Assembly (NCBI GenBank): GCA_900548385.1
Contig: URKJ01000008.1
Location: 43,585 to 107,584, forward strand
Direction of reading: 5' to 3'
DNA length: 64,000 nt
Origin: an uncultured bacterium
GTDB lineage: Bacteria > Verrucomicrobiota > Lentisphaeria > Victivallales > UBA1829
In this document: one piece after another, positions 1 through 64,000 of the stretch
Position numbering within the stretch: position 1 is the first letter of the stretch
Layout of the letters: each line of letters starts with the position of its first letter
The notes under the pieces: model-generated
The model's database searches: none
Told to the model about the DNA's origin: nothing
The model's input: the letters and a program-made list of their open reading frames with translations, nothing else
Made by a program: the position numbers and the translations under genes

Positions 1-3000
1 AGTTGAGTCCCAGCTTGATTGTCCTCCATTTGGAGTCATCAGTCTCCGGAAGATGATATTTCTTTCGGATCCCCTGTTCCTCCGGGTCAACTGCAAATGC
101 TGCCGGTTGTTCGGTCAGCTCGCCGGCAGCTGTCTGAGGGGTGAGAGCCAGTTCGTCTGCGCCTTCCACTCCGGAATTCGTCAGCAGCGTTGAAAGAATG
201 CGTTTGACTTTGATGCGGGAGGCATATTCCTGAAACATTTCCGGAGAAAGAGTGAATGCGGCAATCGTTCCCTTGCCGGACTTTATGCTCCGGAATGCCC
301 GGTGGTCCGGGAACAGGGGCAGTTTCAGCGCGGGATTGAAATAGAAATCGGAATTGCCGACTCCCCGCAAAAGCGGCGAACGGTCAAACGCTGCTAGGCG
401 GCATTTCATCATTGACGGAACAGAAAGCCCGCAGGCGGAATACTGCGCGTCGGAAGCCCCGAACAGCAGAACCGTGCCGCCGCGTTCGGTAAACGCGCGC
501 AGATCGTCCGGCGGCAGATCCGAATCAGCAGAGACAAGTACCTCGGCTCTGTTCCAGGGAAGTTCGCTGAACCGGAATCCAAGTTGTTCCAATTCCTTCC
601 GCATCTTCGGTGATCCGGAAAATACGGCTTTTTTCGGTGGAATTTTTTCCGGAGCGGCAGCGTAGGCGACAAGGCGCTCTGCCAGCTGAGCAGCGATCGG
701 GTCGGAACCGTAGCGGGAATCCAGATCAAGCTGACAGAGAATCATCCGTCCTTTTCCGGAGAAATATTCGATGAGCGGAGTCCGGGAAAGATCGGCGTCA
801 CAGTCCAACAGTATCCGGAACCTTCCGCTGTACGGCTTATCCATGACAAACGTGGAAACGGTCCCCTCCTGTCCCCAGTGTATGAACCGGTTGTGATGTA
901 CTGCGGAGAGAGTTTCCGGATATGCCTCCGCGGTGTCGCTTTCTCCCCGCCAATGCAGCAGATCGGCGGGACGGATATTCCGCAGAACAGGATGTTGCGA
1001 ATCTTTCAGGAAAACGTGACGTGCGCGGCGTTCCTCCAGATATTCTTTCAAAAGAGTGTCCCTGTTCTGATTCATGACGAGCAGAGTCAAGCCCCTGTCA
1101 AGACGCTGCTTCAAATCCGGGAACATTTTCAAGAACCTTTCCGTGAAGGAATTGCAGCCGATCATCAAGACAGCCGTCTCTTTTTCGGAACCGTCGGCAA
1201 TTCGATGCCGGATCCCCATTTTTCTTAACAGTGCCGCTGTTTTTCCGGATTCATCGTACAACAGGATTTCCATTTGCTGCGGAAACGGCTGCTTGCGAGG
1301 AAAGGCTGTTACTGCAAAAACGTCACGGCAGACGTTCTTTCCGCTTTGTGCCACCAGTTCCAGGGAGAGGTCTGTCCGTTCTGTGACTTCAGGGATCGTC
1401 CAATGAAACGGGAGCCGGATGTTTTCTCCCTCGGCAACAACTCCTTTCCAGGAGGCGGAAAAAAGTACGCGTTTCCCATCCGAGATCCTGTAATTTGCCG
1501 CGACCGGGGCTGGAGACAGGCTGTGGTTGGAAAAAATAAATTGCTTGACGAGCTCCTGTCCGGAATAATAGTTATGTTCCTGTGAACTGAAACGTTCGGG
1601 ACGCCCGGCAATCCATGCGAGAAAAGGACTTTGAATCCGTTTCTGCTCGTCAAAAACTCTGTTCGTTTCGGTAAATCTTTCCGGGGTGCCAAAATCGTAT
1701 TTTATGCCGGGGGCGGTCACATCGGCATAGGAAAAATCACGTTTCCGGGCGCTTCCATGGGAATAGTAGAGTTGATGTCCCTGAAACGGCCAGACTCCCG
1801 GAATATCATAGAGTCTCCAGGCGAGACCGCATCGCCGGAGCCAATAGACATGAGCGGCTTCAGCGGCCGGATTCAGCGGAGCATACGAAGAAAGGTCCGT
1901 ATTTTTTTCCCGGTTTCCATTGGAAAGAGAATGCCAGTTGACATCGCTCATTTCCGGTCTGGCGGAGGTGTAGATCGGATCACCGAAATAACGCGCCGCA
2001 TGTTCGTAAAATAGCTGGCGCATGTCGGTCCAGCCGTTGAAACGGTTTTTTGAAGAACTGTGAAACGATGCAAAATTGAAGACAAACGGCAAAGCGACCT
2101 CCTCCAGAAGAAGCGGCTTTTTCCGCCGTTCCGCCCAGCGCATCGGCCAATCAGCCCATTCATCCGGCTGATTGCTGAAAGTCGGATACGGGTTGCAGGA
2201 GATGACAGCTCCGGTGTTTGCTCCCATGCTCTGAATTACGATGCGTGTCGGATCAAGACGACGGAGAAATGCCTCCTCGCGCAGGGATGCGAGCATGACA
2301 TCGCTCTGCCGTGGTTCCGCATCAATCGTATTCGGGTTGATCCAGTTCGGATTCCAGCAGAGCAGAGGATTAAGCATCCAGATTACCACCGACGGATGGT
2401 TGCGGAATTTTCGGACGATTCCGGAGATCGCTTCTTCCAGATCCTTCCGGGCGCCCGCATAGCGATTACTTAAATATGCCGCAAACGGGATGCCCTGATT
2501 TGGCACACCGGGCAGGTATTCACCGTTGCGGACCAATGGCGGCATGACATGCCGGATCGCCGCCAGCATTCCGAGCTCGTCGCAGAGCTCCAGCGTACGG
2601 GAGTCCAGCGATTCGTACAGGATTCCGTTGAAGTGAAGCCGTTTCAACGCAAGCAGAATGTTCCGGATATCCTCCATGGATTTCCCGTCGAACTGGAATT
2701 GCGAACTTAAAAATTTCAGATGGATTTTCTTGCCGTTCAGGACAAAATCGCTTCCCCGTATCTTCATTTCGCGGAACCCGAAGCGGGAGGAAAGTTCGTC
2801 CAGCGGTTTGCCGGAGGAATCATGCAGAGTCAAATGTAATCGGAATAATTTCGGGTTTTCCGGCGACCAGAATACCGCATTTTCCCAAATACCTGTCACA
2901 ACGACCCGGCGATTCTCTCCGGGACGCAAGCTCACGGTGGAGGCGGGCAGACGGAACAGGGTTTTGTTTCCGTCTGAAACCACTCCTTTCAAACTGAAAC

Positions 3001-3793
3001 TGCGGGTCTCCCCCGTTTTGTTGCAGAGTTCTGCCGAGGCCGTGAGTTTGCGATCCGATGTCGTCGTTGCAATATGGAGATCATCCAGGCGTATGTTTTG
3101 CGGCAGAACATTGACAAAGACATCTCCGGAAATACCGGGTCCGGGGTTCCAGTTGAACCACCAATCCGCTCCATCTCCCCGGCGGAATCCTGTATACTCC
3201 CTGTGCCGGGGATGTTCCGGTGCAAGCGGCAGGGATTTCAACGAAACGAACAGAGACAGATCGTTTTCTTTTCCGTAGATCAGCCACGGAGAGACCGGTA
3301 CATGGGCATTCATGATGAAATCGGTGACCTGGACTCCGTTGATAAACAGCCGAGCGGAGCGGCTGACGCCGGAAAACTCCAGAATGACATCTTTTCCCTT
3401 CCACGATTCCGGTACGGAGAAACTGCGCCGTATCCAACCCTGTGAATAGGCGGAACGGGTTCGTCCTGCAATTTTTCCGACTTTGTTCCGGGAAGCGTCA
3501 TACATGTAGAATGCACCGCGGGCATCCCAGCGTCCGGGGACTTTCAGATAGTTCCAAGTTCCGTTTTCTGGAGGATGAACCGGATACGGAGGCAATTTCC
3601 CTTTCGCGGCAATCACTTTTTCTTCAGCCGATTCCTCCACCGGCTGAAACTGCCAGTAATTGTTCAGGGAGATTCTCTCCCGCTCCGTGCCGGATTCCCG
3701 ATAGTGCCCGGCAAGATCCCAATTTACCCATGCGGCGGGACGGTATCCTGCAGGAGAGAGCTTTTCCTGTTCAGAAAGCCGGATTACTTTTTT
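1..3793 (-). CDS. GH2-like glycoside hydrolase, C-terminus cut by the window edge (>1260 aa), no canonical start codon
   Basis: My hand translation of the minus strand finds one frame open from 3793 to the window edge. The ORF track omits it because it has no stop inside the window, and none of the listed minus-strand ORFs is in this frame. It has GH2-type N-terminal motifs ERERISLNNYWQF and WKGKDVILEFSGVSRSARLFINGVQV, and a TIM-barrel-like stretch RNHPSVVIWMLN. The usual NE acid/base motif is not obvious there. There is no ATG, GTG or TTG upstream of the conserved ISLNNYWQF; the first candidate is GTG at 3640. Confidence 0.7.
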
Positions 3794-4415
3794 TTATGCG
3801 GTCCTCGGTTTTCGTCTGTTCCATCGGCATCGTATCTTTTTTGACGGGACCGGCAACGGGGTCTTTTTCCATTGCTATTTCGGCGACTTCCATGGAAAGC
3901 AGCTGCTTACCCGGTGTCGTTAAATTGGGCCCGATAGCCAGCTGGAGATTTTTGATTTTTCGCAGGTCCATGATATTCTGTTCCCCTTTTGCCGGAACAG
4001 GGGTAATCTGCACAAACTCTTTTGCAGGGAATACTTTTTTATGCCAGGAGTCGTCCAGAACCGAAATCTGGGCGGAATCCATCCAGCGCAGTCCGTTCCA
4101 GCACCAGCTTTTCCCTGCAGTATCTGTGCAGAGTATCACAAAACGCCCGTTGGAGCCATCGCCTTTCATCGTGACTGTCAACGTATTGCTGTTGTCCCCG
4201 GCAGGGACTCTGAGAGCGTTTGCGAAGATTTGCAGGGCTCCCCCCAAATCTGAATTACAGCCGCCAAACCTGATTTGCAGAGCCTCTTTTCCTTTGACAA
4301 CTTTCACATTCCCATAATAGTTGAAATGCTCGAACTTTCCCTTTCCGATGATTACATGTTCTGCGCACAGGCCGAGCATTCCACAGAAGAATGCGATAGA
4401 AAGCAGTTTTTTCAT
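3771..4415 (-). CDS. Secreted hypothetical protein; probably the detached N-terminal part (signal peptide plus beta-rich module) of the GH2-like ORF
   Basis: 214-aa ORF with a signal-peptide-like start MKKLLSIAFFCGMLGLCA. I can name no catalytic motif. Its last codons run through an A8 homopolymer (3788..3795), after which the +1 frame continues as the GH2-like ORF. Confidence 0.6.
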   Translation of the reverse strand: MKKLLSIAFFCGMLGLCAEHVIIGKGKFEHFNYYGNVKVVKGKEALQIRFGGCNSDLGGALQIFANALRVPAGDNSNTLTVTMKGDGSNGRFVILCTDTAGKSWCWNGLRWMDSAQISVLDDSWHKKVFPAKEFVQITPVPAKGEQNIMDLRKIKNLQLAIGPNLTTPGKQLLSMEVAEIAMEKDPVAGPVKKDTMPMEQTKTEDRIKKSNPAF

Positions 4416-4450
4416 GTTGAGATCCTTTCCGTTTTTTTATTTAGTCATGT

Positions 4451-5179
4451 TCAGTAGTTATACCAATAAAAGGGACTTTTCCCCCGTGCATCCCAGTTGC
4501 CGATGCCGAAAAATGGAGGCCGGAGAGTCGCGGCATGGCCGTCCCCGAAAGCAAAATTCATTCTCCGCTCATGCCTGAAATGCCATTGATAAACACCGGA
4601 AGCGGTATGATTTTCAAAATCACTGGCAGGCATGATATTCAGAATCGAAGTATTATAGTCGAATGTGTGAGTTATTCCTTCTGCCGTAATAAAAATCTTT
4701 GTCGGAAACTTCATTTTCCCCGCCTTGTAGACAAGCGGAGCCTCATTGGGATTTCCAAATACAAAATAATTTGCCGTATAGTTCGCCTGCGTATTGTTCG
4801 GGTTGAGACTGTTCGCGGGACAGACAAAAACTTTGGAGACAGGATTTGTCAGCCTGTCTTTGTAACACTGCGTCATACCGGGAACAAGGTAGGGAGTAAT
4901 CATATGAAGTCCCTGAAAACCTGTGTTATACCAACGCCCCGCATCTCCGGCAGCCTCTATACTCCAGTTGTGCACGGGCGCAACCAGCGGATAGAAGTCG
5001 TTATAATCGCCGAGATAACTTTGAAATGCGGTTGCAAGCTGTTTCAGGTTTGATGTGCATTGGATCAAATGGGCGGATGCCCTTGCTTTCTGCAGCGCCG
5101 GCAACAGGATGCTGATAAGGATCATGATAATTGTAACGACGACAAGGAGCTCTATGAGGGTAAAATAGTTTCTTCTCAT
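4451..5179 (-). CDS. Prepilin-type N-terminal cleavage/methylation domain protein with H-X9-DG motif (pseudopilin-like)
   Basis: N-terminus [29 protein letters not shown] is the class III signal/pilin motif. The C-terminal [12 protein letters not shown] matches H-X9-DG. Start chosen at the Met preceding the FTLIEL motif; the track ORF extends to 5245. Confidence 0.85.
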
Positions 5180-5228
5180 AATATTCCTTTTCTGGTTATA
5201 TGCTCGGTGCATGACGTAACGGTTTTGC

Positions 5229-6263
5229 TTATGTTTTTTTCTCATAAAATTCCTTTCCTATTGTTATATGATTTATTTTGCGTCCATCTGAAGGATGAGC
5301 CGCGATAAATTCCTGACGGGTATAAAAACGGATATCCACTGTTTTGACAACCGGGCCCTGCGGATGCTCTGCAAGATCAATGATCGTATCGGTAAGGGTG
5401 CGGACGAATTTAGAAAAACGGTTATCAATGATTCCTGTGACATGCGGGTCGTCAATAAAGTCTTCCGGAAAATTGTAATTTGTTACGATTTTTGGATGAA
5501 GGACTGTGTTTTCCGTATAAACCTTTTCCAACAACCTCTTGACAGTCCAACAGGATGCAATATAGAGTCCTTCCGTTTTCCGGCATGCCTCCAATGCATA
5601 GCCGGACAAAGCCTCGTTGTCATCAGCCCGGCAAGTTATGTCCGGTACAGTTATCCGGATTTTTTCTTTCTGGGCTGCTTCCTGAAAGACAGAAAGGTTC
5701 TGCCGGTCGGAATCAATCAGGGTAATTTCCGTAATGCCGAGTGATTGAAAATGTGCCGCTATTTCATGGAAAATTGCTCTCATGTCCACCACAACCGAGC
5801 TGTAAGACGGATGTGTCCTCCGAAAAATGATCCCCGGTCGGTTGCCGATAATTCGAGCAAAATCGTCCGGATCATTGGCGATGTCTGCGGTAAGGATTAC
5901 GGCGTCTACTCCTCGGTCAAGAAGAAGCTGGAGAGCCTGTTTTTCTTTCCGGCAATCCCATTCGGTCAGCGCAAGAAGAATCTGATAGTTTTGCTGACTG
6001 CTATATTTCAAAACCTGTTCCGCTAAATGATGAAAAAACGGATCGCTCAACCCGCCAAGCACCATTCCAATCGTTTTGCTGCGTCCCTGTCGTAAAACCC
6101 GGGCGGCGTGCGAGGGGCGGTATCCAGTCTCGGCCACGAGCTGGTCGATCCGCTTCCGTTTTTCGTCGGTAAGCCTGGCCCGGCGATCATGATTCAGATA
6201 CATGGATACCAGAGCTTTGGAAACTCCGGCCTGTTCCGCGATATCTTTCAACGTGATCCTCAT
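5229..6263 (-). CDS. LacI-family transcriptional regulator
   Basis: N-terminal [54 protein letters not shown], followed by a periplasmic-binding-protein-like C-terminal domain. 344 aa. Confidence 0.9.
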
Positions 6264-6320
6264 CTACTGCAGCTCCACTGTGTTTTTGTTGCTAAATCGG
6301 TTCAGCTGATTTCTGTCATC

Positions 6321-6349
6321 AATATAATGTATGAAACTCTTTCTGTCAA
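6321..6349 (-). promoter_or_regulatory. Candidate sigma-70 promoter for the LacI/pseudopilin/GH cassette
   Basis: Minus strand reads TTGACA (6349..6344), 17 nt, TATATT (6326..6321). It lies about 58 nt upstream of the ATG at 6263. Confidence 0.45.
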
Positions 6350-6512
6350 GAGGAAAAATAAAAAATATTAAAGAAATATGGTTTTTGACGATTGTAAAAG
6401 TAAATGCAGAGAATATCAAGCAAGGCAAAAGCATTCAGTCTTACAAATTAGCGTTTACCTTGTAAGTTCACGACCTGTGGAACTGTATCACATCGGATAT
6501 CGTTAAGCGAAG

Positions 6513-6586
6513 TGGTATCCCCGCCAAGATTCGAACTTGAACTAAATGGATCAAAACCATTTGTGCTACCGTTACACCACAGGGAT
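6513..6586 (-). tRNA. tRNA-Gln (anticodon TTG), CCA encoded
   Basis: Hand-folded cloverleaf: ATCCCTG/CGGGGAT acceptor, GTGT/GCAC D stem, AATGG-TTTTGAT-CCATT anticodon arm, TCAAG-TTCGAAT-CTTGG T arm, discriminator A then CCA. 74 nt. Confidence 0.9.
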
Positions 6587-6861
6587 TTGCGGATCAGGCG
6601 TTTAATATAGCACCGTCTTTGCAAAAATCCAATCGTGTTTCAGGTTTTTTTTGTTCATTTTCAAATGACTGTTCCGGTTCTTTTTCTGTTGCAGTTCATT
6701 GCTGTTCGGCTATCGTAAAACCAGATAGAAATTTCATCTTTTATCAATTATTTATCATAAAATCTCATTTATTCCTTGACATTTCATGAAACGGAAGTAT
6801 TCTTATTTCCTTGGACTCAGTTGCTTTTTATGGAAAATAAACGATCTTGGAAAGGGATAAT

Positions 6862-9800
6862 ATGAAGTGTTTGCTTTGTGCCGCAGTGCTTGCCGTTGCG
6901 TGGGCGCTTGCCGCGGCTCCGTTCGGGGCTGATTGGAAACTGGCTCCGGAAACAACGGTTGCCGGCGATGTTATGGAAATCCGTCTGAACACCCGGCGCT
7001 CTGCCGGAAACCGGCTTATCCTTCCGGCGAAAACGTATGCGGGACAGCTCGTGCGCATTTCCGGAGAATTCTGCGGAGAAAAAATACTCAAAGGCGGCGA
7101 ATATGACGGCGGGAAAGTGATTTTTTCCTGGCTGCTGGATGGCAAGCGGCAGTATCTTGGAATCAGCGTTCCGACCGGATCGTTCGGATGGAAACCGTTT
7201 TCCCGCGAGGTCTATATTCCCGGCGGAGCTGACGATATTGTTCTGAATATCGGCTTTCAGAATTCGGCAGGAGTGTTCAAAGTCCGCAATTTCCGACTGG
7301 AGATTCTCGGTATGCCGCTTGATCTTGCGTCCAAAGCCAATATGGAGCTGACGGATCGCGTCGCAAACGACGGCAAGGGCGGGTGGTCCGATCAGGGACC
7401 GGAGAATGACGGACGGTCGTTTCAGCGTTATTTCCGGCAGAATTCCTTTGCGGGGATTCCGTTCCGGCTGATTCCGCGCGGACGTTCTGTTCTGACGATG
7501 AAATCCGAACATTTTCCGCAGGGGCCGGAGAGCGTGCGACTGGATCTTCCGGGCGGGGTTCCGGCAAAAAATCTTTATCTGCTTCATACGCTTTGCTGGG
7601 GGCCCGCTCCTCAAACGCCGGTCGGTTCGATCGAAATCCGGTATGCCGACGGCAAGGTGCAGGCGGTTCCGCTGCTTTGCGGCCGGGACGTGGCGGACTG
7701 GTGGAATCCGAACGTACTTTCCAATGCCAGACCCGTGTGTTACGGCTTTAGCAGCGGCGGTTCGGTTGCGCTCTATCTTTCCCGTTTTCCGCTGGAGCAT
7801 GCTGATCCGGTGTCCGTCACATTCCGTTCGGCGAACGGCGGCGCGGTATGGATCATCGCCGGAGTGACTCTGAGCGCACGGGATTTTGCTCTTCCCGAAT
7901 TCAAGCCGTATACCGCGGCTCCGGGCAGGGAATGGGCGGTTGTCAAACGGTTCCCGAAGAACCGGCGCAAAGCCGGTTCCGCGCTGGATGTCAGCGGATA
8001 TTTGCGGAAAGAAAAAGCGGGCGCATTCGGCAGGATCGTCGCCAGAAACGGACATTTTGAGTTTGAAAATGCGCCGGGCGCCAAGGTGCGGTTTTTTACT
8101 TGTGCAGTGGAATCGATGTTCCGTTCCAAGGAGGATGTGGACATCTTTGTGAAAGAACTGCGCAAGAACGGCTACAACATGGTCCGCACTCATTTCTGGG
8201 ACAGTATTCTATGCCGCAACGGCAAAAAGGAACTGGATTTCGATCGCGCGGGACTGGATATTTTTGATTACATGGTGTTTGCGATGAAAGAGAACGGGAT
8301 CTATCTGAATTTTGACTGTATGACCAGTTGGAACGGATATGCGCCCGGCAACATCTGGACCATGAAGGACCGTAATTTAAAGAAAAATTCCATCTATTTC
8401 GATCCCGCATCGCGTGAAAACTGGCGGAAAGGAGTGGAGATGCTCCTGGGACGCCGGAATCCTTACACGGGAACACGGTTGATTGAGGATCCCGTCCTTG
8501 CGCTGACGGTCGGATTCAACGAGCAGGAATTTGCGTTTATCCGGGAGTTCGACCGCGAACTCGTTGCTCCGGCATGGCGGAAATTTCTGCGGGAACGTTA
8601 CAAGACCATCGGAGCGCTGAAGCAGGCGTGGGGGAAAAAGGCTGCTGCATACCGGTCGTTTGAGGATGTTCCCTGTTTCTCTCCGCGCGAGAGTCTGCGG
8701 GACCGGGATGCGGTGCTGTTTCTCCGCAAGACGGAATCGGATATGTTTGACTGGTATTGTGCGCAGCTGCGGGAAATGGGCTATAAAGGTCCCGTGACGA
8801 ATTACAATATGGCCAAGAGTCTGCATTACAGCGTGGTGCGTTCCCCGATGGATTTTGTGGCGATAAACAGTTATCATGCGCATCCGAGCGCGGACCGCAA
8901 GGCGATGAATCAGTCGAGTTCTCTCACCCGTTTCGGCGGCGTGTTCCGGGATATTATTTCGACTCGTCTGGCGGGGAAGCCGTTCATCGTAACGGAACAC
9001 AACCATGTGTTCTGGAACCGCTACCGCTATGAACAGGGGCTTCTGATTGGCGCGTATGCCGCGTTTCAGGATATTGACGGGCTGACGGTTCATGCGGCGC
9101 CGTATTCGGTGTCGGATCCCGGAACGATCCGCGCGTTTAAACTCTGGAACGATCCGGTCAATATCGCTTCCGAATTCCTGACCTTTTTTGCGTTCGTCCG
9201 CGGAGATGTCAAACCGTCGCAGGGAGGCGTCCGCGTGATGATTGATGCGGATGAGATGTACCGGGCGGGGAGGGCGGATGCCGGACTTTCTCTCAACCAG
9301 ACGCGTCTGGCGCTGATGACCGGATTTTCCTCGGAATGTTCCGGCAAAACGCTTGCGCCGTCGGCTCCGCTTCTGCCCGGCGAGGTGCACGTCAAACAGA
9401 GCGGAGGATCAACGGTTACGACAAGCACGTCCGGATTTTCCGCAACCGCTGATCTGCCGCCCGCGGATGGAGCCGGAGCCGTAACGCTGCTGAAACGGAG
9501 GAATCTGCTTCCGTCCGGCAACCGGAGCAACGGAGAAACGCTGTTCGTGAGTTCGACCGGAGAATTGACGCTGGATGCTCCGCGCCGCTGGCTGTCGGTC
9601 AATACGCCGCGTCTGCAGGGGATTTGCTCGGATCCGGGACGGACGGCGGAACTTGCGGACTTCCGGATTCTGGCGATGAGTACGCCCGGCTGCCTCGCGG
9701 CGGTGTCTGTCGACGGAATGAAACCGCTCCGGGAAGCGGAGAGGATTGTGATCGTTTATTCCACCAATGCGCTGAACAACGGCATGAAATTCGTGTCTCC

Positions 9801-10038
9801 GGATATGACGCGCCTGATCCGGGACGGCGGAGCGGAAACCGTGCTGAAAACCGGACGGTTCACGGTGTCTCTGCGGAACCGGAATGCGGCGAAATTGCGC
9901 CTGTATCCGCTGGACCTTGCCGGAAACCGTCTGGCGATGATCGCTCCGGAAAAGACCGCTGACGGTACGGCGCAGTTCACGGTCGATACCGCGAAAGACG
10001 GTGCGAGCCTCTTTTTTGAAGTGGCGGCGGAGCGCTGA
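6862..10038 (+). CDS. Secreted multidomain glycoside hydrolase, clan GH-A-like TIM barrel (family not assignable by eye)
   Basis: Signal peptide MKCLLCAAVLAVAWALAAA. N-terminal beta-rich, CBM-like region. Candidate acid/base in GFNEQEFAF and nucleophile in FIVTEHNH, with TIM-barrel context FVKELRKNGYNMVRTHFWD. ATG at 6862 is preferred over the TTG at 6847. Confidence 0.7.
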   Translation: MKCLLCAAVLAVAWALAAAPFGADWKLAPETTVAGDVMEIRLNTRRSAGNRLILPAKTYAGQLVRISGEFCGEKILKGGEYDGGKVIFSWLLDGKRQYLGISVPTGSFGWKPFSREVYIPGGADDIVLNIGFQNSAGVFKVRNFRLEILGMPLDLASKANMELTDRVANDGKGGWSDQGPENDGRSFQRYFRQNSFAGIPFRLIPRGRSVLTMKSEHFPQGPESVRLDLPGGVPAKNLYLLHTLCWGPAPQTPVGSIEIRYADGKVQAVPLLCGRDVADWWNPNVLSNARPVCYGFSSGGSVALYLSRFPLEHADPVSVTFRSANGGAVWIIAGVTLSARDFALPEFKPYTAAPGREWAVVKRFPKNRRKAGSALDVSGYLRKEKAGAFGRIVARNGHFEFENAPGAKVRFFTCAVESMFRSKEDVDIFVKELRKNGYNMVRTHFWDSILCRNGKKELDFDRAGLDIFDYMVFAMKENGIYLNFDCMTSWNGYAPGNIWTMKDRNLKKNSIYFDPASRENWRKGVEMLLGRRNPYTGTRLIEDPVLALTVGFNEQEFAFIREFDRELVAPAWRKFLRERYKTIGALKQAWGKKAAAYRSFEDVPCFSPRESLRDRDAVLFLRKTESDMFDWYCAQLREMGYKGPVTNYNMAKSLHYSVVRSPMDFVAINSYHAHPSADRKAMNQSSSLTRFGGVFRDIISTRLAGKPFIVTEHNHVFWNRYRYEQGLLIGAYAAFQDIDGLTVHAAPYSVSDPGTIRAFKLWNDPVNIASEFLTFFAFVRGDVKPSQGGVRVMIDADEMYRAGRADAGLSLNQTRLALMTGFSSECSGKTLAPSAPLLPGEVHVKQSGGSTVTTSTSGFSATADLPPADGAGAVTLLKRRNLLPSGNRSNGETLFVSSTGELTLDAPRRWLSVNTPRLQGICSDPGRTAELADFRILAMSTPGCLAAVSVDGMKPLREAERIVIVYSTNALNNGMKFVSPDMTRLIRDGGAETVLKTGRFTVSLRNRNAAKLRLYPLDLAGNRLAMIAPEKTADGTAQFTVDTAKDGASLFFEVAAER

Positions 10039-10041
10039 GCA

Positions 10042-10998
10042 TCATTCCGTGCGGACGCTGTCGCGCACGATGAGCTTGTAGGGAATGGTGGTGCTGCGCG
10101 GCACGGGCTGATTGCTCAGCCGCGCATCCAGCGCATCGGCGACGGCATTTGCCAGAGCGCCGTAATCCTGTGTGATGGCCGTTTGCGGAGGAATGGCGTA
10201 ACGGGAGAAAACGGTCCGTTCGGAAGCGATCAGCGAGATGTCGTCCGGAACCCGGCGGTTGTAGAGAGAAAGCGCATACGCCGCCACCATTCCGGCATTT
10301 CCGCCCGGACAGAACAGGGCGTCGATTCCAAGTTTCAGCAGTTTGCCGATCGCCTCGATGTATTCGTCTTCCAGTGCAAACCGGATAAGAGCGGCTGTTG
10401 CGGGCAGACCGTACTTTTTCAGCGCTTTCCGTACCCCGTCGCAGCGGATTCCGGTATTGCCTTCCCCTTCGCGCCCGTAGATGATCGTGCCGACTTTCCG
10501 GCATCCGTTTTCCGCAAGATGAGCGATTGCGAGTTCCATTGCCTGCATTTCGTCGGAACGGACGGAATAGATTTCTTTTGCGGAACGGGGGGCGTCGCGG
10601 TCAATGACGATCAGCGGTGCGGCAAAGGAGTCGTCCCAGTTCCGGAAGAGCATCGCGTCGATGCCGATCCCGATTGCTCCGCAGAACTGGATTCGCGGAA
10701 GCTGTTCCAGATTTTCCTGCGGCAGAATCTCAATGCGGTAACCGCGCGCCGGGAGTTCATGAGTCAGCTCCGTCAGCACCATTTCCACATAGCTCTGGAC
10801 CGGATAGACGGATTTATAGGGGATGATCACGGCGATGTTGCGCATTTTAGTGGAAAGGCGCGGGTGATAGCCGTACTTTCCCGCGACGGCGAACACATGG
10901 CTCCGCACATCCTCGCGTACATTCGGGTGATGACTGAATACCCGCGACACGGTGGCGGTGGAGACTCCCGCTTTTCTGGCGATTTCCTGAAGTTTCAT
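10042..10998 (-). CDS. LacI-family transcriptional regulator
   Basis: MKLQEIARKAGVSTATVSRVFSHHPNVREDVRSHVFAVAGKYGYHPRLS HTH plus a sugar-binding-type C-terminal domain. 318 aa. Confidence 0.9.
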   Translation of the reverse strand: MKLQEIARKAGVSTATVSRVFSHHPNVREDVRSHVFAVAGKYGYHPRLSTKMRNIAVIIPYKSVYPVQSYVEMVLTELTHELPARGYRIEILPQENLEQLPRIQFCGAIGIGIDAMLFRNWDDSFAAPLIVIDRDAPRSAKEIYSVRSDEMQAMELAIAHLAENGCRKVGTIIYGREGEGNTGIRCDGVRKALKKYGLPATAALIRFALEDEYIEAIGKLLKLGIDALFCPGGNAGMVAAYALSLYNRRVPDDISLIASERTVFSRYAIPPQTAITQDYGALANAVADALDARLSNQPVPRSTTIPYKLIVRDSVRTE

Positions 10999-11134
10999 GT
11001 TGTATCCTGCCGGTTTTATGTTGTTGAGATTGATTCATTTACAATATAGATCGGGATTTTTGAAAAATCAATCTTCCGGAATTGAATTTTCCGTATTGTC
11101 ATGGTACAGTATTCCAAAAACAGCGGAGGTTGTC

Positions 11135-11584
11135 ATGTCGAAAGCGGAAGAGGCGGAAGCGTTGTTCAAGTCGGGAGCGAACTGTGCGCAGGCGGTGCTC
11201 GGTGCGTTTTGCGGGGAGTGCGGGCTGGACCGGGAGACGGCGCTGAAACTTGCATCGGGCTTCGGAGCGGGGATGGGGCGCATGCGGGAAGTCTGCGGAG
11301 CGGTTTCCGCAATGTTCATCGTTGCCAATCTGAAGTACGGGAACAGCGATCTTTCCGACAAGCGCGCCAAAGATGCGCACTATGCGCTGATTCAGCAGCT
11401 CGGCGAACGCTTCCGGGCGGAAACGGGGTCTATCATCTGCCGGGAGCTGCTCGGCCTCGCGTCGAAACAGCCGGATCCGCCCGTTTCCGAGGCGCGGACG
11501 GAGGCTTATTACCGGAAACGTCCCTGTTCGGAAATGGTGGCGCTTGCCGCCCGGATTCTGGAGGAGTTCCAGACCGGACGGTGA
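11135..11584 (+). CDS. C_GCAxxG_C_C family protein
   Basis: SGANCAQAVLGAFCGECG and C-terminal RPCSEMVALAARILEE match the conserved Cys pattern of this family. ATG at 11135 is preceded by GGAGG. The track ORF start at 10997 overlaps the divergent regulator and is rejected. Confidence 0.75.
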   Translation: MSKAEEAEALFKSGANCAQAVLGAFCGECGLDRETALKLASGFGAGMGRMREVCGAVSAMFIVANLKYGNSDLSDKRAKDAHYALIQQLGERFRAETGSIICRELLGLASKQPDPPVSEARTEAYYRKRPCSEMVALAARILEEFQTGR

Positions 11585-11591
11585 ATGTCGT

Positions 11592-13097
11592 TCAGTGCAG
11601 TTCCCGCAGAATATTTTCCGTATCGCTCCGGGCTTCGATCCGCCATCGCCGATTGCAGAGCGCATTCAGAAAATTCCGGTCGTGGCTGATCAGAAACAGC
11701 GCACAGCCGCAGTCCGCGAGTGCGGTTTCCAGACATTCGATTGATGGAAGATCCAGATGATTGGTCGGTTCGTCCAGAATGATCAGCTTGATTTCCCGCA
11801 GCGCTCCGAGACCGAAGAACAGCTTGCGCCATTCGCCGGGACTGCATGTTTCCGCATCCAGAATCCGTTCCGGGCGGGAGCCGAGCGAGGCGACAACGTT
11901 CATGACTTTGCTGTAATCCTTGCGGGAAAGCGACGGCAGAGCGTTCCGGATGTTTTCCGTAACCGTATTGTCCAGTTCCTGCGGCATGTACAAATATTCA
12001 TCGCTGGAAAGTTTTAAGTTTGGAAGCAGATGACGAAGCAATGTGCTTTTGCCACCGCCGTTATCTCCGGTCAGAGCAATCCGGTCATGATTGCCGATCA
12101 TCAGAGAAGGGACGGAAAGAATCCGTTCGCTTCCCAATGGCAATATTCCGGCAGGAGTATCCAGAAGCACGTTTTTCCGGGAATAACATCCGTATGGGAT
12201 TTTTAAGCCGTATTCCGCTTTTTTGATTGTTCCGATTCCGGCAAGTTGGATTTCGGTTCGTTCGATAATCCGGCTTTGCAACGATGCAAGATCCCCGGCG
12301 GTGCGGTCCCGTCCGGTGACGCGGGCGGCGTCGATCCGTCCTTTTCCGTCGTGATCGTAACGATCCAGTTTCCGCTTGCAGTCGGCGTTGCGCGACTTCT
12401 GTTCTTTTTCGCGGCGGCGCTGCAGTTCAAGTTTATTGCGTTTCAGTTCTTTTTTGAGATTTTGCCGCAATGCAATCTTCTGCTCAATTTCAGCTTCTTG
12501 AAGCGCAGTACCGAAGGTCACTCCGCCGGGGCGCAGCACGGCTTTGCCGTGTTCCAGAAACAGGCATTGATCGCAAAGAGAGTCCAGCAGTTCGCGGTCG
12601 TGGCTGACCAGTATTCCGATCCCTTGGAATTTTTTCAACTCCCGCATCAGCAGTTCGCGTGTGCCCGCGTCCAGATGATTGGTCGGTTCGTCGATGCAGA
12701 GAACATCCGGCTGACGGAACAGCGCGGCGGCAATCTGGAGTTTTTTCCGTTCGCCCATGGAGAGAGTATGCCAGCGTCCGGGCATATCCGGTGTAATGCG
12801 CAATGTGCCGCGGAGACGGAACGTGCCGCTGTCGTTCGAGTCGAAAAATTCTTCTGCGTTATCCGGAGGAATATCGACCTCCTGTTCGCAGAGAATGCGC
12901 AGGCCGTCCGCACGGACGCTGCCGCTGTCCGGATGCAGAAAACCGCAGACAAGTTTCAGCAGAGTGCTTTTGCCGCTGCCGTTCGCTCCGACAATGCCGG
13001 TCCAACCGCGTGATAATTGAAGAGTCAGGTCATGAAACAATGCGCCGTCGGCGGATTCATAACCGAAATTTAGATGGGTAAATAAGACGAAAGACAT
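11592..13097 (-). CDS. ABC-F family ATPase (two ABC domains, no transmembrane domain); possible ribosome-protection type
   Basis: Walker A GANGSGKST and GDNGGGKST. Signature/Walker B LSMGERKKLQIAAALFRQPDVLCIDEPTNHLD and CSPGEWRKL..LIILDEPTNHLD. Charged Lys/Arg/Glu-rich interdomain linker. ATG at 13097 preferred over GTG at 13142. Confidence 0.85.
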   Translation of the reverse strand: MSFVLFTHLNFGYESADGALFHDLTLQLSRGWTGIVGANGSGKSTLLKLVCGFLHPDSGSVRADGLRILCEQEVDIPPDNAEEFFDSNDSGTFRLRGTLRITPDMPGRWHTLSMGERKKLQIAAALFRQPDVLCIDEPTNHLDAGTRELLMRELKKFQGIGILVSHDRELLDSLCDQCLFLEHGKAVLRPGGVTFGTALQEAEIEQKIALRQNLKKELKRNKLELQRRREKEQKSRNADCKRKLDRYDHDGKGRIDAARVTGRDRTAGDLASLQSRIIERTEIQLAGIGTIKKAEYGLKIPYGCYSRKNVLLDTPAGILPLGSERILSVPSLMIGNHDRIALTGDNGGGKSTLLRHLLPNLKLSSDEYLYMPQELDNTVTENIRNALPSLSRKDYSKVMNVVASLGSRPERILDAETCSPGEWRKLFFGLGALREIKLIILDEPTNHLDLPSIECLETALADCGCALFLISHDRNFLNALCNRRWRIEARSDTENILRELH

Positions 13098-13112
13098 GAT
13101 TGTGCAACCTTG

Positions 13113-13149
13113 AAAAGAAACAGAATAAGCAACGGCAGACACTCTGCCG
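13113..13149 (-). terminator. Intrinsic-terminator-like hairpin inside the 5' leader of the ABC-F gene (candidate attenuator)
   Basis: Minus strand reads ACGGCAGA-GTG-TCTGCCGT (8-bp stem) followed by TGCTTATTCTGTTTCTTTT. It ends about 15 nt before the ABC-F start codon. Confidence 0.5.
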
Positions 13150-13351
13150 TGATTGTGAAATCCCCTGAATACGGGGACCGTTCATCTGTTTACCGGATGT
13201 CGCGCAATGGGATGTCCTCCATGTTGTGAGTAAATCTATAATATTAATATAGCGTGCAAAAGAAAAAAATCAAGCGGGAAACGCATACGATTTTCTGTAC
13301 TCCGGAGCGCGGAGCTCAATGCTCTGCCGTATGAAAACTGTGAGTAAAGAG

Positions 13352-13405
13352 GCCCGCCGCTCTCCCGGGAATGAAACCGGTGGTTCGGTTTGGAGAGCGG
13401 CGGGC
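13352..13405 (-). terminator. Stem-loop terminator downstream of carB
   Basis: Perfect 14-bp inverted repeat GCCCGCCGCTCTCC / GGAGAGCGGCGGGC, starting 16 nt after the carB stop. The trailing sequence is only moderately T-rich. Confidence 0.55.
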
Positions 13406-13420
13406 CGGGAAGGAGCGTTT

Positions 13421-16400
13421 TCAGTTCCGGCACTTTGCGGGAGCGAGATGCCGGTGATATTCCTGCAAACTGCACACCTCGAAGCGTCCGAATTCCAGTT
13501 TGTCCGTGAGACCTTCCAGAGCGGCGGTCATACCCGCCATCGTGGTGGTGATCGGGATTCCGGCGGCAAGGGCGCGGGAACGCATGAGGACTTCGTCGGT
13601 CATTGCCTCCGCGCCGTTTTCGCTGGTGTTGATGATCCACTGGATCCCGTTGTCCTGAATCAGATCCAGCAGATTCGGGCGTCCCCGTGAGATCCGGTAG
13701 ATTGCCTGCGCTTTGATCCCGTTGTCCCACAGAAGCGTGGAGGTTCCACGGGTCGCATAGAGTTTGAAACCGAGTTCGACCAGTTTGCGCGCGAGTTCCA
13801 CGGCGTGCGGTTTGTCTTCGTCGCGAACGGAGAGAAAGACGCTGCCGGAAGCGGGGAGACGGTTTCCCGCCGCGAGCTGGCTTTTGAGATAAGCGAGTCC
13901 GCGGTCCGGGTCGATGCTCATGACTTCTCCGGTGGATTTCATTTCCGGGCTGAGCATGACATCCACGCCCGGAAATTTGACGAACGGAAAGACCGCTTCC
14001 TTGACGGCCGTATAAGGCAGACGGACCTCGTCTGTGAAGCCGAGCTGCTCCAGCGTTTCTCCCGCCATACAGCGGGCGGCGATTCCCGCCAGCGGCACTC
14101 CGATCGCTTTGCTGACGAACGGGACCGTGCGGGAGGCGCGGGGGTTGACTTCGATCATGTAGATTTCGCCGTTCCGGACCGCCAGCTGCATGTTCATCAG
14201 TCCGCAGACGTGCAGTTCTCTGGCGAATGCGCGGGCGTAGTCTCTCACTTTATCCAGAATGGGGGACGGCAGAGTCATGGGCGGAATCACGCTTGCGGAG
14301 TCGCCGGAATGAATCCCGGCGGGTTCCACATGTTCGAGGATCGCACCGATCATAGTCCGTTTTCCGTCGCTGACGCAGTCGACGTCCAGTTCCGTTGCGT
14401 TTTCGAGAAAACGGTCGATCAGGATCGGTTTCCCTTCCGCTGCCGCGGCGGCTTCCCCCACATATCTGCGCAGGTTTTCTTCCCGGTGGACGATCACCAT
14501 TCCGCGTCCGCCGAGCACGAACGAGGGGCGTACCAGAAGCGGATAGCCGATACGGTCCGCGATTTCGACCGCCTCGGCGACGCTGTGGGCAATGCCGGAA
14601 TCCGGCTGACGGATGCCGATTCTGGCGGACAGCTGTTTGAAGAAATCGCGGTCTTCGGCGGCGTCGATGTCATCGGGGCTGGTTCCGATCACGTTTGCAC
14701 CCGCCGCCTGAAGCTGACGGGCGAGATTCAGCGGAGTCTGTCCGCCGAACTGCACGATTACGCCCGAACATTGTTCCCGTTCATAGACCGCCATGACGTC
14801 CTCAAGGGTCAACGGTTCAAAATAGAGTTTGTCGCTGGAGTCGTAGTCGGTGGAGACCGTTTCCGGGTTGCTGTTGACCATGACGACCTCCCAGCCGGCT
14901 TTCCGCAGGGCGAATGTCGCGTGCATACAGCAGTAATCGAATTCGATGCCCTGACCGATCCGGTTCGGTCCTCCGCCGAGGATCATGACGGTCCGTTTGC
15001 CGTTGTGGTCGCGTACCGGTTCGTCGTATTCTTCGTAAGTGGAATAGTAATAAGGTGTTTTCGCTTCAAACTCTCCTGCGCAGGTGTCAACGGTTCCATA
15101 GACGGGATGGAGTCCGATGGATCGGCGTGCGGCACGGACTTCCGTTTCCGTTGTATTCAGAAGGAACGCGATCTGACGGTCGGAATAGCCGAATTCCTTT
15201 GCCTGACGGAACAGCGGCGGGTCCGTGACAAGCGCGTTCAGGGTTTTCCGTGCGGCGATTTCGTCTTCAAACTCTGCGAGTTCCGCAAGATGACGCAGGA
15301 AATAGCGGTCAATCTTCGTAAGATCGTGAATCTGTTCCACGGTCCATCCCCGTTTCAGTGCGGCGCGCAGGACATAGAGACGTTCTGCATTGGGGCGGAT
15401 CAGTTCCGCTTCCATTGCTTCGTCGGACATGGATTCATATTTTCCGTCTTTTCCGTCGGCGCCGAATCCGGCGCGTCCGGTTTCCAGGGAACGCAGCGCT
15501 TTCTGAAGGGATTGCTTGAGATTGCGTCCGATTGCCATGACCTCGCCAACGGATTTCATTTGAGTTCCGAGGGTGGAATCCGCCGCGGGAAATTTTTCAA
15601 ACGTGAAGCGCGGAACTTTTGTGACCACATAATCCAGCGACGGTTCAAAACAACAGGGCGTTTCCCCCGTGATGTCGTTGCGGATTTCATCCAGTGTATA
15701 GCCGACCGCCAGGAGGGCGGCGATCTTGGCGATGGGAAATCCCGTCGCTTTTGACGCCAGAGCGCTGGAGCGCGAAACGCGTGGATTCATTTCGATGATG
15801 ATACGGCGTCCGTTTTCCGGATTGACCGCCCACTGTACGTTCGAGCCGCCGGTTTCCACTCCGATTGCACGCATGACGTTCAGGCTGTCGTCGCGCATTG
15901 CCTGATACTCCTTGTCGGAGAGGGTCTGGATCGGGGCGATCGTGATGGAGTCGCCGGTGTGAACGCCCATCGGATCGAGGTTTTCAATGGAACAGACGAT
16001 GACGGCGTTTCCTTTTTTGTCGCACATCACTTCCATTTCGAACTCTTTCCAGCCGAGGAGGGATTCTTCGATCAGCACTTCGGAGTTCAGACTGGCGGCG
16101 AGTCCGCGGGAGACGATGCTGCTGAACTCCGCCGGAGTGTGGGCGATTCCGCCGCCGGTTCCGCCGAGCGTGAAGCCCGGACGGATAATCAGCGGCCAGC
16201 TTCCGATCGTTTCCGCAACCGCCAGCGCTTCCGCCATGGAATGCGCCGATCCGGAGCGTGGCAGATCGAGCCCGATGCTCTGCATGGTCTGTTTGAAGAG
16301 CTGACGGTCTTCCGCCCTGTTGATTGCTTCGGCTGTTGCGCCGATCAGTTCGACCTGATAACGGTGGAGAATGCCTTTTTTCTCCAGTTCCATGGCGAGA

Positions 16401-16690
16401 TTGAGAGCGGTCTGCCCGCCGAGAGTCGGGAGCAGGGCATCGGGACGCTCCCGCCGGATGATTTCGTGCAGAATGTCGCAGGTGAGCGGTTCGATGTAAG
16501 TGCGGTCGGCGAATTCCGGATCCGTCATGATCGTTGCCGGATTGCTGTTGACCAGCACGATTTCAAAACCTTCGCGCTTGAGAATTCTGCACGCCTGAAC
16601 GCCGGAATAATCGAATTCGCAGCCCTGTCCGATAACGATCGGACCGGAGCCGATGAGCATGATTTTTCTGAGGTCTGTCCGTTTCGGCAT
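13421..16690 (-). CDS. carB: Carbamoyl-phosphate synthase large subunit
   Basis: 1089 aa. [57 protein letters not shown], and the duplicated ATP-grasp half ([23 protein letters not shown]). Confidence 0.97.
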
Positions 16691-16693
16691 GGT

Positions 16694-18301
16694 TTATTCT
16701 CCTTTCTGCCGGAGAGCGGCGGCGATGAGTCCGTTGAAGAGCGGATGCGCGTTCCGGGGACGCGATTTGAATTCCGGATGAAACTGACAGCCGATGAAAT
16801 AGGGATGATCGTTCCGGAGTTCGACCACTTCGACCAGACTGTCATCCGGGCTGGTTCCCGCGGCGGCAAGTCCCGCTGCCGCCAGATTTTCCCGGAATGC
16901 CGGATTGAATTCATAGCGGTGACGGTGACGTTCGCCTGTTTCGGTTGTTCCGTACAGCGCGGCGCTCCGGCTGTCCGGGCGGAATCGGCACGGATAGGAG
17001 CCGAGCCTCATGGTTCCGCCTTTTTCAACGACGTTGCGCTGACCGGGCATCAGGTCGATCACCGCATGGGCGGTTTCCGGATTGAATTCCGTGCTGTCGG
17101 CGTCGCTCCAACCGAGCACATTGCGGGCGAATTCGATGACCGCGCACTGCATTCCGAGGCAGATTCCGAGGAACGGAATCCGGTTGACGCGCGCATATTC
17201 GATCGCGCGTATTTTACCCGGCACGCCGCGTCCGCCGAATCCTCCGGGAACCAGAATGCCGTCCGCGTCTTTCAGAAGCTGTGCGGGATCGCCGTTTTCC
17301 AGTTCCTCCGCTTCGATTTTCAGAAAACGGATTTTCGCGCTGTTTGCGATCCCCGCATGATTCAGCGCTTCGTATATGCTCTTGTAGGCGTCCTGATGCC
17401 GGATGTATTTGCCGACGATCGCGATCGTGCATTCATGAGCGGGATGCAGAACGCCGTCGAGCCACGCGAGATAGTCGGTGAGATCCAGCGAGCGGCGGTC
17501 CAGACGGAGCAGGTCGAGCGTTTTCACATCCAGTTCCTGACGGGCGAGCTCCGGCGGGACCTCGTAGATGGAGTTGCGCACGTCCAGTTCTTCGACCACA
17601 TACTCTTCCGGAACGTTGCAGAAGAGCGAAAGTTTCCGGAAATGTTCCGGTTCCATCGGAATTTCCGTGCGGCAGACCAGAAGATCCGGCGTGATGCCGA
17701 TATTGCGCAGGGTTGCAACCGAATGCTGGGACGGTTTTGTTTTCAGCTCTTTCGCCGCCCGGATGTACGGAACCAGTGTCAGATGAAGAAAGATCGCATT
17801 GTCGCGTCCCGCTTCAAGCCGGAACTGCCGTGCCGCTTCGAGAAAGGGAAGCGACTCGATGTCGCCGGCGGTTCCGCCGATTTCGGTGATTGCGATGTCC
17901 ACGGAATCGGAGTCGAGCGATTTGATGGCGTTTTTGATCTCATCGGTGATATGGGGGATCACCTGTACGGTCGCTCCGAGGTACCCGCCCGCGCGTTCCC
18001 GTGCGATCACGCTGCCGTAGATGCGGCCCGACGTGTAGTTGCTGGCTTTGGAGCAGGTCACGCCCGCCAGCCGTTCGTAATGTCCGAGATCAAGATCGGT
18101 TTCCGCGCCGTCGTCGGTGACGAAGACCTCTCCGTGCTGATAGGGGCTCATGGTTCCCGGATCGACGTTCAGATAGGGATCGAGTTTCTGCATTGCGACA
18201 CGGTAGCCGCGTTTTTCGAGCAGCAGCGCGAGGCTTGCTCCGGTGATTCCTTTTCCGAGGCTGGAAACCACGCCTCCGGTCACGAAAATATGTTTGGTCA
18301 T
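16694..18301 (-). CDS. pyrG: CTP synthase (glutamine-hydrolysing)
   Basis: 535 aa. [63 protein letters not shown], with GATase Cys in FLGICLGMQ. Confidence 0.97.
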
Positions 18302-19404
18302 GATCTGTGCTCCAAAAGATTGCGGAATTGTGTGAAAAGATAACCTGAATCGTGGGGACCGGGGGCGGATTCCGGGTGGTACTGGACTCCGAATGCGGGC
18401 TCTTTCCTGTGCCGGATTCCTTCCACGGTGTGATCGTTCAGGTTGATGTGGGTGATTTCCAGACAGGACGGAAGCCGGTCGGGATTCAGCGCGAAATTAT
18501 GGTTCTGGCTGGTGATTTCGACCTGTCCGGTCAACAGATTTTTCACCGGATGATTGCAGCCGTGATGCCCGAACTTGAGCCTGCCGCACTCCGCGCCCGT
18601 TGCAAGTCCGAGCAGCTGATGTCCGAGACAGATTCCCATCAGCGGGACTTTGCCGAGCAGTTCCCGGATCATTGAAATCGCGTATTTGACCGCTGCCGGA
18701 TCGGCGGGGCCGTTGGAGAGAAACACGCCGTCCGGTTTTTGTGCGAGAACTTCCGCGGCGGTGCTCCGGGCGGGCAGAACCGTAACGCGCATACCCGCCG
18801 CAGCGAGTCCGCGCAGAATATTGTATTTGATCCCGTAATCAAGCGCGATCACATGAAAATCCCCGGATTGGTTCCATTCAAAGCATTTGCCGGCGGTTAC
18901 GCGTGCGGCGTAATCCTGTCCATCCAGTCCCTCCCATGCCCGCGCCCGTTCGACGGCTTCCGTTTCGGAGAGCGGTTCGTCGGAGACGTGCAGGTAAGCG
19001 CGCTGACTTCCACGGTCGCGCAGGGTCACGGTCAGTTTCCGGGTGTCGATTCCCGCGATTCCCGGTTTGCCGTGCCGGATCAGCAGTTCGGGCAGTGATT
19101 CGGCTGCGCGGTAGCTGGAGGGTTCGTTCAGTTCATGGATCACCAGACCGTTCAGAAACAGTCCCCGTGATTCGGCGTCCTGCGGATTGCAGCCGTAATT
19201 GCCGACTTCCGGAACGGTGAGCGTTACGAATTGTCCGGCGTAAGAGGGATCGGTGAGGATCTCCTGATAACCGGTCATTCCGGTATTGAACACGGCTTCC
19301 CCGACCGTGTCGAACGGCGCGCCAAAGCTCCAGCCCCGGAAAATTTCGCCGTTGGCGAGGGCTAGAAAAGCTTTCCGCTCCCGCATTTTTTTCCATTGAT
19401 TCAT
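18298..19404 (-). CDS. carA: Carbamoyl-phosphate synthase small (glutaminase) subunit
   Basis: [13 protein letters not shown] catalytic Cys and HHGCNHPV motif. ATG at 19404 is preceded by GGAG. The track ORF N-terminal extension to 19557 is Arg-rich and overlaps purF. The stop overlaps the pyrG start (ATGA). Confidence 0.93.
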
Positions 19405-19433
19405 TGGAAACTCCTTCCCGTATGTTTCAATCA

Positions 19434-21218
19434 TCAATATGCGCGTTCGTCGCGTTTTTCCATATAATTTATCAAAGCCTGATTGACGACCCGGAATCCG
19501 CCCGGCGTCGGATAGTCGCCGGTGAAATACCAGTCGCCCCGGTGTTCCGGACAGCATTTCGAGAGATTCTCACAGGTCTGAAAGATCAGCACGAGTTCCG
19601 CATTCAGGCCTTCCGGCGTCAGGCGGCGGGCGATGGCTTCGGTCAGCTCGGCGTCGGAAAAGGCATCGTAGACCGGCTTGACGCAGTTGGTCAGAGTTTC
19701 CTTTCCGTTGAGCTGACGTTTCGCCTCTTCATAGCAGAGATCCAGCAAATCAAGCTTTCCGTGGAGCGTGAGCAGATCAACCGCCGCTTCAAACGCGACC
19801 AGTTCTTTGAGGCTTGCCATGTCAATGCCGTAGCAGTCCGGATACCGGATCGGCGGAGCCGCGGAGGCGACTACGATCCGGCGCGGTCCGAGACGGTCGA
19901 GGATCGGGAGGATCGCATTGCGCATCGTGTTGCCGCGGACGATGGAGTCGTCGATTACGACCAGAGTATCCGAGCCGGGACGCAGCAGCCCGTAGGTCAC
20001 GTCGTAGATGTGCATATAAAAATCGCGCCGTGCCGCGGCGTCCGCGATGAATGTCCGGAATTTGGCGTCTTTGACAGCGATCTGCCCGAAACGGACGTTC
20101 GGCATGTATCCTGCCGCAGCTTCGCGCCGGCACTCTTCCTGAAGTTCCTCCAGCATTCCGTGAAAACTGATCTGAGCCGTATTCGGGATGTAGGAGAACA
20201 GGGTGTTTTCCCAATCGCGTTCCACGGCGTCAAGCAGCTGCGGAACGAGGGCGCGTCCGAGGGCTTTCCGTTCCTGATGAATTCCGGCGTCGTTGCCGCG
20301 GGAGAAATAGATGCGTTCGAAAACGCACCGCCGCAGCGGTTTTTCCGGCAGAATCCGTTCAAACCGCACCTGTGCGTCGCGCGAGATGATCAGCGCCTGT
20401 CCGGGCGGAAGTTCTCCGGCGTCGGCGGTGGAACAGTTGAACGCCGCCTGAATTGCGGGGCGTTCGGAGCTGACCGCCACGACTTCATCGTCGAAATAAT
20501 AGTAGCCGGGCCGGATTCCGGCGGGATCGCGGACCGCGAATGCTTCGCCGTTGCCGAGGATTCCGCAGAGAGTGTAGGCTCCGTCGAAATTGCGGATTGC
20601 GCGCGTCAGTACTTCGGCGAGGCTGAAATTGTGCTGCTTCTGATCGCGCATTTGTTCGAGACTGTGGCTGATGAGCTGGAGGATCAGGGCGCCGTCCTGA
20701 CGGCTGGAGGGATGATGTCCCGTCGCCTGCAGAATGCGGAAGATTTCGGCGGTATCGGTCAGATTGAAATTCCCCGCCAGCAGAAGCGTCCGGTCAAGGC
20801 AGGCGTTTTCGTGCACGAACGGATGGCAGGCGTTGAGACCGGAGCGGCCGAACGTGCCGTAGCGGAGATGACCGAGATAGAGTTCGCCGCAAAAAGGATA
20901 ATGGCGTTTCATCCCGTCGCCCGGAAGGGGGGTGGATGGTTCGTCCGGAACGGTTTTGCCGATTTTTTCCAACAGGTCGGCAAGACACGGCGGATGATTG
21001 GATTTTTCGAGTTGGTAACAGGGGGTTCCCGGTTCAGGGTCGAGACCGACGCAGGCAATTCCCGCTCCGTCCTGACCTCGGTTGTGCTGTTTTTCCAGCA
21101 TCAGAGCCAGTTTCTGAAATCCATACCAGGCGGTTCCGTATTTGCGCAGATAGTAATCGACTCCGTGACGGAGACGGAGCAGCGTTACCGCACATTCATG
21201 TTTGATCTGGTCCGACAT
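19434..21218 (-). CDS. purF: Amidophosphoribosyltransferase (long-form class II glutamine amidotransferase)
   Basis: N-terminal HECAV nucleophile context, QHNRGQDGAGIA, and PRPP-binding loop TLVVIDDSIVRGNT. 594 aa. Confidence 0.88.
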   Translation of the reverse strand: MSDQIKHECAVTLLRLRHGVDYYLRKYGTAWYGFQKLALMLEKQHNRGQDGAGIACVGLDPEPGTPCYQLEKSNHPPCLADLLEKIGKTVPDEPSTPLPGDGMKRHYPFCGELYLGHLRYGTFGRSGLNACHPFVHENACLDRTLLLAGNFNLTDTAEIFRILQATGHHPSSRQDGALILQLISHSLEQMRDQKQHNFSLAEVLTRAIRNFDGAYTLCGILGNGEAFAVRDPAGIRPGYYYFDDEVVAVSSERPAIQAAFNCSTADAGELPPGQALIISRDAQVRFERILPEKPLRRCVFERIYFSRGNDAGIHQERKALGRALVPQLLDAVERDWENTLFSYIPNTAQISFHGMLEELQEECRREAAAGYMPNVRFGQIAVKDAKFRTFIADAAARRDFYMHIYDVTYGLLRPGSDTLVVIDDSIVRGNTMRNAILPILDRLGPRRIVVASAAPPIRYPDCYGIDMASLKELVAFEAAVDLLTLHGKLDLLDLCYEEAKRQLNGKETLTNCVKPVYDAFSDAELTEAIARRLTPEGLNAELVLIFQTCENLSKCCPEHRGDWYFTGDYPTPGGFRVVNQALINYMEKRDERAY

Positions 21219-21244
21219 CGTGTTCTTCCATAAGTTATCGGTTC

Positions 21245-21282
21245 AAAAGTTCCTGTTCCCGGCAGAAGTCGGGAACAGGAAC
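21245..21282 (-). terminator. Rho-independent terminator after glnA
   Basis: 13-bp perfect stem GTTCCTGTTCCCG / CGGGAACAGGAAC, 8-nt loop, then TTTT on the minus strand. It begins 16 nt after the glnA stop. Confidence 0.6.
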
Positions 21283-21297
21283 GGTGGAGAGGCCGGT

Positions 21298-23430
21298 TCA
21301 GTAGATAAAGAGCATTTCGCGGTATTTGGGCAGCGGCCACTTGGCGTCGGGAACGATCCGTTCGAGTTTGTCCACGACGTTCCGCAGCTCGTTCATAGCC
21401 GCAATGATCTCTTCGTGACAGCCTTTGAGGGCGTTTTTGAGAGCATCGCACTTGGCGCTCAGTTCATCAAGGGCCGTGCCGAGCTCCCCGGCGCTTTTCC
21501 GGAGACCGGCGAGACCGGCGGAGACTCCGGCGGTTTCCGCATCTGCCAGCGCTCCGGTGAGCATGGCGAATTCCTTTGCGACTGCCGGCTGCACCATACA
21601 TCCGGCGATTTCGAGCGCGGTTTCACCTTCGATCCTGATTTTGTTGTGATAATCTTCCAGGAACACTTCATAACGGGATTCGAGTTCGCGCCGGTTGTAG
21701 ACGTGGTATTTTTCGAACATTGCGATATTCTCTTCTCCGGTCAGGCAGCGGAGCGCTTCCATCGTTGTGGCGGCGTTCGGCAGACCGCGTTTCGCGGCTT
21801 CCTTTTTCCACTCGTCGGTGTAGCCGTTGCCGTTGAAGATGATCCGCTTATGGGCGGAGATGATGCGCGAGAGCAGATGCTGCAAACCGGAGTTGAATTC
21901 CTCTTTGGACAGTTTTTCCAGTTCGCCGCTGATCCGGTCGATGGACTCGGCGACGATGGTGTTCAGCACCGTATTGGGTCCGGAACAGGACTGACTGGAG
22001 CCCGGTGCGCGGAATTCAAATTTATTTCCGGTGAACGCAAACGGACTGGTCCGGTTGCGGTCGGTCGCATCACGGGGAAGCGGCGGAAGAGTGTCCACAC
22101 CGATTTTCATGGTTCCCGCCTGACGGCAGGTGGTGGCGGCTCCTTTTTCGAGCTGTTCGATCACATCGGCGAGCTGATCGCCGAGGTACATGGAAATGAT
22201 TGCCGGGGGCGCTTCATTCGCTCCGAGACGGTGATCGTTGCCGGCTCCGGTCACGCTGGCGCGGAGCAGATCGCTGTGCAGGTCGATTGCTTCGATGATC
22301 GCGGTCAGCATGGTGAGGAAGATCGCGTTCTGATGCGGGTCGGAACCGGGATCGAGCAGATTCTGCCCGTCGTATGCGATCGACCAGTTGTTGTGCTTGC
22401 CGGAACCGTTGACGCCCGCAAACGGTTTTTCGTGGAGAAGGCACACCAGACCGTTGCGGTCGGCGACTTCGCGCAGAACCTCCATTACCAGCATGTTGTG
22501 ATCGCAGGCAAGGTTCAGTTCTTCGAACATCGGAGCAAGTTCGAACTGCGCCGGAGCCACTTCATTGTGCCGGGTTTTAGCGGGGATGCCGAGTTTCCAG
22601 AGTTCCTGTTCCACTTCGGTCATGAAGTTCAGAATGCGCATCTTGATGGTCCCGAAATAGTGGTCTTCAAGCTGCTGGTGCTTTGCCGGAGGCGCGCCGA
22701 ACACGGTTCGCCCGGTCTGCACAAGATCGGGGCGTTGATAGTAAAACGTCTTGTCGATCAGAAAATATTCCTGTTCCGGTCCGAGCGTGATTGTTACATT
22801 GGCTTCCTGCTTTCCGAAGCATTTCATCAGCCGTTTGACGGAGGTGGAGAGAGCCTGCATGGAGCGCAGCAGCGGAGTTTTCTTGTCGAGAGCTTCTCCG
22901 GTATAGGAGCAGAATGCGGTCGGGATGCAGAGCGTTGCGCCGTTGCCGTGGCGTTTGATGAACGCCGGGCTGGTCGGATCCCATGCGGTATAGCCGCGGG
23001 CTTCAAATGTGGAACGGAGTCCGCCGGAGGGAAAACTGGAAGCATCCGGTTCGCTGATGATCAGGTTTTTTCCGGAGAAGGACATGATCGGCTTGCCGTT
23101 TTTGATCTCCAGAAAGGAGTCGTGCTTTTCGGCTGTGGCTCCGGTCAGCGGCAGAAACCAGTGTGTGAAATGGGTCGCGCCGCGCACCAGTGCCCAGCGT
23201 TTCATGGCGTGGGCAATGTCGGCGGCGATCGCCGGGTCAAGCGGAGCTCCGTTGTTGATGGTCGCGAGCAGTTTTTCCGCGGTTGCTTTGGGCAGATACT
23301 CGCGCATGGCGTCCGGACCGAAAACGTCTTCTCCGTAATTGCTCATATTGACCTCCGCCGCCGGTTCCGGGGCGGGGGCGCGGAGCGCTGCTACTGTGTT
23401 GACTGCGTGGATGCGATTCAGGTTGTTCAT
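21298..23430 (-). CDS. glnA: Glutamine synthetase, type III
   Basis: 710 aa, the length class of GSIII. THFTHWFLPLTGATAEKHDSF and a C-terminal extension typical of type III enzymes. AAGGAG sits upstream of the ATG. Confidence 0.93.
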   Translation of the reverse strand: MNNLNRIHAVNTVAALRAPAPEPAAEVNMSNYGEDVFGPDAMREYLPKATAEKLLATINNGAPLDPAIAADIAHAMKRWALVRGATHFTHWFLPLTGATAEKHDSFLEIKNGKPIMSFSGKNLIISEPDASSFPSGGLRSTFEARGYTAWDPTSPAFIKRHGNGATLCIPTAFCSYTGEALDKKTPLLRSMQALSTSVKRLMKCFGKQEANVTITLGPEQEYFLIDKTFYYQRPDLVQTGRTVFGAPPAKHQQLEDHYFGTIKMRILNFMTEVEQELWKLGIPAKTRHNEVAPAQFELAPMFEELNLACDHNMLVMEVLREVADRNGLVCLLHEKPFAGVNGSGKHNNWSIAYDGQNLLDPGSDPHQNAIFLTMLTAIIEAIDLHSDLLRASVTGAGNDHRLGANEAPPAIISMYLGDQLADVIEQLEKGAATTCRQAGTMKIGVDTLPPLPRDATDRNRTSPFAFTGNKFEFRAPGSSQSCSGPNTVLNTIVAESIDRISGELEKLSKEEFNSGLQHLLSRIISAHKRIIFNGNGYTDEWKKEAAKRGLPNAATTMEALRCLTGEENIAMFEKYHVYNRRELESRYEVFLEDYHNKIRIEGETALEIAGCMVQPAVAKEFAMLTGALADAETAGVSAGLAGLRKSAGELGTALDELSAKCDALKNALKGCHEEIIAAMNELRNVVDKLERIVPDAKWPLPKYREMLFIY

Positions 23431-23485
23431 GGCAAACTCTCCTTAATAAAGTATGGGGTTCGGTAAATCCGTTGCCGGAGACTAA

Positions 23486-23501
23486 AGCAACTGCCGTGCC
23501 A
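23486..23501 (-). promoter_or_regulatory. Sigma-54 (-24/-12) promoter of glnA
   Basis: Minus strand reads TGGCAC-GGCAG-TTGC, an exact match to TGGCAC-N5-TTGC. The -12 element lies about 55 nt upstream of the glnA ATG. Confidence 0.8.
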
Positions 23502-23545
23502 ACTTTTCGCCGGGCATAAAATCTGTATGACCCGGTGAAAAATGC

Positions 23546-23592
23546 TTTACAAAAATGTAAAACGGTGCCGGAAGGGTATACATTTTTGTAAA
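23546..23592. promoter_or_regulatory. Two 16-bp palindromes between the divergent sigma-54 promoters (candidate activator binding sites)
   Basis: TTTACA-AAAA-TGTAAA (23546..23561) and TATACA-TTTT-TGTAAA (23577..23592). Centres are 31 bp apart, about three helical turns. Confidence 0.5.
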
Positions 23593-23634
23593 ATGCGGGG
23601 AGGAACAGCGGTTGTTTTTCCCTTGAAACGGGAT

Positions 23635-23650
23635 TGGCACGCTTTTTGCT
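23635..23650 (+). promoter_or_regulatory. Sigma-54 (-24/-12) promoter of gltBD
   Basis: Plus strand reads TGGCAC-GCTTT-TTGC, an exact consensus match about 50 nt upstream of the gltB ATG, which has a GAAGGAG RBS. Confidence 0.8.
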
Positions 23651-23700
23651 TTTGGGCTGTAAAATGTTTTCGGATGAAATGAGGAAGGAGCTCTGAAACC

Positions 23701-26700
23701 ATGGAAATGAATCGACAGCAATTACAACAGCGATTCGCCGCGCCCCCGGTACCCGATACCGGACTTTACAGCTTTGCGAACGAACACGACGCATGCGGCG
23801 TCGGGCTCGTGGCGGATTTGAACAATGTGCCGGATCACCGGATCGTGGAGATGGGAATGACGGTCCTGAAACGGCTGATGCATCGCGGCGCCGCCGGAGG
23901 CGATCCGGATACCGGCGACGGTGCGGGGCTTCTGCTGGCTCTGCCGGATGAGTTCTTCCGCTCGGAACTGGGAGAAAAACTGCCGGAAGCGGGAAAATAC
24001 GGCGTTGCGATGCTCTTCGGTGGAACGGACCGGGAATCCGCGATCGAAGAGATCGTCACCGCGGAGGGCGGACGGGTTATTGCATGGCGCAACGTTCCCG
24101 TGAAGCCCGGCGAGATCGGACGTGCGGCGCGGGAGACATGTCCCGTGATCCGCCAGCTGTTCATCGACGGAAGCGCTTTCCCGTCGCCGAAAGTGTTCGA
24201 GCGCAAACTGTATGTGATGCGCCGTCTGATTGAAAAGGCTGTTCCGGAATGTTATGTCTGCAGCATGTCCTGCCGCAGTATTGTATATAAAGGGCTGCTG
24301 CTTGCCACGCAGCTGGAGAAATTTTATCCGGATCTTGGAGACGAGCGGTTCAAATCGCCTCTGGCGCTGGTTCATCAGCGGTACAGCACCAATACGTTTC
24401 CTGCGTGGCATCTCGCGCATCCGTTCCGTTATCTCGCTCATAACGGGGAGATCAACACCCTGCGGGGCAATCTGAACCAGCTGCGTGCACGGGAACCGTT
24501 CCTTGCAAGCGAGCTGTTCGGCGACGATATCCGGAAACTGCTTCCGCTGATTCCGGAAGGACAGAGCGATTCCGCGTGTCTCGACAATATGTTTGAACTG
24601 CTGGTCGCCGCCGGCCGTCCGCTCTCCCATGCCATGCTGATGCTGATGCCGCAGGCGTGGGGAAAGAATTATCATCTCGGACGCGACGTGCGCGGCTTTT
24701 TTGAATATCATTCCGCTTTGATGGAGCCGTGGGACGGTCCCGCTGCGGTTGCGTTTTCCGATGGTGTCAACGCGGGGGCGATCCTTGACCGGAACGGACT
24801 GCGTCCCGCACGTTATACGCTGTGCAAAGACGGTATTTTTGTTCTTGCTTCCGAAACCGGAGTACTGGATTTCCCGGCGGATCAGGTCGTGCGGAAAGGG
24901 CGTCTGCGTCCCGGTGAGATGATCTGCCTGGATTTGGAAAATCACCGTCTGATCAATGACGGCGAGCTCAAAAACCGTGCGGCGCGCCGTCAGCCGTATC
25001 GCCGCTGGGTGGAGGAAAACAAAATTTCCGTTCATGGACTTTTTACGGAGATCACTCCGGCGGAAGTGCACGACGACCTGATTGCCATGCAGAAGCGTTT
25101 CGGGTACAGCCGTGAAGATGTTGAACTGATTATCAAAACGATGGCTGCTTCGGGCAAGGAGCCGGTCGGTTCCATGGGCAACGACGCCGCACTGGCGGTG
25201 CTGTCGGATAAACCGCAGCTGCTGTTCAACTATTTCAAGCAGCTGTTCGCGCAAGTCACCAATCCGCCGATTGATCCGATCCGCGAGGAGCTGGTGATGA
25301 GCCTGACGACCTATATCGGAAACCGGGGCAATATTCTAGCGGAAACTCCGGCTCACGCACGGCTGATCAAGCTGAACCGTCCGGTGCTGACCGATGATGA
25401 ACTGCTCCGGCTGGAACGCGCCGGACAGCAGGATTTTCAATCCCGTGTTCTGACGATGGAATTTCCCGCCGGCGGCGATGGTGCGGTTCTGGCGCTTGCT
25501 CTGGAAAATCTTGCTCATTCCGCAGTCGAGGCGGTGCGGGAAAACTGCCGGATCCTGGTACTTTCCGACCGCAATCTGTCGGAGCATTGCGTGCCGATCC
25601 CCTCCCTGCTGGCGGTTGCCGCGGTGAACCGGGCGCTGATCGCCGCCGGACTGAGACCCGAAGCCGGATTGATCGTGCAGTCCGGTGAGGTCCGCGAGAT
25701 CATGCACTTTGCGCTTCTGGTCGGCTTCGGTGCGACGGCGGTCAATCCTTATCTTGCACTTGAGAGCGTAACCGCGCTTGCGCGTTCCGGCGCGATTGCG
25801 GCGGACCCTGTCACGGCGGCGGGCAATTACATTCATGCGGTCGACAAAGGGCTGTTGAAAGTAATGTCCAAAATGGGCATTTCGACTTTGCGGAGTTATC
25901 GCTCCAGTCAGATTTTTGAAGCAGTCGGGCTGAACCGGGAGGTGATCGACGCCTATTTCCCCGGCACGGCAAGCCGTGTCGGCGGGATCGGGCTCGACGG
26001 GATTGCCGCCGAGGCGAACCGCCGCTTTGCATCCGCCGCGGTTCCTGCGCTTGGGCACGGGGAAAATCTGCTGCCGGACGGCGGACAGTACCGTTTCCGC
26101 AAGGACGGGGAACAGCATTTGTGGACGCCGGAGTCTCTGGCGGCATTCCGTCAGGCGGTGCGTACCAACGACCGGGAGGCATTCGACCGCTATTCCCGGC
26201 TGATCGACGATCAGGCGGAACACCTCTGCACTCTGCGCGGCCTGTTTGAATTCGCTCCGGCAAAACCGGTTCCGCTGGAGGAGGTGGAAAGTGTGGAATC
26301 CATCCTGAAACGTTTTGTGTCGGGTGCCATGTCCCTCGGATCACTTAGTCCGGAAGCGCACGAGGCGATCGCGGTTGCGATGAACCGTCTTGGCGGTATG
26401 AGCAACTGCGGTGAGGGCGGAGAGGATTCCGCGCGTTACACGCCCGGTCCAAATGGAGAGAACCGCACCAGCGCGATCAAGCAGATTGCCAGCGGACGGT
26501 TCGGCGTGACGATTGATTATCTCCGTCATGCCAAAGATCTTCAGATCAAGATGGCGCAGGGGGCGAAACCGGGTGAGGGCGGTCAGCTTCCCGGACACAA
26601 GGTGAATGAGTTCATTGCGCGAATCCGTCATTCGATGCCGAATGTCAGCCTGATCTCTCCGCCGCCGCATCACGACATTTATTCGATCGAGGATCTGGCA

Positions 26701-28215
26701 CAGCTGATTTACGATCTGCGCAATTCCAATCCGAAAGCGCGGATTTCGGTAAAACTGGTTTCCGAGGTCGGAGTCGGCACGGTTGCGGCGGGTGTGGCAA
26801 AGGCACATGCCGATGTGGTGCTCGTCAGCGGTCATGACGGCGGAACCGGCGCTTCCCCGCTGACCAGTATCAAACACGCCGGTCTGCCGTGGGAGCTCGG
26901 ACTCGCTGAAGCGCAGCAGACTCTGGTGCTCAATCAGCTGCGCGACCGGGTGCGTCTTCAGGTGGACGGACAGCTGAAGACCGGACGCGACGTGGTGATC
27001 GGCGCTCTGCTGGGTGCGGAGGAATTCGGATTCGCTACGACGGTTCTGGTCTGTCTCGGCTGTGTCATGATGCGCAAATGTCATGAAAACAGCTGTCCGG
27101 TCGGAGTGGCGACGCAGGACCCGGAGCTGCGCAGGCATTTCAGCGGCAAACCGGAGTATATTGAAAACTTTCTCCGTTTCATTGCCGAAGATACCCGCGC
27201 GATTCTCGCCCGGCTTGGTCTGCGCTCAATTGACGAGGCGGTCGGCCGCGCCGATCTGCTGAGAATGAATCGTGCGATTGATTTCTATAAGGCGCGCAAT
27301 CTTGATTTTGAAAAGATCCTGACTCCGGTTTCCGGCGGGAAAGTCCGTTTCGATCCGGCACACGCCGCGGAAGAACTGGACAATTTCGACCGTCGGAATC
27401 TGCTGGGGGCGCTTCTGCCGCATATTGAGGATGGCACTCCGGCGGAACTGGACTGCACGGTCTGCAATGTGGACCGCACCGTCGGAACGGAACTTTCCGG
27501 CGAGCTGGTTGCCCGGCGCGGAGCGGCGGGATTTCCTGACGGCACGCTGAAAGTGCGGTTCCGCGGCTGTGCGGGCCAGAGCTTCGGCGCATTTCTGGCC
27601 CCCGGCCTTGAATTCGTGCTGGAGGGCGAGGCGAACGACTTCGTCGGAAAAGGTATTTCCGGAGGCGTTATCGTGATTCGTCCGGACCGGAATGCCGGAT
27701 TTGATCCCGGTTCCAACGTGATTGCCGGAAATGTGATCGGTTACGGCGGAACGTCCGGCAGAATTTTCATCAACGGACAGGCGGGGGAGCGGTTTGCAAT
27801 CCGCAATTCCGGCGTGACGCTTGTCGTGGAGGGAGTCGGCGATCACGGATGCGAATACATGACCGGAGGCCGGGTCGTGGTGCTCGGACGCACCGGGGTG
27901 AATTTCGCCGCGGGAATGACCGGAGGTCTGGCGTATGTATACGACGAGTCGGATGATTTCGATTTGCGGTGCAACGTCGGGACCGTGGACCTTGAAAGCA
28001 TTCTGCCCGGATCGGAGGATGAAGCGGAGCTGACCGGACTGCTGCGCGAACATCTGGACCGCACCGGAAGCCCGCGGGCGGAAGCCATTCTGGCAGACTG
28101 GGGAAATGAACGCGCCCGTTTTGTCAAAGTGTTTCCGGTCGAATACCGTCAGGCGCTCGGACGCATGGCACGCGAGGACGTCGAAGCCGTCGACCGTCGC
28201 GGTGAGATGAATTGA
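23701..28215 (+). CDS. gltB: Glutamate synthase large subunit
   Basis: 1504 aa. N-terminal amidotransferase Cys in EHDACGVGLVADL, the FMN/Fe-S region LGGMSNCGEGGED, and KMAQGAKPGEGGQLPG. Confidence 0.97.
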   Translation: MEMNRQQLQQRFAAPPVPDTGLYSFANEHDACGVGLVADLNNVPDHRIVEMGMTVLKRLMHRGAAGGDPDTGDGAGLLLALPDEFFRSELGEKLPEAGKYGVAMLFGGTDRESAIEEIVTAEGGRVIAWRNVPVKPGEIGRAARETCPVIRQLFIDGSAFPSPKVFERKLYVMRRLIEKAVPECYVCSMSCRSIVYKGLLLATQLEKFYPDLGDERFKSPLALVHQRYSTNTFPAWHLAHPFRYLAHNGEINTLRGNLNQLRAREPFLASELFGDDIRKLLPLIPEGQSDSACLDNMFELLVAAGRPLSHAMLMLMPQAWGKNYHLGRDVRGFFEYHSALMEPWDGPAAVAFSDGVNAGAILDRNGLRPARYTLCKDGIFVLASETGVLDFPADQVVRKGRLRPGEMICLDLENHRLINDGELKNRAARRQPYRRWVEENKISVHGLFTEITPAEVHDDLIAMQKRFGYSREDVELIIKTMAASGKEPVGSMGNDAALAVLSDKPQLLFNYFKQLFAQVTNPPIDPIREELVMSLTTYIGNRGNILAETPAHARLIKLNRPVLTDDELLRLERAGQQDFQSRVLTMEFPAGGDGAVLALALENLAHSAVEAVRENCRILVLSDRNLSEHCVPIPSLLAVAAVNRALIAAGLRPEAGLIVQSGEVREIMHFALLVGFGATAVNPYLALESVTALARSGAIAADPVTAAGNYIHAVDKGLLKVMSKMGISTLRSYRSSQIFEAVGLNREVIDAYFPGTASRVGGIGLDGIAAEANRRFASAAVPALGHGENLLPDGGQYRFRKDGEQHLWTPESLAAFRQAVRTNDREAFDRYSRLIDDQAEHLCTLRGLFEFAPAKPVPLEEVESVESILKRFVSGAMSLGSLSPEAHEAIAVAMNRLGGMSNCGEGGEDSARYTPGPNGENRTSAIKQIASGRFGVTIDYLRHAKDLQIKMAQGAKPGEGGQLPGHKVNEFIARIRHSMPNVSLISPPPHHDIYSIEDLAQLIYDLRNSNPKARISVKLVSEVGVGTVAAGVAKAHADVVLVSGHDGGTGASPLTSIKHAGLPWELGLAEAQQTLVLNQLRDRVRLQVDGQLKTGRDVVIGALLGAEEFGFATTVLVCLGCVMMRKCHENSCPVGVATQDPELRRHFSGKPEYIENFLRFIAEDTRAILARLGLRSIDEAVGRADLLRMNRAIDFYKARNLDFEKILTPVSGGKVRFDPAHAAEELDNFDRRNLLGALLPHIEDGTPAELDCTVCNVDRTVGTELSGELVARRGAAGFPDGTLKVRFRGCAGQSFGAFLAPGLEFVLEGEANDFVGKGISGGVIVIRPDRNAGFDPGSNVIAGNVIGYGGTSGRIFINGQAGERFAIRNSGVTLVVEGVGDHGCEYMTGGRVVVLGRTGVNFAAGMTGGLAYVYDESDDFDLRCNVGTVDLESILPGSEDEAELTGLLREHLDRTGSPRAEAILADWGNERARFVKVFPVEYRQALGRMAREDVEAVDRRGEMN

Positions 28216-28234
28216 GAAACAGGGAGAAATCAGA

Positions 28235-29620
28235 ATGATACAGAGAATACATGATATTTACCGTCCCGTTGACCAGCGCCGTCGGGATTTCCGCGAAGTC
28301 GAACGCCCGCTGTCGTGTGCCGAACTCCATGAACAGGCGTCCCGCTGTATGGAATGCGGAATTCCGTTCTGTCACGGAGCGGGGTGTCCGCTCGGCAATG
28401 TGATTCCGGAATTCAACGCCGCAGCCGCCGCCGGAGAGTGGCGGAAAGCATGGGAGATCCTTTCGTCGACCAGCAGTTTTCCGGAATTCACCTGCCGCGT
28501 TTGTCCGGCGCTCTGTGAAGGTTCCTGCACCAACGGCATTGACGGAGAGGCGGTAATGATCCGCCAGATCGAGAAAAAGATAGTCGAAACCGCCGGTAAG
28601 AACGGCTGGATGAAGCCTTTTGTTCCGGAAAAGCGCAATGGCAGACGCGTCGCTGTGATCGGAGCCGGACCGGCGGGACTCGCCGCCGCGGATGAGCTGA
28701 ACCGGCTCGGATATCAGGTAACCGTTTACGAGGCTCATGCCGCACCGGGCGGACTGCTCCGTTACGGCATTCCGGATTTCAAACTGGAGAAAAGCGTGAT
28801 CGAACGGCGGATCGAACGGATGAAACAGTCCGGGATCGGGTTTGTCTGCGGGACGCGTGTCGGAAAGGATATTTCGGCAGATTACCTTGCACGGTGTTCC
28901 GATGCCGTGGTTCTGGCGGTCGGAACGCCGGAAGCGCGCGATCTGCGTCTGCCCGGCCGCGAACTTTCCGGAATTCATTTTGCTCTGGAATTTTTGCAAG
29001 GACAGAACCGGGTGATCGGCGGCGAGATTGCGACCGTTCCCGTTTCCGCCGCAGGAAAACGGGTCGTGGTGATCGGCGGCGGCGATACCGGAAGCGATTG
29101 CGTCGGTACGTCGCTGCGGCAGGGGGCTGCGAGTGTTCTTCAGATTGAGATCATGCCGGAACCGCCGGCGGAACGTTCGCCCTCCACACCGTGGCCGCAG
29201 TGGCCGTATCTGCTGCGTACCAGTTCCAGCCATAAAGAGGGCGGCGAACGGCAATGGGGTGTTCAGACGACCGCTTTCACGGGCGAGCATGGACATGTTG
29301 CCGCACTTGAAACGGTTGCGGTCAAATGGGAGTTCAGCCCCGCCGGGCGTCCTTTGAAATTTGCCGCGGTTCCCGGTTCGGAACGGAAGATCGGGGCGGA
29401 CCTCGTTCTGCTTGCGATGGGCTTTACCGGAGTCCGGCCCGACGGCGTGGCTGCGGAACTGGGACTCGCGGTCGATCCGCGCGGCAGAGTGCTGGAAGAT
29501 CCTGCCCGGAAAGTGTTCTGCTGCGGCGATACCGCTTCCGGAGCGTCGCTGGTTGTCCGGGCTCTGGCGGATGGGAAACGGACGGCTCACCGTCTGGATG
29601 CCGCATTCCGCGGAATGTGA
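28235..29620 (+). CDS. gltD: Glutamate synthase small subunit (NAD(P)H-dependent)
   Basis: 461 aa. Fe-S Cys cluster CMECGIPFCH and dinucleotide fold VAVIGAGPAGLAAADEL. Confidence 0.95.
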   Translation: MIQRIHDIYRPVDQRRRDFREVERPLSCAELHEQASRCMECGIPFCHGAGCPLGNVIPEFNAAAAAGEWRKAWEILSSTSSFPEFTCRVCPALCEGSCTNGIDGEAVMIRQIEKKIVETAGKNGWMKPFVPEKRNGRRVAVIGAGPAGLAAADELNRLGYQVTVYEAHAAPGGLLRYGIPDFKLEKSVIERRIERMKQSGIGFVCGTRVGKDISADYLARCSDAVVLAVGTPEARDLRLPGRELSGIHFALEFLQGQNRVIGGEIATVPVSAAGKRVVVIGGGDTGSDCVGTSLRQGAASVLQIEIMPEPPAERSPSTPWPQWPYLLRTSSSHKEGGERQWGVQTTAFTGEHGHVAALETVAVKWEFSPAGRPLKFAAVPGSERKIGADLVLLAMGFTGVRPDGVAAELGLAVDPRGRVLEDPARKVFCCGDTASGASLVVRALADGKRTAHRLDAAFRGM

Positions 29621-29637
29621 ATATTCCGGCAAAATAT

Positions 29638-29682
29638 CCCGCAAAACGGATTCCGGCAGCTTGATTCCATTCGTTTTGCGGG
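29638..29682 (+). terminator. 11-bp perfect stem-loop between gltD and the sigma-54 activator gene (terminator or processing/attenuation element)
   Basis: CCCGCAAAACG ... CGTTTTGCGGG with a 23-nt loop, 18 nt after the gltD stop. No clear T-tract follows. Confidence 0.4.
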
Positions 29683-29746
29683 TACATTATGCAGGTGCCG
29701 GATATGGCGCAGATTGAAAACTTGATAACACGGGGAACGGAAAGCA

Positions 29747-31300
29747 ATGCCGCAAAGAAAACATGAACTGAGTCCGGAAATCACTGTTTTGCAGGAGATC
29801 AGCTATGCGGTGGTGCATCATCAGCGCAATGTTGATGATCTGCTGAATGAGATACTTGCCGTGCTTGACCGGCGTATGGGAATGTTGCGCGGTACGATTA
29901 CTTTACTGCACGGCGATACGTTGAAAATCGAAGTTTCGCACGGTATTGATGAAAGCGGGATGCAGCGGGGGCTGTATCATCTCGGAGAAGGGATTACCGG
30001 AATGGTCGCCCAGACCGGAAAGCCGGAACTCGTGCCGGATATCGCCAAAGACGCCCGGTTCCTCAACCGGACCCGGTCCCGTAAATACGATCATCCGGTC
30101 GCGTTTATCTGCGTGCCGGTTTTTCACATGGAGCGGGTGATCGGAACGCTGAGTATTGACCGCCGGATCGAACCGGATACCGACTTGAACCGTGACATGG
30201 CGCTTCTGGAGACCATCGGCAACATCGTGGCGGATGCCGTCGCCGTATGCCGGAAGGAACACGAGGAGCGCGAAGATCTGCTGGAAGAGAACCGCAAGCT
30301 GCGCAAAATGCTCAATGAGACTCCAGGTGAGCTGATCGGGAACTGCCGCAGTATGCAGAATATTTACGGACTGATCCGTCAGGTGGCGCCTTCCGATGCG
30401 ACCGTGCTGATCCGGGGCAGTTCCGGAACCGGAAAGGAACTTGTCGCGAGGGCGATCGTTCAGTTGTCCGGACGCAGTTCCAAACCGTTCGTTGCCCTGA
30501 ACTGCGCCGCTTTACCGGAGAATCTGGTCGAAAGCGAATTGTTCGGACATGAGAAAGGCGCTTTTACCGGAGCGACCTGCCGCCGGATCGGGCGCGCGGA
30601 GGCTGCGGACGGCGGAACGCTTTTTCTTGATGAAGTCGGCGATCTGACCCTGCAAACTCAGGTGAAACTCCTGCGGTTTATTCAGGAACGTACCTTTTCA
30701 CGGGTCGGGAGCAATCAGGAATTGCGGTCGAATGTCCGTTTCCTTGCCGCCACCAGCCGCAACCTCGAAGAGCTGATGCGGCAGAAGAAGTTCCGCGAAG
30801 ACCTGTATTACCGGCTGAATATTTTCCCGATCGTGATGCCGGATTTGTGCAAGCGCCGCTGTGACATCATTCTGCTGGCGGAGCATTTCATTGAAAAGCT
30901 GAATGTCCGGTACGGCAAGCAGGTGAAACGGCTTTCCACGCCCGCGATCAACATGCTGATGAGTTACCACTGGCCCGGCAATGTGCGGGAACTGGAAAAC
31001 TGCATCGAACGCGCCGTTCTGACTGCCACCGACGACTGCATTCACGGCTACAATCTGCCGCCGTCTCTGCAGACCGGAAAGGAATCCGGTTCCGATCTTC
31101 TGCCGGAGGGCAAGGCGTCGTTCAACACGCTTGTGGATTCCTATGAACGGGAGCTGATCGTTGAGGCGCTGAAACGGAACTTCGGCAATATGTCCGCCGC
31201 GGCGCGTGATCTTGATCTCTCTCCGCGCGTGATCCATTATAAAATCGGTCGTCTCGGCATTACTCCCGAATGGTATCAGCAGGAACGTCCGCTTTCCTGA
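29747..31300 (+). CDS. Sigma-54-dependent transcriptional activator with N-terminal GAF domain (NifA-like architecture)
   Basis: GAF-like N-terminus. AAA+ sigma-54 interaction domain with [17 protein letters not shown] and the [15 protein letters not shown] (GAFTGA) motif. C-terminal Fis-type [24 protein letters not shown]. No receiver domain. Confidence 0.92.
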
Positions 31301-31332
31301 TATTTTCCTGTATTTGCAGAAACAGAAAATGC

Positions 31333-31355
31333 CGGAACAACGTTACGCTGTTCCG
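31333..31355. terminator. Hairpin between the convergent activator gene and serS (possible bidirectional terminator)
   Basis: CGGAACA-ACGTTACGC-TGTTCCG, 7-bp stem, flanked by T/A-rich sequence. Confidence 0.4.
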
Positions 31356-31387
31356 ACATTGCTGTTTTACAGTCGACTGTTCTGCGC

Positions 31388-32638
31388 TTATTTTGCAGGA
31401 GCCTCGATTCTGTCGAATCCTGTATAGGGACGGAGAACTTCCGGGATGATCACGGAGCCGTCCGCCTGCTGATAGTTTTCCAGAATGCAGATCGCGACAC
31501 GGTCGGTCGCGGCGGTCGCGCTGATCGTGTGGACATAGCCCTTGGAGCCGTCTTTCCCTTTGTAGCGGATGTTAAGCCGGCGGGACTGGAATTCCGTCAG
31601 ATTCGTGTTCGAGGTGACTTCCCGGTAGCCGTTGAAGCCGGGGAACCATGCTTCGATGTCGTACTTGCGGTAGCCCGGAGCACCCATATCGCCGACGCAG
31701 ACATCGACGACATGGTAGGGAAGTCCGAGTTTCTGCAGCAGCATTTCTTCGTTTTCCAGAGCGAACAGGTGCTGATTGACGGAATCTTCCGGTTTGCAGA
31801 AGATGATCTGTTCGACCTTATGGAACTGGTGTACGCGGAAAATGCCGCGGCTGGCTTTACCGTAACTGCCCGCTTCCGTGCGGAAGCAGGGAGAATAAGC
31901 GGTGTAGCAGATGGGAAGTTTTTCGGCTTCGAGAGTTTCGTCCGCATGATAGCCGACAAGGGTCTGCTCGGAGGTTCCGATCAGAGCGAGGTCTTCCCGT
32001 TCCAGTTTATAAGTCTGGTCGGCGAAGAACGGCAGATAGCCCGTTCCGTAAAGCGTGCGCTCTTTGGCGAGACACGGCGTGATCATCGGGGTGAAGCCTT
32101 TTTTGATCAGCTCGGCTTTGACCCAGGTGTACAGCGCATCGCAGAGGAGAGCGCCTTTGCCTTTCCAGTAATAGAATCCCGCCTGCGCGACTTTTCCGCC
32201 GCGTTTGATGTCGAGAATATCCAGTTTTTCCGCGATTTCCTGATGATCCCGGACGGGGAAACCGAATTCGCGGATCGTGCCGACTTTGCGGAGTTCCTTG
32301 TTGGCGGTATCGTCCGCGCCCATGGGTACTTCCGGATCAAGGATGTTCGGCAGCCAGGAGAGCGCTTCGTCAACCTTGACACCGAGTTCGCGTTCCTTCT
32401 CTTCGAGGGCGGCGAGCTCGTCTTTCATGGCTTTGACCTGTTCGCGGGCGGCGGGATTGGTCTGGCATTCCTTGCTCAGACGGTTGCGTTCGCTGCGGAG
32501 AAATTCCGCGCGCTGCGTGACTTCGCGGCGTTCCTTGTCCAGTGCGACAATGGCATCGACATCGGCATCGGACCCGCGGACTTCACAGTTTTTCTTGATG
32601 AATTCAGGATTCTCCCGAATGTATTTAATGTCAATCAT
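31388..32638 (-). CDS. serS: Seryl-tRNA synthetase
   Basis: 416 aa. MIDIKYIRENPEFIKKN coiled-coil arm and class II motif FRVHQFHKVEQ. Confidence 0.96.
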   Translation of the reverse strand: MIDIKYIRENPEFIKKNCEVRGSDADVDAIVALDKERREVTQRAEFLRSERNRLSKECQTNPAAREQVKAMKDELAALEEKERELGVKVDEALSWLPNILDPEVPMGADDTANKELRKVGTIREFGFPVRDHQEIAEKLDILDIKRGGKVAQAGFYYWKGKGALLCDALYTWVKAELIKKGFTPMITPCLAKERTLYGTGYLPFFADQTYKLEREDLALIGTSEQTLVGYHADETLEAEKLPICYTAYSPCFRTEAGSYGKASRGIFRVHQFHKVEQIIFCKPEDSVNQHLFALENEEMLLQKLGLPYHVVDVCVGDMGAPGYRKYDIEAWFPGFNGYREVTSNTNLTEFQSRRLNIRYKGKDGSKGYVHTISATAATDRVAICILENYQQADGSVIIPEVLRPYTGFDRIEAPAK

Positions 32639-32661
32639 GATAAACGTTTCCTTGTGTTATC

Positions 32662-34392
32662 TTAGAACTGCGGGAGCGGGAATGCCGCAGTAAACGCTTT
32701 CACTTCTTCGGCGATGGCGGCAAGCGCGGCATCGTCGTTGCGGTTTTCCACGGCGCGGTTGATGAAATCGGCGATCCTGAGCATTTCCGGCTCTTTCATG
32801 CCGCGGGTCGTGACGGCGGGCGTTCCGATACGGATACCGCTGGTGACCATCGGTTTTTCCGGATCGAACGGGATCATATTCTTGTTGACGGTGATGAGCG
32901 CTTTGTCGAGCGCGGTGGCGACGTCTTTTCCGGTCGCCTGTTTCGGACGGAGGTCAACGAGCATGAGATGGTTGTCCGTTCCGCCGGAGACGATGCGGAA
33001 GCCTTTGTCCACAAGAGCTTGGGCAAGAACCGCCGCGTTTTTGACAAGCTGTTCCTGATAGGCCTTGAATTCCGGTTTCAGCGCTTCGCCGAAGCAGACG
33101 GCTTTTCCTGCAATCACATGCATCAGAGGTCCGCCCTGAATGCCGGGGAATACTTTGGAATTGACTGCTTTGAGGTACTGCTCCTTGCAGAGAATGAGCC
33201 CGCCGCGCGGCCCGCGCAGAGTTTTGTGCGTGGTCGTCGTGACAATGTCGCAGTACGGAACCGGGGAGGGATGGATGCCCGCGGCGACGAGTCCGGCGAT
33301 GTGCGCCATATCGACCATCAGCTTGGCGCCGACGGAGTCCGCAATTTCACGCAGTTTTGCAAAGTCGATTGTGCGCGGATAGGCACTGGCTCCCGCAACG
33401 ATCAGAGCGGGTTTGTGTTCGTTTGCGAGCTTCTGGAGTTCTGCATAGTCAATGGTTTCGGTGTCTTTGTTGACGCCGTAAGGGACTATGTTATAGAGCT
33501 GTCCGCTGAAATTCATCTTGTGCCCGTGGGTCAGATGTCCGCCGTGGTCAAGACTCATTGCGAGGATGGTGTCGCCGGGGTTGATGAGTGCAAAATATGC
33601 TGCCATGTTCGCCTGGGAACCGGAGTGCGGCTGAACGTTTGCCGCTTCCGCTCCGAAGAGTTTGCAGGCGCGTTCAATCGCGATCTTTTCCACTTCGTCG
33701 ACGAATTCGCAGCCGTTGTAGTAACGTTTGGCGGGATAGCCTTCCGCGTACTTGTTGGTGAGTACGGAACCCTGGGCGGCGCGGACAGCGCAGCTGGTGA
33801 AGTTTTCGGAGGCGATCAGCTCAATGCCTTCAAACTGGCGAACCGCTTCCCTGTCGATCCATTTGGCAATTTCGGGATCGCTTCCGCGGAGCGCGGCGAT
33901 GTCGTCATAAGAATCTTTTTCAAGCTGGGTGAGGCGTCTTGCATGGCGTCCGCCGACGCAGGTGAATTCCGTTCCGAGCCATGTGCTGATGATTTCGCAG
34001 ATTTCGTCGCGGGTGAGATAATCGGCGGGGATCACGAGAACGTTGGTGCAGTTGTGGTCACGGCTTGCCTTGGCGAGTTTGGTGCTGTAAGCGACGGCGG
34101 CGCGGACTCCGTGGAAACGGTTTGCCACGATGGCCATTCCGATGCCGGAGCGGCAGATCAGGATGCCTTTTTCAACCTCGCCGGCGGAGACCGCACGGGC
34201 AAGGACGGCGCCGAACGTGTTGTAATCATCTTCGGGATCGAACTTGGAGGGACCGCAGTCGATTACGTCGAGCCCTTTGGCGGAAAGCGCCGCCGTGATC
34301 TCTTTTTTGAGTTCGAAACCACCGTGGTCTGCGGCGATCGCGATGCGTTTGTCGTCTTTGTTCCAGTCGGAGATTGATTTCATTCGTGACAT
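32662..34392 (-). CDS. glyA: Fusion protein: ribose-5-phosphate isomerase B (RpiB/LacAB) domain plus serine hydroxymethyltransferase
   Basis: Residues about 15-160 carry [14 protein letters not shown] and [17 protein letters not shown] (RpiB). From about residue 165: [25 protein letters not shown] (PLP Lys) and the rest of a full-length SHMT. One uninterrupted 576-aa frame. Confidence 0.9.
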
Positions 34393-34408
34393 CCTTTCGT
34401 GATGGTTA

Positions 34409-34879
34409 TTATGTCGTTTTCGTATGATTCAGCACATCGAGGAAGAGGTTCCGGAGCGGTTCCTTCATCTCTTCAAAACAATTCCGGTAAACGTCGGGGG
34501 ATCCGCCGTAAGGGTCGGCCACTCCGGTGTTCCTGCGGCTGTCGGAACGGAATTCGTTCAGCAGGTGGATTTTTTCCCGGACTTCCGGAAAGCACTCAAG
34601 AACGGCGGTGCGGTGCGATGCCGTCATGGTGATGATCAGGTCTGCTTCCGATACGAGCCGTTCGGAAAGAACGGATGCCGTATGCCCGGTGATGTCTTCC
34701 CCGTTTTCCTGCATAACGAGAATGGAGTTGCGGGTGGCGGGCAGTCCGTCACAGGTGCAGGTTCCGGCGGAGGCGCAGCGGATCGCCGGTGTATTCGCTT
34801 CCCGCGCGAGTTTACGGAAGTATCCCTCGCACATGGGACTCCGGCAGGTATTCCCGGTGCAGACAAACAGGACATTCAT
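34409..34879 (-). CDS. Low-molecular-weight protein phosphatase (LMW-PTP / arginine-phosphatase family)
   Basis: P-loop [14 protein letters not shown] at the N-terminus and a DP motif later in the sequence. About 156 aa from MNVLF. Confidence 0.88.
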
Positions 34880-35028
34880 GACTGGACCGCTCTCCATATA
34901 AGGTTGATATGATCCCGTAATATACCACGCTTTCAGGAAAAATCACGCCGGATTCCAAAGTTTTTCCAGGAAAACTGGATTTCCGGTATCCGGCGCTGTT
35001 TTTTCTGATCGGACAGAATGTTTTCTGT

Positions 35029-35748
35029 TCAATTTTTTTTCAGGGCGGAGATCAGATTTTCCAGAGTTTCCCGGCTGCTGACGGCATTGGAGTCTTCCGG
35101 TGCTGCTTTCTTTTCCGGTTTGGCAGTCGGAGTTTCCCCGTCGCCGTTCTTCTTTTCCGGATCGGAGACAGGAGTTTCCTCTTTGAAACTTCCGCCGTTT
35201 GCAAGATACAGAATCGCGGGGTATTGTTCCATCCAGACCGCCTGGGCAGGTGTCTGCGGCGTTCCGCATTGGACGGTCCGGATCATCCGCGGAAGCACCA
35301 GATTGGAGAAGCGGAGAACGTTGGGCTGGGAGACGAGAGGTATTTTGTCCACCAGAGCAACCGAGGACAGACCGAGTGTCAGCACCGCCATGCAGGCGAG
35401 CGCTCCTCCGTAGACACAGAGGAACCGGAGAACCATTGAAATATGCGTCGGATAGCTGATATGCCGGTTATCCGGCGGAAACATCTGCGAAAACGCCGCA
35501 CAGAGAATGATCATCAGGATCAGACCCGCTCCCGGCAGAGCGATCAGGGAGACCCAGCCGCGTCCGGATTCCGGCAGATACTGCAGGAGCTTCTCTATCA
35601 CATAAGGCTGGAGCCCGAATACCGTACAGCCTGCCAGCAGGGCGCTGCAGAAAAAAATCCATGCCCGTTCAAAACGCCAGCGGGACGTACAAAAGGCGAT
35701 TATCAGCGGAATTCCGAAAAAAACGATCAGTTCAAGCATTTTCTTCAT
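35029..35748 (-). CDS. Multi-pass membrane protein with a charged C-terminal tail (CvpA-like topology, tentative)
   Basis: About four hydrophobic segments (LELIVFFGIPLIIAF, WIFFCSALLAGCTVFG, WVSLIALPGAGLILMIILCAAF, LRFLCVYGGALACMAVLTLGL), then a soluble Lys/Glu/Pro-rich tail. The start is uncertain (35748 or 35739). It overlaps the end of the upstream gene. Confidence 0.6.
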   Translation of the reverse strand: MKKMLELIVFFGIPLIIAFCTSRWRFERAWIFFCSALLAGCTVFGLQPYVIEKLLQYLPESGRGWVSLIALPGAGLILMIILCAAFSQMFPPDNRHISYPTHISMVLRFLCVYGGALACMAVLTLGLSSVALVDKIPLVSQPNVLRFSNLVLPRMIRTVQCGTPQTPAQAVWMEQYPAILYLANGGSFKEETPVSDPEKKNGDGETPTAKPEKKAAPEDSNAVSSRETLENLISALKKN

Positions 35749-38700
35749 CCTCCATATTGGGAAGTGCGTTATTGATCTCATCCAGTGCCACGACACCTTT
35801 GGCAGCCAGACAGTATGCCGTGATGCGGAGCAGGTTCATGCGGCCGCCGCCGTTTGTACAGCATTTCAGCCAGTCGGCGGTCGGGAGCACCGAGCCGTAA
35901 ATCACGACCGGGCGGTCTTCTCCGCTCTGGGAACATTCCATGCAGCCGTTTTTGGCGCGGAGATTGTTGTCCGGCAGATTCAGCCGGCGGAAATCTTCCC
36001 GGTTTTCCTCCGGGAGTTCCGCGTGTACGGCACAGCTGCAGAGTTTATGAAGCATCAGCGGGGAGACGATCAGTTTCAGGGTTTCCAGCATCTGCGTTTC
36101 TGAGATTCCCGCATCCAGACAGAGTTTTACCGCTTTTTCCGCAGTCGGCTGTTCCAGAAGAAGAACGATCGGTTTCACTTCCGAGAGACGGAATGCGCAG
36201 CGGATGGTTGCGGCGTCGTTCCGTTCCAGCGTGATGGCGGCGGCGCGGCAGTCCGGCAGGGCGCCAAGCAGCTGTTCAGGCGTGATTTTGGCGCTCAGGT
36301 TCGCTTTGAGACGCGGAACCTCGTTGGATCCGGCCGGTTCGTTGCCGTCGCCGATCCAGACCGTGCTGCCGAGTTTTGCGGCGAACTGTTCAAGCAGAAG
36401 CGAAATGAATGTCCGTCGCCCGTTGCCCGGCTTTCCGGTAACGATGATCAGGCCGTTCGGCTTGGCAAGGATCGAATCGACGGCTTTTTTTCCTTCCGGG
36501 GAAAGTACGAGCTGCTGGAAGCTGTGAAGCTCATCCTGAGCCCGTTTAAGCGTCAGCAGGGCGCGTTCGCCCTGAACTCCCATTCCGATCGTGCTGATCA
36601 GGACCCGTGTGCGGCTGTGTTCTTTCTGAATGGTGAAACAGCCGTTCTGCGGGTTGACTTCCTCGTAGGCGTCGAGTCCGGCAAGATTTTTCAGGATGAT
36701 GAGGATATTGCGTCCGGTCGCCATATCAAGCTGCATCAGCTGCCGGTCCTGTTTCGCCTGTTTGAGGATGATCTGATAGTTGGTTCCCGTCGGCGAGAAC
36801 AGAATTCCCGAACAGTGACGGGTGAGAGCCTGCGTGAGTATGCCCCGGCAGAGGTTGAGGAAGAGTGCGTTTTCCGGGGATGGCGCCTGGGCGCTCTCTT
36901 CGCCGTCGGCATTGAAGAAGCGCAGCGGATCCGTTTTCACCTGATCAGAGGTGCTCAGCATTCTGCTGATCCACGGACGGGCAAACGTGTACAGTTTCTG
37001 AAGCAGGATACCGATCGGCATCAGCGGCCCGGCAAAGAACGAGATCAGATTCGCCGCTTTGATCCGCGCGGTTTCTTCGCGGGGGAGCATGCGGAGCGAA
37101 AGCAGACCGCATGCGATCCAGATAAACCAGAAGACCAGGCAGGGCCACGAAAGCAGTATTTTCTGATCGCCGTATGGCGGGACGATCTCTTTTCCGGAGC
37201 TTTTTTCTCCGGCCAGTTCTTTGACAGGTTCTTTTTTGAGTTCTTCAAGAGTCTGTTTGATACTGGCGGTAAATTTGTTTTTTTCCGGAAGCTGGCCCAA
37301 AAGGTCATCTGTGGGGACAACTCCCGCTTTGAGCAGCGGAATAATGAGGTTGAACCGTTCCTGCTGCAATGCCAAGGACAGCGCGCTTTCCTGATCCAGA
37401 TTCACGGCATTGGGATTGCACGGAACCGCAAGCAGGGATTCCAGAAATTCGGTTTCCCCCTTGTTGAGACGCAGGAAGAGAATCAGCGCGGTGTCGTGAC
37501 GGCTGTTCAGTGCGGCTGCGGAAACTTTATGCGACAGCAGATAAGAGGCGGATTTCTCATTTTTGGCGAGAAGAGCCGCATGGAGCGGAGTATTCCGCAT
37601 CCAGTCGCGACAGTTCAGATTGGCGTTGTTTTCCACGAGCAGTTTCAGAGCATCGGGGTTGTTGACCGCTTCAAAGATCAGCGGAGTGCCGAGTTGGTCG
37701 CCGACATTGGGATCCGCTCCGTTTGCCAGCAGTTCTTTCATCCGCTTGAGATCGTTGGCTCTCAATGCCTTCTGAAGCAGAGTGGTGCCGTCATTCAACG
37801 GCATGTTGAGGTTTGCTTTGTGCTTGATCAGCAGCTTGAGCAGCCAGTCGTAATCGTTGTGTGCGGCGAGGTCAAGCAGGCTGTATTCTCCGTAGCGTTC
37901 ATTGGGAGTGATATAGCCTTTTTCAAACAGCAGTCCGAGAATTTCGGCGTTTTGAGATTTCAGGCTTTCCGCGAGCGCCGCCCGGATCAGCGGTTTGCGC
38001 TTTGCCGCTTCGGTTTTGTTCAGGAGGTCTCCGATCTCCTCTTTCCGTTCTTCCCGGACGTAAGAGGCAATGTGGGAAATCTGCTTGGGGTCGGGGCCGC
38101 AGGAGCGGAATGCGGCGGCGATGACTTGAAGCAGGATAAGGAGTATGGCGACTCCGGCGACAGCAAAAATGATCCGTTTTTTGTGCACTTTGAGGAAAAC
38201 GAACCGTTCCTGCGGCGGCATCTGCATCGGCGTTTCATCCTGCGGGTCCGTCTGCGGACCGCAAAGTTGATCCGCCAGACTCTTGCCGGCGGAGATCAGT
38301 TTTTCATCCACTGCAACGGTATCCGTTTTGATCCCGGCGAAAATATCGGCTGCGGGCGCGGGAGCCGCCTGCGGAATTGTGAGCGTCGGAGCCGCTGTGG
38401 AAGGGGGCGGCTGGGGGTGTGCGGGAGCCGGTGCAGCGGCTGCCTGCGGATTGAGGGTGAGCTTCGGCGGCTGGGGGACGGCTGCCGAAGGAGTTGCCGG
38501 AGCTTGTGCGAAAGACGGAGCGGCTGCCGCGGGAGCGGAAGCCGCCGGTTGCGGATTGAGAGTCAGTTTTGGCGCCGCGGGAGCTGCCGGAGCAGGAGCT
38601 GGTTTGGATTTTGCCGGTTCGTTTTTTGCCGAAGGCGCTGTGCGGAACCGCGGGATCGGCGGAGCTGCCGGAGCGGGAGCCGGGGCAGGAGCTTCCGCAA

Positions 38701-38992
38701 CGGGGACAGCGGGAGCCGGGGCAGGTGTTTCCGCAACGGGGGCAGCGGGAGCCGCCGGGGCAGGTGCTTCCGTTGCCTGTTTCAGTGTGATTTCCTGTTG
38801 ACAGGACGGGCATTGCACCTGTTCGCCCTCCATCCACATTTCCACTTTGAGTTTCTGGTTGCAGTTGGAACAGCGGCAGGTGATCGGTGTCTGTTCCGCC
38901 GTCTGTGCGGTCTGGCAGTGCGGGCAGACGACCTCGCTTCCCGCCTGAGTATCCGCTACGGAGAAAAAATTTTTACATTGTTTACAGAGCAT
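35732..38992 (-). CDS. 1086-aa mosaic protein: double zinc ribbon, Pro/Ala-rich spacer, TM segment, ankyrin repeats, further TM segments, degenerate GspE/PilB-like ATPase domain
   Basis: CKQC..CPHC and CSNC..CPSC zinc ribbons. Ankyrin-type repeats such as DGTTLLQKALRANDLKRMKELLANGADPN and RNTPLHAALLAKNEKSASYLLSH. The C-terminal region resembles T2SS/T4P assembly ATPases (NPQNGCFTI, RVLISTIGMGVQGERALLTL), but the P-loop is GKPGNGRRT (36410..36436). AAGGA RBS before the ATG. Confidence 0.8.
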   Translation of the reverse strand: MLCKQCKNFFSVADTQAGSEVVCPHCQTAQTAEQTPITCRCSNCNQKLKVEMWMEGEQVQCPSCQQEITLKQATEAPAPAAPAAPVAETPAPAPAVPVAEAPAPAPAPAAPPIPRFRTAPSAKNEPAKSKPAPAPAAPAAPKLTLNPQPAASAPAAAAPSFAQAPATPSAAVPQPPKLTLNPQAAAAPAPAHPQPPPSTAAPTLTIPQAAPAPAADIFAGIKTDTVAVDEKLISAGKSLADQLCGPQTDPQDETPMQMPPQERFVFLKVHKKRIIFAVAGVAILLILLQVIAAAFRSCGPDPKQISHIASYVREERKEEIGDLLNKTEAAKRKPLIRAALAESLKSQNAEILGLLFEKGYITPNERYGEYSLLDLAAHNDYDWLLKLLIKHKANLNMPLNDGTTLLQKALRANDLKRMKELLANGADPNVGDQLGTPLIFEAVNNPDALKLLVENNANLNCRDWMRNTPLHAALLAKNEKSASYLLSHKVSAAALNSRHDTALILFLRLNKGETEFLESLLAVPCNPNAVNLDQESALSLALQQERFNLIIPLLKAGVVPTDDLLGQLPEKNKFTASIKQTLEELKKEPVKELAGEKSSGKEIVPPYGDQKILLSWPCLVFWFIWIACGLLSLRMLPREETARIKAANLISFFAGPLMPIGILLQKLYTFARPWISRMLSTSDQVKTDPLRFFNADGEESAQAPSPENALFLNLCRGILTQALTRHCSGILFSPTGTNYQIILKQAKQDRQLMQLDMATGRNILIILKNLAGLDAYEEVNPQNGCFTIQKEHSRTRVLISTIGMGVQGERALLTLKRAQDELHSFQQLVLSPEGKKAVDSILAKPNGLIIVTGKPGNGRRTFISLLLEQFAAKLGSTVWIGDGNEPAGSNEVPRLKANLSAKITPEQLLGALPDCRAAAITLERNDAATIRCAFRLSEVKPIVLLLEQPTAEKAVKLCLDAGISETQMLETLKLIVSPLMLHKLCSCAVHAELPEENREDFRRLNLPDNNLRAKNGCMECSQSGEDRPVVIYGSVLPTADWLKCCTNGGGRMNLLRITAYCLAAKGVVALDEINNALPNMEDEENA
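38676..38780 (-). repeat. In-frame 36-nt tandem repeat (about 2.8 copies) encoding a Pro/Ala-rich spacer
   Basis: Units 38676..38711 and 38712..38747 differ at a few positions. The third unit has a 3-nt insertion. They encode the PAPA(V/A)PVAE(A/T)PAPA stretch of the 1086-aa protein. Confidence 0.8.
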
Positions 38993-39021
38993 TTTATGTG
39001 TCGATCCTTACATGTTTGTCG

Positions 39022-41196
39022 TCAGAGAGCTTGATATGCGGCAACGTCTTCCGCTGAAACTTCGCCATCCGCACAAAGTTTGTCCAGAGAACTTCTCATC
39101 GTCGTCATGCCGATGGAGGCGGAGGTTTCAAGAACCGAGAGCAGCTGATGGGTCTTGCCTTCACGGATCAGCGCCTGAACCGGCGGAGTGCCGATCATGA
39201 TCTCGAACGCCGCCACGCGGCCGTGTCCGTTCAGACGCGGGAGCAGACGCTGTGCCACGACTCCGGTCACGATATTGGAGAACTGCTGGCGGATCTGGTT
39301 CTGCTGCGCGGACGGGAAGGAGTCGACGATTCGCTCAACGGTCTGCACGGTGTTGTTGGCGTGCAGGGTCGCAAGCACCAGATGACCTGTTTCGGCGGCG
39401 GTGATTGCCGTTGCGATCGTTTCCGTATCGCGCAGCTCGCCGACGAGGATGATATTCGGCGCCTGACGCATTGCCGCGCGCAGTCCGCCTGCGAATGAAA
39501 GCGTATCCCGTCCGAGTTCCCGCTGTTCAATGAAACTGGAAATGTTCTCGTAGGTGTATTCGATCGGGTCTTCGATTGTGATGATGTGCTTGTTCTGGGT
39601 TTTGTTGATCTCGTTCAGCAGACTTGCGAGCGTGGTCGATTTACCGCTTCCGGTCGGTCCGGTGACGAGAATCAGCCCCTGTTTTTTGCTCATGAGCTGC
39701 GAGAGGACCGGAGGCAGGTTCAATTCCGCCGGAGTGGGGATGCGGTCCTGGAGTACACGGCCGACCATTGCGGGGGTTCCGCGCTGGAAGAATGCGTTCA
39801 GGCGGAAGCGCTGAAGCTGGAATTTTTTCCCCGGATCCTGACTCGGCAGCTGCGCGGTGATGGCAAAGTCGAGTTCGCGTTTTTCCTCGTATGTGACCCG
39901 CTGCTGTCTGCCGATGATACTGTAAATCAGGCGCTGAACATCTTTCGCCGCCAGTTCCGGCATACTCAGCGGAGTGAATTTGCCGCGTTTGCAGAGGACC
40001 GGCGGGGCGTTGACCACAAGCAGAAAGTCGCTGGCGCCGGAATCTGCCGCGGCTTTGAAAATATCGCGCATGTCGAGGCTGTCGAGACGGCTGGAGCGTT
40101 TGCTCTGTTCCTGTTTTTCCTCGTCGGAAAGCCCGATGTTGCGGAAGAACAGTTTCAGTTCATCGGGATTGTCCGACGCCTTCAGGGCGGTTTCTTCCGT
40201 GATCGCTCCGGATTTGACGAGACGGAACAGTGCGGTATTGAAGTTCTGCATTCCGAACTGCCCTCCGAGACGGATGGAGAGTTCCAGCCCGCTGATGTCC
40301 TGACGTTCAATCTGCTTTTTCACCGTTCCCGTGCCGACCAGGATCTCCTGTGCGGGGACAAGGCCGGAGCCGTCGGCGCGCGGAAGCAGGCGCTGGGAGA
40401 TGACCGCTTCCAGAACCTGCGCAAGGTTGTAGGTCATCTGTTCGCGGGAACCTTCCGGGCACATGTTGATCAGACGTTTCACGGTTCCGGCGGCGTCGCT
40501 GGTGTGGAGAGTCGAGAAAACGAGGTGACCGGTCTGTGCGGCGGTAACCGCGATCTGCATCGTTTCCAAATCGCGCATTTCACCGATCATGATGACGTCG
40601 GGGCTTTCGCGCAGGGCATTGCGGAGCGCTTCGCCAAAGCCGGAACCGAGTGCGTCGACTTCACGCTGGGAGATCAGTGACAGCTTATCCTGATGGAGAT
40701 ATTCGATCGGGTCTTCCAGTGTCAGAATATGCTTGCGGCTGTTGGAGTTGATATAGTCGATCATGGCGGTCAGTGTGGTGGACTTTCCGCTTCCGGTGGT
40801 TCCGGTCACGAGGACCAGCCCGCGTTCCAGCATGGCGATCTTGCGGATCGTATCTGCGAGGCCGAGCTTTTCAAAGTCGAGTTTGCCGCCCATGCGGATC
40901 GGTCTTGCCACGAAGCAGGGACCGTTGACCGTTTCAAAAAAGTTCATACGGAAACGGTTCTGCGGGTCGTAAATATAGGAGATGTCGTAGCCGCGGGTAT
41001 GGGTATATTTCTCTTCCCCCGCCGTTCCGATCAGGGAGATTCGGAACTGGTTGATCTCTTCCGGCGTGATTTCCGGGAACTCCACCTGAAGCATTTCTCC
41101 GCCGGAACGGCAGGACGGGACTTTCCCGGAGGAAATAAACAGGTCGGTTACCTTGTTTTCCAGAGCGAATTTCAGCAGTGTGACGATGTTTTCCAT
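39022..41196 (-). CDS. pilT: Tandem-domain PilT-family ATPase (N-terminal PilU-like module fused to C-terminal PilT-like module)
   Basis: Module 1 has GTTGSGKSTT, DVIMIGEMRD and GHLVFSTLHT. Module 2 has GPTGSGKSTT, NIILVGELRD and GHLVLATLHA, plus an AIRNLIRE-like motif (ALIREGKTHQ). They are joined by an acidic/Ser-rich linker SDEEKQEQSKRSSRLDSLD. A single 724-aa frame. Confidence 0.9.
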   Translation of the reverse strand: MENIVTLLKFALENKVTDLFISSGKVPSCRSGGEMLQVEFPEITPEEINQFRISLIGTAGEEKYTHTRGYDISYIYDPQNRFRMNFFETVNGPCFVARPIRMGGKLDFEKLGLADTIRKIAMLERGLVLVTGTTGSGKSTTLTAMIDYINSNSRKHILTLEDPIEYLHQDKLSLISQREVDALGSGFGEALRNALRESPDVIMIGEMRDLETMQIAVTAAQTGHLVFSTLHTSDAAGTVKRLINMCPEGSREQMTYNLAQVLEAVISQRLLPRADGSGLVPAQEILVGTGTVKKQIERQDISGLELSIRLGGQFGMQNFNTALFRLVKSGAITEETALKASDNPDELKLFFRNIGLSDEEKQEQSKRSSRLDSLDMRDIFKAAADSGASDFLLVVNAPPVLCKRGKFTPLSMPELAAKDVQRLIYSIIGRQQRVTYEEKRELDFAITAQLPSQDPGKKFQLQRFRLNAFFQRGTPAMVGRVLQDRIPTPAELNLPPVLSQLMSKKQGLILVTGPTGSGKSTTLASLLNEINKTQNKHIITIEDPIEYTYENISSFIEQRELGRDTLSFAGGLRAAMRQAPNIILVGELRDTETIATAITAAETGHLVLATLHANNTVQTVERIVDSFPSAQQNQIRQQFSNIVTGVVAQRLLPRLNGHGRVAAFEIMIGTPPVQALIREGKTHQLLSVLETSASIGMTTMRSSLDKLCADGEVSAEDVAAYQAL

Positions 41197-41570
41197 GAGT
41201 TAGGCCTGTTCGTTTAAGGTTGTTTCCGGCGATCCGGACGGCAGACGCCTGTCTGCTGCGGTCCCGTTTATCTTATTGCTTTATTGTGTGACAGAATTGT
41301 TTTCTCCGGTTGTTCATGACAAATCATCGGAAAACAATTTGCCATAATCGTATTCGTCATATTATAGCATGAATACATGGAAAAATCAAGAGCATTTCAG
41401 GGATTCTCATAAGAAACAGAGGGCTGAAACCGTTTTCCGGAACAGAAAATGCGTATTCAGAATATGGGTTATCGGGATGACCGCTTGTGGAATATTTTTA
41501 TGAGGTGTAAAGAATTTTGATAAAATTGCAAACCTGTAATTTTTTTGTCATGCTCCCGTTATCTGGACAG

Positions 41571-41578
41571 TGTATAAT
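41571..41578 (+). promoter_or_regulatory. Candidate extended -10 promoter element (TGTATAAT) for the GT2 synthase gene
   Basis: TGTATAAT lies 52 nt upstream of the ATG at 41630 in a 433-bp AT-rich intergenic region. The same octamer recurs at 43745 and 51667. Confidence 0.4.
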
Positions 41579-41629
41579 TCAAAAATAGAAAATACATGAA
41601 CATTTATGTAAGGAAAGGATTTCGGGCTT

Positions 41630-43018
41630 ATGAACACATACGGAATACGGACTTTGAAAATGATCACATGGATTGTCGCCGGACTGTCGCTGGCGGGAGC
41701 GTTTCACATGCTGTTTACGATGAATGTCAGCTCTTTCGTTGTCAACGGGTTCAGTTTTGTGCTGCTGATGTTCGGGCTGATCGTCTCCTGCATCACGCTG
41801 GGGTATTTTCTGCTTCAGGGGATTCTTGCCTGGTTTTACAAGGAGGCGCCGTCTCTGAACGATTCCGAGTTGCCGAAATGCACCGTGATCGTTCCCGCCT
41901 ATAACGAAGGGGAATACGTCGCGACCACACTCCGCAGTGTGCTGGAGAGCGATTATCCGGCGGACAAGTTGGAAGTCATTGCCGTGAACGACGGTTCCAG
42001 GGATGATACGTGGGACTGGATCTGCAAGGCTGCCCGGGAGTTTCCGGGCAGGATCGTCGCCAAAAATCTGATCCGCAACGGAGGCAAACGCCGGGCGCTT
42101 TATGAAGCGATCAAGATTGCGACCGGCGATATTGCCGTGACGATCGACAGCGATTCCGCGATTACGGTTGATGCGCTCCGCAGGATTGTCGCGCCGTTTG
42201 CCAAACCGACAGTCGGCGCGGTTGCCGGAAATATCCGGGTGACCAATCTGGAAGAGGGAATGATTCCGAAAATGCTGGATGTTGCGTTCGCATTCGGTTT
42301 TGAGTTCATCCGTTGTGCGCAGAGTCTGATCGGTTCGGTGCTCTGCACGCCGGGAGCGCTCAGTGCATACCGTCTTTCTGCAATCCGCCCGCTGATGGAG
42401 GAATGGGTCAATCAGACGTTTATGGGGCGCCCTTCCGGTATTGGCGAGGATCGCGCGATTACCAGTATGCTCCTCCGGGAAAACTGGCGCGTGGAGTTTC
42501 AGCATAACGCGATCGCATTCACCAAAATGCCGGTTAATTATAAGACGCTCTGCAAGATGCTGATCCGTTGGACGCGCAGTGATATTCGTGAAAATCTGAT
42601 TATGCTCGGCGTGGTTCTCCGCCGGTTCGAACCGTTCAATCCGGAACTGCTCGGGTTGCAGCTGAACCTGATCGTGCAGAGTATTGCGATCCTTCTTCCG
42701 ATCGTTTTCATTCCGATGGGGTTGTTCGGGTTTGTGGTCAATCCGCCGCTGTTCCTGTACTACACGGTGATCAGCACAATGGTGTGGTCTGTGGTTCCCG
42801 CGGTGATCTATGGCATGCGTTACGGCTGGGGGGAAGCGGTATGGTCGTTCATCTATGGCTTGTACAGCATCCCGTGTCTCAGCTGGCTTCCCGTTTATTC
42901 GCTGATTACGGTTCAGAATTCCAAATGGATGACACGCGGAGTGCCCGTGAAACCGGCTCCGATCCTTACGATCACACAGCCGATTCCCGCCGGAGCGGTC
43001 CGGGACCGTGCTGCGTAA
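41630..43018 (+). CDS. Membrane-embedded processive family-2 glycosyltransferase (HasA/NodC/chitin-synthase-like)
   Basis: VIVPAYNEGEY, IAVNDGSRDDT, VTIDSDSA (DxD), GEDRAITS and LIRWTRS (the QxxRW-type motif). Hydrophobic segments flank the catalytic domain at both the N- and C-termini. Confidence 0.85.
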   Translation: MNTYGIRTLKMITWIVAGLSLAGAFHMLFTMNVSSFVVNGFSFVLLMFGLIVSCITLGYFLLQGILAWFYKEAPSLNDSELPKCTVIVPAYNEGEYVATTLRSVLESDYPADKLEVIAVNDGSRDDTWDWICKAAREFPGRIVAKNLIRNGGKRRALYEAIKIATGDIAVTIDSDSAITVDALRRIVAPFAKPTVGAVAGNIRVTNLEEGMIPKMLDVAFAFGFEFIRCAQSLIGSVLCTPGALSAYRLSAIRPLMEEWVNQTFMGRPSGIGEDRAITSMLLRENWRVEFQHNAIAFTKMPVNYKTLCKMLIRWTRSDIRENLIMLGVVLRRFEPFNPELLGLQLNLIVQSIAILLPIVFIPMGLFGFVVNPPLFLYYTVISTMVWSVVPAVIYGMRYGWGEAVWSFIYGLYSIPCLSWLPVYSLITVQNSKWMTRGVPVKPAPILTITQPIPAGAVRDRAA

Positions 43019-43045
43019 AGAGGTTTTTCCTTAAAAGTAATAAAG

Positions 43046-43088
43046 ACGGAGTGTCTGTTCCCCGGTTCGGAGATGCTCCGTTTTTTTT
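43046..43088 (+). terminator. Rho-independent terminator after the GT2 gene
   Basis: ACGGAG ... CTCCGT stem followed by a T8 run (43081..43088). Confidence 0.6.
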
Positions 43089-43094
43089 ATGGTA

Positions 43095-43580
43095 TTATTG
43101 CTTTCCGGATTCCGGGACGATATCCGGTTCGTTTTTCCGTGTCGCCGCGGGTTTTCCGGAATCGGCGGGACGGCTTTCCAGCAGTTTCCGGTAATATTCC
43201 TTTTTGTATTTCAGAACTTCAAACTGCTGCTGGAGATTTTCGAGCTGACTGCGCAGGCTCTCTTCCTGCTGAAAGATGATGCGGGCGCGTTCCGGGATCG
43301 TGGAATCTCCTTTTTCGCACATGCGGATATAACGGCGGACCTGCTCAATCGGCAGTCCGGTCGCCCGCAGGCAGTGAACCAGACGCAGCCAGCTGACCGC
43401 GTATTCGGAAAACATGCGGATGTTGCCGTCCGTCCGGTCCACGCCGGGGATCAGATCGGAGTTCTCATAATAACGGATCGTGTGCGGGGAAAGGTTCATC
43501 AGCTCGGCAACTTTTTTTACGGTATATTTCGGTGTGCGGTCCTGCGACGGGACAAACGGGCGTATCTTTGCCATGTTCAA
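43095..43580 (-). CDS. MerR-family transcriptional regulator
   Basis: YTVKKVAELMNLSPHTIRYYENSDLIPGVDRTDGNIRMF HTH/wing, followed by a coiled-coil dimerisation helix. 161 aa. Confidence 0.88.
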   Translation of the reverse strand: MNMAKIRPFVPSQDRTPKYTVKKVAELMNLSPHTIRYYENSDLIPGVDRTDGNIRMFSEYAVSWLRLVHCLRATGLPIEQVRRYIRMCEKGDSTIPERARIIFQQEESLRSQLENLQQQFEVLKYKKEYYRKLLESRPADSGKPAATRKNEPDIVPESGKQ

Positions 43581-43744
43581 TTCCTTCCGGTTCTGTTTCC
43601 GGATAAAATAGCAGATTTCCGGAAAAAATCAAATTTACCGTATTTTCTGTCCGTTTTTCTCCGCTTTTTATTGGACAATATTACGATTATGTGTTATTTT
43701 TTCCGTTGTTTTCCGCTTTGTCCAAACGCATCGGGCGAAGTGCG

Positions 43745-43752
43745 TGTATAAT
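43745..43752 (+). promoter_or_regulatory. Candidate extended -10 promoter element (TGTATAAT)
   Basis: TGTATAAT lies 35 nt upstream of the ATG at 43787, which has an AAGGAG RBS at 43775..43780. Confidence 0.4.
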
Positions 43753-43786
43753 ATGGTCAGACAGCCAACTTAACAAGGAGTTTGTC

Positions 43787-46249
43787 ATGCATCTGAAAAA
43801 TGTGACTTTGGAACTCAGTTCCAAGCCGTTCCGGGATGAATCCGAGGCGACCATGTATTCGGTCTGCCGCCACATGTTTACGCAGTGGAAGGATCTGACC
43901 GACACGGCGGATGTGGTGTCGGTCATGCTGTGGACTTCGGACGGCAGTGAGATTTTTGAATATACCGGAGATCTCTCTCAGCGTTTTGAATGGGCATACT
44001 GGTGCGGATGCGCCAATCATTGTACCCGTCCGGAAAATCCGACGGAACGGGAGAAGCATCATACGCATAATTTCCCCGTCAAATATATTCCGGAGGCGGG
44101 GCCGCGGCCGTATTCCTGGTTGAAACGCCTGATCGAAGTTCTCCGCGAAACCGGACGGGAGATTACCGGAAAGCCGATCCGCATCGGTGCAACGTATGAT
44201 AACGGTCCGGAGTTTGCCATCTCCAAATTCAAGTATAAGACGCATCGGGAGATTGCGCAGGGGCACACCATGTTTCCGAACAGTGTCGTTACCTGCACCG
44301 CACGCCTGCACGCTGATCCGCAGCCGTATGCCGGATTTCCCGGCGGGATTCCGGAAGGAACGTCGGTCGGCACATTTCTTGCGAAACAGTTCAAGGCGTT
44401 TGCCCGTGACCTTGGTTTTGATTATCTCTGGCTTTCCAACGGAATGGGCTTCGGTACGGAGACCTGGGGGATCACCGGGATGCTTTTTGACAAAAAGCGG
44501 TTTTATCCGGAAAAGGCGGATGAAGCCGCACAGAAAATGCTGGATTTCTGGAAAGATTTCACCGAAGCATATCCGGAATGCGTGATCGAAACGCGCGGAA
44601 GCAATTTTTCCGCCGGAGTGGAGATCGCCACGGATGCCTGTCCGATCCGCGAACTGTACCGCGATTACAAAATCGCCCCGCCTGTGAACTCGCCGTGGGC
44701 GGCGTTGAATTTCAATACCGGGCTTGAGATCGTCGCGTGGATGTCTCATGTGGCGGAACTGCCCGACGAGCGTTTCCCGTTCCGCTTCTATATCCATGAT
44801 CCGTGGTTTATGAACAGCCCGTGGCTTGACCGCTACGGCAGGGAGCCGTGGGATCTTTTCCAGCCGCTGAGCATCGGACGGATCGACGGGAAAGGGCGCG
44901 TGAGCATGGCAAACAGCGTTGCCATGCTGTCGGTCGACGATACCTGGGGGCGGATGCCGGATCAGGTTCCCCGTGAAGTGATTCCGCTTCTGCACGATGC
45001 GTTCGACAACGGTCCCGACCGCCCCGGTCCGCTTGTCTGGATCTATCCGTTTGACGAATATTCCGAACTGGTGCGCGGTGCGGATCCCCGGCCGGATGTC
45101 GTATTCACCGAGGATATGTTCATCGGCGAATGCGTACAGGAGGGGGTGCCGCTGAATACGGTCGTCAGTACAGGCAATTTCCGCCGGCTGATGGCGGACC
45201 GCAGCCGCTGTCTGGATTCATCCGTGCTTGTCGTTCCCGTTTCCGCCGCGGATGGCGCGAATATGGATGCGTTGGAGCATTTCCTCGGAAACGGCGGCAA
45301 AGTTCTGTTCTACGGAGCGCTTCAAGGCGCGTCGGAACGACTCCGTTCTCTGCTTCAGCTGAGATGCGATACCGCCGTATCGGGAGATGTGACGATTGAA
45401 AACCGGATGCCGGGGGACTGTTATCAGGGGGCTTCTCCTGCCGCGACCGCGCATATCCTGCCGCAGTTCGCCTGCGGCGGACTGGTCGAGGTTCCGGCGG
45501 AAAATGCGGCATCGAAGCCGTGTGCCTGGGCAGTCCGCGACGGAGTCCGCCGTGTCGCCGCATTGCGCCGCACTCTGGAAAACGGGGCGGAGATCGGATT
45601 CGTCCGTGCGATTCTACCCTCCGCCGCGGAAGTGAAGCCCGGACGCGGATTCGATTACGGCAGCCGGACGGAGATTTATCCGACGCCGCGGCTCATGCGT
45701 GATCTGCTGGCGGAATTCGGCTGGAAGATCCGCTGTTTCGCTTACAATGAAGAAACGCAGATGCCGCGGACCTGTATTTCCCGGCACGATAACGCATTCT
45801 TCTTCACCGTCTATGCTCCCGACACAACGGCGGAAATGCGTGTGAATTCTCCGTATGGCGCGCCGCTGTTGAGCGAGATGGAAACACGGATCGACGAAAA
45901 CGGCGATGCGGTCTGGCATCCCGGAAAATGCTGGCACAGGGAGTGCCGCTGTTTCGTGAAACAGTCGCAGCCGTCGGTGATCTCCGCAAAGATTCAGCAT
46001 CAGGCGTTTCCGTACTATTCGGAGATCGGACGCCGCAACTATTCCGGCTTCCGCGATGCGGAAGTGCGGTTTTTCGTGCCGGAGTCGGCAAAGGGCAAAC
46101 TGGAGATCGTCAATTCTCCGGACAGTGCGGAGTACAGGCTGTTCTCCCTGACGCCGGTTGAATATGAATGGGAGAAGACTCCCGCCGGAACCTGTGCGGT
46201 TCTGAAACATGTAAACGGTTATCTTTACTTTTCCATGGTGAACGAATGA
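43787..46249 (+). CDS. Cytoplasmic 820-aa protein of unknown function (possible glycoside hydrolase/phosphorylase-like multidomain enzyme)
   Basis: Strong RBS and no signal peptide. Aromatic/Asp-rich stretches such as DLGFDYLWLSNGMGFGTETWG and IHDPWFMNSPWLDRYGREPWD. A mid-region (SVLVVPVSAADGANMDALEHFLGNGGKVLFYG) is reminiscent of the GATase-like trimerisation domain of GH42/GH112 enzymes. I cannot assign a family by eye. Confidence 0.6.
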   Translation: MHLKNVTLELSSKPFRDESEATMYSVCRHMFTQWKDLTDTADVVSVMLWTSDGSEIFEYTGDLSQRFEWAYWCGCANHCTRPENPTEREKHHTHNFPVKYIPEAGPRPYSWLKRLIEVLRETGREITGKPIRIGATYDNGPEFAISKFKYKTHREIAQGHTMFPNSVVTCTARLHADPQPYAGFPGGIPEGTSVGTFLAKQFKAFARDLGFDYLWLSNGMGFGTETWGITGMLFDKKRFYPEKADEAAQKMLDFWKDFTEAYPECVIETRGSNFSAGVEIATDACPIRELYRDYKIAPPVNSPWAALNFNTGLEIVAWMSHVAELPDERFPFRFYIHDPWFMNSPWLDRYGREPWDLFQPLSIGRIDGKGRVSMANSVAMLSVDDTWGRMPDQVPREVIPLLHDAFDNGPDRPGPLVWIYPFDEYSELVRGADPRPDVVFTEDMFIGECVQEGVPLNTVVSTGNFRRLMADRSRCLDSSVLVVPVSAADGANMDALEHFLGNGGKVLFYGALQGASERLRSLLQLRCDTAVSGDVTIENRMPGDCYQGASPAATAHILPQFACGGLVEVPAENAASKPCAWAVRDGVRRVAALRRTLENGAEIGFVRAILPSAAEVKPGRGFDYGSRTEIYPTPRLMRDLLAEFGWKIRCFAYNEETQMPRTCISRHDNAFFFTVYAPDTTAEMRVNSPYGAPLLSEMETRIDENGDAVWHPGKCWHRECRCFVKQSQPSVISAKIQHQAFPYYSEIGRRNYSGFRDAEVRFFVPESAKGKLEIVNSPDSAEYRLFSLTPVEYEWEKTPAGTCAVLKHVNGYLYFSMVNE

Positions 46250-47706
46250 AAATTGAACGCAGAAAACCGCTTGCCGCCAATGTCGGCATCCTCTCCGTCG
46301 GACTCGACACTTACTGGGGACAGTTCCCCGGTCTGCTGGACGAGATGAATAAAAAAACAGCCGTCCTGGTTGAAAAAGTCCGTTCTCACTCCGTGGCGGT
46401 CCGGGATTTCGGCATGGTTGATAATTCTCAGAAGGCCTATGAGGTGCTTCCGAAGCTGAAAGCCGCGGATCTTGACGTTCTGTTCATTGATATGGTGACG
46501 TATGCGACCAGCGCCACGTTCGGTCCGGTCATCCGCGAAATGGAGTGCCCGGTGGTGCTCGTTGCGCTTCAGCCGCTCAGTGCGATGGATTACGCGCACG
46601 GGACCACGTTCATGCAGCTCTGCAATGACGATCTCTGTTCCGTTCCCGAATTTACCGGTGTGGCGATCCGGATGGGAAGACCGGTTTCGGAAGTGATCAT
46701 CGGGATGCTGGACGGCGATGAAAAAGCCGATTCCGCAATCGCCGAATGGTGCCGCATTGCGCATGTGCGCCACGACCTCCGCAAAGCGCGTCTCGGACAC
46801 ATGGGGCATGTTTTGGAGGCGATGCTTGACATGCAGACCGACCCGACGGCGGTTACCGCTTCGTTCGGTTGTCATGTGGTCCAGTGCGAACCGGACGAGA
46901 TCATGAGTGAATTCGTGTCTCTGGAAGCGGACGATCCGGCGGTTCAGGCAATGTCGAAACGGATTCTTGAATTCTTCGATACGCCGGATCCGGTTTCCGA
47001 TCCGGTCACGACCAGGCTGACCGACGCCGATCTGCTTACCGCTTCACGCGCCGCCGTGGCTCTGGAACGTTTCATCGCAAAAAAGAAACTGGACGGTTTC
47101 GCTTATTATTACGAGGCTGCCGCCGGATCGGAAATGCGGAAACTGGTGACAAACTTCATCGTCGGAAATTCGCTCCTGACCGGAGCCGGATTCCCGATGT
47201 GCGGCGAATTCGATATCAAAACCTGCATTGCGATGCTGATCATGGACCGACTGGAGATCGGCGGCAGTTTTGCGGAATTCCATCCGATCGACTTTGACCG
47301 TGATACCGTTCTGGTCGGTCACGACGGACCGCACCATCTGAACATTGCCGACCGCAAGCCGGTTCTGCGCAGTCTGAAGAAGTATCACGGCAAACCCGGC
47401 AGCGGCGCCGGAGTGGAGTTCAATATCAAAACCGGTCCGATCACGATGCTGAGCATCGGGGTGAAAGCGGACGGCAAATTCAAATTCATTGTGGCGGAAG
47501 GGGAGTCGGTTGCCGGTCCGATCCCTCCGACGGGCAACACCAACACGCACGGCAGATTCCTGCCGGATGTCCGTACTTTCCTGAACCGCTGGTGCATGGA
47601 AGGCCCGACGCATCATTTTGCGCTCGGCGTGGGACATCATGCGGCAACGATCGCAAAGGTCGCCCGGAGTTTCGGCGTCGAATGTGTGATCGTGCCGGAT
47701 AAATGA
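46246..47706 (+). CDS. L-arabinose isomerase (AraA) family sugar isomerase
   Basis: GEFDIKTCIAMLIM resembles AraA GEGDWKTAALLRIM, and GPTHHFALGVGHH resembles AraA GGAHHTVFS. The ATG overlaps the upstream stop (ATGA at 46246..46249). Confidence 0.75.
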   Translation: MKIERRKPLAANVGILSVGLDTYWGQFPGLLDEMNKKTAVLVEKVRSHSVAVRDFGMVDNSQKAYEVLPKLKAADLDVLFIDMVTYATSATFGPVIREMECPVVLVALQPLSAMDYAHGTTFMQLCNDDLCSVPEFTGVAIRMGRPVSEVIIGMLDGDEKADSAIAEWCRIAHVRHDLRKARLGHMGHVLEAMLDMQTDPTAVTASFGCHVVQCEPDEIMSEFVSLEADDPAVQAMSKRILEFFDTPDPVSDPVTTRLTDADLLTASRAAVALERFIAKKKLDGFAYYYEAAAGSEMRKLVTNFIVGNSLLTGAGFPMCGEFDIKTCIAMLIMDRLEIGGSFAEFHPIDFDRDTVLVGHDGPHHLNIADRKPVLRSLKKYHGKPGSGAGVEFNIKTGPITMLSIGVKADGKFKFIVAEGESVAGPIPPTGNTNTHGRFLPDVRTFLNRWCMEGPTHHFALGVGHHAATIAKVARSFGVECVIVPDK

Positions 47707-47720
47707 CCGGATTGCGGAAT

Positions 47721-49541
47721 TCAGTCGGCGTTCTCTTCCTGAACGCCGACCTGTTCCGCTATGCGCTGGCCGGGAGATTGCAGAGCGCCGATGTATGGAA
47801 ACTGTTCCGGAGCGCCGGGCACTTTGACCGCGGGCTCAAAATCCATCGGGAGAAAAGAGTTCCTGTCCCAGCCGGGCAGCAGTGAATCCGGCTGTTTGCG
47901 CATCTGATCCCGGAGGACCGCCGGAGCCTGCGGATTCATCCATACCACACGGTTGTTGAAGCAGCGGTAGTGAAATACTCCGCCGTCGCCTTTGCGCACC
48001 GCTTTCGGATGACGGATTCCCGCGGCGATGACCAGATTGTTGCAGAACAGCACATTGTCCAGTTTCTGCGTATCTCCGCCCAGATCGACGAACAGTCGCG
48101 TGGTGGGGTCGATAATCGTGTTGTTGAAGATCAGCAGGCCGGGCAGGGAAAGATGTCGGCGGTCGATATTTTTCAATGTCTTTTTCAATTTGGGGAATTC
48201 CCATTGTCTGGCCTGGATTCCGATTTTGAAAGAGCCGCCGCCACCGCCCCAGATACGGTTTTCCGGAGTGCGTGCAAACAGGTTCTGATAGACGTAAACC
48301 GGACCTGGCCATGGCGGGCCATCCAGCGGCTGGAGGGAGATGCTCTGGTAAACGTCAAGGAAACGGTTGCGGCGGATATGACAGTTCCTTGCATGGTTTT
48401 CCGTTTCGATGGCATTATCCACGCAGCGCGCGTACAGATTGCCTTCAAAAATGGTGTTTTCTCCATAGTTGAGGTTGGCAACCGCATCGAAACAGTCGTG
48501 GATATAACAGTTGCGGACCGTCCAGTTGCGTCCGGCCTGACGGATGATTCCGGTTTCATAGGAGTGTGCCGCTCCCTCTTTCCGGCTTTTGTGGACCCAG
48601 TACCGGGTCCAGTGAAAATTCCCGTCCGGCGGATTCGCTTTGAGCGTTCCGGAACGGACTTCCGTAATCAGCTCTTTGATGTCGTCGAAAATCGGGAACG
48701 AGTGCCATTCGCAGAATTCAACGGTGATGTCAGCGCTGGCATTTTTCAGTTGCGGGCCGTCCGGAGTTCTGCCGACGACTCCGCCCGCAAGGCAGCCGGA
48801 AAAAAGACAGTTCCGGATAATGACGCCGTTTCCGGAGACATAGATCGCAGTGCGGCCGGGTGTCTCAAAGGTGAGACCGTTGATTTCCACATTCAAATCC
48901 TGTCCGGCGTTTCCGAGCAGACCGAAATTATAGGACCGGGAATCCGGTTTTTCCCCGTCCCCCTGCGGCATGACGCGGGGCGAAACTGCGATCGTGTGCC
49001 GGTTCGGATCCGCCGGGCCGTATTTGCCGTCCGGACGCAGGCGGACGAACAGTTTGCCGTTCCGGTGATAGAATCCGTGCCGGGGACCGGGAACTCCGGG
49101 ACGCGCCTCGAAAGTCATAAGGGCATTCAGCGAGCAATACGGAAAAAGATCGGTCCCGCTGTACAGGATTCTTCCGGGGCGGACAGGATGGTCGATGCAC
49201 CAGGTTCCGGTCGTTTGGTCGAACAGACGCCATTTCCGTTCTCCGCGCCGGATTGCCGGATCGGCTCCGGTGACGATGACGCGGTTTTTCTGTATCCTGT
49301 CCGCCCGGAATATGACGGGGGCTCCCGGTTTGCCGAAGCGTTTCAGCCGGACCGTTTCAAAATAGACTCCCGGAGCGATCAGTACCGTGTCGCCGGGATT
49401 GACGCAGTCCGCCGCCTGCTGAATGGTGCGGAACGGACGCGATGCCGTGCCGTCGCCGCCTGCTTGTGCGGAAGCATTCACATACAGCGTGGTGGCGGAG
49501 CAGAAACAGGGCAGAGCGAAAAGCAGAAACAGAATTTTCAT
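47721..49541 (-). CDS. Secreted right-handed parallel beta-helix protein (pectate-lyase-fold glycan-active enzyme)
   Basis: Signal peptide MKILFLLFALPCFCSA. The characteristic N-terminus TLYVNASAQAGGDGTASRPFRTIQQAADCVNPGDTVLIAPGVY. Repeated N/G-rich beta-helix turns. Confidence 0.8.
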   Translation of the reverse strand: MKILFLLFALPCFCSATTLYVNASAQAGGDGTASRPFRTIQQAADCVNPGDTVLIAPGVYFETVRLKRFGKPGAPVIFRADRIQKNRVIVTGADPAIRRGERKWRLFDQTTGTWCIDHPVRPGRILYSGTDLFPYCSLNALMTFEARPGVPGPRHGFYHRNGKLFVRLRPDGKYGPADPNRHTIAVSPRVMPQGDGEKPDSRSYNFGLLGNAGQDLNVEINGLTFETPGRTAIYVSGNGVIIRNCLFSGCLAGGVVGRTPDGPQLKNASADITVEFCEWHSFPIFDDIKELITEVRSGTLKANPPDGNFHWTRYWVHKSRKEGAAHSYETGIIRQAGRNWTVRNCYIHDCFDAVANLNYGENTIFEGNLYARCVDNAIETENHARNCHIRRNRFLDVYQSISLQPLDGPPWPGPVYVYQNLFARTPENRIWGGGGGSFKIGIQARQWEFPKLKKTLKNIDRRHLSLPGLLIFNNTIIDPTTRLFVDLGGDTQKLDNVLFCNNLVIAAGIRHPKAVRKGDGGVFHYRCFNNRVVWMNPQAPAVLRDQMRKQPDSLLPGWDRNSFLPMDFEPAVKVPGAPEQFPYIGALQSPGQRIAEQVGVQEENAD

Positions 49542-49543
49542 TG

Positions 49544-50263
49544 TCAGTCCTTTTTATAATGCCAGAATGTCTGGAAGCCGGCAGCGTTGGAGTTGACGCT
49601 GGCGCCCGCGTAACGGGTAGGATTGCTCAGACTCCCCGCGTGTCCGTCCAGATAGAGAATATTCGGGTACAACTGATGCCGGAAGGAGGCGGCGAGCAGA
49701 TATTTCCGGTAGCTCGCGGCATGGCTGACCATATAGTTCGTCCCGGAACCGTCCCCGGTATCATCGGCGGTGTCTGCCATGATGCAGATTTGCGACAGAT
49801 TTTTCAAGCGGTCTGGTTTCAGAAAATTAAGGTTGAAATTGAAGCCGAAACTGTAAAAACCCGGATTGCTCGCAAGCCCGTCGTCGGACGGATTGGAGTC
49901 CGATGGACAGAGCAGGAGTTTCGCCATGGTCTCTCTGGGAACCTGGACGCCGTTGACAAACGGGCTGCTGTCGTAACGGACCCATGGACGGGTTCCGGAA
50001 AGCACGGTGCTCGGCATGGCGCTGGAAAACAGAAAACCGTCGTTTGCATCCGTATAGAAACTGCAGAATGTTCCGATCTGTTTCAGATTCCCGGTGCATG
50101 CGATTCTGTTTGCTCTCATCCGTGCGCGGTTCAGGGCCGGAAGCAGCATTGAAACAAGTATTGATATGACAGAAATGACGATCAGAAGTTCTATAAGAGA
50201 AAAGTGTCGGCATCTGCCGGAAGGAAGTTCGGATTTGAACGGTTTACGGATGAACGGGTTCAT
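49544..50263 (-). CDS. Prepilin-type N-terminal cleavage/methylation domain protein with H-X9-DG motif (pseudopilin-like)
   Basis: [24 protein letters not shown] pilin-type N-terminus and C-terminal [12 protein letters not shown]. The start overlaps the regulator stop (ATGA). Confidence 0.85.
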
Positions 50264-51327
50264 GGCTTGCCTCCTGTGGGATATGTGTTATGCTTGACGG
50301 AATGCTTTTTTCCGGTTTTTTCTGTGTTTTCTTCCACGGGTTCCTCCAGATGAAGTTCTGTACTGATATAGATCCGGCGCGCGGTGCCGTCGGGGGACGT
50401 GAGCCGCCGGTACAATTCATCGACGGCGGCGATTCCCGCCTGCCGCCAGTTCAGGGCGATTGTCGGCATTGCTGTCGGATGGCTGTAGTGAAACATCGGC
50501 CGGCCGTCCATGCACAGCACGGTATGGTCTTCCGCAAGCGTTCTTCCGCAGAGTGCGTGATAATTGAGTGCGTCGTGATATGCGTTGGCTCCGAATACAT
50601 AGAGGTAGCCGCAGGCGGGATCGAACTCTGCGACCGGGGCGGAAACTTCCGTGCAGATCTCGCCGGGAAGATTCCACAGGGAACGGAAGACCAGTTCCCG
50701 GAATGCGTAATTCTGACGGTTGGAGATGATGAGGAAGATCCGTTTTTTATTCCGGGAACGGAAAAACTCCGCCGCGAGTTCGGCGGAACGCACGGGATCA
50801 AGGTCTATCACGGAGAAGATTCCGCCGTAGGTGTTGTGCATGACCAGCCCGACCATGGGCGTTCGCGGTTTCGGCTGGTGCAGGACGGAGTCGTAACCGC
50901 CCAGCAGGATTGTGCCGCTGCTTTTCCGGGAGATCGAATCCAGCACGTTGTCATTGAATTCCGATGCAAGAAAGAAATGATGCTGCATTTTCAGTCCCAG
51001 TTCCTGAATCCGGCGTTTGACACCGGAAACGGCGATCCCGGTCAAATTCCGGTCTTGTCCCTCTGAGAACGGAACGGATACCACGGAGATCCGTTTTCCG
51101 CGTTCCTGCTGCCGGTGTTCCGTAACATAGCAGCCGGAACCGTGCCGCAGTTCCACCAGACCGAGCTTTGCCAGATGCTCCATCGTCCGCCGGGCGGTCG
51201 GCAGGGAAACGTGAAACAGTTCTGCGAACCGCCGCAGAGAGGGCAGGCGTTCTCCGGCGCCATATCCGCCGCAGATGATTTTTGCTCCCACGAAGCGGTA
51301 AAGATTTTCCTGTTTTTTCTGACTCAT
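50260..51327 (-). CDS. GntR-type winged-helix regulator fused to a sugar-binding (PBP-like) domain
   Basis: [41 protein letters not shown], followed by a LacI/PBP-like C-terminal domain. 355 aa. Confidence 0.82.
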
Positions 51328-51666
51328 GATCCGGCTGTCCTTCCTTTGGAATTTAATCTAACCGCTCCGTGTGATTCTGTCAAACCGGATTATGGAAAAA
51401 GTGTTTCGGTATTTTTCTGTATTTGCTGTATATGCAATACACGAACGAGCGGAAAAGTGTTTCGTTTTCCGTTGTGTCTGACCGTTTGTTTTTGCGCGTT
51501 TATATGTTGAATTTCCATTCCCGGTTTTTTTCCGGTATTATGATGGGTTCTGCATCTGTGATGAATTTTCTGCATTGATACTGGGAACTTTGGTATTTGC
51601 GGTTGGAATATTTTGGTAAAATAATTATTTTTTTGAAAATCTGCTGTTGTTTTTTCGGGAAAATGT

Positions 51667-51674
51667 TGTATAAT
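51667..51674 (+). promoter_or_regulatory. Candidate extended -10 promoter element (TGTATAAT)
   Basis: TGTATAAT lies 53 nt upstream of the ATG at 51727, in a 399-bp AT-rich intergenic region. Confidence 0.4.
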
Positions 51675-51726
51675 TATGTCAAGGGAATAGTCTTGCAAGC
51701 CTATTGTTGAGAGTGGAGCACGGAAT

Positions 51727-53328
51727 ATGTGGTGGAAATGGAATCCGGCGGAAATGTGTCGGAGAGCGTGGCGTTCGTATCCGGCGGCATGGAATGCGGA
51801 GGATTGTATGTTTGCCGTTTGTTCCGGTCTTCTGCCGTTGCTGCTGATGGTGTTTTTTTACACCAGGAACGTTTTTGTCGTGGAATTCTGGCCGTGTATG
51901 CTGAATGCCGCGTTCATTTCTGTTCTCTGCCTGACGGTTTTTGCCGGGGTCCGTTTTTTGTTCCGCAGCGGAGAGCTTGCGTTTTGCGGAGCGCTGCTGA
52001 CGGTATTTTTCTTTTTTTCTTACGGGGAGTACAACGGTCTGGTTATAGATATTCTGCCGTTCGGGGTTACTTCCGCATATCTGCTGCTTCTTGCGGGAAT
52101 ATTTTGCCTGGCAGCCTGGCTGTTTGCGGGAAAGCGGATCCGGTTCAAGCCGTGGGTTGTGCACTGCCTGACGATCGGAACGGTGGCACTTTTTCTGATT
52201 CAATGCGGAAAGGCGTTGCCGGTAATGATCAAAAGCGAGAGGCTGGGCTATCGCTGCGACTGGCGGCCAATGACCGATCCGGCGCTTCCCTCTCCGGATA
52301 TTCATTGGATTCATTGTGACGGCATGTTGGGGTTTGATTCTTTTCAGACCTGTTATCAGGACCGTCAGGAGGAGTTTCAGCGCTTTCTGGAGCAAAACGG
52401 ATTTGAGGTTTACCGGAGTGCCTCGTTTAACGCTCTGAGAAGGACCGTTTGCGCGCTTCCGGCTCTGATGAGCCCCGCGTTTTATGACCGGTATCTGGGG
52501 CATCATATCGACTCGCAGACGAACCTGTTTCGTTTTCTGGGGGAGAATAAGCGGATTTTTGATTATCACCGTCTGATGCAGAATGAATTATATTGTTCTT
52601 TTTCGGCAAAGGGGTACCGGTTGCATTTTCCTGTCAGGCAGACGAAATATATCGGGTATGTGAGAGAAAGAGCGGAACTCCGCAGTATGCTGTGGAAAGC
52701 GACATGCGATGAAACCGGATGTTTTTTCGGCTATTTGAATCAATGGATGCCGTTGTCTCTTTTTCTTTCTGCGCCGGATGCCGACGAGGCCCTGTATTCT
52801 CCGGAAGCTGTTGCCGCATTCTGGGGGAAAGAGATTGCAGGATCGGCATTCGGGAAAGGCAATATGTCCTACTTGTCCGGATGTATGGACGCGCTCGAAG
52901 TCGAATCTCCGAAACTGGTTGTTTACAACCATGAGGTGGCGCATTATCCGTATATTTATGACCGGAACGGCAATTTGCGGAATGTTGACAAAAAGAATAC
53001 CGATCCGGAAAATTATCCGGAACAGCACCGGTTTTCGGCGGCGTTTCTGAGGCGGATGATTACCCGTATTGTGGAGTCGGATCCCGATGCCGTCATCGTC
53101 GTTCAGGCGGACCACGGTCTGCACGGTACAACGGAGGCGCAGATATACCGGGCGTTCGGCAAGGGAGCCGTTCCGGCGGATCTTTGGAACCACACGATCA
53201 GTGCGGTGCGTGTGCCGCTGAAATACCGGAATGGAAACGAGGTGCGGATGAGAAATTCTCCGCTGAATATTTCCCGCTATCTGATCAATTCGTTTGTCGG
53301 ACGTGGAAATTATGAGTATCGGAACTGA
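51727..53328 (+). CDS. Membrane-anchored alkaline-phosphatase-superfamily protein (sulfatase/LtaS-like)
   Basis: About five N-terminal hydrophobic segments, then an extracytoplasmic-type domain with IHWIHCDGMLGFDSF and VVQADHGLHG (metal-ligand-like motifs). 533 aa. Confidence 0.55.
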   Translation: MWWKWNPAEMCRRAWRSYPAAWNAEDCMFAVCSGLLPLLLMVFFYTRNVFVVEFWPCMLNAAFISVLCLTVFAGVRFLFRSGELAFCGALLTVFFFFSYGEYNGLVIDILPFGVTSAYLLLLAGIFCLAAWLFAGKRIRFKPWVVHCLTIGTVALFLIQCGKALPVMIKSERLGYRCDWRPMTDPALPSPDIHWIHCDGMLGFDSFQTCYQDRQEEFQRFLEQNGFEVYRSASFNALRRTVCALPALMSPAFYDRYLGHHIDSQTNLFRFLGENKRIFDYHRLMQNELYCSFSAKGYRLHFPVRQTKYIGYVRERAELRSMLWKATCDETGCFFGYLNQWMPLSLFLSAPDADEALYSPEAVAAFWGKEIAGSAFGKGNMSYLSGCMDALEVESPKLVVYNHEVAHYPYIYDRNGNLRNVDKKNTDPENYPEQHRFSAAFLRRMITRIVESDPDAVIVVQADHGLHGTTEAQIYRAFGKGAVPADLWNHTISAVRVPLKYRNGNEVRMRNSPLNISRYLINSFVGRGNYEYRN

Positions 53329-53348
53329 CAACTGTAAGGAGGTTTCCC

Positions 53349-53543
53349 ATGTACATTGATCCCGGATTCGGGTCTCTGCTGTTTCAGGGGGTCGCGGCGT
53401 TTCTGGCGGCCTGCGTTGCTTATTTTGCATTCTGCAAAGCGAAAGTGCTTGGCGTGTTTCGACGGAAGAAGAAAGAGGAGGAAGATTCGTCTTCCGCTTC
53501 CGTCTCTCCTGCGGATACGGATGAAGACGGGTTTTTGAAATGA
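53349..53543 (+). CDS. Small single-pass membrane protein with acidic tail
   Basis: AAGGAGG RBS 6 nt upstream of the ATG. Hydrophobic GFGSLLFQGVAAFLAACVAYFAF, then a KKKEEEDSSS tail. The stop overlaps the next start (ATGA). Confidence 0.6.
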   Translation: MYIDPGFGSLLFQGVAAFLAACVAYFAFCKAKVLGVFRRKKKEEEDSSSASVSPADTDEDGFLK

Positions 53544-54913
53544 ACGATCCCGCGTCTTTCCGGGACCCCGCCGGAGTAGTGTTTTACGAGAACGGAATGG
53601 TGAAACGCCGGATCAATGCCTGCTATATGCCGCAGTACAGAAAACTGATCGGATCCGGACTGTACCGGGAACTCGTGGCTGCCGGGATGCTGGTCCCTCA
53701 CAGAGAACTGCCGGAAGAGAGCGGTCCGGAGGAGCTGGTGATCCGTCCGCTCCGGATTCCGATGATCTCCTATCCGTACGAGTGGTCATTCGGTATGCTG
53801 CGGGATGCGGCCTTGCTGACGCTGAGGGCCCATAAAACGGCTCTGCGGTACGGGATGTGTCTGAAAGATGCGTCCGCTTACAATATACAGTTCATTGCCG
53901 GACGTCCCCTGCTGATTGACACGCTTTCTTTTGAAGTGTATCAGGAGGGGGAGCCGTGGTGCGCGTATGGGCAGTTCTGCCGTCATTTTCTCGCGCCGCT
54001 GCTTCTGATGTGTCATACCGATCTGCGCCTGAATCAGCTGCTGCGGGTATATCTGGATGGAATTCCGCTTGATCTGGCGGACCGTCTGCTGAACGGAAAA
54101 GGCGGATGGACGGCGCGGGTGCATATCCGCTGGCACGCGCGCGCCGTGCAGAAACACGGTGAGGAGGTCCGGGAGCACTGCCGGAAAAGAGTGCGGCTCC
54201 CGATGTCCCGTCAGATCGCGATGATCGGGAGTCTGGAAAACGCGGTCAGCCGGCTGAAGCTGCGGAAGATCGTCACGGAGTGGGGCGATTACTATTCCGG
54301 AACGAATTATTCCGCCGGAGCCGCTGCCGGAAAACTGGAATGCGTGCGGAAGCTGCTGGCAGAAACCGGAGCCGGGACGGTCTGGGATTTCGGAGCGAAC
54401 GATGGAAGGTATACCCGGCTTGCGTTGAGCTCCAGGGCGTCTCTGGCGGTTGCGTTCGATATGGATCCCGTTGCGGTGGAACGCAACTACAATACGGTCC
54501 GCAAGAGCGGCGAACAGATTCTTCCGTTGCTGTTGGACTTGAGCAATCCGAGTCCGTCTATCGGTTTTGCGAACCGGGAGCGGACGGCTCTTCCGGCCCG
54601 CGGAACGCCGGATTGCATTCTGATGCTCGCAGTGATTCATCACCTCGCGATTTCGAACAACCTGCCGTTGCCGCGTATTGCGGAATGGCTCGGCGGGCTG
54701 ACGGCGTTTCTGATCATAGAGTTCGTACCGAAAGAGGATTCGCAGGTTCAGCGTCTTCTGCGGAACCGGGCGGATGTTTTTCCCGGCTACACGCAGGAGT
54801 CGTTTGAGAGGGAGTTTTCCCGCTTTTTCCAGTTGCGGCACCGGATCGCTCTGCCGGAGAGTCTGCGTACTCTTTATTTGTGGGAGCGCAGACCGGTACC
54901 GGATGAAAAATGA
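53540..54913 (+). CDS. Class I SAM-dependent methyltransferase with an N-terminal kinase-fold-like domain
   Basis: C-terminal motif I VWDFGANDGRYT. The N-terminal half has LKDASAYNIQF and LIDTLSF, reminiscent of a protein-kinase-like catalytic loop. 457 aa. Confidence 0.7.
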   Translation: MNDPASFRDPAGVVFYENGMVKRRINACYMPQYRKLIGSGLYRELVAAGMLVPHRELPEESGPEELVIRPLRIPMISYPYEWSFGMLRDAALLTLRAHKTALRYGMCLKDASAYNIQFIAGRPLLIDTLSFEVYQEGEPWCAYGQFCRHFLAPLLLMCHTDLRLNQLLRVYLDGIPLDLADRLLNGKGGWTARVHIRWHARAVQKHGEEVREHCRKRVRLPMSRQIAMIGSLENAVSRLKLRKIVTEWGDYYSGTNYSAGAAAGKLECVRKLLAETGAGTVWDFGANDGRYTRLALSSRASLAVAFDMDPVAVERNYNTVRKSGEQILPLLLDLSNPSPSIGFANRERTALPARGTPDCILMLAVIHHLAISNNLPLPRIAEWLGGLTAFLIIEFVPKEDSQVQRLLRNRADVFPGYTQESFEREFSRFFQLRHRIALPESLRTLYLWERRPVPDEK

Positions 54914-54921
54914 GGTATGAT

Positions 54922-54946
54922 TTCCCGGCGGAACTGCCGCCGGGAA
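54922..54946. terminator. Bidirectional terminator hairpin between convergent genes
   Basis: TTCCCGGCGG-AACTG-CCGCCGGGAA, a 10-bp perfect stem between the stops at 54913 (+) and 54959 (-). Confidence 0.55.
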
Positions 54947-54958
54947 TGTTTCCGGCTG

Positions 54959-56452
54959 TCAGCAGAGTCCCAGCCTTGCCATGATCTTGCCGACGGCTTC
55001 TCCGTCTCCGGTCGGTTCCGCTTCGGGTGTGCCGAGGATCTGATCCGGATTTTCTTTCTGATAGAACTGCCAGCATGGGGCGCCGTTTTTAATGAGTCCG
55101 TTCAGGCCGATATCCGCCATCGGATGGGTGGTGCAGCAGCTCGGACACCCGGAAATCCGGATTTTGTCGATGATCTGGTCCGCCAGCCGGATTTTTTCCT
55201 CTTCTTTTCCGTCAAAATACGCGTCAAGCGCCGCGCCGATGCTGTCGCCGAGTTCCGGAGAATTCCGGATGCCGATCTTGCAGACGGTGCAGCCGATGCA
55301 GGTCACGATCTGTCCGGCAAAGGATTTCAGAGTCGTATCCAGTTTCGGCAGCAGTTTCAGCAGGTCGTCGTAAAGCGCGGGGAGGGCGTCGGTCGGGAAA
55401 TCGACGAAATAGAAGTCGCGGGCGGGCGTCAGACGCAGTTCCGCAAGAGCATACTTTTCCATGATCCAGTGGAATGCTTCCAGGTCTTTGACCCGGAGAT
55501 TGCCGTGTGGAATGCGGACGTGCACCAGTGATTCCTCCGGCTTGGTGGACGGGCTGGTGTTCAGGCGCTTCCATGCGTCGAGTCCGGGGTTGAGATGGGC
55601 GCTGAAACTCTTCGGGAGAAGACGTTCGCGCGATTTCCCGAATTCCGGCTTCAGATCGGGCGCTTCGGCTTTTTCAAAGTAGGAAAGATAAAGTTTTTTG
55701 AACTCTTCCGCTCCGAGAGCTTTGACGATGTAGCGGATCCGCGCCATGGCGCGGTTCGTGCGGTTGCCGTGTTCCGAGAACAGGTCGATCATTGCTTTGG
55801 CAGCGGCGGCGGCTTTGGCGACGGGGATGAAATCAAGCAGCAGGACGCCTTCGGCGCTGTTGCGTCCGATTCCTCCTCCGCCCCAGACCCGGAATCCTTT
55901 CATGCCGTCTTTTTTGATGGCGAGGAAACCGAGGTCCTGAACCCGGACAAAGCGTTCGTCCTGCGGTGCGTCGAACATGGCGATTTTGATTTTGCGCGGA
56001 AGATGAAACGCGGATTCAACGGAGAAAATATATTTTTTCAGTTCTTCCGCGTAAGGATAAACATCGAAAACCGATTCTTTGCGGAGCCCTCCGAGCGGGG
56101 AGGTCAGAATATTGCGGAACGTGTCGCCGCCGCCTCCGCGGAACGGAAGACCGAGTTGGAGACAGAGATCAATGACCGCTTCAATTCGTGTCGGTTCGAC
56201 GTCGTGGAGCTGGATTGCCTCGCGGGTTGTCAGGTGCAGGAAACGCGCTTTCGAGCATTTGGCGATCTCGATGACCTTCTGCAGGTTTTCCCTGGAGACC
56301 CGGCCGCCGTTGATGCGCAGCCGCATCATGAACAAACCGTTTTTCTGCTGATAGATTCCGTAGGGCGAGAAAACACCCTTGATTTCCGCCGCGGTTCTGG
56401 TTCCGGCGAGAAACTCCCGGAGAGCCTCTTTTTCTTTCGTGTAGTCGTACAT
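54959..56452 (-). CDS. Nitrite/sulfite reductase family hemoprotein (4Fe-4S/siroheme type)
   Basis: SPYGIYQQKNGLFMMRLRINGGRV and TTREAIQLHDV repeats. Cys clusters TCIGCTVCKIG and ISGCPSCCTTH. 497 aa. Confidence 0.8.
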   Translation of the reverse strand: MYDYTKEKEALREFLAGTRTAAEIKGVFSPYGIYQQKNGLFMMRLRINGGRVSRENLQKVIEIAKCSKARFLHLTTREAIQLHDVEPTRIEAVIDLCLQLGLPFRGGGGDTFRNILTSPLGGLRKESVFDVYPYAEELKKYIFSVESAFHLPRKIKIAMFDAPQDERFVRVQDLGFLAIKKDGMKGFRVWGGGGIGRNSAEGVLLLDFIPVAKAAAAAKAMIDLFSEHGNRTNRAMARIRYIVKALGAEEFKKLYLSYFEKAEAPDLKPEFGKSRERLLPKSFSAHLNPGLDAWKRLNTSPSTKPEESLVHVRIPHGNLRVKDLEAFHWIMEKYALAELRLTPARDFYFVDFPTDALPALYDDLLKLLPKLDTTLKSFAGQIVTCIGCTVCKIGIRNSPELGDSIGAALDAYFDGKEEEKIRLADQIIDKIRISGCPSCCTTHPMADIGLNGLIKNGAPCWQFYQKENPDQILGTPEAEPTGDGEAVGKIMARLGLC

Positions 56453-56552
56453 GCTTCCTCCTCCGTTTTTCGATAAAAAGTACAGAAGAAATATACTTGT
56501 TTTTTCCCGGATTGCAATCTATATTATGCAGGAAACAGAAAGGATTTTTATC

Positions 56553-57050
56553 ATGCCGAAAACGATTCTGCTGATCCGCCACGCCAAGGCGCAGCCGTTC
56601 GGGCTTGTCCGTTGCGATTACGACCGGACTCTTGATCCGCGCGGGGTTCTGGAGGCAAGAAAGGCGGGTGCCGGATTGCGGAAACTGCAAATCTCTCCGC
56701 AGCTGTTTATGGCAAGTCCCGCGCCGCGCGCTCTTTATACGCTCCGCCTGATTCTGACGGAGATGAAACTGGATCCGGAACAGATTGTTACGGACCGTTC
56801 GATCTATGAGGGGGACCTTTCCGCTCTGCTGAATCTGGTCCGGGCATTTCCCGACGATGTTTCCTGTGCGATGTTCTGCGGGCACAATCCGGGAATTTCG
56901 GAATTGGTCGGTCATCTCTACAACAGTTACGCGCCGGCAATGTCCACATGCGAAGTCGTCGGGCTGACGCTGGAGACCGACCGCTGGATGGATGCCGGAC
57001 TCGTCCCCGCGGTCTGCGATTTCCGTATCACTTCCGGGCAGCGCGCATGA
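56553..57050 (+). CDS. Histidine-phosphatase superfamily protein (SixA-like)
   Basis: ILLIRHAKA (RHG-type motif) and CGHNPG. ATG at 56553. The track ORF upstream extension is rejected. Confidence 0.8.
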   Translation: MPKTILLIRHAKAQPFGLVRCDYDRTLDPRGVLEARKAGAGLRKLQISPQLFMASPAPRALYTLRLILTEMKLDPEQIVTDRSIYEGDLSALLNLVRAFPDDVSCAMFCGHNPGISELVGHLYNSYAPAMSTCEVVGLTLETDRWMDAGLVPAVCDFRITSGQRA

Positions 57051-58291
57051 AACGGGTCCGTTATTACCCATCCCAGACGCTGGGCTGCATCGGCTGCGGC
57101 AAGTGCTGCGGCGGTTGGCCGGTTCCTGTTTCGGAAGAAGAGGTCCGGAGTATCTCCGCGTTGCCACTGACCGGACTTCCCGTACCTCCCGCACAGTGCT
57201 TTCAGCAGGAGAAGCGGGGATGGTACCTGAAAAAGCTGGATGGACATTGCATTTTTCTGGACGACGAAAAAAAATGCCGGATCCATTCGCAGTTCGGGTT
57301 TGACGCCAAGCCGTTGACCTGCCGTCTTTATCCGCTGGATGTGCGGACCTGGAGCGACGGTTCCGTTTCCGCGGCTCTCCGGTATGACTGCCCTGCCGCC
57401 GCCTGCGGACAGGGCTGTGAGCTGACGGCATGCGGACCGCGGATTCTGTCGTTTGCGCGGGAATTGGAGAAACGGCGGAAGAAACCCGCCACAGCAGATT
57501 ATTCCGAAGTGATTGCGCCGGAAGTGGAGCGTTTGCAGGAGATCGCGGATGCGTACTGCAGAATTCTGACGGAGGAATCCGTGCCGGAGAAAGTGCGGTT
57601 TTACGGTGCAGCCTGTCTGATCCATTTTCATGCGAAAGAGCAGAATTCCGATGATATTCTGGAAGCGGAAGAGTTCGGCGACGATGCGTTTGAATTTTTT
57701 TTACGGAGCGTCGAACACCTTTCCGGTTGTCTGGAGGATCCGCCGAAGATGCGGCGCGATATTCCGGTTGCGTTCCGCACCCTGTTCTGGAATTTTCTCC
57801 GGGCGGATGAATCGGTTCCGCTTGCCGGGCGGATCGCGTCAACCGTTGCCTCCCTGCGTTTTATTCTCGGCGGCGGAAGCCTGCTGCGGACGCCTGTCAA
57901 GGCGGACGTCAGTGCGAAAATGCTGTTTGCCGCGATGCGGAAATGCCGTCCGGAGCGCGGAGCGTTTCAGCCGTATCTGCAATTTTTGCGCGGAAGGCTG
58001 GAGTCGCTTCATTTCTGCGGAACTCCCGCTTGCGGGCTGACGTTTGAAGAGGGACTTCTCTATCTGCTGGCGTCGTATCCGGTGATCAATGCGCTTTCGG
58101 CGGTGTTTGCTCTTTCGCGCGGTTCGTTCCGTCAGAACGGGGAGGATGTGGCGCGGGCGGTGATTCTGCTTGACCACAGTTTTTTGCGGACCCGTCTTTA
58201 TACACTCCGTTCCATGCGGACCGCTTTACGGAAAGTCGTGTCGGAAGAGTATTTTGCGGCGTTACTGAGTCTTTGCCCGGATTCGGAGTGA
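57047..58291 (+). CDS. CxxCxxCC (YkgJ/FliB-family) metal-cluster protein, FliB-like length
   Basis: CIGCGKCCGGW, CIFLDDEKKCRIH and LTCRLYP parallel the Cys pattern of Salmonella FliB as I recall it (CSDHCCKGW, CPYLDEDRLCRV, HTCSSFP). The ATG overlaps the SixA-like stop (ATGA). 414 aa. Confidence 0.65.
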   Translation: MKRVRYYPSQTLGCIGCGKCCGGWPVPVSEEEVRSISALPLTGLPVPPAQCFQQEKRGWYLKKLDGHCIFLDDEKKCRIHSQFGFDAKPLTCRLYPLDVRTWSDGSVSAALRYDCPAAACGQGCELTACGPRILSFARELEKRRKKPATADYSEVIAPEVERLQEIADAYCRILTEESVPEKVRFYGAACLIHFHAKEQNSDDILEAEEFGDDAFEFFLRSVEHLSGCLEDPPKMRRDIPVAFRTLFWNFLRADESVPLAGRIASTVASLRFILGGGSLLRTPVKADVSAKMLFAAMRKCRPERGAFQPYLQFLRGRLESLHFCGTPACGLTFEEGLLYLLASYPVINALSAVFALSRGSFRQNGEDVARAVILLDHSFLRTRLYTLRSMRTALRKVVSEEYFAALLSLCPDSE

Positions 58292-58771
58292 AGCGGCGTC
58301 CGCATCAATCGCCTTGAGCTGATCCGCCGTCATCTTTTCCGGTCCGACGAACATCAGCGACCAGAGATGACCGTTTGCGACCAGCAGATACTGGATGATT
58401 TTTTTCCCGCTCCGGCGGTATTCCAGGCGCGCGGCGTCGAGTCCGCCGATCTTGATCGTCGTATTCCGGACTCCGCCGATGGTTTTCGGGTCGGCGGAAA
58501 GTGCGTCAAAAGTTGCCTGACGGTTGAACGCAAGATCTCCGAACGTTTCCATGGAAAGAAGGTGGGCGACGAGCGGAGTTTTGCCGGAGAGGTCTTGAAA
58601 CGCCGTCAGCTTTGTGGATCCCTGACCGATCAGACGGGTGAGGAACGTTCCGCTCTTCCAGTCACCGGATAATTTGAGTGTATATCCCTCTTTTTCCGAC
58701 CCGAAGTCCGCGGCGGAGAGAAGCGGGCAGAGCAGGGACAGGAGCAATACCGGGAACCATTTCATTGACAA
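58262..58771 (-). CDS. Secreted hypothetical protein
   Basis: Signal peptide MSMKWFPVLLLSLLCPLLSA. 169 aa. The start overlaps the pdxA stop by 10 nt. Confidence 0.6.
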   Translation of the reverse strand: MSMKWFPVLLLSLLCPLLSAADFGSEKEGYTLKLSGDWKSGTFLTRLIGQGSTKLTAFQDLSGKTPLVAHLLSMETFGDLAFNRQATFDALSADPKTIGGVRNTTIKIGGLDAARLEYRRSGKKIIQYLLVANGHLWSLMFVGPEKMTADQLKAIDADAASLRIRAKTQ

Positions 58772-59721
58772 CTTCTCCGTTTTGCATTGGCGCGTTTGAT
58801 CGCTGTGTGTATTGCGGCTTCCAGACTTCCCGTGTCGGCGACACCTTTCCAGGCAATTTCAAATGCGGTTCCGTGGTCGACGCTGGTGCGGATGATCGGC
58901 AGTCCCATCGTGGAGTTTACTCCGCGGTCGAATGCAAGCATTTTGAACGGAATGTGCCCCTGATCGTGATACATCGAGACGATGCCGTCGAATGTCTTGC
59001 GGATGGAGTCAATAAACAGCGTGTCGGATGGATAGGGACCGGAGACCTTCATTCCGCTTTCCTGAAGTTTCCGGATTGCCGGCTTGACGATCTCTTCATC
59101 CTCGCTTCCCATGTGTCCGTTTTCCCCGGCATGGGGATTGAGTCCGGCGATCGCGATGCGCGGCTGTTCGACGTCTTCCGCTTTCGCCGCTTCTTCGACC
59201 AGTCTTGCGACCTCCATGATCCGTTCCTGCGTGACGGCTGCGGATACGTCTTTCAGAGCGATATGAGTCGTGACGAAAATAACACGCAGATCGCCTGCGG
59301 ACTGCATCATCGCAAACCGGTCCGTTCCGCAGAGTTCCGCCACGAGCTCCGTATGCCCCGTAAAGGGGATTCCCGCTTCATTGATGGCGGCTTTGTTGAC
59401 AGGACAGGTTACAATCGCATCCGCTTTGCCGCCGATGACGTCCTGCGTCGCTTTTACGACCGTATGATAGGCAAGCAAGCCGGTTTCCGGCGAAAGTTTA
59501 CCGGGTGTCAGCGAGGAAAACGGAAGCGATCCTGTATTGACAATGTCCGGGGATATTTCCGGTGCGAACCGTTCCGCCGCCTTGCGGATGATCTCTTCCG
59601 GTCCGTACAGGCGGATAACCGCGGCGGAGGCGAGAGCTTCGTTCCGGAGAACACGCACCGCGATTTCCGGTCCGATCCCGGCGACGTCGCCGACGGACAG
59701 AGCAATGACAGGTCTCTGCAT
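58762..59721 (-). CDS. pdxA: 4-hydroxythreonine-4-phosphate dehydrogenase
   Basis: GLNPHAGENGHMG, MYHDQGHIPFK and IIRTSVDHGTAFEIAWKG. 319 aa. Confidence 0.93.
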   Translation of the reverse strand: MQRPVIALSVGDVAGIGPEIAVRVLRNEALASAAVIRLYGPEEIIRKAAERFAPEISPDIVNTGSLPFSSLTPGKLSPETGLLAYHTVVKATQDVIGGKADAIVTCPVNKAAINEAGIPFTGHTELVAELCGTDRFAMMQSAGDLRVIFVTTHIALKDVSAAVTQERIMEVARLVEEAAKAEDVEQPRIAIAGLNPHAGENGHMGSEDEEIVKPAIRKLQESGMKVSGPYPSDTLFIDSIRKTFDGIVSMYHDQGHIPFKMLAFDRGVNSTMGLPIIRTSVDHGTAFEIAWKGVADTGSLEAAIHTAIKRANAKRRSCQ

Positions 59722-59754
59722 AGTGACTCGGAAAAACTCTGAACGGGGAACCGT

Positions 59755-59973
59755 TCAGGAGTTTTTGGAGGCAAGATACATTGCCTTTTTTTCTTCGAGA
59801 AGGAGTCCGACCTGATCGGAATCAATGGGAGTATAGCCTTTTTCCTTCAGAAAATCAAGGAATCCAAGCCAGTCCTGATGATTCCAGTTGCCCTGATGCC
59901 GTTTGACGAAATTCATGGCGATGGGGGATCTTCTCAACTTTTTGTAGTTCGCCTCTTCTTTGGAAACTGCCAT
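59755..59973 (-). CDS. Small hypothetical protein (72 aa)
   Basis: AAGGAGG RBS precedes ATG GCA GTT (MAVSKEE...). No recognisable motif. Confidence 0.45.
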   Translation of the reverse strand: MAVSKEEANYKKLRRSPIAMNFVKRHQGNWNHQDWLGFLDFLKEKGYTPIDSDQVGLLLEEKKAMYLASKNS

Positions 59974-60123
59974 AATGGACCTCCTTAACAATAGGTTGTT
60001 GACCGCACAGCGGTTTCTTGTAATATAACAGGGAAATCCGGAAAAATCAAGCCGGATTTTCTGAATTCGTAAATTTGGCGGTATTCAACGTCCGGAAAAC
60101 ATCCGTGAGGAGGAAAAAGAAAT

Positions 60124-60163
60124 CCGGACGGACTCCGTGCCCTGGTTTGCCGGGTCCGTCCGG
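60124..60163 (-). terminator. Rho-independent terminator after the FAD-oxidoreductase gene
   Basis: 10-bp perfect stem CCGGACGGAC / GTCCGTCCGG, followed on the minus strand by ATTTCTTTTT. Confidence 0.65.
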
Positions 60164-60176
60164 GTTGTGATTGGAA

Positions 60177-61448
60177 TCAGATATGACCGTAATCTTCGCC
60201 GCGTTCACCGGAAGTTTCGCAGTCGGAAGGGATCAGAGCGTCGTCAAAATGGATCATGACGTTTTGCGAACTCTGAAGCCGCTGCAATGCGGAAACGTCG
60301 ACGGCGTCGATTCCTTTTCCGCTGTCGATTGCGAGGACGGCGGCATTTCCGGCGGCCTGTCCGCTGATGATTGCCGGAGGGATCACGCGGAGAATATCCC
60401 ATGCATAACCTTCGCCGGAGGCGCAGCGTCCGGCGGTGATCAGGTTGTCGTAACCGGAACGGGTCAGAATGCGGTAGGGCATTTCATACAGAAAATCGCG
60501 ACGCTCAAAGTCGCAGATCGCACCGATGGAGTCGTCGAAATGCCTGTAGTGGTCCTCCTCTTTGAGGGTGTAGTCGCCGTCAATGCGGCAGGTCGTGCGG
60601 AATTGCGCCATGCCGGGCAGGGTGACGATTTCACGGGAGTCTTTCGGCTGATCCTTGATTTTCCGGAAGAGTTCCTGCTGATTGCGGATCAGGAAGTCGG
60701 ATACCTGATCGGTGGACGTGCCGTTCCAGAGCGGCATTCCTTCCGGGTGACCGCCGCCGTAAAGATTGGCACTTCCGCCGCTGAATCCGGTGATCGCGTC
60801 GGCGATGTTCCGGGACTCCACTGCTTTTTGGCAGGACTCAAGCGTGATTCCTTTGCAGCAGTAAGTGTGGAAATTACCGCCGGTAACGGTCGGGACTCCG
60901 GCGCGGCGGAGAATATCGGCGTCTCCGGTGACGTCGATGATGATTTTTCCCTCGACGAACTCGCGTCCCGATTTTCCTTCCAGGATCAGCCCGCGGCAGT
61001 GTTTTCCGTCCATGACGGGGGCGGATACGATGGTGTCGAACAGAATTTCAATTCCGGCGTCCGCGAGAAAATCCAGAATGGAGATTGCGAAGATGTGAGG
61101 CGAGAAACGGGCGATGTAGCGGACATTAGTCGGTGTTGCCGGTTCGCCGTTCTGCCATTCTTCCGGGATGATCGCCCAGCCGTATTTGACGGAGAAACGG
61201 AGAAATTCTTCCGCGAGCCCGAAAATGATCTGTTTTCCGCGTCCGTTGCACATCGGAACAAACAGGTTGATGAGTCCGAGCGTGGCGAGTCCGCCGAGCA
61301 TGGTGCTTTTTTCTATGAGCAGAACTCTTTTTCCTGCTCTGCGGGCGGTGAGCGCCGCCGCGATTCCTGCGACTCCGCCGCCTGCGACCACTACGTCAAA
61401 TGAGGTTTCCCGGACCGGGATATTCTCCTGAAAAGCGATTGTTTTCAC
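60177..61448 (-). CDS. FAD-dependent oxidoreductase
   Basis: Rossmann motif FDVVVAGGGVAGIAAALTARRAGKRVLLIEK. 423 aa. Confidence 0.8.
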   Translation of the reverse strand: MKTIAFQENIPVRETSFDVVVAGGGVAGIAAALTARRAGKRVLLIEKSTMLGGLATLGLINLFVPMCNGRGKQIIFGLAEEFLRFSVKYGWAIIPEEWQNGEPATPTNVRYIARFSPHIFAISILDFLADAGIEILFDTIVSAPVMDGKHCRGLILEGKSGREFVEGKIIIDVTGDADILRRAGVPTVTGGNFHTYCCKGITLESCQKAVESRNIADAITGFSGGSANLYGGGHPEGMPLWNGTSTDQVSDFLIRNQQELFRKIKDQPKDSREIVTLPGMAQFRTTCRIDGDYTLKEEDHYRHFDDSIGAICDFERRDFLYEMPYRILTRSGYDNLITAGRCASGEGYAWDILRVIPPAIISGQAAGNAAVLAIDSGKGIDAVDVSALQRLQSSQNVMIHFDDALIPSDCETSGERGEDYGHI

Positions 61449-61576
61449 TGTTTTTCTCCTTGGTTGTTTGACAATACAATATCGTTGGTTGTCTGAAAAA
61501 TCAATCGTTTTTCAAAGTTTTTTTTATTTTTGCAAAATTGTTTTTATATGGTGAAAAACGGCAGAAAAACAGAAAT

Positions 61577-61605
61577 AAAAAAGCCGGTGATAGAAATCTC
61601 CGGCT
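61577..61605 (-). terminator. Terminator after tRNA-Thr
   Basis: Minus strand reads AGCCGG-AGATTTCTATCA-CCGGCT followed by TTTTTT. Confidence 0.55.
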
Positions 61606-61617
61606 TGAAGTTCAATA

Positions 61618-61693
61618 TGGAGCCAGTCATCGGACTTGAACCGATGACCTGCTCATTACGAATGAGCTGCTCTACCGACTGAGCTAGACTGGC
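61618..61693 (-). tRNA. tRNA-Thr (anticodon CGT), CCA encoded
   Basis: GCCAGTC/GACTGGC acceptor, GCTC-AGTCGGTA-GAGC D arm, GCTCA-TTCGTAA-TGAGC anticodon arm, ATCGG-TTCAAGT-CCGAT T arm. 76 nt. Confidence 0.9.
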
Positions 61694-61879
61694 ATCTGAA
61701 CAGCCCTTAATTTAGCGCTTTTTTCCGAAGATGCAAGCCCCGGATTCAAAAAAAACGGATATATTTTCTGAAATATTCACGCTTTCCTATTTGAAAAACG
61801 GAAAACCGATGCTAAAGTTTTATTAATTTACGTCCGCAACGTGTTTGCTTATCGTTGAAAATGAAAGGGTTAATAAAAG

Positions 61880-62344
61880 ATGAAAGCGGAATTCCTCAAG
61901 TATCTCGACACAAATTGCGTTTTGCTCCTTGAAGGTACCACAAAGAAGGCTGCTCTCGAAGAGATCATTGCGTTGGCTACAACCAGATGCACACTCGATG
62001 AATCCCAGCTTCGGGAGCTGATTTGGAAAAGAGAGAAAATGATGACAACCGGTGTCGGAAAAGGGCTTGCTCTTCCGCATATCCGTGTTCCGGGATTCCC
62101 TGTTCCTCTGGTGATCATCGGCATTTGCAAGGAACCGATCGCCGACTACAAGTCGCTTGACAGCGAGCCGATCCGCCTGATCGTCTTCATCGCTGCGGAC
62201 GAACGTGACCAGGATGCGTATATCCGCCTCCTCGGAAGTGTCTCCTCCAAACTCAAGGATCCTGCAGTTGTCAGCGAGATCTTTGAGAACATGAAGAATA
62301 AAAAGAAAGTTCTTGCCGCTCTTGCCAAAGGCGACGGGGAATAA
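61880..62344 (+). CDS. PTS EIIA type-2 domain protein (PtsN/EIIA-Ntr-like)
   Basis: GVGKGLALPHIRV phosphorylatable His context. 154 aa. No other PTS genes in the window. Confidence 0.8.
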   Translation: MKAEFLKYLDTNCVLLLEGTTKKAALEEIIALATTRCTLDESQLRELIWKREKMMTTGVGKGLALPHIRVPGFPVPLVIIGICKEPIADYKSLDSEPIRLIVFIAADERDQDAYIRLLGSVSSKLKDPAVVSEIFENMKNKKKVLAALAKGDGE

Positions 62345-62365
62345 GTCTTTTTGCGGAAAAGTCTG

Positions 62366-62393
62366 CCGTTCCGTTTCCGGAACGGAGATTTTC
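62366..62393. terminator. Terminator hairpin between convergent genes
   Basis: CCGTTCCG-TTTC-CGGAACGG, then AGATTTT on the plus strand. The flank on the minus strand is also T-rich. Confidence 0.55.
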
Positions 62394-62402
62394 CCGGATC
62401 TG

Positions 62403-62549
62403 TTACGATGCGCGGCGAGCCGGAATTCCGGTTTTCCGCTGCATTTTCCGTTTGTACTCACTCATATAAAGAGCGAGTCCGTTGAAAAACTCGGCCTTTC
62501 TCTCCGGCGAGATGATCAGCCCGGTTTTCGGGGGGACGTACTTTTTCAT
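62403..62549 (-). CDS. Small basic hypothetical protein (48 aa)
   Basis: AGGAG RBS 8 nt upstream of ATG (MKKYVPPKTGLII...). Ends just before the terminator hairpin. No recognisable motif. Confidence 0.35.
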   Translation of the reverse strand: MKKYVPPKTGLIISPERKAEFFNGLALYMSEYKRKMQRKTGIPARRAS

Positions 62550-62635
62550 AGCCCGGACTCCTTTCTTAATGTTTGGAACACCCGTATAGACAGTGCGGTC
62601 TTTGTTTTGTTCCATGCCGGTCTGCGAGGTTTTTT

Positions 62636-63733
62636 ATGAACTCTGATTCCTGTGTGTTCCGCCCGGAACTGGGAGCGATTCCCGAATTTCCCGCAGTGAG
62701 ATTTGCGGAAAGCGACTGGCGCGACGGTATTCTGGTCCGCACTCCGAACTGGCTGGGGGACGCGGTCATGGCTGTGCCCGCCATTCTTCAGCTGAAAACA
62801 GTTCTACCGCCGTATTGCGGACTGTTCGTGCTCTGCCCGAAAGGGATCGCGCCGGTTTTTGAGGCCCTGCCGTTCATTGACCGAGTGGTGGCGCTTTCCA
62901 ATCCCCATGCTTTCATGACGGCACAGGAACGGCTTTCCGTCAAACGGCTTCATGCGGGGATCGGGGTGCTGTTCAATAATTCGTTCCGCGATGCACTGGA
63001 CCTCAAACGCGCGTGGATCCCGAAGCTGTTCGGCGCGAAAGCGCGGTTCCGTTCGTTTCTTCTGGAACGCTCCTATGAGTTTCCGAAGCGGCAGGATTTC
63101 ACTCTGAACACTCCGCATCAGGCGGCGAAATATCTTGCGATCGCCCGGTCGCTCGGAGCGGAAGTCTGGAATGGCGTAATACCGGAATTCCGTGAGAATA
63201 TTCAACCGGAGACCTGCCCGCCGGAGCTGGAATCGTTCTGCCGGCGTCCGCGGATTCTGGCGATTGCCGGAGGTGCGGCGTATGGCGCGGCGAAACGCTG
63301 GCCCGCGGAATCGTTCCGCGAGATCGCGCGCCGATGGATCGCGGAAGGCGGCTGTGCCGTGGCGCTCGGCTCCAAAAGCGAACGTCCGATCGCGGAGGAT
63401 ATCCTGTCCGGGCTTCCGGCGGAACAGTGCTGGAATGCGGCGGGGAAAACGTCGATGGACGGTCTGATGTATCTGCTGAAGCATTCCGCCATGTGTGTGG
63501 CGAATGACAGCGGTGTGATGCACCTTGCCGCCGCGCTCGGTGTGCCGGGGGTTGCGCCGTTCGGGTGTACGGATCCCGCCGCAACGTCGCCGCTGTCGCC
63601 GAAATGGACGATCGCGTTTCACAAGATCGCCTGTGCTCCGTGCTTCAAACGGGTCTGTCCGAAAGGCACGAAAGAGTGTTTTGAGCGGATAACGCCGGAT
63701 GTCGTCTGGAAAATCATGAAATCGGAGTTGTGA
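62636..63733 (+). CDS. Glycosyltransferase family 9 (LPS heptosyltransferase-like)
   Basis: [18 protein letters not shown] near the N-terminus and [17 protein letters not shown] near the C-terminus. ATG at 62636 preferred over the track start at 62573. Confidence 0.82.
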
Positions 63734-63795
63734 ATCCCTTGAATTTTTGCCGACCCGGCGGTATTGTACCGGAAAACCAAACGGGAGATAAGACC

Positions 63796-64000
63796 ATGGA
63801 CGAACAGCAGCATACCATTTCAGTTTTAGTCGCCAACAAATTCGGCGCTCTTGCACGGATCGCCGGACTTTTCAGCGGACGCGGTTATAACATTGAGTCT
63901 CTGACGGTCAACCGGACGCATGACCCGGAACTCTCCCGCATGACGATTGTCACGACCGGAAACGACGCCGTGCTGGAGCAGATCGAAAAACAGCTCAGCA
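63796..64000 (+). CDS. ilvN: Acetolactate synthase small (regulatory, ACT-domain) subunit, 3' end cut by the window edge
   Basis: Hand translation from ATG 63796 gives [52 protein letters not shown]. It is not in the ORF track because no stop falls in the window. Confidence 0.85.

Follow-up and report, generated by a model that had tools for sequence, protein, structure and literature searches.

Three genes lie side by side on the minus strand of the 64-kb stretch of DNA analysed here (the window), numbered below in the direction of transcription:

39022..41196, minus strand: gene 1, a tandem PilT-type ATPase of 724 aa (open reading frame and TIGR01420 profile)
35732..38992, minus strand: gene 2, a multi-domain membrane protein of 1086 aa (open reading frame, Pfam and AF2)
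35029..35739, minus strand: gene 3, a diverged CvpA-family four-helix membrane protein of 236 aa (orthologue starts and hhalign)
41361..41389, minus strand: the best sigma-70-like promoter match (consensus match only)

All three reading frames are real, and they are packed as tightly as an earlier, sequence-only reading of this DNA had described. Its 29-nt gap between genes 1 and 2 stands; its ~17-nt overlap between genes 2 and 3 does not. The longest open reading frame for gene 3 is 35796..35029 (minus strand), but because the orthologues begin MLELIV we place the start at the ATG at 35739, and gene 3 then overlaps the gene 2 stop by 8 nt. The promoter-like site—TTGATT-17-TATAAT, with an extended -10 TG, and a match to consensus only—sits ~165 nt upstream of gene 1, and no minus-strand terminator-like site was found inside the module. 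Spacing, a single promoter-like site upstream and no terminator-like site within point to one operon; this is our best explanation of the layout, and we hold it as tentatively as the docking arrangement, set out below, of which it forms part.

Gene 1 encodes two complete PilT units in one chain, residues ~1–353 and 368–724, joined by a linker (354–367) to which AF2 gives low confidence; the mean pLDDT of the model is 88.4. It scores 796.2 bits against TIGR01420 (pilT_fam; cut-off 319.1) over two matched stretches, and its catalytic motifs are intact in both halves: Walker A (GTTGSGKST/GPTGSGKST), the Asp box (EDPIE in each), Walker B (IMIGEMRD/ILVGELRD) and, read from the translation, the His box (LHT/LHA). 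At least 110 of 120 relatives retain Walker A, Walker B and the Asp box in both halves. The earlier description of gene 1 as a complete double retraction-type motor thus holds. Its 'PilU/PilT' label does not: against the PDB, the two halves match PilT structures with E-values of 2.4e-76 and 1.6e-90, and since PilT outscores PilU for both, 'PilT/PilT' fits better. Each half shares all four motifs with the PilT/PilU family (TIGR01420; 3JVV of P. aeruginosa, PilT4 of Geobacter, 6OJX), whose members, in contrast, are single ~340–400-aa subunits of homohexamers. Another possible difference lies at the AIRNLIRE site, where the C-terminal half carries VQALIREGK, with its ALIREGK, and the N-terminal half has no recognisable motif of this type, only VKKQIERQD at the equivalent place; a further match, ALRNALRE, lies at a different site. 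Gene 1 differs, too, in its company: it has no pilus genes nearby, and its two neighbours are a PilB-like membrane protein, predicted to be dead, and a relative of CvpA.

The first of those neighbours, gene 2, is a composite:

38783..38992, minus strand: residues 1–70, two CxxC...CxxC zinc ribbons, predicted cytoplasmic (invariant Cys, AF2)
38201..38764, minus strand: residues 77–264, a Pro/Ala-rich disordered linker (pLDDT <50)
38105..38182, minus strand: residues 271–296, transmembrane helix 1 (hydropathy 274–292, AF2 helix 271–296)
37232..38089, minus strand: residues 302–587, a helical and ankyrin-repeat block, probably periplasmic (Pfam, AF2)
36956..37147, minus strand: residues 616–679, the family-wide membrane anchor (hydropathy, alignment of relatives, AF2)
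35738..36922, minus strand: residues 691–1085, a PilB/GspE-fold domain comprising N2 and the C-terminal domain (T2SSE, Foldseek)
36410..36436, minus strand: residues 853–861, a degenerate Walker A, GKPGNGRRT (motif comparison)

The C-terminal ~390 residues were taken from the start to mimic a GspE/PilB assembly ATPase with a degenerate P-loop, and so they do. Gene 2 matches Pfam T2SSE at 59.1 bits (3.8e-16; gathering 24.9), and phmmer against the PDB returns PilF (1.1e-9), as well as GspE and PilB. The AF2 model of the C-terminal domain, with a pLDDT of about 90, finds PilB, GspE and PilF by Foldseek at E ~1e-24 over ~385 columns (the matches include 5ZFR, 4PHT, 5OIU and 1P9R), and PilT at ~1e-12. 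No NCBIfam cut-off for GspE, PilB or TfpB is even approached; against the curated GspE/PilB equivalogs it scores 49–59 bits, where 617–675 would be needed. It shares with GspE/PilB the N2 and C-terminal fold and the tetra-cysteine zinc motif, here LCSCA...GCMECS, but the N1 domain is absent: the HMM alignment begins at about GspE position 63–79, and what precedes it, in place of N1, is a transmembrane helix and a helix-GP-helix anchor.

What has gone from this domain is its chemistry. The canonical Walker A is GPTGSGKT/ST; in gene 2 the catalytic Lys has become Arg, as has the Mg-binding Ser/Thr, the Asp box reads IGDGNE, and the His box is lost. The domain is thus predicted, from these motifs, to be catalytically inactive. 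One might suppose that gene 2 is a pseudo-ATPase in decay, with no function left, and the loss of several motifs is just what decay would produce. Its reading frame, however, is intact over 1086 codons, the domain around the lost motifs remains strongly conserved and still models at a pLDDT near 90, and 74 sequences belong to its 90%-identity cluster. The degenerate states of Walker A, Asp box and His box, moreover, do not vary among the orthologues (four, in the case of Walker A), and Walker A persists as GEPGNGRRT in an orthologue at 42% identity (the L010 copy; the others are 59–82% identical over the whole protein by BLASTP). Because the same loss recurs across orthologues down to this distance, we regard it as a conserved state and not as decay, an idea that the conservation data effectively rule out.

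The remainder of gene 2 is membrane anchor and embellishment. The eight cysteines of the zinc ribbons are invariant in four orthologues, and AF2 folds them as beta hairpins (pLDDT 85–92); the Pfam match is weak (Zn_ribbon_8, E 0.0083), and L011, P0125, P0126, P0127 and P0145 all retain the ribbons. The disordered linker that follows contains a repeated KLTLNPQ motif and has suffered many insertions and deletions between orthologues. The ankyrin repeats are secure (Ank_2 62.8 bits against a gathering score of 27.3, Ank_4 43.2, Ank 41.9, Ank_3 32.4; helical repeats in AF2 with pLDDT >90), and they are absent from the homologues in L011, P0126 and L016. The zinc ribbons and ankyrin repeats appear to be late accretions in the gene 2 lineage. 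The anchor, by comparison, is family-wide: a transmembrane helix, 616–635, then a hydrophobic helix-Gly-Pro-helix (642–654 and 657–679) in which P656 is invariant and G655 nearly so.

As for how the protein sits in the membrane, hydropathy, AF2 and charge distribution together suggest a topology in which the zinc ribbons would lie in the cytoplasm and the ankyrin block on the other side. A KVHKKR stretch, read from the sequence, stands N-terminal to transmembrane helix 1. In eight relatives of ~490 aa the N-tail has no K or R at all, and in the segments that follow the two hydrophobic stretches these residues add up to 27 and 41. By the positive-inside rule, then, the ankyrin block is probably periplasmic and would not be a recruiter of partners in the cytoplasm. 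The AF2 models place no confidence in the relative positions of the domains (pTM 0.44 and 0.50).

Gene 3 has four hydrophobic helices. It is set apart from CvpA by a conserved C-terminal segment, VQCG...YPxILYLANGG, and a charged tail. The Pfam scan found no match at all for gene 3 itself, Colicin_V (PF02674) included, but the syntenic partners at other loci match that model at 39.8, 38.2 and 32.0 bits (gathering 29.3), and one partner also matches the N-terminal part of the MarP family model. Aligned by hhalign with the Pfam-positive partners, gene 3 gives a probability of 98.9% and an E-value of 1.2e-17 over 154 columns, scores that membrane composition can inflate. The profile match, and the partners' scores, bear out its assignment as CvpA-like; CvpA and the MarP-type CvpA-like domain are also four-helix membrane proteins. 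The cvpA gene of E. coli belongs to the purF operon, where no pairing with an ATPase is known.

ATPases of the PilB/GspE/PilT family are usually seen as motors of pilin filaments, acting through PilC/GspF platforms. None of that machinery accompanies the module, as the sequence-only reading had maintained: among the ORFs selected across the 64-kb window for Pfam scanning—most of those with 200 aa or more, and both strands wherever it was unclear which one codes—none matched T2SSF, secretin, PilM/N/O or prepilin peptidase. The window holds exactly two prepilin-like ORFs, 4451–5245 and 49544–50263, both the H-X9-DG proteins already singled out as its only pilin-like genes. Of the type IV filament set, only ATPase-family genes are present locally, and pilin, peptidase, platform and ATPase do not occur together as a cluster. 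In other bacteria a PilT gene often lies apart from the pilus cluster, and so the tandem PilT may simply belong to a type IV pilus or type II secretion machine whose genes are outside the window, a point against the docking arrangement set out below.

The three-gene arrangement is not confined to this contig. It was expected to be syntenic in relatives, and it is: the triad occurs with unrelated flanks in window/L001, in L010, in L011 and in L016/L017, and the tandem ATPases of these triads range from 100% to ~64% identical (the L016/L017 copy lies outside this figure). Two further cases, L002 and the P0010/P0127 contig, fit a triad as well but are partial or inferred. In L086 the order is reversed, with the anchored ATPase first, CvpA next and the tandem PilT last, so that two gene orders are seen for the tandem PilT beside the other two genes, over several diverged contexts.

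Genes 2 and 3 are, however, members of a wider pair, in which an anchored PilB/GspE-like ATPase of ~490–540 aa is followed 5–6 nt later by a CvpA-family gene. The pair is found in Lentisphaeria, in Ca. Ozemobacteraceae and in many unassigned environmental contigs. A CvpA-like ORF lies directly downstream, typically 5–6 nt away, in 53 of 57 evaluable metagenome loci, and three of the four misses are artefacts of ORF-calling or insertion; the pairing is seen also in L013, L015, L018 and L020. Prepilin-like ORFs are found within 6 kb in just two or three of 67 family loci. In the vicinity of the pair in L015, L016, L018 and L020, genes for lipid A and the LPS core turn up repeatedly. Most of the pair's ATPases, the canonical ~490–540-aa relatives, hold all of the catalytic motifs, which are gone from several lineages of Lentisphaeria. 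Set against GspE/PilB, then, proteins of the gene 2 type have a different partner—CvpA-like, not GspF/PilC or GspL/PilM—and pilins are all but missing from their surroundings. A search of the literature turned up no description of the three-gene combination, which had been put forward as not being a described system, nor of the ATPase-CvpA pair. What does not survive is the picture of the module as a one-off that is complete in itself: in genes 2 and 3 this lineage has elaborated on a widespread pair, one that is usually catalytically competent and usually without an adjoining PilT.

Where the anchored ATPase is degenerate, a tandem PilT is adjacent in ~6 of ~10 distinct contexts, compared with one among the 66 canonical metagenome loci, or two if L078, with its single-domain PilT at a distance of 4.4 kb, is added. 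Degenerate anchored ATPases cluster in Lentisphaeria, and no other group in this analysis has a tandem PilT; phylogeny confounds the association between the degenerate state and an adjacent PilT. Nor is the association obligatory. In L015, L018 and L020 no PilT adjoins the pair, even where the pair is degenerate, and in the Victivallis-like L093 the degenerate anchored ATPase lacks both a neighbouring PilT and any CvpA partner that could be detected.

Could the neighbours, then, be neighbours by chance, the tandem PilT being an ordinary retraction motor for a machine encoded elsewhere, of the type IV pilus or type II secretion kind, that would deal with the many prepilin-like proteins, and the pair a separate device for envelope homeostasis, a role suggested for CvpA in enterobacteria? 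We think this somewhat unlikely, though it has a good deal in its favour. The tandem PilT occurs Lentisphaeria-wide, often standing alone and usually without the pair adjacent (L008, L009 and L012 have it with no linked pair); the pair, for its part, is widespread without any PilT; and the window's two H-X9-DG prepilin-type genes imply that a machine for handling pilins exists elsewhere. The lipid A and LPS-core genes near the pair fit an envelope role, as does a link between CvpA, sigma-E envelope stress and bile resistance, reported in a preprint (bioRxiv 10.1101/2020.09.25.314492). On the other hand, very short-spaced adjacency recurs in at least five diverged contexts with otherwise unrelated flanks, and adjacency recurs again in the second gene order, that of L086; unless co-expression is selected for, such recurrence is difficult to account for.

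Gene 2 might instead be a transmembrane regulator, its periplasmic ankyrin block sensing the state of the envelope or a ligand and its dead ring sequestering PilT (or a true PilB) or rivalling it at the platform, so as to turn filament dynamics on or off. We consider this improbable. Its predicted soluble domains do lie on both sides of the membrane, and cofactors and inhibitors of type IV pilus motors are known, among them the PilB-PilZ-FimX complex (PMC8389850) and an A. baylyi motor inhibitor (PMC8213720). In 27 environmental loci, furthermore, FHA-domain proteins are encoded alongside the canonical pair, suggesting control by phosphorylation. But the degenerate members of L016 and L011 sit beside a tandem PilT while lacking the ankyrin and/or zinc-ribbon parts, so whatever role is conserved needs neither, and a pure sensor leaves the tight coupling to CvpA unaccounted for.

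The reading that we lean toward, at rather less than even odds, is that the tandem PilT motor docks at the membrane on the dead ATPase and the CvpA-like protein. From the gene order we infer that the three products would assemble into an inner-membrane complex. Its core would be the old, widespread pair: an anchored hexameric ATPase of the PilB/GspE type and a four-helix CvpA-family protein, translationally coupled. In the Lentisphaeria lineage the anchored ATPase, having lost its catalytic residues and kept its fold, zinc site and anchor, would have become a scaffold, and scaffold and CvpA-like protein together would tether the soluble tandem PilT to the membrane. Hydrolysis of ATP would fall to the tandem PilT, probably as a trimer of fused dimers making up a pseudo-hexamer. 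The zinc ribbons in the cytoplasm and the ankyrin block, probably in the periplasm, would be later additions that could link the device with partners or signals on either side of the membrane. As to cargo, a membrane-embedded protein or something lipid-linked seems most plausible, and the H-X9-DG prepilin-like proteins encoded elsewhere in the genome are one candidate.

Adaptors of this general kind exist in type IV filament machines: FlaH, an ATPase-like protein with impaired catalysis that stands between FlaI and FlaJ in the archaellum, and GspL/PilM, which tether GspE/PilB to the membrane. The concept is the same, that of a protein with a nucleotide-binding fold, or a membrane tether, setting a hexameric motor at a polytopic platform. 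FlaH, however, is RecA/KaiC-like, and GspL and PilM are actin-like, whereas in gene 2 the proposed adaptor would itself come from the motor family, as a dead paralogue that has an anchor of its own and no linked filament subunits.

A broader proposal, which we offer as a speculation with the odds against it, is that the anchored PilB/GspE-like ATPase and its CvpA-family partner constitute an unrecognised, pilin-independent machine of the inner membrane in which a hexameric motor of the secretion type acts on or through CvpA, and that the Lentisphaeria version is derived, an inert scaffold served by a fused double-PilT engine. Whatever its fate, a self-anchored assembly-type ATPase with a steady CvpA partner, and with no pilins or platform nearby, is present in dozens of lineages. 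CvpA is an inner-membrane protein conserved across many bacteria; the preprint on it calls its function 'largely unknown' (bioRxiv 10.1101/2020.09.25.314492), and a translationally coupled ATPase partner provides a testable hypothesis for that function. Experiments are feasible in Victivallis vadensis, which is cultured and has a degenerate 488-aa homologue (WP_168962201.1), though the Victivallis-like L093 shows no CvpA gene adjacent. A dead motor in a scaffold role, with a fused double PilT to go with it, suggests how hexameric motors may be re-wired, and the pilin-independent ATPase-CvpA machine, if true, would be a first mechanistic handle on the CvpA family.

Three co-directional genes on the minus strand form a conserved, operon-like triad in which an intact double PilT lies beside a protein with a conserved, dead PilB-like domain and a small membrane protein:

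Gene 1, 41196..39022, minus strand: tandem PilT-type ATPase, 724 aa (ORF translation)
Gene 2, 38992..35732, minus strand: membrane protein with a degenerate PilB/GspE-like domain, 1086 aa (ORF translation)
Gene 3, ORF 35796..35029, minus strand: CvpA-like protein, 236 aa after correction of the start to ATG 35739

Genes 1 and 2 are separated by 29 nt, as the sequence-only reading had it. The overlap of genes 2 and 3, which that reading put at about 17 nt, is in fact 8 nt, because orthologues of gene 3 begin MLELIV, and this sets the real start at ATG 35739. The best minus-strand sigma-70-like match lies ~165 nt upstream of gene 1, and no minus-strand terminator-like site was found inside the module.

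By score and by motifs gene 1 belongs to the PilT/PilU family, but it differs from other members in being a fusion of two units. It matches TIGR01420 with 796 bits (cut-off 319) in two stretches, and Walker A, Asp box, Walker B and His box are present in both halves; the complete double retraction-type motor proposed from the sequence is thus borne out. The label 'PilU/PilT' had to be dropped, because both halves score higher against PilT structures—Pseudomonas aeruginosa PilT for the N-terminal half (2.4e-76), Geobacter PilT4 for the C-terminal half (1.6e-90)—than against the PilU structure 9N32 (6e-64 and 2e-74, respectively). AlphaFold2 (AF2) predicts two complete PilT units (mean pLDDT 88.4) with a linker of low confidence between them, residues 354–367; at a pTM of 0.50, their relative orientation is undefined. 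The tandem form, 720–748 aa long, occurs in more than 120 clusters at 49–100% identity, and among the named clusters the names are all Lentisphaerae, Lentisphaeria or Victivallaceae. Walker A, Walker B and the Asp box each occur twice in at least 110 of 120 relatives.

Gene 2 is the more unusual protein. Profile searches, which the earlier reading had proposed as a check, find Ank_2 (62.8 bits) and T2SSE (59.1 bits), and AF2 (mean pLDDT 78, folded domains ~85–97) predicts the following organization:

Residues 1–70: two zinc-ribbon hairpins
Residues 77–264 (38201–38764, minus strand): disordered Pro/Ala linker
Residues 271–296: transmembrane (TM) helix 1
Residues 302–587: helical and ankyrin block
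Residues 616–635: TM helix 2
Residues 642–654 and 657–679: hydrophobic helix, Gly-Pro, helix element
Residues 691–1085: alpha/beta domain

The linker contains a repeated PKLTLNPQ, twice in the window protein and in its relative P0002, and P0003 has one HLTFRTQ; the repeat is a candidate short linear motif. The alpha/beta domain matches the extension ATPases PilB, GspE and PilF in Foldseek at E ~1e-24 over ~385 columns, against ~1e-12 for PilT and DotB, and phmmer against the PDB agrees, with PilF first (1.1e-9), then GspE and PilB. Aligned to a canonical relative—one in which the catalytic motifs are kept—the domain reads as follows:

Catalytic motifs of the PilB/GspE-like domain, canonical relative versus gene 2 of the window
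Walker A: canonical GPTGSGKTS; gene 2 GKPGNGRRT
Asp box: canonical IEDPIE; gene 2 IGDGNE
His box: canonical His present; gene 2 His lost
Tetra-cysteine: canonical present; gene 2 retained

The description of an assembly-ATPase-like end with a degenerate P-loop stands. These losses might be taken for a gene in decay, a reading to which we give next to no credence, for it is contradicted by conservation: four orthologues share the degenerate states without variation, and a homologue only 42% identical has almost the same P-loop, GEPGNGRRT. Gene 2 thus encodes a conserved PilB/GspE paralogue, probably an inactive one, and is not a pseudogene. It shares the fold of GspE and PilB, but it fails curated cut-offs and catalytic-motif tests, and it is without the N1 domain and without a platform gene as neighbour; it behaves as a GspE relative, but should not be classed as GspE itself.

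Word-indexed homologue searches proved unreliable for gene 2: the full-length protein returned only three clusters, and the C-terminal part returned one irrelevant PilB and missed known orthologues. An exhaustive HMMER search was therefore required, of residues 600–1086 against 1.84 billion representatives. Six proteins lie at or below 1e-30; the next matches are proteins, ~490 aa long, whose alignment begins at the membrane anchor; they combine a TM helix, the conserved element N-x-A-L-x-x-G-P and an entire PilB/GspE core, with Walker A ranging from canonical to degenerate. Victivallis vadensis WP_168962201.1 is a member (degenerate, GPPGSGRTT), as are proteins from Lentisphaeria MAGs and a Ca. 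Ozemobacteraceae MAG (canonical), and no named member reaches the NCBIfam cut-offs for GspE, PilB, TfpB or ComGA. A metagenome scan gave 80 loci, 67 of them with members of this anchored-ATPase family; the motifs are canonical in 66 of these, in a search whose pattern favoured canonical sequences.

The CvpA partner of these ATPases is almost obligate. A CvpA-like ORF follows immediately 3′ in 53 of 57 evaluable loci, mostly 5–6 nt away, and three of the four others reflect an inserted gene or ORF-calling artefacts. Prepilin-like ORFs are found within 6 kb of only 2–3 of the 67 family loci, in contrast to the generic PilB loci of the same scan, where they are present. At 27 environmental loci (among L027–L085), which encode a subfamily of ~530 aa, an FHA-domain gene of 158–175 aa lies just upstream on the same strand (PF00498, 4.6e-17; e.g. 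L041:3435–3962); this cluster lies near thrS-infC-rplT-like genes, identified from N-termini only. At one P0141-like locus of Lentisphaeria, a 708-aa ATPase with FHA and T2SSE (L090:8492–10618) comes after the pair; it is not PilT-like, scoring only 60 bits against the PilT profile.

Gene 3 has four helices by hydropathy, in keeping with the four-helix membrane protein first described. Its check against the CvpA profile gave a divided answer: a Pfam scan of gene 3 alone finds no match, but the protein is homologous to its syntenic counterparts in other loci, several of which, at 39.8, 38.2 and 32.0 bits, score above the gathering threshold of 29.3 bits for Colicin_V (CvpA); for L020 a Colicin_V match is on record. 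Aligned by hhalign with Colicin_V-positive partners, the window-type subfamily gives 98.9% probability (E 1.2e-17, 154 columns), and one CvpA partner also matches the CvpA-like N-terminus of the MarP family model. Judged by these comparisons, gene 3 is a diverged member of the CvpA family. The function of CvpA is still described, in one preprint, as largely unknown (bioRxiv 10.1101/2020.09.25.314492).

The topology of gene 2 can be approached through its shorter relatives. Across eight ~490-aa proteins, Lys and Arg are absent from the N-tail of 2–9 residues and number 27 in the loop that follows the TM helix and 41 in the segment beyond the second hydrophobic element. The positive-inside rule would put the N-tail outside and both later segments inside, so that the helix-GP-helix element would not cross the membrane. 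Read this way, the ATPase domain would be cytoplasmic, as the canonical members require. In gene 2, with KVHKKR ahead of TM1, the zinc ribbons and linker would be cytoplasmic, too, and the ankyrin block, flanked by TM1 and TM2, would be periplasmic. A protein so disposed could serve as a transmembrane regulator of PilT or PilB, which strikes us as improbable.

Tandem PilT, anchored PilB-like protein and CvpA-like protein follow one another in this order also in L001, L010, L011 and L016/L017. L001 shares the window's flanks and has a gene 2 with 82% identity; L010 has unrelated flanks and a gene 2 with 42% identity. The ATPase of L011 is 64% identical, and its middle protein keeps the zinc ribbons, TM helices and pseudo-ATPase (P-loop GDRDGTFT) without the ankyrin repeats. 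The middle protein of L016/L017, among kdtA and metG, is only 538 aa, without zinc ribbon or ankyrin; it reads GPEGSGKRT and has lost Walker B and His box. P0010 and P0127, whose contigs match in length, probably lie on one contig and would make a further triad. L002, 59% identical, shows the order on a contig that begins inside the ATPase, with an IS element (HTH_Tnp_1 and rve transposase, L002:4419–5590) directly 3′ of the module. Window DNA is 89% identical to contigs of the human-gut Lentisphaeria MAG HGM23471 in an alignment-based profile scan of genome contigs, which used N-terminal zinc-ribbon patterns only and returned this one true relative plus generic GspE genes.

The components also occur apart. 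Tandem PilT stands without the pair in L008, L009 and L012, the pair without adjacent PilT in L013, L015, L018 and L020, and the degenerate ATPase without a downstream CvpA-like ORF in L093. In L008, a 55%-identity relative, a 249-aa membrane protein with no Pfam match, and not CvpA-like, precedes tandem PilT with a 4-nt overlap (9255–10004). In L086 (5986–9366) the order is reversed: canonical anchored ATPase, CvpA, then tandem PilT ending at the contig edge. The first PilT half there appears degenerate (VGDLPDRD for GE.RD, His-box His absent)—a single case, and opposite to the window's pattern. That these are simply neighbouring genes with independent functions is the main rival reading, and we consider it somewhat less likely than the one favoured below.

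Window ORFs of 200 aa or more were selected for Pfam scans, which covered most such ORFs and took in both strands wherever the coding strand was in doubt. T2SSF, secretin, PilM/N/O and peptidase A24 were all absent from the results, in agreement with the earlier report of no pilus machinery. Exactly two ORFs have a prepilin-type N-terminus, both H-X9-DG proteins and, as first described, the only pilin-like genes; each adjoins a LacI/GntR regulator and glycoside-hydrolase or beta-helix genes:

4451–5245, minus strand: H-X9-DG (DUF1559) ORF
49544–50263, minus strand: H-X9-DG (DUF1559) ORF

The prepilin peptidase and handling machine must be encoded outside the window. On one side the module is flanked by GS-III, GltB/GltD (inferred), a sigma-54 activator, SerRS, an RpiB-SHMT fusion and an LMW phosphatase. 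Its other flank has a multi-pass GT2 glycosyltransferase (41630–43018, plus strand; chitin-synthase/Glyco_trans_2_3 matches) divergent from gene 1, together with a MerR regulator, an isomerase and a beta-helix protein. GT2 and LMW phosphatase were rejected as module members: only the closest relatives (L001, L003) conserve them, and neither is found around the triad of L010, L011 or L016. The fusion, 576 aa (32662–34392, minus strand), joins LacAB_rpiB (9.7e-44) to a full SHMT (3.4e-169) and is also called in L001. An 852-aa ORF between MerR regulator and sugar isomerase (43691–46249, plus strand) has no Pfam match, nor does its 820-aa L001 counterpart. At 23701–29620, five long minus-strand ORFs (265–510 aa) lie antisense to probable plus-strand gltB (1504 aa) and gltD (461 aa). 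These GC3-based minus-strand calls were discarded as wrong-stranded: none has a Pfam match, and L001 has a 461-aa GltD-type gene there, so the true genes are probably GltB/GltD. Lipid A/LPS-core genes—KdtA (Glycos_transf_N), Kdo kinase with GT4, and Lip_A_acyltrans (twice)—lie 1–3 genes from the pair in Lentisphaeria-type L015, L016/L017, L018 and L020–L022, an arrangement that may have been kept from an ancestor or may point to a role in the envelope.

Searches of open-access papers and bioRxiv for CvpA with GspE/PilB/PilT, for Lentisphaerae PilT and for tandem or fused PilT found no description of pair or triad, as the sequence-only reading had supposed. Tandem PilT is adjacent in ~6 of 10 degenerate contexts; among the 66 canonical metagenome loci it is adjacent in one, or in two if L078 is counted for its single-domain PilT at a distance of 4.4 kb. 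This is suggestive of a link between degeneracy and PilT adjacency, in a comparison confounded by phylogeny. The reading we favour, tentatively, is that the dead PilB-like ring and CvpA may together dock the tandem PilT at the membrane, and that the tandem PilT would supply the ATP hydrolysis.

Follow-up and report, generated by a model that had tools for sequence, protein, structure and literature searches.

Bitopic platform proteins of the GspL and PilM-PilN type hold a cytoplasmic motor at the inner membrane and extend into the periplasm. A precedent for motors that are themselves dead comes from type IV pili, in which catalytically inactive (Walker-box-dead) PilT still supports PilU-driven retraction (review PMC11656802). 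The protein described here lies in a 64,000-nucleotide stretch of DNA (the window) from a gut Victivallales bacterium, and is encoded by a 1086-aa ORF with an ATG start (35732..38992, minus strand), which joins zinc ribbons and ankyrin repeats to a degenerate PilB/GspE-like domain. On balance we somewhat favor the view that it is a paralogue of the PilB/GspE extension ATPases, catalytically dead and integrated in the membrane, most likely serving as a structural adaptor rather than an enzyme.

A degenerate but constrained PilB/GspE-like domain

An earlier note, made from the sequence alone, likened the C-terminal region by eye to secretion and pilus assembly ATPases. Profile and structure comparison, set beforehand as the test of that likeness, agree that the C-terminal ~390 aa have the PilB/GspE fold. 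Pfam T2SSE covers residues 713-871 at 59.1 bits (cut-off 24.9; 3.8e-16), and phmmer matches PilF, GspE and PilB in the PDB across the N2 and C-terminal (CTD) domains at E 1e-9 to 1e-6. Residues 601-1086 as modeled by AF2 (pLDDT 87.9) match PilB 5zfr in Foldseek (E 9.5e-29; TM up to 0.76), extension ATPases ranking ahead of PilT. Pfam T2SSE and Foldseek delimit an N2-like domain at residues 706-828 (36509..36877, minus strand), and phmmer and Foldseek the degenerate ATPase core with its C-terminal subdomain at residues 829-1086 (35735..36508, minus strand). NCBIfam equivalog scores reach 49-59 bits against cut-offs of 617-675.

All of the catalytic motifs of the window protein are degenerate, and the same holds for its orthologues, to identities as low as 23%. 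The P-loop, GKPGNGRRT (residues 853-861; 36410..36436, minus strand), aligns with GPTGSGKS(F)T of PilF and carries Arg in place of both Lys and Ser/Thr, while the His box position reads LLLEQP, the His being lost. These two losses were recognized in the earlier note; to them we add the Asp box (IGDGNEP, E to G), Walker B (GEIRD to TLERND) and the N2 arginine (RPQDG to NPQNG). The cysteine cluster LCSC...GCMEC is retained at the position of the GspE zinc site, as had been proposed (C985-x-C987 ... C1017-xx-C1020, residues 985-1020; 35933..36040, minus strand). Alignments A3 and A4 show no change at any of the four Cys, the cluster is present in 28 of 28 members of the wider clade discussed below, and the first pair is CxC rather than CxxC.

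This dead ATPase-like domain is the most constrained region of the protein. Identity to the orthologue P0002 is 56% in the CTD core vs 34% in the ankyrin block, and dN/dS is 0.079 in N2 and 0.11 in the CTD, compared with 0.19 in the ankyrin block. Because the catalytic motifs have been lost through the orthologues, yet the domain is the best conserved (dN/dS 0.08-0.11), we regard it as a functional pseudoenzyme, in agreement with the pseudo-ATPase first postulated, for which its sequence suggests a scaffold role. Constraint on the core would also be expected of a nucleotide-binding sensor or atypical weak NTPase, undergoing a conformational switch without normal hydrolysis, in which binding of ATP or some other phosphorylated ligand would persist at the conserved GxxGxGRRT loop. 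The overall fold and the glycine framework of the P-loop are retained, GNGRRTF and WIGxGxEP are shared by orthologues just 33-47% identical, and the GNGRRTF loop, kept in P0001, P0002 and P0004, could indeed still bind nucleotide or some other phosphate ligand. We nevertheless consider this reading unlikely, as the P-loop is erased, glycines included, in P0003 (GGNTAARYK) and P0022 (GDSDGT), which otherwise retain the architecture, and nucleotide binding is therefore not essential to the shared function of the family. Further, the Walker B Glu is not conserved (P0002 reads TVKKDD), and the His-box His and N2 Arg are gone.

Gene neighbors, relatives and a possible adaptor role

Upstream, and ending 29 nt ahead of the pseudo-ATPase gene, is a gene encoding a 724-aa tandem double PilT (39022..41196, minus strand; TIGR01420 in two stretches, 796 bits), both halves of which have intact Walker A, Walker B and His box motifs. 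A promoter-like site precedes it, by consensus match only (41361..41389, minus strand; TTGATT-17-TATAAT, 10/12, TG). In a small synteny sample of the zinc-ribbon clade (n=5 lineages), tandem PilT is directly upstream in four (the window, L009, L012/13 and L008, the upstream gene of L008 having a PilT-like C-terminus), and no tandem PilT adjoins the P0003 locus. Tandem PilTs that adjoin a pseudo-PilB gene are 66-69% identical to that of the window, vs 52-55% for those without such a neighbor. As tandem PilT, far commoner in Lentisphaeria (at least 120 clusters) than the pseudo-PilB protein, also occurs at loci lacking the latter, and as P0003 lacks PilT, the link is not obligatory.

The downstream gene encodes a 236-aa four-TM protein (35029..35739, minus strand) and overlaps the pseudo-ATPase stop codon by 8 nt. 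A gene of this family is directly downstream, overlapping or <20 nt apart, in 9/9 sampled lineages, its products sharing 20-40% identity (alignment A1). The window protein has no Pfam or NCBIfam match; two family members show weak Colicin_V/CvpA matches below cut-off (E 1.9e-5 and 6e-3), and one carries PF02674 as a precomputed call. Save for a DUF1559 prepilin-like gene 30 kb off, no pilin, platform (GspF/PilC) or secretin gene is present in the window.

By phmmer, the nearest relatives are proteins of ~490 aa from Lentisphaeria and Ca. Ozemobacteraceae (P0005-P0018 and others), which make up an undescribed clade of GspE-like proteins with a membrane anchor. Their annotations go no further than 'GspE/PulE family protein' or 'type II/IV secretion system protein'. 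In common with the window protein, the clade has a module composed of a transmembrane segment (TM-a), a positive loop and a Gly-Pro (GP) helix (the module HMM matches 27/151 sequences), a CxC motif in many members, and a 4-TM gene immediately downstream in all sampled loci. Unlike the window protein, these relatives lack zinc ribbons, tether, TM1 and ankyrin block, and 9 of 28 representatives are catalytically intact, the other 19 being degenerate; nor does a tandem PilT adjoin the sampled loci, L018 instead having RcpC and an FHA-T2SSE ATPase.

Together these findings suggest that the pseudo-ATPase domain, which retains the PilB fold and probably the surfaces for oligomer and partner contacts, may pair with the translationally coupled 4-TM protein and recruit the intact tandem PilT as an energy source. 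Its TM segments would then couple the PilT motor to a periplasmic ligand of the ankyrin block. The data do not distinguish activation from inhibition of the tandem PilT by pseudo-PilB. Conserved adjacency to tandem PilT would also fit an inhibitor or decoy, one that sequesters PilT or poisons mixed hexamers and so keeps the motor idle at the membrane, to be released once the ankyrin block receives a signal from the periplasm, and the layout resembles that of a transmembrane signaling protein, with repeats in the periplasm and an output domain in the cytoplasm. Such a function appears improbable, however, given that the intact clade members P0008 and P0018 share the membrane module and 4-TM partner without a PilT neighbor, which makes a working part of a machine, rather than an inhibitor, the likelier ancestral state.

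N-terminal region and membrane topology

As noted from the sequence, the adaptor proposed here begins with two zinc ribbons (residues 1-70; 38783..38992, minus strand), evident from their Cys pairs (C3xxC6...C23xxC26 and C39xC41xxC44...C61xxC64) and modeled confidently as short beta-hairpins (AF2, pLDDT 78-91). Pfam matches are sub-threshold only (Zn_ribbon_8, E 0.008), and all four Cys of the first ribbon are invariant among 7 orthologues. The Pro/Ala-rich tether that follows (residues 71-265; 38198..38782, minus strand), delimited by AF2 pLDDT and motifs, contains one helix (230-244) and is predicted to be disordered over about residues 71-225 (pLDDT 35-50), which corresponds to the spacer of ~150 aa recognized earlier. 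The motifs PKLTLNPQ (twice) and PTLTIPQ are invariant among strains, in which the copy number of a 12-aa tether repeat differs; length polymorphism (cluster members 1070-1086 aa) arises at a 36-nt tandem repeat in this linker (38672..38772; 2.7 copies, TRF score 154). The tether also bears PPIPRFR (residues 111-117; 38642..38662, minus strand), an instance of a short linear motif, P(I/V)P(R/H)FR, which is kept in the window protein, P0001, P0002, P0004 (twice) and P0022, and is not found in P0003, the sole lineage without an adjoining tandem PilT. The ribbons and this ~200-aa disordered tether are probably cytoplasmic.

Three hydrophobic segments are present, as first described: TM1 at residues 274-295 (38108..38173, minus strand; Kyte-Doolittle (KD) 2.97), TM-a at 612-633 with a conserved W..G motif (37094..37159, minus strand; KD 2.09), and a third at 646-666 (KD 1.75). 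The last begins the GP helix, a Gly-Pro-kinked hydrophobic/amphipathic element identified from AF2 and conservation (646-679; 36956..37057, minus strand), in which G655 and P656 are invariant in the orthologue alignment and the model breaks between helices 642-653 and 657-679. Between TM1 and TM-a (residues 298-600; 37193..38101, minus strand), the ankyrin-type repeats of the earlier note resolve into a helical cap followed by six helix-pair repeats at 372-555 (AF2, pLDDT ~90). This block matches Pfam Ank_2 at 4.7e-17, with Ank, Ank_3 and Ank_4 also above threshold.

The side of the membrane on which the ankyrin block sits had been left open, and can now be narrowed towards the periplasm by comparison with relatives. 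P0049 has the order protein kinase domain, TM, TM-a, GP helix, T2SSE, and P0009 and P0055 the order signal-peptide-like segment, domain, TM-a (with GP helix), ATPase. As a kinase domain or signal peptide precedes the module in these relatives, the third hydrophobic segment is probably non-spanning, which would place the cap and repeats in the periplasm. Charge bias around TM1 (5 K/R before vs 2 after; 4-5 vs 1-4 in orthologues) points to an N-in orientation. TM1 would thus pass outwards and TM-a return, with the GP helix in or on the cytoplasmic leaflet and the N2 and ATPase-like domain, with its zinc cluster, on the cytoplasmic side. In minimal clade members the N-tail is devoid of K/R (8/8), and the loop and the stretch past the GP helix are positively charged.

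Bacterial ankyrin repeats are usually cytoplasmic, and the GP segment equals TM-a in hydrophobicity in some orthologues (KD 1.75-2.5), as might be expected if there were three spans, or a TM-a/GP hairpin, with the ankyrin block cytoplasmic and the zinc-ribbon end outside. We judge this quite unlikely, since no signal peptide precedes the zinc ribbons, the N-side of TM1 carries 4-5 K/R, and the short TM-a/GP-helix loop carries 2-6. Moreover, P0049 flanks the same three segments with an ATP-dependent kinase and a T2SSE domain, and after their signal-peptide-like start P0009 and P0055 have only TM-a and the GP helix before the ATPase. A pseudogene in decay, or an artefact of assembly or fusion, might be suspected from the loss of all catalytic motifs and from an overlapping antisense ORF (836 aa; 36524-39034, plus strand), but this is highly improbable and was rejected, as the 1086-aa mosaic ORF exists as noted, identical on 23 contigs from many independent assemblies (90% cluster of 74 members), homologues at 33-47% identity keep its domain order, and dN/dS, 0.16 overall in comparison with L007 (84% identical), falls to its lowest value in the 'dead' domain.

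Comparison with described systems

The proposed adaptor shares with the PilB/GspE ATPases its N2 and C-terminal ATPase fold, a T2SSE Pfam score and the tetracysteine zinc site. It differs in lacking an N1/MshEN domain, in being covalently membrane-anchored, in its degenerate Walker A, Asp box, Walker B, His box and N2 arginine, and in its CxC first Cys pair. The downstream partner resembles CvpA/Colicin_V (PF02674) inner-membrane proteins in its four TM helices, and is distinguished from them by an extra charged tail of ~100 aa. The role that we propose is analogous to that of GspL or PilM-PilN, with no relationship in sequence or fold; unlike in those proteins, the tether to the motor would itself have the PilB fold, and ankyrin repeats would form the periplasmic part. 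The likeness to PilT-PilU lies in the use of an inactive secretion-ATPase ring as an adaptor for a second, active PilT-family ATPase (PMC11656802). Whereas that case concerns engineered mutants of a soluble retraction ATPase, the window protein would represent a natural, membrane-anchored, PilB-like dead partner, whose interaction with PilT is at present a proposal.

Fold and catalytic motifs of the pseudo-ATPase

The ATG-started ORF at window positions 35732-38992(-) encodes the 1086-aa protein anticipated by the earlier note, which is a T2SSE superfamily member by both fold and profile. Pfam T2SSE (PF00437) matches residues 713-871 at 59.1 bits (cut-off 24.9), PDB chains of PilF, GspE and PilB match the C-terminal region across N2 and the ATPase core (E 1e-9 to 1e-6), and Foldseek, queried with an AF2 model of residues 601-1086 (pLDDT 87.9, from 112 aligned sequences), returns PilB, PilF and GspE at E 1e-27 to 1e-29 (TM ≤0.76 over ~390 columns), ahead of PilT and DotB. 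The resemblance to the N2 and ATPase domains of type II secretion and type IV pilus motors proposed in that note is borne out and, as both profile and structure matches are significant, a C-terminal region devoid of T2SSE similarity can be set aside. Unlike PilB and GspE proper, however, the protein combines this N2 and RecA-like C-terminal fold with no Pfam match to an MshEN/N1 domain, and with scores of only 49-59 bits against the NCBIfam equivalogs TIGR02533, TIGR02538 and NF007755, whose cut-offs lie at 617-675. It should be named a PilB/GspE-like pseudo-ATPase, rather than GspE or PilB.

Motifs were read from an alignment to PilF and to 150 relatives, and every catalytic-motif test is failed. 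Walker A (GxxGxGK[ST]) reads GKPGNGRRT, Arg replacing both the Lys and the Ser/Thr; IGDGNEP stands at the Asp box (IEDPxE), TLERND at Walker B (GEIRD), LLEQP at the His box (TLHTN), and NPQNG at RPQDG of N2. The degenerate P-loop lacking GKT/S and the lost His box reported earlier are thus confirmed, as is a retained Cys cluster at the GspE zinc site, where the putative ligands C985, C987, C1017 and C1020 are invariant and spaced CxC...CxxC, not CxxC...CxxC. Orthologues P0002, P0003, P0004 and P0022 (47%, 38%, 33% and 23% identity) are degenerate at the same sites in different ways, with the P-loop glycines themselves absent from P0003 and P0022. Constraint on the domain persists. The ATPase-like core is the best conserved region (identity to P0002 is 56%, and 34% in the ankyrin block), and dN/dS relative to an 84%-identical copy in a Lentisphaeria MAG (locus L007) is 0.08 for N2, 0.11 for the core and 0.19 for the ankyrin block (0.16 overall). 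The pseudo-ATPase fold is still under strong selection, adjoining an intact double PilT, and the suspected pseudo-ATPase, with all catalytic motifs degenerate and the domain still constrained, is on sequence grounds a functional pseudoenzyme rather than a decaying gene.

The identical 1086-aa protein was read on 23 contigs and recurs across many independent assemblies from the human gut; its cluster at 90% holds 74 members, one bearing the annotation 'ATPase, T2SS/T4P/T4SS family [Victivallales bacterium]'. An 836-aa antisense ORF at 36524-39034(+) overlaps the gene; it translates to meaningless sequence rich in Arg, Gly and Cys, so that in all likelihood it reflects codon bias in a gene of 55-60% GC and is not itself a gene.

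Domain architecture and the membrane-anchored clade

The full-length AF2 model (pLDDT 75.9) begins with two Cys4 patterns in residues 1-70. The Cys pattern of these putative zinc ribbons is conserved and they are modelled as confident small beta-hairpins, yet every Pfam zinc-ribbon match is sub-threshold. There follow a disordered, Pro/Ala-rich tether (residues 71-225), a single helix (230-244), a first membrane segment, TM1 (271-296 in the model; hydrophobic at 274-295), a helical cap (302-357), and an ankyrin block of six helix pairs (372-555, pLDDT ~90), for which Ank_2 scores 62.8 bits against a cut-off of 27.3 (E 4.7e-17), and Ank_4, Ank and Ank_3 likewise exceed their Pfam cut-offs. Beyond it lie a second segment, TM-a (616-635; hydrophobic at 612-633), and a third, the GP helix, modelled as 642-653 and 657-679 with a break at an invariant Gly-Pro (hydrophobic at 646-666), which leads into the N2 and C-terminal domain fold. 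The ribbons, spacer, three hydrophobic segments and ankyrin-type repeats of the earlier description are accordingly all present. Within the tether, a short P(I/V)P(R/H)FR motif is kept in every zinc-ribbon lineage but P0003, and PKLTLNPQ-type repeats show no variation among strains; length variants of 1070-1086 aa arise because a 36-nt repeat varies in copy number.

An exhaustive phmmer search with residues 620-1086 against 1.84 billion representatives yielded only five clusters below 1e-30. Four of the five have the zinc-ribbon/TM architecture; the ankyrin block is present in three of these and absent from P0003. The next-ranking matches (P0005-P0018 and others) are ~490-aa proteins which start straight at TM-a, followed by a basic loop, an 'FxGP' helix and a GspE-like domain; they are labelled only 'GspE/PulE family protein', and their hosts are Lentisphaeria and Ca. 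Ozemobacteraceae. Their TM module was located by hydropathy scanning and a dedicated HMM (TM-a, basic loop and GP helix before N2). This HMM matches 27 of 151 sequences, including 11 non-seeds; the pseudo-ATPase, itself a seed, scores 77 bits and the non-seed P0001 72 bits. Among 28 clade representatives, a sample biased towards the degenerate query, Walker A, Walker B and His box are intact in nine, at least one is degenerate in 19, and the Cys cluster is kept in all 28. The motor fold of this clade has lost catalysis repeatedly. No description of the pseudo-ATPase architecture, of a membrane-anchored PilB/GspE, or of a tandem PilT was found in the searchable literature. Other fusions met among the relatives join a Ser/Thr kinase, TM segments and T2SSE (P0049, P0041), GspF-like domains and two T2SSE domains (P0019, 1047 aa), and a sigma-54 activator AAA+ domain, MshEN and T2SSE (P0074).

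The three-gene unit and its neighbourhood

The gene for a 724-aa tandem double PilT (39022-41196(-)) ends 29 nt upstream of the pseudo-ATPase gene. TIGR01420 matches the product in two stretches at 796 bits, and Walker A, Walker B and His box are intact in both halves, each a complete PilT unit and 31% identical to the other; an AIRNLIRE-like motif (VQALIRE) occurs only in the C-terminal half. Downstream follows the gene for a 236-aa four-TM protein (35029-35739(-)), whose start overlaps the pseudo-ATPase stop codon by 8 nt. Upstream of the PilT gene lies a promoter-like site, and no terminator-like site was found on the coding strand inside the three-gene unit.

Scans of genome contigs and of metagenome contigs each recovered one further, closely related locus only, so that synteny statistics rest on lineages reached by exact look-ups. 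The PilT/pseudo-ATPase/4-TM order recurs with P0004 (locus L009, where a prepilin peptidase gene lies just upstream) and with P0022 (L012/13); upstream of P0002 (L008) lies a PilT-like C-terminus, and P0003 is without both an adjacent PilT and the PxPRFR motif. A 4-TM homologue lies directly downstream in every sampled clade locus (L008-L010, L012, L014, L017, L018, L020), its gene overlapping, or beginning at most 16 nt from, the ATPase-like gene. These 4-TM proteins are 20-40% identical (alignment A1). The window's member has no match to Colicin_V/CvpA (PF02674), for which two relatives give weak sub-threshold matches (best 25.1 bits, cut-off 29.3), and profile searches with it returned close relatives only, and no annotated family. 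Lentisphaeria has many tandem PilTs, in at least 120 clusters that span 49-100% identity. Those adjoining a pseudo-ATPase are 66-69% identical to the window's, and two sampled at 52-55% have no pseudo-ATPase neighbour. At L025, a further tandem PilT is followed by a gene that was considered as a homologue and rejected, as it encodes a repetitive beta-helix protein. On the Lentisphaeria contig L018 (6843-12639), a catalytically intact gene of the membrane-anchored GspE-like type, together with its 4-TM partner, is flanked by a LysM protein on one side and by RcpC and an FHA-T2SSE (CpaF-like) ATPase on the other, a second example of such a pair adjoining another secretion ATPase.

The 64-kb window holds no pilin, platform or secretin gene, bar a DUF1559 (SBP_bac_10) gene of the PVC prepilin-like type at 4451-5245(-), the sole type-IV-filament-related gene outside the unit. 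The flanking genes for a low-molecular-weight (LMW) phosphotyrosine phosphatase, an RpiB-SHMT fusion, SerRS and GT2 proteins are not conserved with the unit; the phosphatase and the divergent GT2 were rejected as parts of the system because neither is conserved beside orthologues. The fusion (32662-34392(-), 576 aa) joins a ribose-5-phosphate isomerase B domain (LacAB_rpiB, 17-156) to a complete serine hydroxymethyltransferase (170-544), and is also called in related contigs. Divergent from the PilT operon, 41630-46249(+) encodes the chitin/hyaluronan-synthase-like GT2 (462 aa) together with 220-aa and 820-aa proteins that have no Pfam or NCBIfam match, all conserved in close relatives only. 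Further off, a nitrogen-assimilation cluster (19422-31300) comprises type III glutamine synthetase, glutamate synthase large and small subunits and a GAF-sigma-54 activator, beside an unannotated 603-aa ORF (19422-21233).

Sidedness, possible roles and known systems

We lean towards an adaptor model for the pseudo-ATPase, the tandem PilT and the 4-TM partner, and consider it somewhat probable. The dead PilB-like domain would form a membrane-fixed docking ring or surface, acting together with the coupled 4-TM protein; the energy, in this lineage, would come from the adjacent tandem PilT, and the transmembrane segments of the pseudo-ATPase would join that motor to a periplasmic ankyrin block. 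More speculatively, and with considerable doubt, the membrane-anchored GspE-like protein and its 4-TM partner may represent an unrecognised minimal inner-membrane machine of the type IV filament ATPase superfamily, with the motor covalently wired by its own TM helix to a variable periplasmic domain, enabling mechanotransmission without a GspF/PilC platform; in Victivallales, its own catalysis would have been lost, with power supplied by the tandem PilT and output through the periplasmic ankyrin repeats. The conserved GNGRRTF loop could alternatively serve a ligand-binding switch, an unlikely reading that is weakened by orthologues lacking any P-loop. Equally, the protein might act on its neighbour PilT as an inhibitor or decoy, which we regard as improbable.

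A cytoplasmic ankyrin block would require a different topology, and is rather improbable in light of the relatives. In P0049 a protein kinase domain (97-348) is followed by a single TM segment, ~100 aa, TM-a and the GP helix, before an intact T2SSE; as kinase and T2SSE are both ATP-dependent and must be cytoplasmic, only two of its three segments can span the membrane. P0009 and P0055 have a signal-peptide-like start, then a domain of ~170-200 aa, then TM-a, a layout in which TM-a must run out-to-in and the GP helix must not cross. Charge patterns point the same way: Lys and Arg are absent from the N-tail of eight minimal members, whose short loop carries 1-4 of them and whose segment following the GP helix carries 2-6, and TM1 of the zinc-ribbon clade is flanked by 4-5 Lys/Arg on its N-side versus 1-4 on its C-side. 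Together, these features suggest as the most economical topology that zinc ribbons and tether lie inside, the ankyrin block is periplasmic, the pseudo-ATPase is inside, and the GP helix is an interfacial or re-entrant element. The puzzle of sidedness posed by an odd number of hydrophobic segments is thereby narrowed to a probable periplasmic ankyrin block. Finally, a pseudogene or artefact is hardly credible, being refuted by the identical ORF in many assemblies, the architecture shared among relatives, and dN/dS.

The usual picture of PilB/GspE-family ATPases is of soluble, hexameric motors docking onto membrane platforms that are separate from them. The present locus reveals a lineage in which the motor fold is integral to the membrane and joined to an ankyrin domain that is probably periplasmic. 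It is notable, with few lineages sampled, for an unrecognised membrane-anchored clade, repeated loss of catalysis, probably periplasmic ankyrin repeats and pairing with a tandem PilT. The locus is also a case in which periplasmic ankyrin repeats can be put to the test, within Lentisphaerota, to our knowledge a common phylum of the human gut with an envelope machinery that has hardly been studied. Should the adaptor model be true, this would be a natural dead motor ring relaying the work of a second ATPase, a relay that we know of so far only with engineered PilT mutants. The precedent for the adaptor model is found in PilT-PilU, where PilT inactivated in its Walker box still supports retraction, and PilU provides the drive (PMC11656802).

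Follow-up and report, generated by a model that had tools for sequence, protein, structure and literature searches.

The window analysed here is a 64,000-nt (64-kb) stretch of a contig from an uncultured Lentisphaeria bacterium. Its minus strand carries, at 39022..41196, a single ATG-to-stop ORF for a tandem PilT-family ATPase of 724 aa plus stop, recovered with the same coordinates as the 724-aa polypeptide of the initial annotation. The full-length protein scored 796 bits against TIGR01420 (PilT/PilU family type 4a pilus ATPase), and Pfam placed two PF00437 stretches in it, the two matches that the initial annotation had expected. The curated cutoff of TIGR01420 is 319.1 bits. The N-terminal half alone (aa 1-362) reached 377.5 bits (E = 6e-113) and the C-terminal half alone (aa 363-724) 424.3 bits (E = 4e-127), with coverage of profile positions 2-343 or 2-334 by each half; chance matches lie far below such scores. 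Both halves are thus members of the family on their own, which bears out the view that one chain holds two complete PilT-family modules. The N-module (aa 1-345; 40162..41196) has a complete N2D and CTD and was assigned to an AIRNLIRE-less, PilU-class paralogue group from TIGR01420, trees and AF2. The C-module (aa 376-724; 39025..40071), which begins at Met376, also has a complete N2D and CTD and is of the canonical PilT type according to TIGR01420, PDB and Foldseek comparisons. The N2D + CTD PilT fold was modelled by AF2 with a pLDDT of 88 (about 88 for the N-module), and the C-module superposed on 6OJY with a Foldseek TM of 0.91 (target-normalised) and an rmsd of 2.1 Å. Between the modules lies a linker (aa 346-375, ELKLFFRNIGLSDEEKQEQSKRSSRLDSLD; 40072..40161), defined by AF2 pLDDT and the homologue alignment and in agreement with its earlier placement at roughly 40,090-40,150. 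The pLDDT falls below 50 at aa 354-367 of the linker. Among 64 homologues the sequence of the linker is variable and its length is 29-36 aa (median 32).

Every motif quoted in the initial annotation was re-derived from the DNA at its place. In the N-module, the Walker A motif GTTGSGKSTT (aa 132-141; 40774..40803, minus strand as for all motifs here) contains G132, G135, G137, and K138, which are invariant in the 64 homologues. It is followed by the Asp box LEDPIEY (40699..40719; E161, D162, P163, and E165 invariant), the Walker B motif DVIMIGEMRD (aa 200-209; 40570..40599; G205, E206, R208, and D209 invariant), and the His box TGHLVFSTLHT (aa 222-232; 40501..40533; T222, G223, H224, and H231 invariant). 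The C-module has its own Walker A motif GPTGSGKSTT (aa 513-522; 39631..39660; G513, T515, G516, S517, G518, K519, and T521 invariant), Asp box IEDPIEY (39556..39576; E542, D543, P544, and E546 invariant), Walker B motif NIILVGELRD (aa 581-590; 39427..39456; G586, E587, R589, and D590 invariant), and His box TGHLVLATLHA (aa 603-613; 39358..39390; E602, T603, G604, H605, L606, T610, and H612 invariant). The Walker A lysine, the Asp box, Q-R, the Walker B glutamate, and both His-box histidines are invariant in both halves across the 64 homologues, down to 49% identity. The halves differ in the AIRNLIRE helix of PilT. As had been proposed, only the C-half keeps an AIRNLIRE-like helix, PVQALIRE (aa 672-679; 39160..39183; family consensus pvqaLiRe), in which LIRE is retained and AIRN is replaced. 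The segment of the N-module that aligns with AIRNLIRE of the P. aeruginosa (Pa), A. aeolicus (Aa), and G. metallireducens (Gm) PilT proteins is the degenerate TVKKQIER (aa 291-298; 40303..40326), and the family consensus tvrKxiax indicates that the motif is lost in the N-halves.

Two adjacent pilT genes joined by a sequencing error or a misassembly in the linker would give the same picture, and neighbouring separate pilT genes are indeed common elsewhere (for example L008, L011, L016, and L039). The best 120 database matches, drawn from ENA, NCBI, JGI, and Logan, are nevertheless all 720-748 aa long and co-linear with the query, at 49-100% identity and about 100% coverage. The co-linear fusion recurs in more than 100 independent 90% clusters from the four data sources, the length of the linker is conserved, and seven species-representative genomes (L001-L007) hold both modules in one stop-free frame. 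Since the fusion is conserved across genomes, misassembly is excluded, and we give the artefact practically no credence. A pseudogene reading was likewise rejected. The fused double-PilT gene is genuine and long conserved in Lentisphaeria, in Victivallis and its relatives, and occurs in a few neighbouring PVC-group MAGs. The carriers are Lentisphaeria bacteria of the gut and the environment. The tandem form accounts for about 10-20 of 7,067 strong PilT clusters. Matches of 2.0-2.4 kb in tblastn (Patescibacteria, Synergistales, Clostridia, and others) were considered as further fusions and proved to be pilB-pilT neighbours or adjacent separate pilT genes, and long PilT-containing proteins from the representative search mostly had one module with an N-terminal extension or C-terminal TPR repeats. 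The possibility that the fused form was already common and characterised was thus half right: it is common within one lineage, but no study that characterises it came to light. The literature searched on tandem or fused PilT proteins, and on the pili of Victivallis or Lentisphaerae, gave nothing relevant, no PDB entry with a two-module PilT architecture was found, and we could not find a published description of a joined PilU-class and canonical PilT architecture.

The two modules are equal in domain order and length, which could mean that a single pilT gene underwent internal tandem duplication in the recent past. This origin is very improbable, because the halves are only about 32% identical (31-40% within a chain), each half is nearer to free-standing PilTs than to the other half, and the N- and C-halves formed an exclusive clade in only 3 of 200 bootstraps of the neighbour-joining (NJ) tree. 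Exclusive clades of the N-halves and of the C-halves appeared in 169 and 116 of the 200 bootstraps, respectively. These sequence comparisons fit one old fusion of two already diverged paralogues, although NJ trees leave some residual room for an ancient duplication with asymmetric divergence. In 166 of 200 NJ bootstraps, the N-halves, PilU (PDB 9N32 and P0127), and the AIRNLIRE-less singletons were split from canonical PilT and the C-halves, a grouping of the N-halves with PilU that may partly reflect long-branch attraction. With the motif absent, this split, read with that reservation, places the N-half in an AIRNLIRE-less class apart from canonical PilT. The N-halves also evolve faster than the C-halves (mean pairwise identity 46% vs 55%).

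The arrangement had been described as PilU-like followed by PilT-like. The position of the N-halves on the PilU side of the tree agrees with this description, but the N-half and PilU are not orthologues. The N-half scored 243-260 bits against six full-length PilT structures in the PDB (best, P. aeruginosa PilT with 260 bits) and 220 bits against PilU 9N32, with 39.7% identity to P. aeruginosa PilT and 35.4% to P. aeruginosa PilU, whereas the true PilU orthologue P0127 reaches 389 bits against 9N32. Orthology was ruled out by this higher score and identity to PilT. The nearest free-standing relatives of the N-half are motif-less PilT paralogues which themselves prefer PilT, two of them from Verrucomicrobiota (L066 and L079; the others are P0152, P0217, P0203, and P0133). 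These singletons are 41-45% identical to the N-half and carry a similar replacement of the motif (TVRKLIEE, TIKKLIEE), and their C-terminal NP..L.M.F.GI tail resembles the end of the N-half and the start of the linker; they differ in being single-module, and they are themselves uncharacterised. The C-module had its best PDB match in G. metallireducens PilT4 (307 bits, 46% identity); it keeps the LIRE end of the helix and clusters with canonical PilT. Both modules share the full N2D + CTD fold and all ATPase motifs with the PilT proteins of G. metallireducens (PilT4, 6OJX/6OJY), A. aeolicus (2GSZ), and P. aeruginosa (3JVU). The differences from those proteins are the two modules in one 724-aa chain, the loss of AIRNLIRE in the N-module, and the lack of a pilus gene cluster nearby. 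Compared with PilU (P. aeruginosa 9N32 and the V. cholerae structures; PMC13142100), the N-module is similar in lacking AIRNLIRE, in its side of the tree, and in being paired with a PilT-type partner, and it differs in being non-orthologous (35% identity; 220 bits to PilU vs 260 to PilT). The PilU-class module comes first and the PilT-class module second, whereas the separate genes usually stand in the order pilT-pilU.

Both modules most likely hydrolyze ATP, because strong purifying selection acts on each of the two ATP sites. Alternatively, the N-module could bind nucleotide chiefly for regulation or scaffolding, for instance as an ATP sensor or as a docking site for a PilB-like partner, with retraction driven by the C-module alone. 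The faster evolution of the N-halves and their missing AIRNLIRE would suit such a role. Several divergent lineages (P0129, P0148, P0157, and P0176) have moreover lost the Walker A lysine, the Asp box, and the His box of the N-half, which indicates that two active sites are not obligatory for the tandem architecture. However, the invariance of all N-half catalytic residues in the 64 main-family sequences argues for hydrolysis beyond binding alone, and we regard a mainly regulatory or scaffolding N-module as unlikely. We also considered internal translation initiation at Met376, by which the fusion and a free canonical PilT would both be made and the stoichiometry would not be fixed. Met376 is conserved in 63 of the 64 homologues and aligns with the initiator Met of free-standing PilTs. 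On the other hand, no Shine-Dalgarno motif precedes it (the annotated start has none either), and the conservation of the two preceding residues ([VIL]-D) suggests a structural constraint on the first helix. There is only a slim chance that this internal start is used.

The probable operon partner of the tandem gene lies 29 nt downstream on the same strand (35732..38992) and encodes 1086 aa with Pfam matches to Ank_2 and T2SSE. This protein consists of a Zn-ribbon, a Pro/Ala-rich stretch, ankyrin repeats, a TM hairpin, and a degenerate PilB/GspE-like domain which matches the PilF, GspE, and PilB structures in the PDB with E of about 1e-9. Its Walker A motif reads GKPGNGRRT, and the Asp box and the His box are absent. 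The score against the NCBIfam GspE model is 64 bits, far from the cutoff of 617, and the protein does not classify as a GspE/PilB ATPase. Its C-terminal domain is most similar to the extension ATPases of the same superfamily, GspE/PilB and the PilF protein of Thermus thermophilus. Besides its single ATPase module, PilF carries additional GSPII domains at the N-terminus, whereas the 1086-aa protein is membrane-anchored and lacks the catalytic motifs. A membrane-anchored, catalytically degenerate PilB/GspE-like protein is encoded immediately downstream of the tandem gene in three lineages, including L001 and L086; the L086 homologue scores 167 bits (GspE) and has lost the Walker B glutamate and the His box. 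Next downstream, and possibly in the same operon, is a hydrophobic ORF of 255 aa (35029..35796, minus strand) with no Pfam or NCBIfam match. It is conserved in L001 (38% identity), while L086 has a protein of like size and position without detectable similarity.

Beyond this branch-specific PilB-like partner, the only recurring neighbour is a different small upstream ORF common to L081 and L085; contexts differ in L081-L086, and no neighbor of the tandem gene is universally conserved. No pilB, pilC, pilM-Q, or secretin gene is present within the 64-kb window, and no T4aP machine genes occur in the flanks of the relatives examined. With such genes missing from the window and gene surroundings that vary within the family, the motor can be tied only indirectly to a particular filament machine. 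Prepilin-type signals (FTLIELL or FSLIELL) occur in two DUF1559 ORFs of the window, so that predicted pilin-type substrates exist.

We consider that these observations are best explained, with somewhat better than even confidence, by a conserved two-module retraction motor of the PilT/VirB11 type which arose by ancient fusion of paralogues. An AIRNLIRE-less PilU-class N-module would have been joined to a canonical PilT-type C-module that keeps the LIRE helix, through a tether of about 32 residues that varies in sequence but is constrained in length. The inferred function is that of a retraction-type motor for a type IV filament machine, either pilus or pseudopilus. The C-module would take the role of PilT and engage the platform, and the N-module may assist it as an auxiliary motor on a permanent tether, much as PilU does. 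PilT and PilU each form a homohexamer of their own, and the two interact, and PilU is PilT-dependent (PMC6821130; PMC13142100), whereas the two modules here are covalently linked. The fusion would hard-wire co-localization together with a 1:1 stoichiometry, the latter being a necessary consequence of a single chain as had been pointed out. The membrane-anchored, catalytically dead PilB/GspE-like protein encoded directly downstream is probably a working partner of the motor in the Victivallis branch.

Two assemblies of the chain can be drawn. In one, six chains may build an N6 ring and a C6 ring, each homotypic and tethered to the other, as a covalently linked counterpart of the PilT and PilU homohexamers that interact as separate rings; we put this arrangement a little short of an even chance. 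Three chains could instead form the pseudo-hexamer suggested in the initial annotation, a single ring in which N- and C-modules alternate (ABABAB). Such a ring would by its nature have C3 symmetry, as the OCOCOC state of PilT does, and resembles alternating rings such as F1 alpha3beta3. The C3 OCOCOC states which PilT and PilU adopt (PMC6858323; Foldseek matches 6OJY and 9N32) would suit the alternating ring. Hexamers of this family are built of N2D(n)+CTD(n+1) packing units, and CTD(N) and N2D(C) might be held together in a single unit by the fusion, as would befit the tightly constrained length of the linker; the lineages in which only the C-half is still catalytically intact also resemble rings that alternate catalytic and non-catalytic subunits. 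However, AF2 gave no confident docking of CTD(N) on N2D(C): the CTD(N)-linker-N2D(C) construct reached a pTM of 0.63, roughly what the larger domain would contribute by itself. With the pTM of 0.53 for the full chain, the monomer predictions favor neither assembly. Because the halves diverged before the fusion, packing interfaces between unlike modules would still have had to arise. Furthermore, the natural covalent tandem ring ATPases p97, NSF, ClpB, KaiC, and EccC stack their rings and do not alternate modules within one ring. The D1-D2 modules of p97, NSF, and ClpB, CI-CII of KaiC, and the T7SS protein EccC likewise place two ATPase modules in one chain, one of which decays catalytically in some lineages, and may serve as a model for a six-chain double ring. 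They belong to other ATPase families and provide an analogy only, and we know of no stacked PilT-family ring. The six-chain double ring is at least as plausible as the three-chain pseudo-hexamer, which we hold to be possible but rather doubtful.

The hexamers of PilT and PilU are separate but interact, and PilU is of no use in the absence of PilT (PMC6821130; PMC13142100). For how PilU assists PilT, the fusion offers a 'Rosetta-stone' case. That a PilU-class and a PilT-class motor have stayed linked in one chain, with neither active site changing across a whole bacterial class, speaks for such pairs working as a single physical unit. The fusion also offers what the separate proteins have not provided, namely a complex that is stable and of fixed stoichiometry, suited to cryo-EM and to the mutagenesis of single sites, and the lineages with decayed N-halves provide a natural series of evolutionary steps from a doubly active protein to one with a single active site. 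More speculatively, and with a probability that we place low, the fusion may lie at the heart of a type IV filament motor of Lentisphaeria that is distinct and so far undescribed. In such a motor, a PilU-class ring would be covalently coupled to a PilT-class ring, stacked or alternating, docked to the membrane in one branch by the dead, TM-anchored PilB/GspE-derived protein, and dedicated to retracting or recycling the DUF1559 pseudopilin-type proteins, a very large repertoire sited in the glycan-utilisation cassettes of Lentisphaeria. If this is true, it would rank as the first PilT/VirB11 ATPase from nature with two modules in a defined architecture, and would serve directly as a structural model of how PilT and PilU cooperate. 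The locus also draws attention to an unstudied filament system of gut bacteria of the Victivallis type, in whose genomes pseudopilin-like proteins abound.

The tandem PilT-family gene (39022..41196, minus strand) runs from ATG to stop as one ORF encoding 724 amino acids, and Pfam matched PF00437 (T2SSE) in two separate stretches of its product. With the protein cut at residue 362, each half by itself matched TIGR01420, the curated PilT/PilU model with a cutoff of 319.1 bits, from end to end (N-half, 377.5 bits, E = 6e-113; C-half, 424.3 bits, E = 4e-127). These results confirm the initial annotation of two PilT-family modules in one polypeptide, and every motif string it listed was found at the implied position when re-derived from the DNA. 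By all sequence and fold criteria tested, each module belongs to the PilT/PilU family. The AF2 model, built on an alignment of homologues (A1; 64 sequences, down to 49% identity), had a pLDDT of 88 and a pTM of 0.53, with low confidence only at linker residues 354-367. In Foldseek, the model matched G. metallireducens PilT4 (TM-score 0.91, normalised to the target). No alignment to a PDB chain exceeded ~350 columns, apart from those to PilB/PilF chains; these reached up to 412 columns, but the chains have a single module and gave a poor fit (TM 0.63-0.69). Since no PDB chain spans both modules, the tandem is without any solved structure.

Whether the fusion is an artefact was judged by comparison across genomes. 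The 120 best matches among 5.8 billion proteins, from ENA, NCBI, JGI and Logan assemblies, were all 720-748 aa long, 49-100% identical and ~100% co-linear. Those with names come from MAGs of Lentisphaerae, Lentisphaeria or Victivallaceae and bear no annotation beyond 'PilT/PilU family type 4a pilus ATPase'. Both modules lie in one stop-free frame at seven loci of GTDB species representatives: L001 (Victivallis, 77%), L002, L003 (MAG labelled Kiritimatiellota), L004, L005 and L007 (Lentisphaeria or Lentisphaerales) and L006 (MAG labelled proteobacterium). Linker sequences differ among the 64 homologues, but all are 29-36 residues long (median 32). Because the same fusion recurs in other assemblies, at stop-free loci and with a constrained linker length, misassembly and frameshift are effectively excluded. 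The database survey proposed in the initial annotation thus showed that the fused 720-748-aa form recurs and found no characterisation of it; no PDB entry matched the whole protein in Foldseek, and our literature search found no paper on this tandem architecture. The sequence is not new, as many copies are in databases under a generic name; what is new is that the architecture has been recognised and analysed.

Many further matches of 2.0-2.4 kb, in Patescibacteria, Synergistales, Clostridia and others, proved to be pilB next to pilT or neighbouring but unfused pilT genes. HMMER, run exhaustively against 1.84 billion cluster representatives, gave 7,067 proteins at E <= 1e-30. Among the best 150 of these, just ~10 were full-length co-linear tandems (clusters P0121-P0125, P0128, P0129, P0148, P0157 and P0176), with some fragments in addition, and most other long PilT matches had one module extended at the N-terminus or followed by C-terminal TPR repeats. 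The architecture is therefore rare overall, yet fixed in one lineage. Among the clusters, P0123 (1024 aa) carries the same tandem with an extra ~300 aa at the N-terminus. P0137 (942 aa) is a different tandem, possibly an independent fusion, in which both modules are C-half-like and the His boxes partly degenerate. Further uncharacterised PilT architectures (P0175, P0206, P0230; P0171, P0172, P0187, P0228 and others) include a single PilT module with ~400 aa of TPR-like repeats behind it, and PilT modules that come after 300-400-aa low-complexity N-terminal regions.

The catalytic residues of both halves are invariant in the 64 homologues: the Walker A Lys (K138 in the N-half; K519 in the C-half), Asp box (E161, D162, P163, E165; E542, D543, P544, E546), Q-R pair (Q177, R178; Q558, R559), Walker B (G205, E206, R208, D209; G586, E587, R589, D590) and His box (T222, G223, H224, H231; T603, G604, H605, H612). 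This is the signature expected of two ATP-hydrolysing sites, from which we infer activity. N-halves diverge faster than C-halves (mean pairwise identity 46% vs 55%). In four divergent clusters (P0129, P0148, P0157, P0176), the N-half lacks the Walker A Lys, Asp box and/or His box. The C-half remains intact in P0129 and P0176 despite the decayed N-half motifs, and these two look like a natural series towards a pseudo-ATPase N-module; in P0148 and P0157, Walker B and the His box are decayed in the C-half too.

The two halves of the same chain share 31-40% identity. In NJ trees built from 102-103 sequences over 343 columns, N-halves formed an exclusive clade in 169/200 bootstraps and C-halves in 116/200, whereas an exclusive N+C clade appeared in only 3/200. 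The trees fit a single fusion of already diverged paralogues and speak against an internal duplication. C-halves cluster with canonical PilT of P. aeruginosa, A. aeolicus and G. metallireducens, and N-halves with genuine PilU (9N32, and P0127, which matched 9N32 at 389 bits) and singletons lacking the PilT helix motif AIRNLIRE. This split was recovered in 166/200 bootstraps, with long-branch attraction in NJ as a caveat. The proposed order, PilU-like then PilT-like, thus holds for tree position. However, the six full-length PilT structures gave the N-half scores of 243-260 bits and PilU gave 220, its identity is 39.7% with Pa PilT against 35.4% with Pa PilU, and it is not orthologous to PilU. 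Given its tree side and missing motif, yet higher scores against PilT, the N-half is best described as 'PilU-class' (motif-less, accessory-type) and no PilU orthologue, a placement subject to the same NJ caveat. The singletons nearest to it are P0203, P0217 and two Verrucomicrobiota loci, L066 and L079, where TVRKLIEE or TIKKLIEE replaces AIRNLIRE and a C-terminal NP..L.M.F.G tail resembles the N-half end; the L066 protein matches PilT better than PilU. L016 (8701-12171, Fervidibacterota), and also L008, L011 and L039, contain head-to-tail arrays of two or three separate pilT paralogues. In L016 the first paralogue is without AIRNLIRE (TIAKEIEE instead) and the third has a canonical AVRALIRE, and such an array might resemble an unfused precursor.

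Met376 (40069-40071, minus strand) aligns with the initiator Met of free-standing PilTs and is kept in 63 of 64 fusions, with a conserved [VIL]-D just before it. No Shine-Dalgarno motif was found at Met376 or at the annotated start. An internal start here might, with low probability, give a free C-half.

PilT-family hexamers consist of rigid N2D(n)+CTD(n+1) packing units and cycle via C2, C3 and C6 states (PMC6858323). PilT and PilU form separate homohexamers that interact, and PilU is functional only when PilT is present (PMC6821130; PMC13142100). The comparisons establish two complete modules with conserved sites, joined by a length-constrained tether in an ancient single fusion. The fusion is probably a hard-wired pair of PilT and an accessory motor for a type IV filament machine, in which both modules would hydrolyse ATP, the C-module would dock through its LIRE helix and the role would be retraction. 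The initial annotation suggested a pseudo-hexamer of three chains. Such a model predicts that CTD(N) and N2D(C) pack together within one chain, and we looked for this by folding residues 100-485 on an alignment of 23 sequences. The resulting pTM, 0.63, is about what the larger domain alone would account for, so there was no confident docking, a result that weighs for neither assembly. All natural covalent tandem ring ATPases known to us stack their rings. For this reason, and because the halves were distinct paralogues before fusion, we tentatively favour six chains forming two tethered homotypic rings over three chains in one alternating ring, which we rate as somewhat less probable.

No pilB, pilC, pilM-Q or secretin gene was found within the 64-kb window, which holds housekeeping genes (GOGAT, GS-III, carAB, pyrG, serS, an RpiB-SHMT fusion) and sugar-utilisation cassettes. 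The gene 29 nt downstream of the tandem gene (35732-38992, minus strand) encodes a 1086-aa protein that carries a TM hairpin and a PilB/GspE-like domain, preceded by Zn-ribbons, a Pro/Ala-rich tract and ankyrin repeats. The Walker A of the PilB/GspE-like domain reads GKPGNGRRT, its Asp and His boxes are gone, and the protein falls far under all curated family cutoffs. It is a membrane-anchored, catalytically degenerate PilB/GspE-like protein. Such a gene directly follows the tandem gene in three lineages: the window, L001 (7156-10338) and L086 (12258-13874). In L086, a 538-aa homologue (E = 7e-39) without the Walker B Glu and His box follows a tandem gene of 56% identity. Neighbours differ in other relatives, so the partner is branch-specific. 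A hydrophobic 255-aa ORF (35029-35796, minus strand), with no family match and conserved in L001, shares ~65 nt, as called, with the 3' end of the 1086-aa gene; a low-molecular-weight phosphotyrosine phosphatase gene (34409-34897) comes next. In L081 (9255-10004) and L085 (9336-9980), a conserved 214-249-aa ORF (37-38% identity between the two, no Pfam match, not in the window) immediately precedes the tandem gene; in L081 it overlaps the start of that gene by 4 nt.

The RpiB-SHMT fusion is a single 576-aa ORF (32662-34392, minus strand) in which a ribose-5-phosphate isomerase B domain (aa 17-156) is followed by a complete serine hydroxymethyltransferase (aa 170-544). A candidate 852-aa ORF (43691-46249, plus strand) in high-GC sequence has no Pfam match and may or may not be a gene. 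Two DUF1559/SBP_bac_10-type ORFs (4451-5245 and 49544-50263, both minus strand) carry classic prepilin class III signals (FTLIELL, FSLIELL), so this organism does have pilin-like substrates. Each is flanked by a LacI- or GntR-type regulator on one side and a glycoside-hydrolase or beta-helix gene on the other, and this cassette type was found again in L081 and L085.
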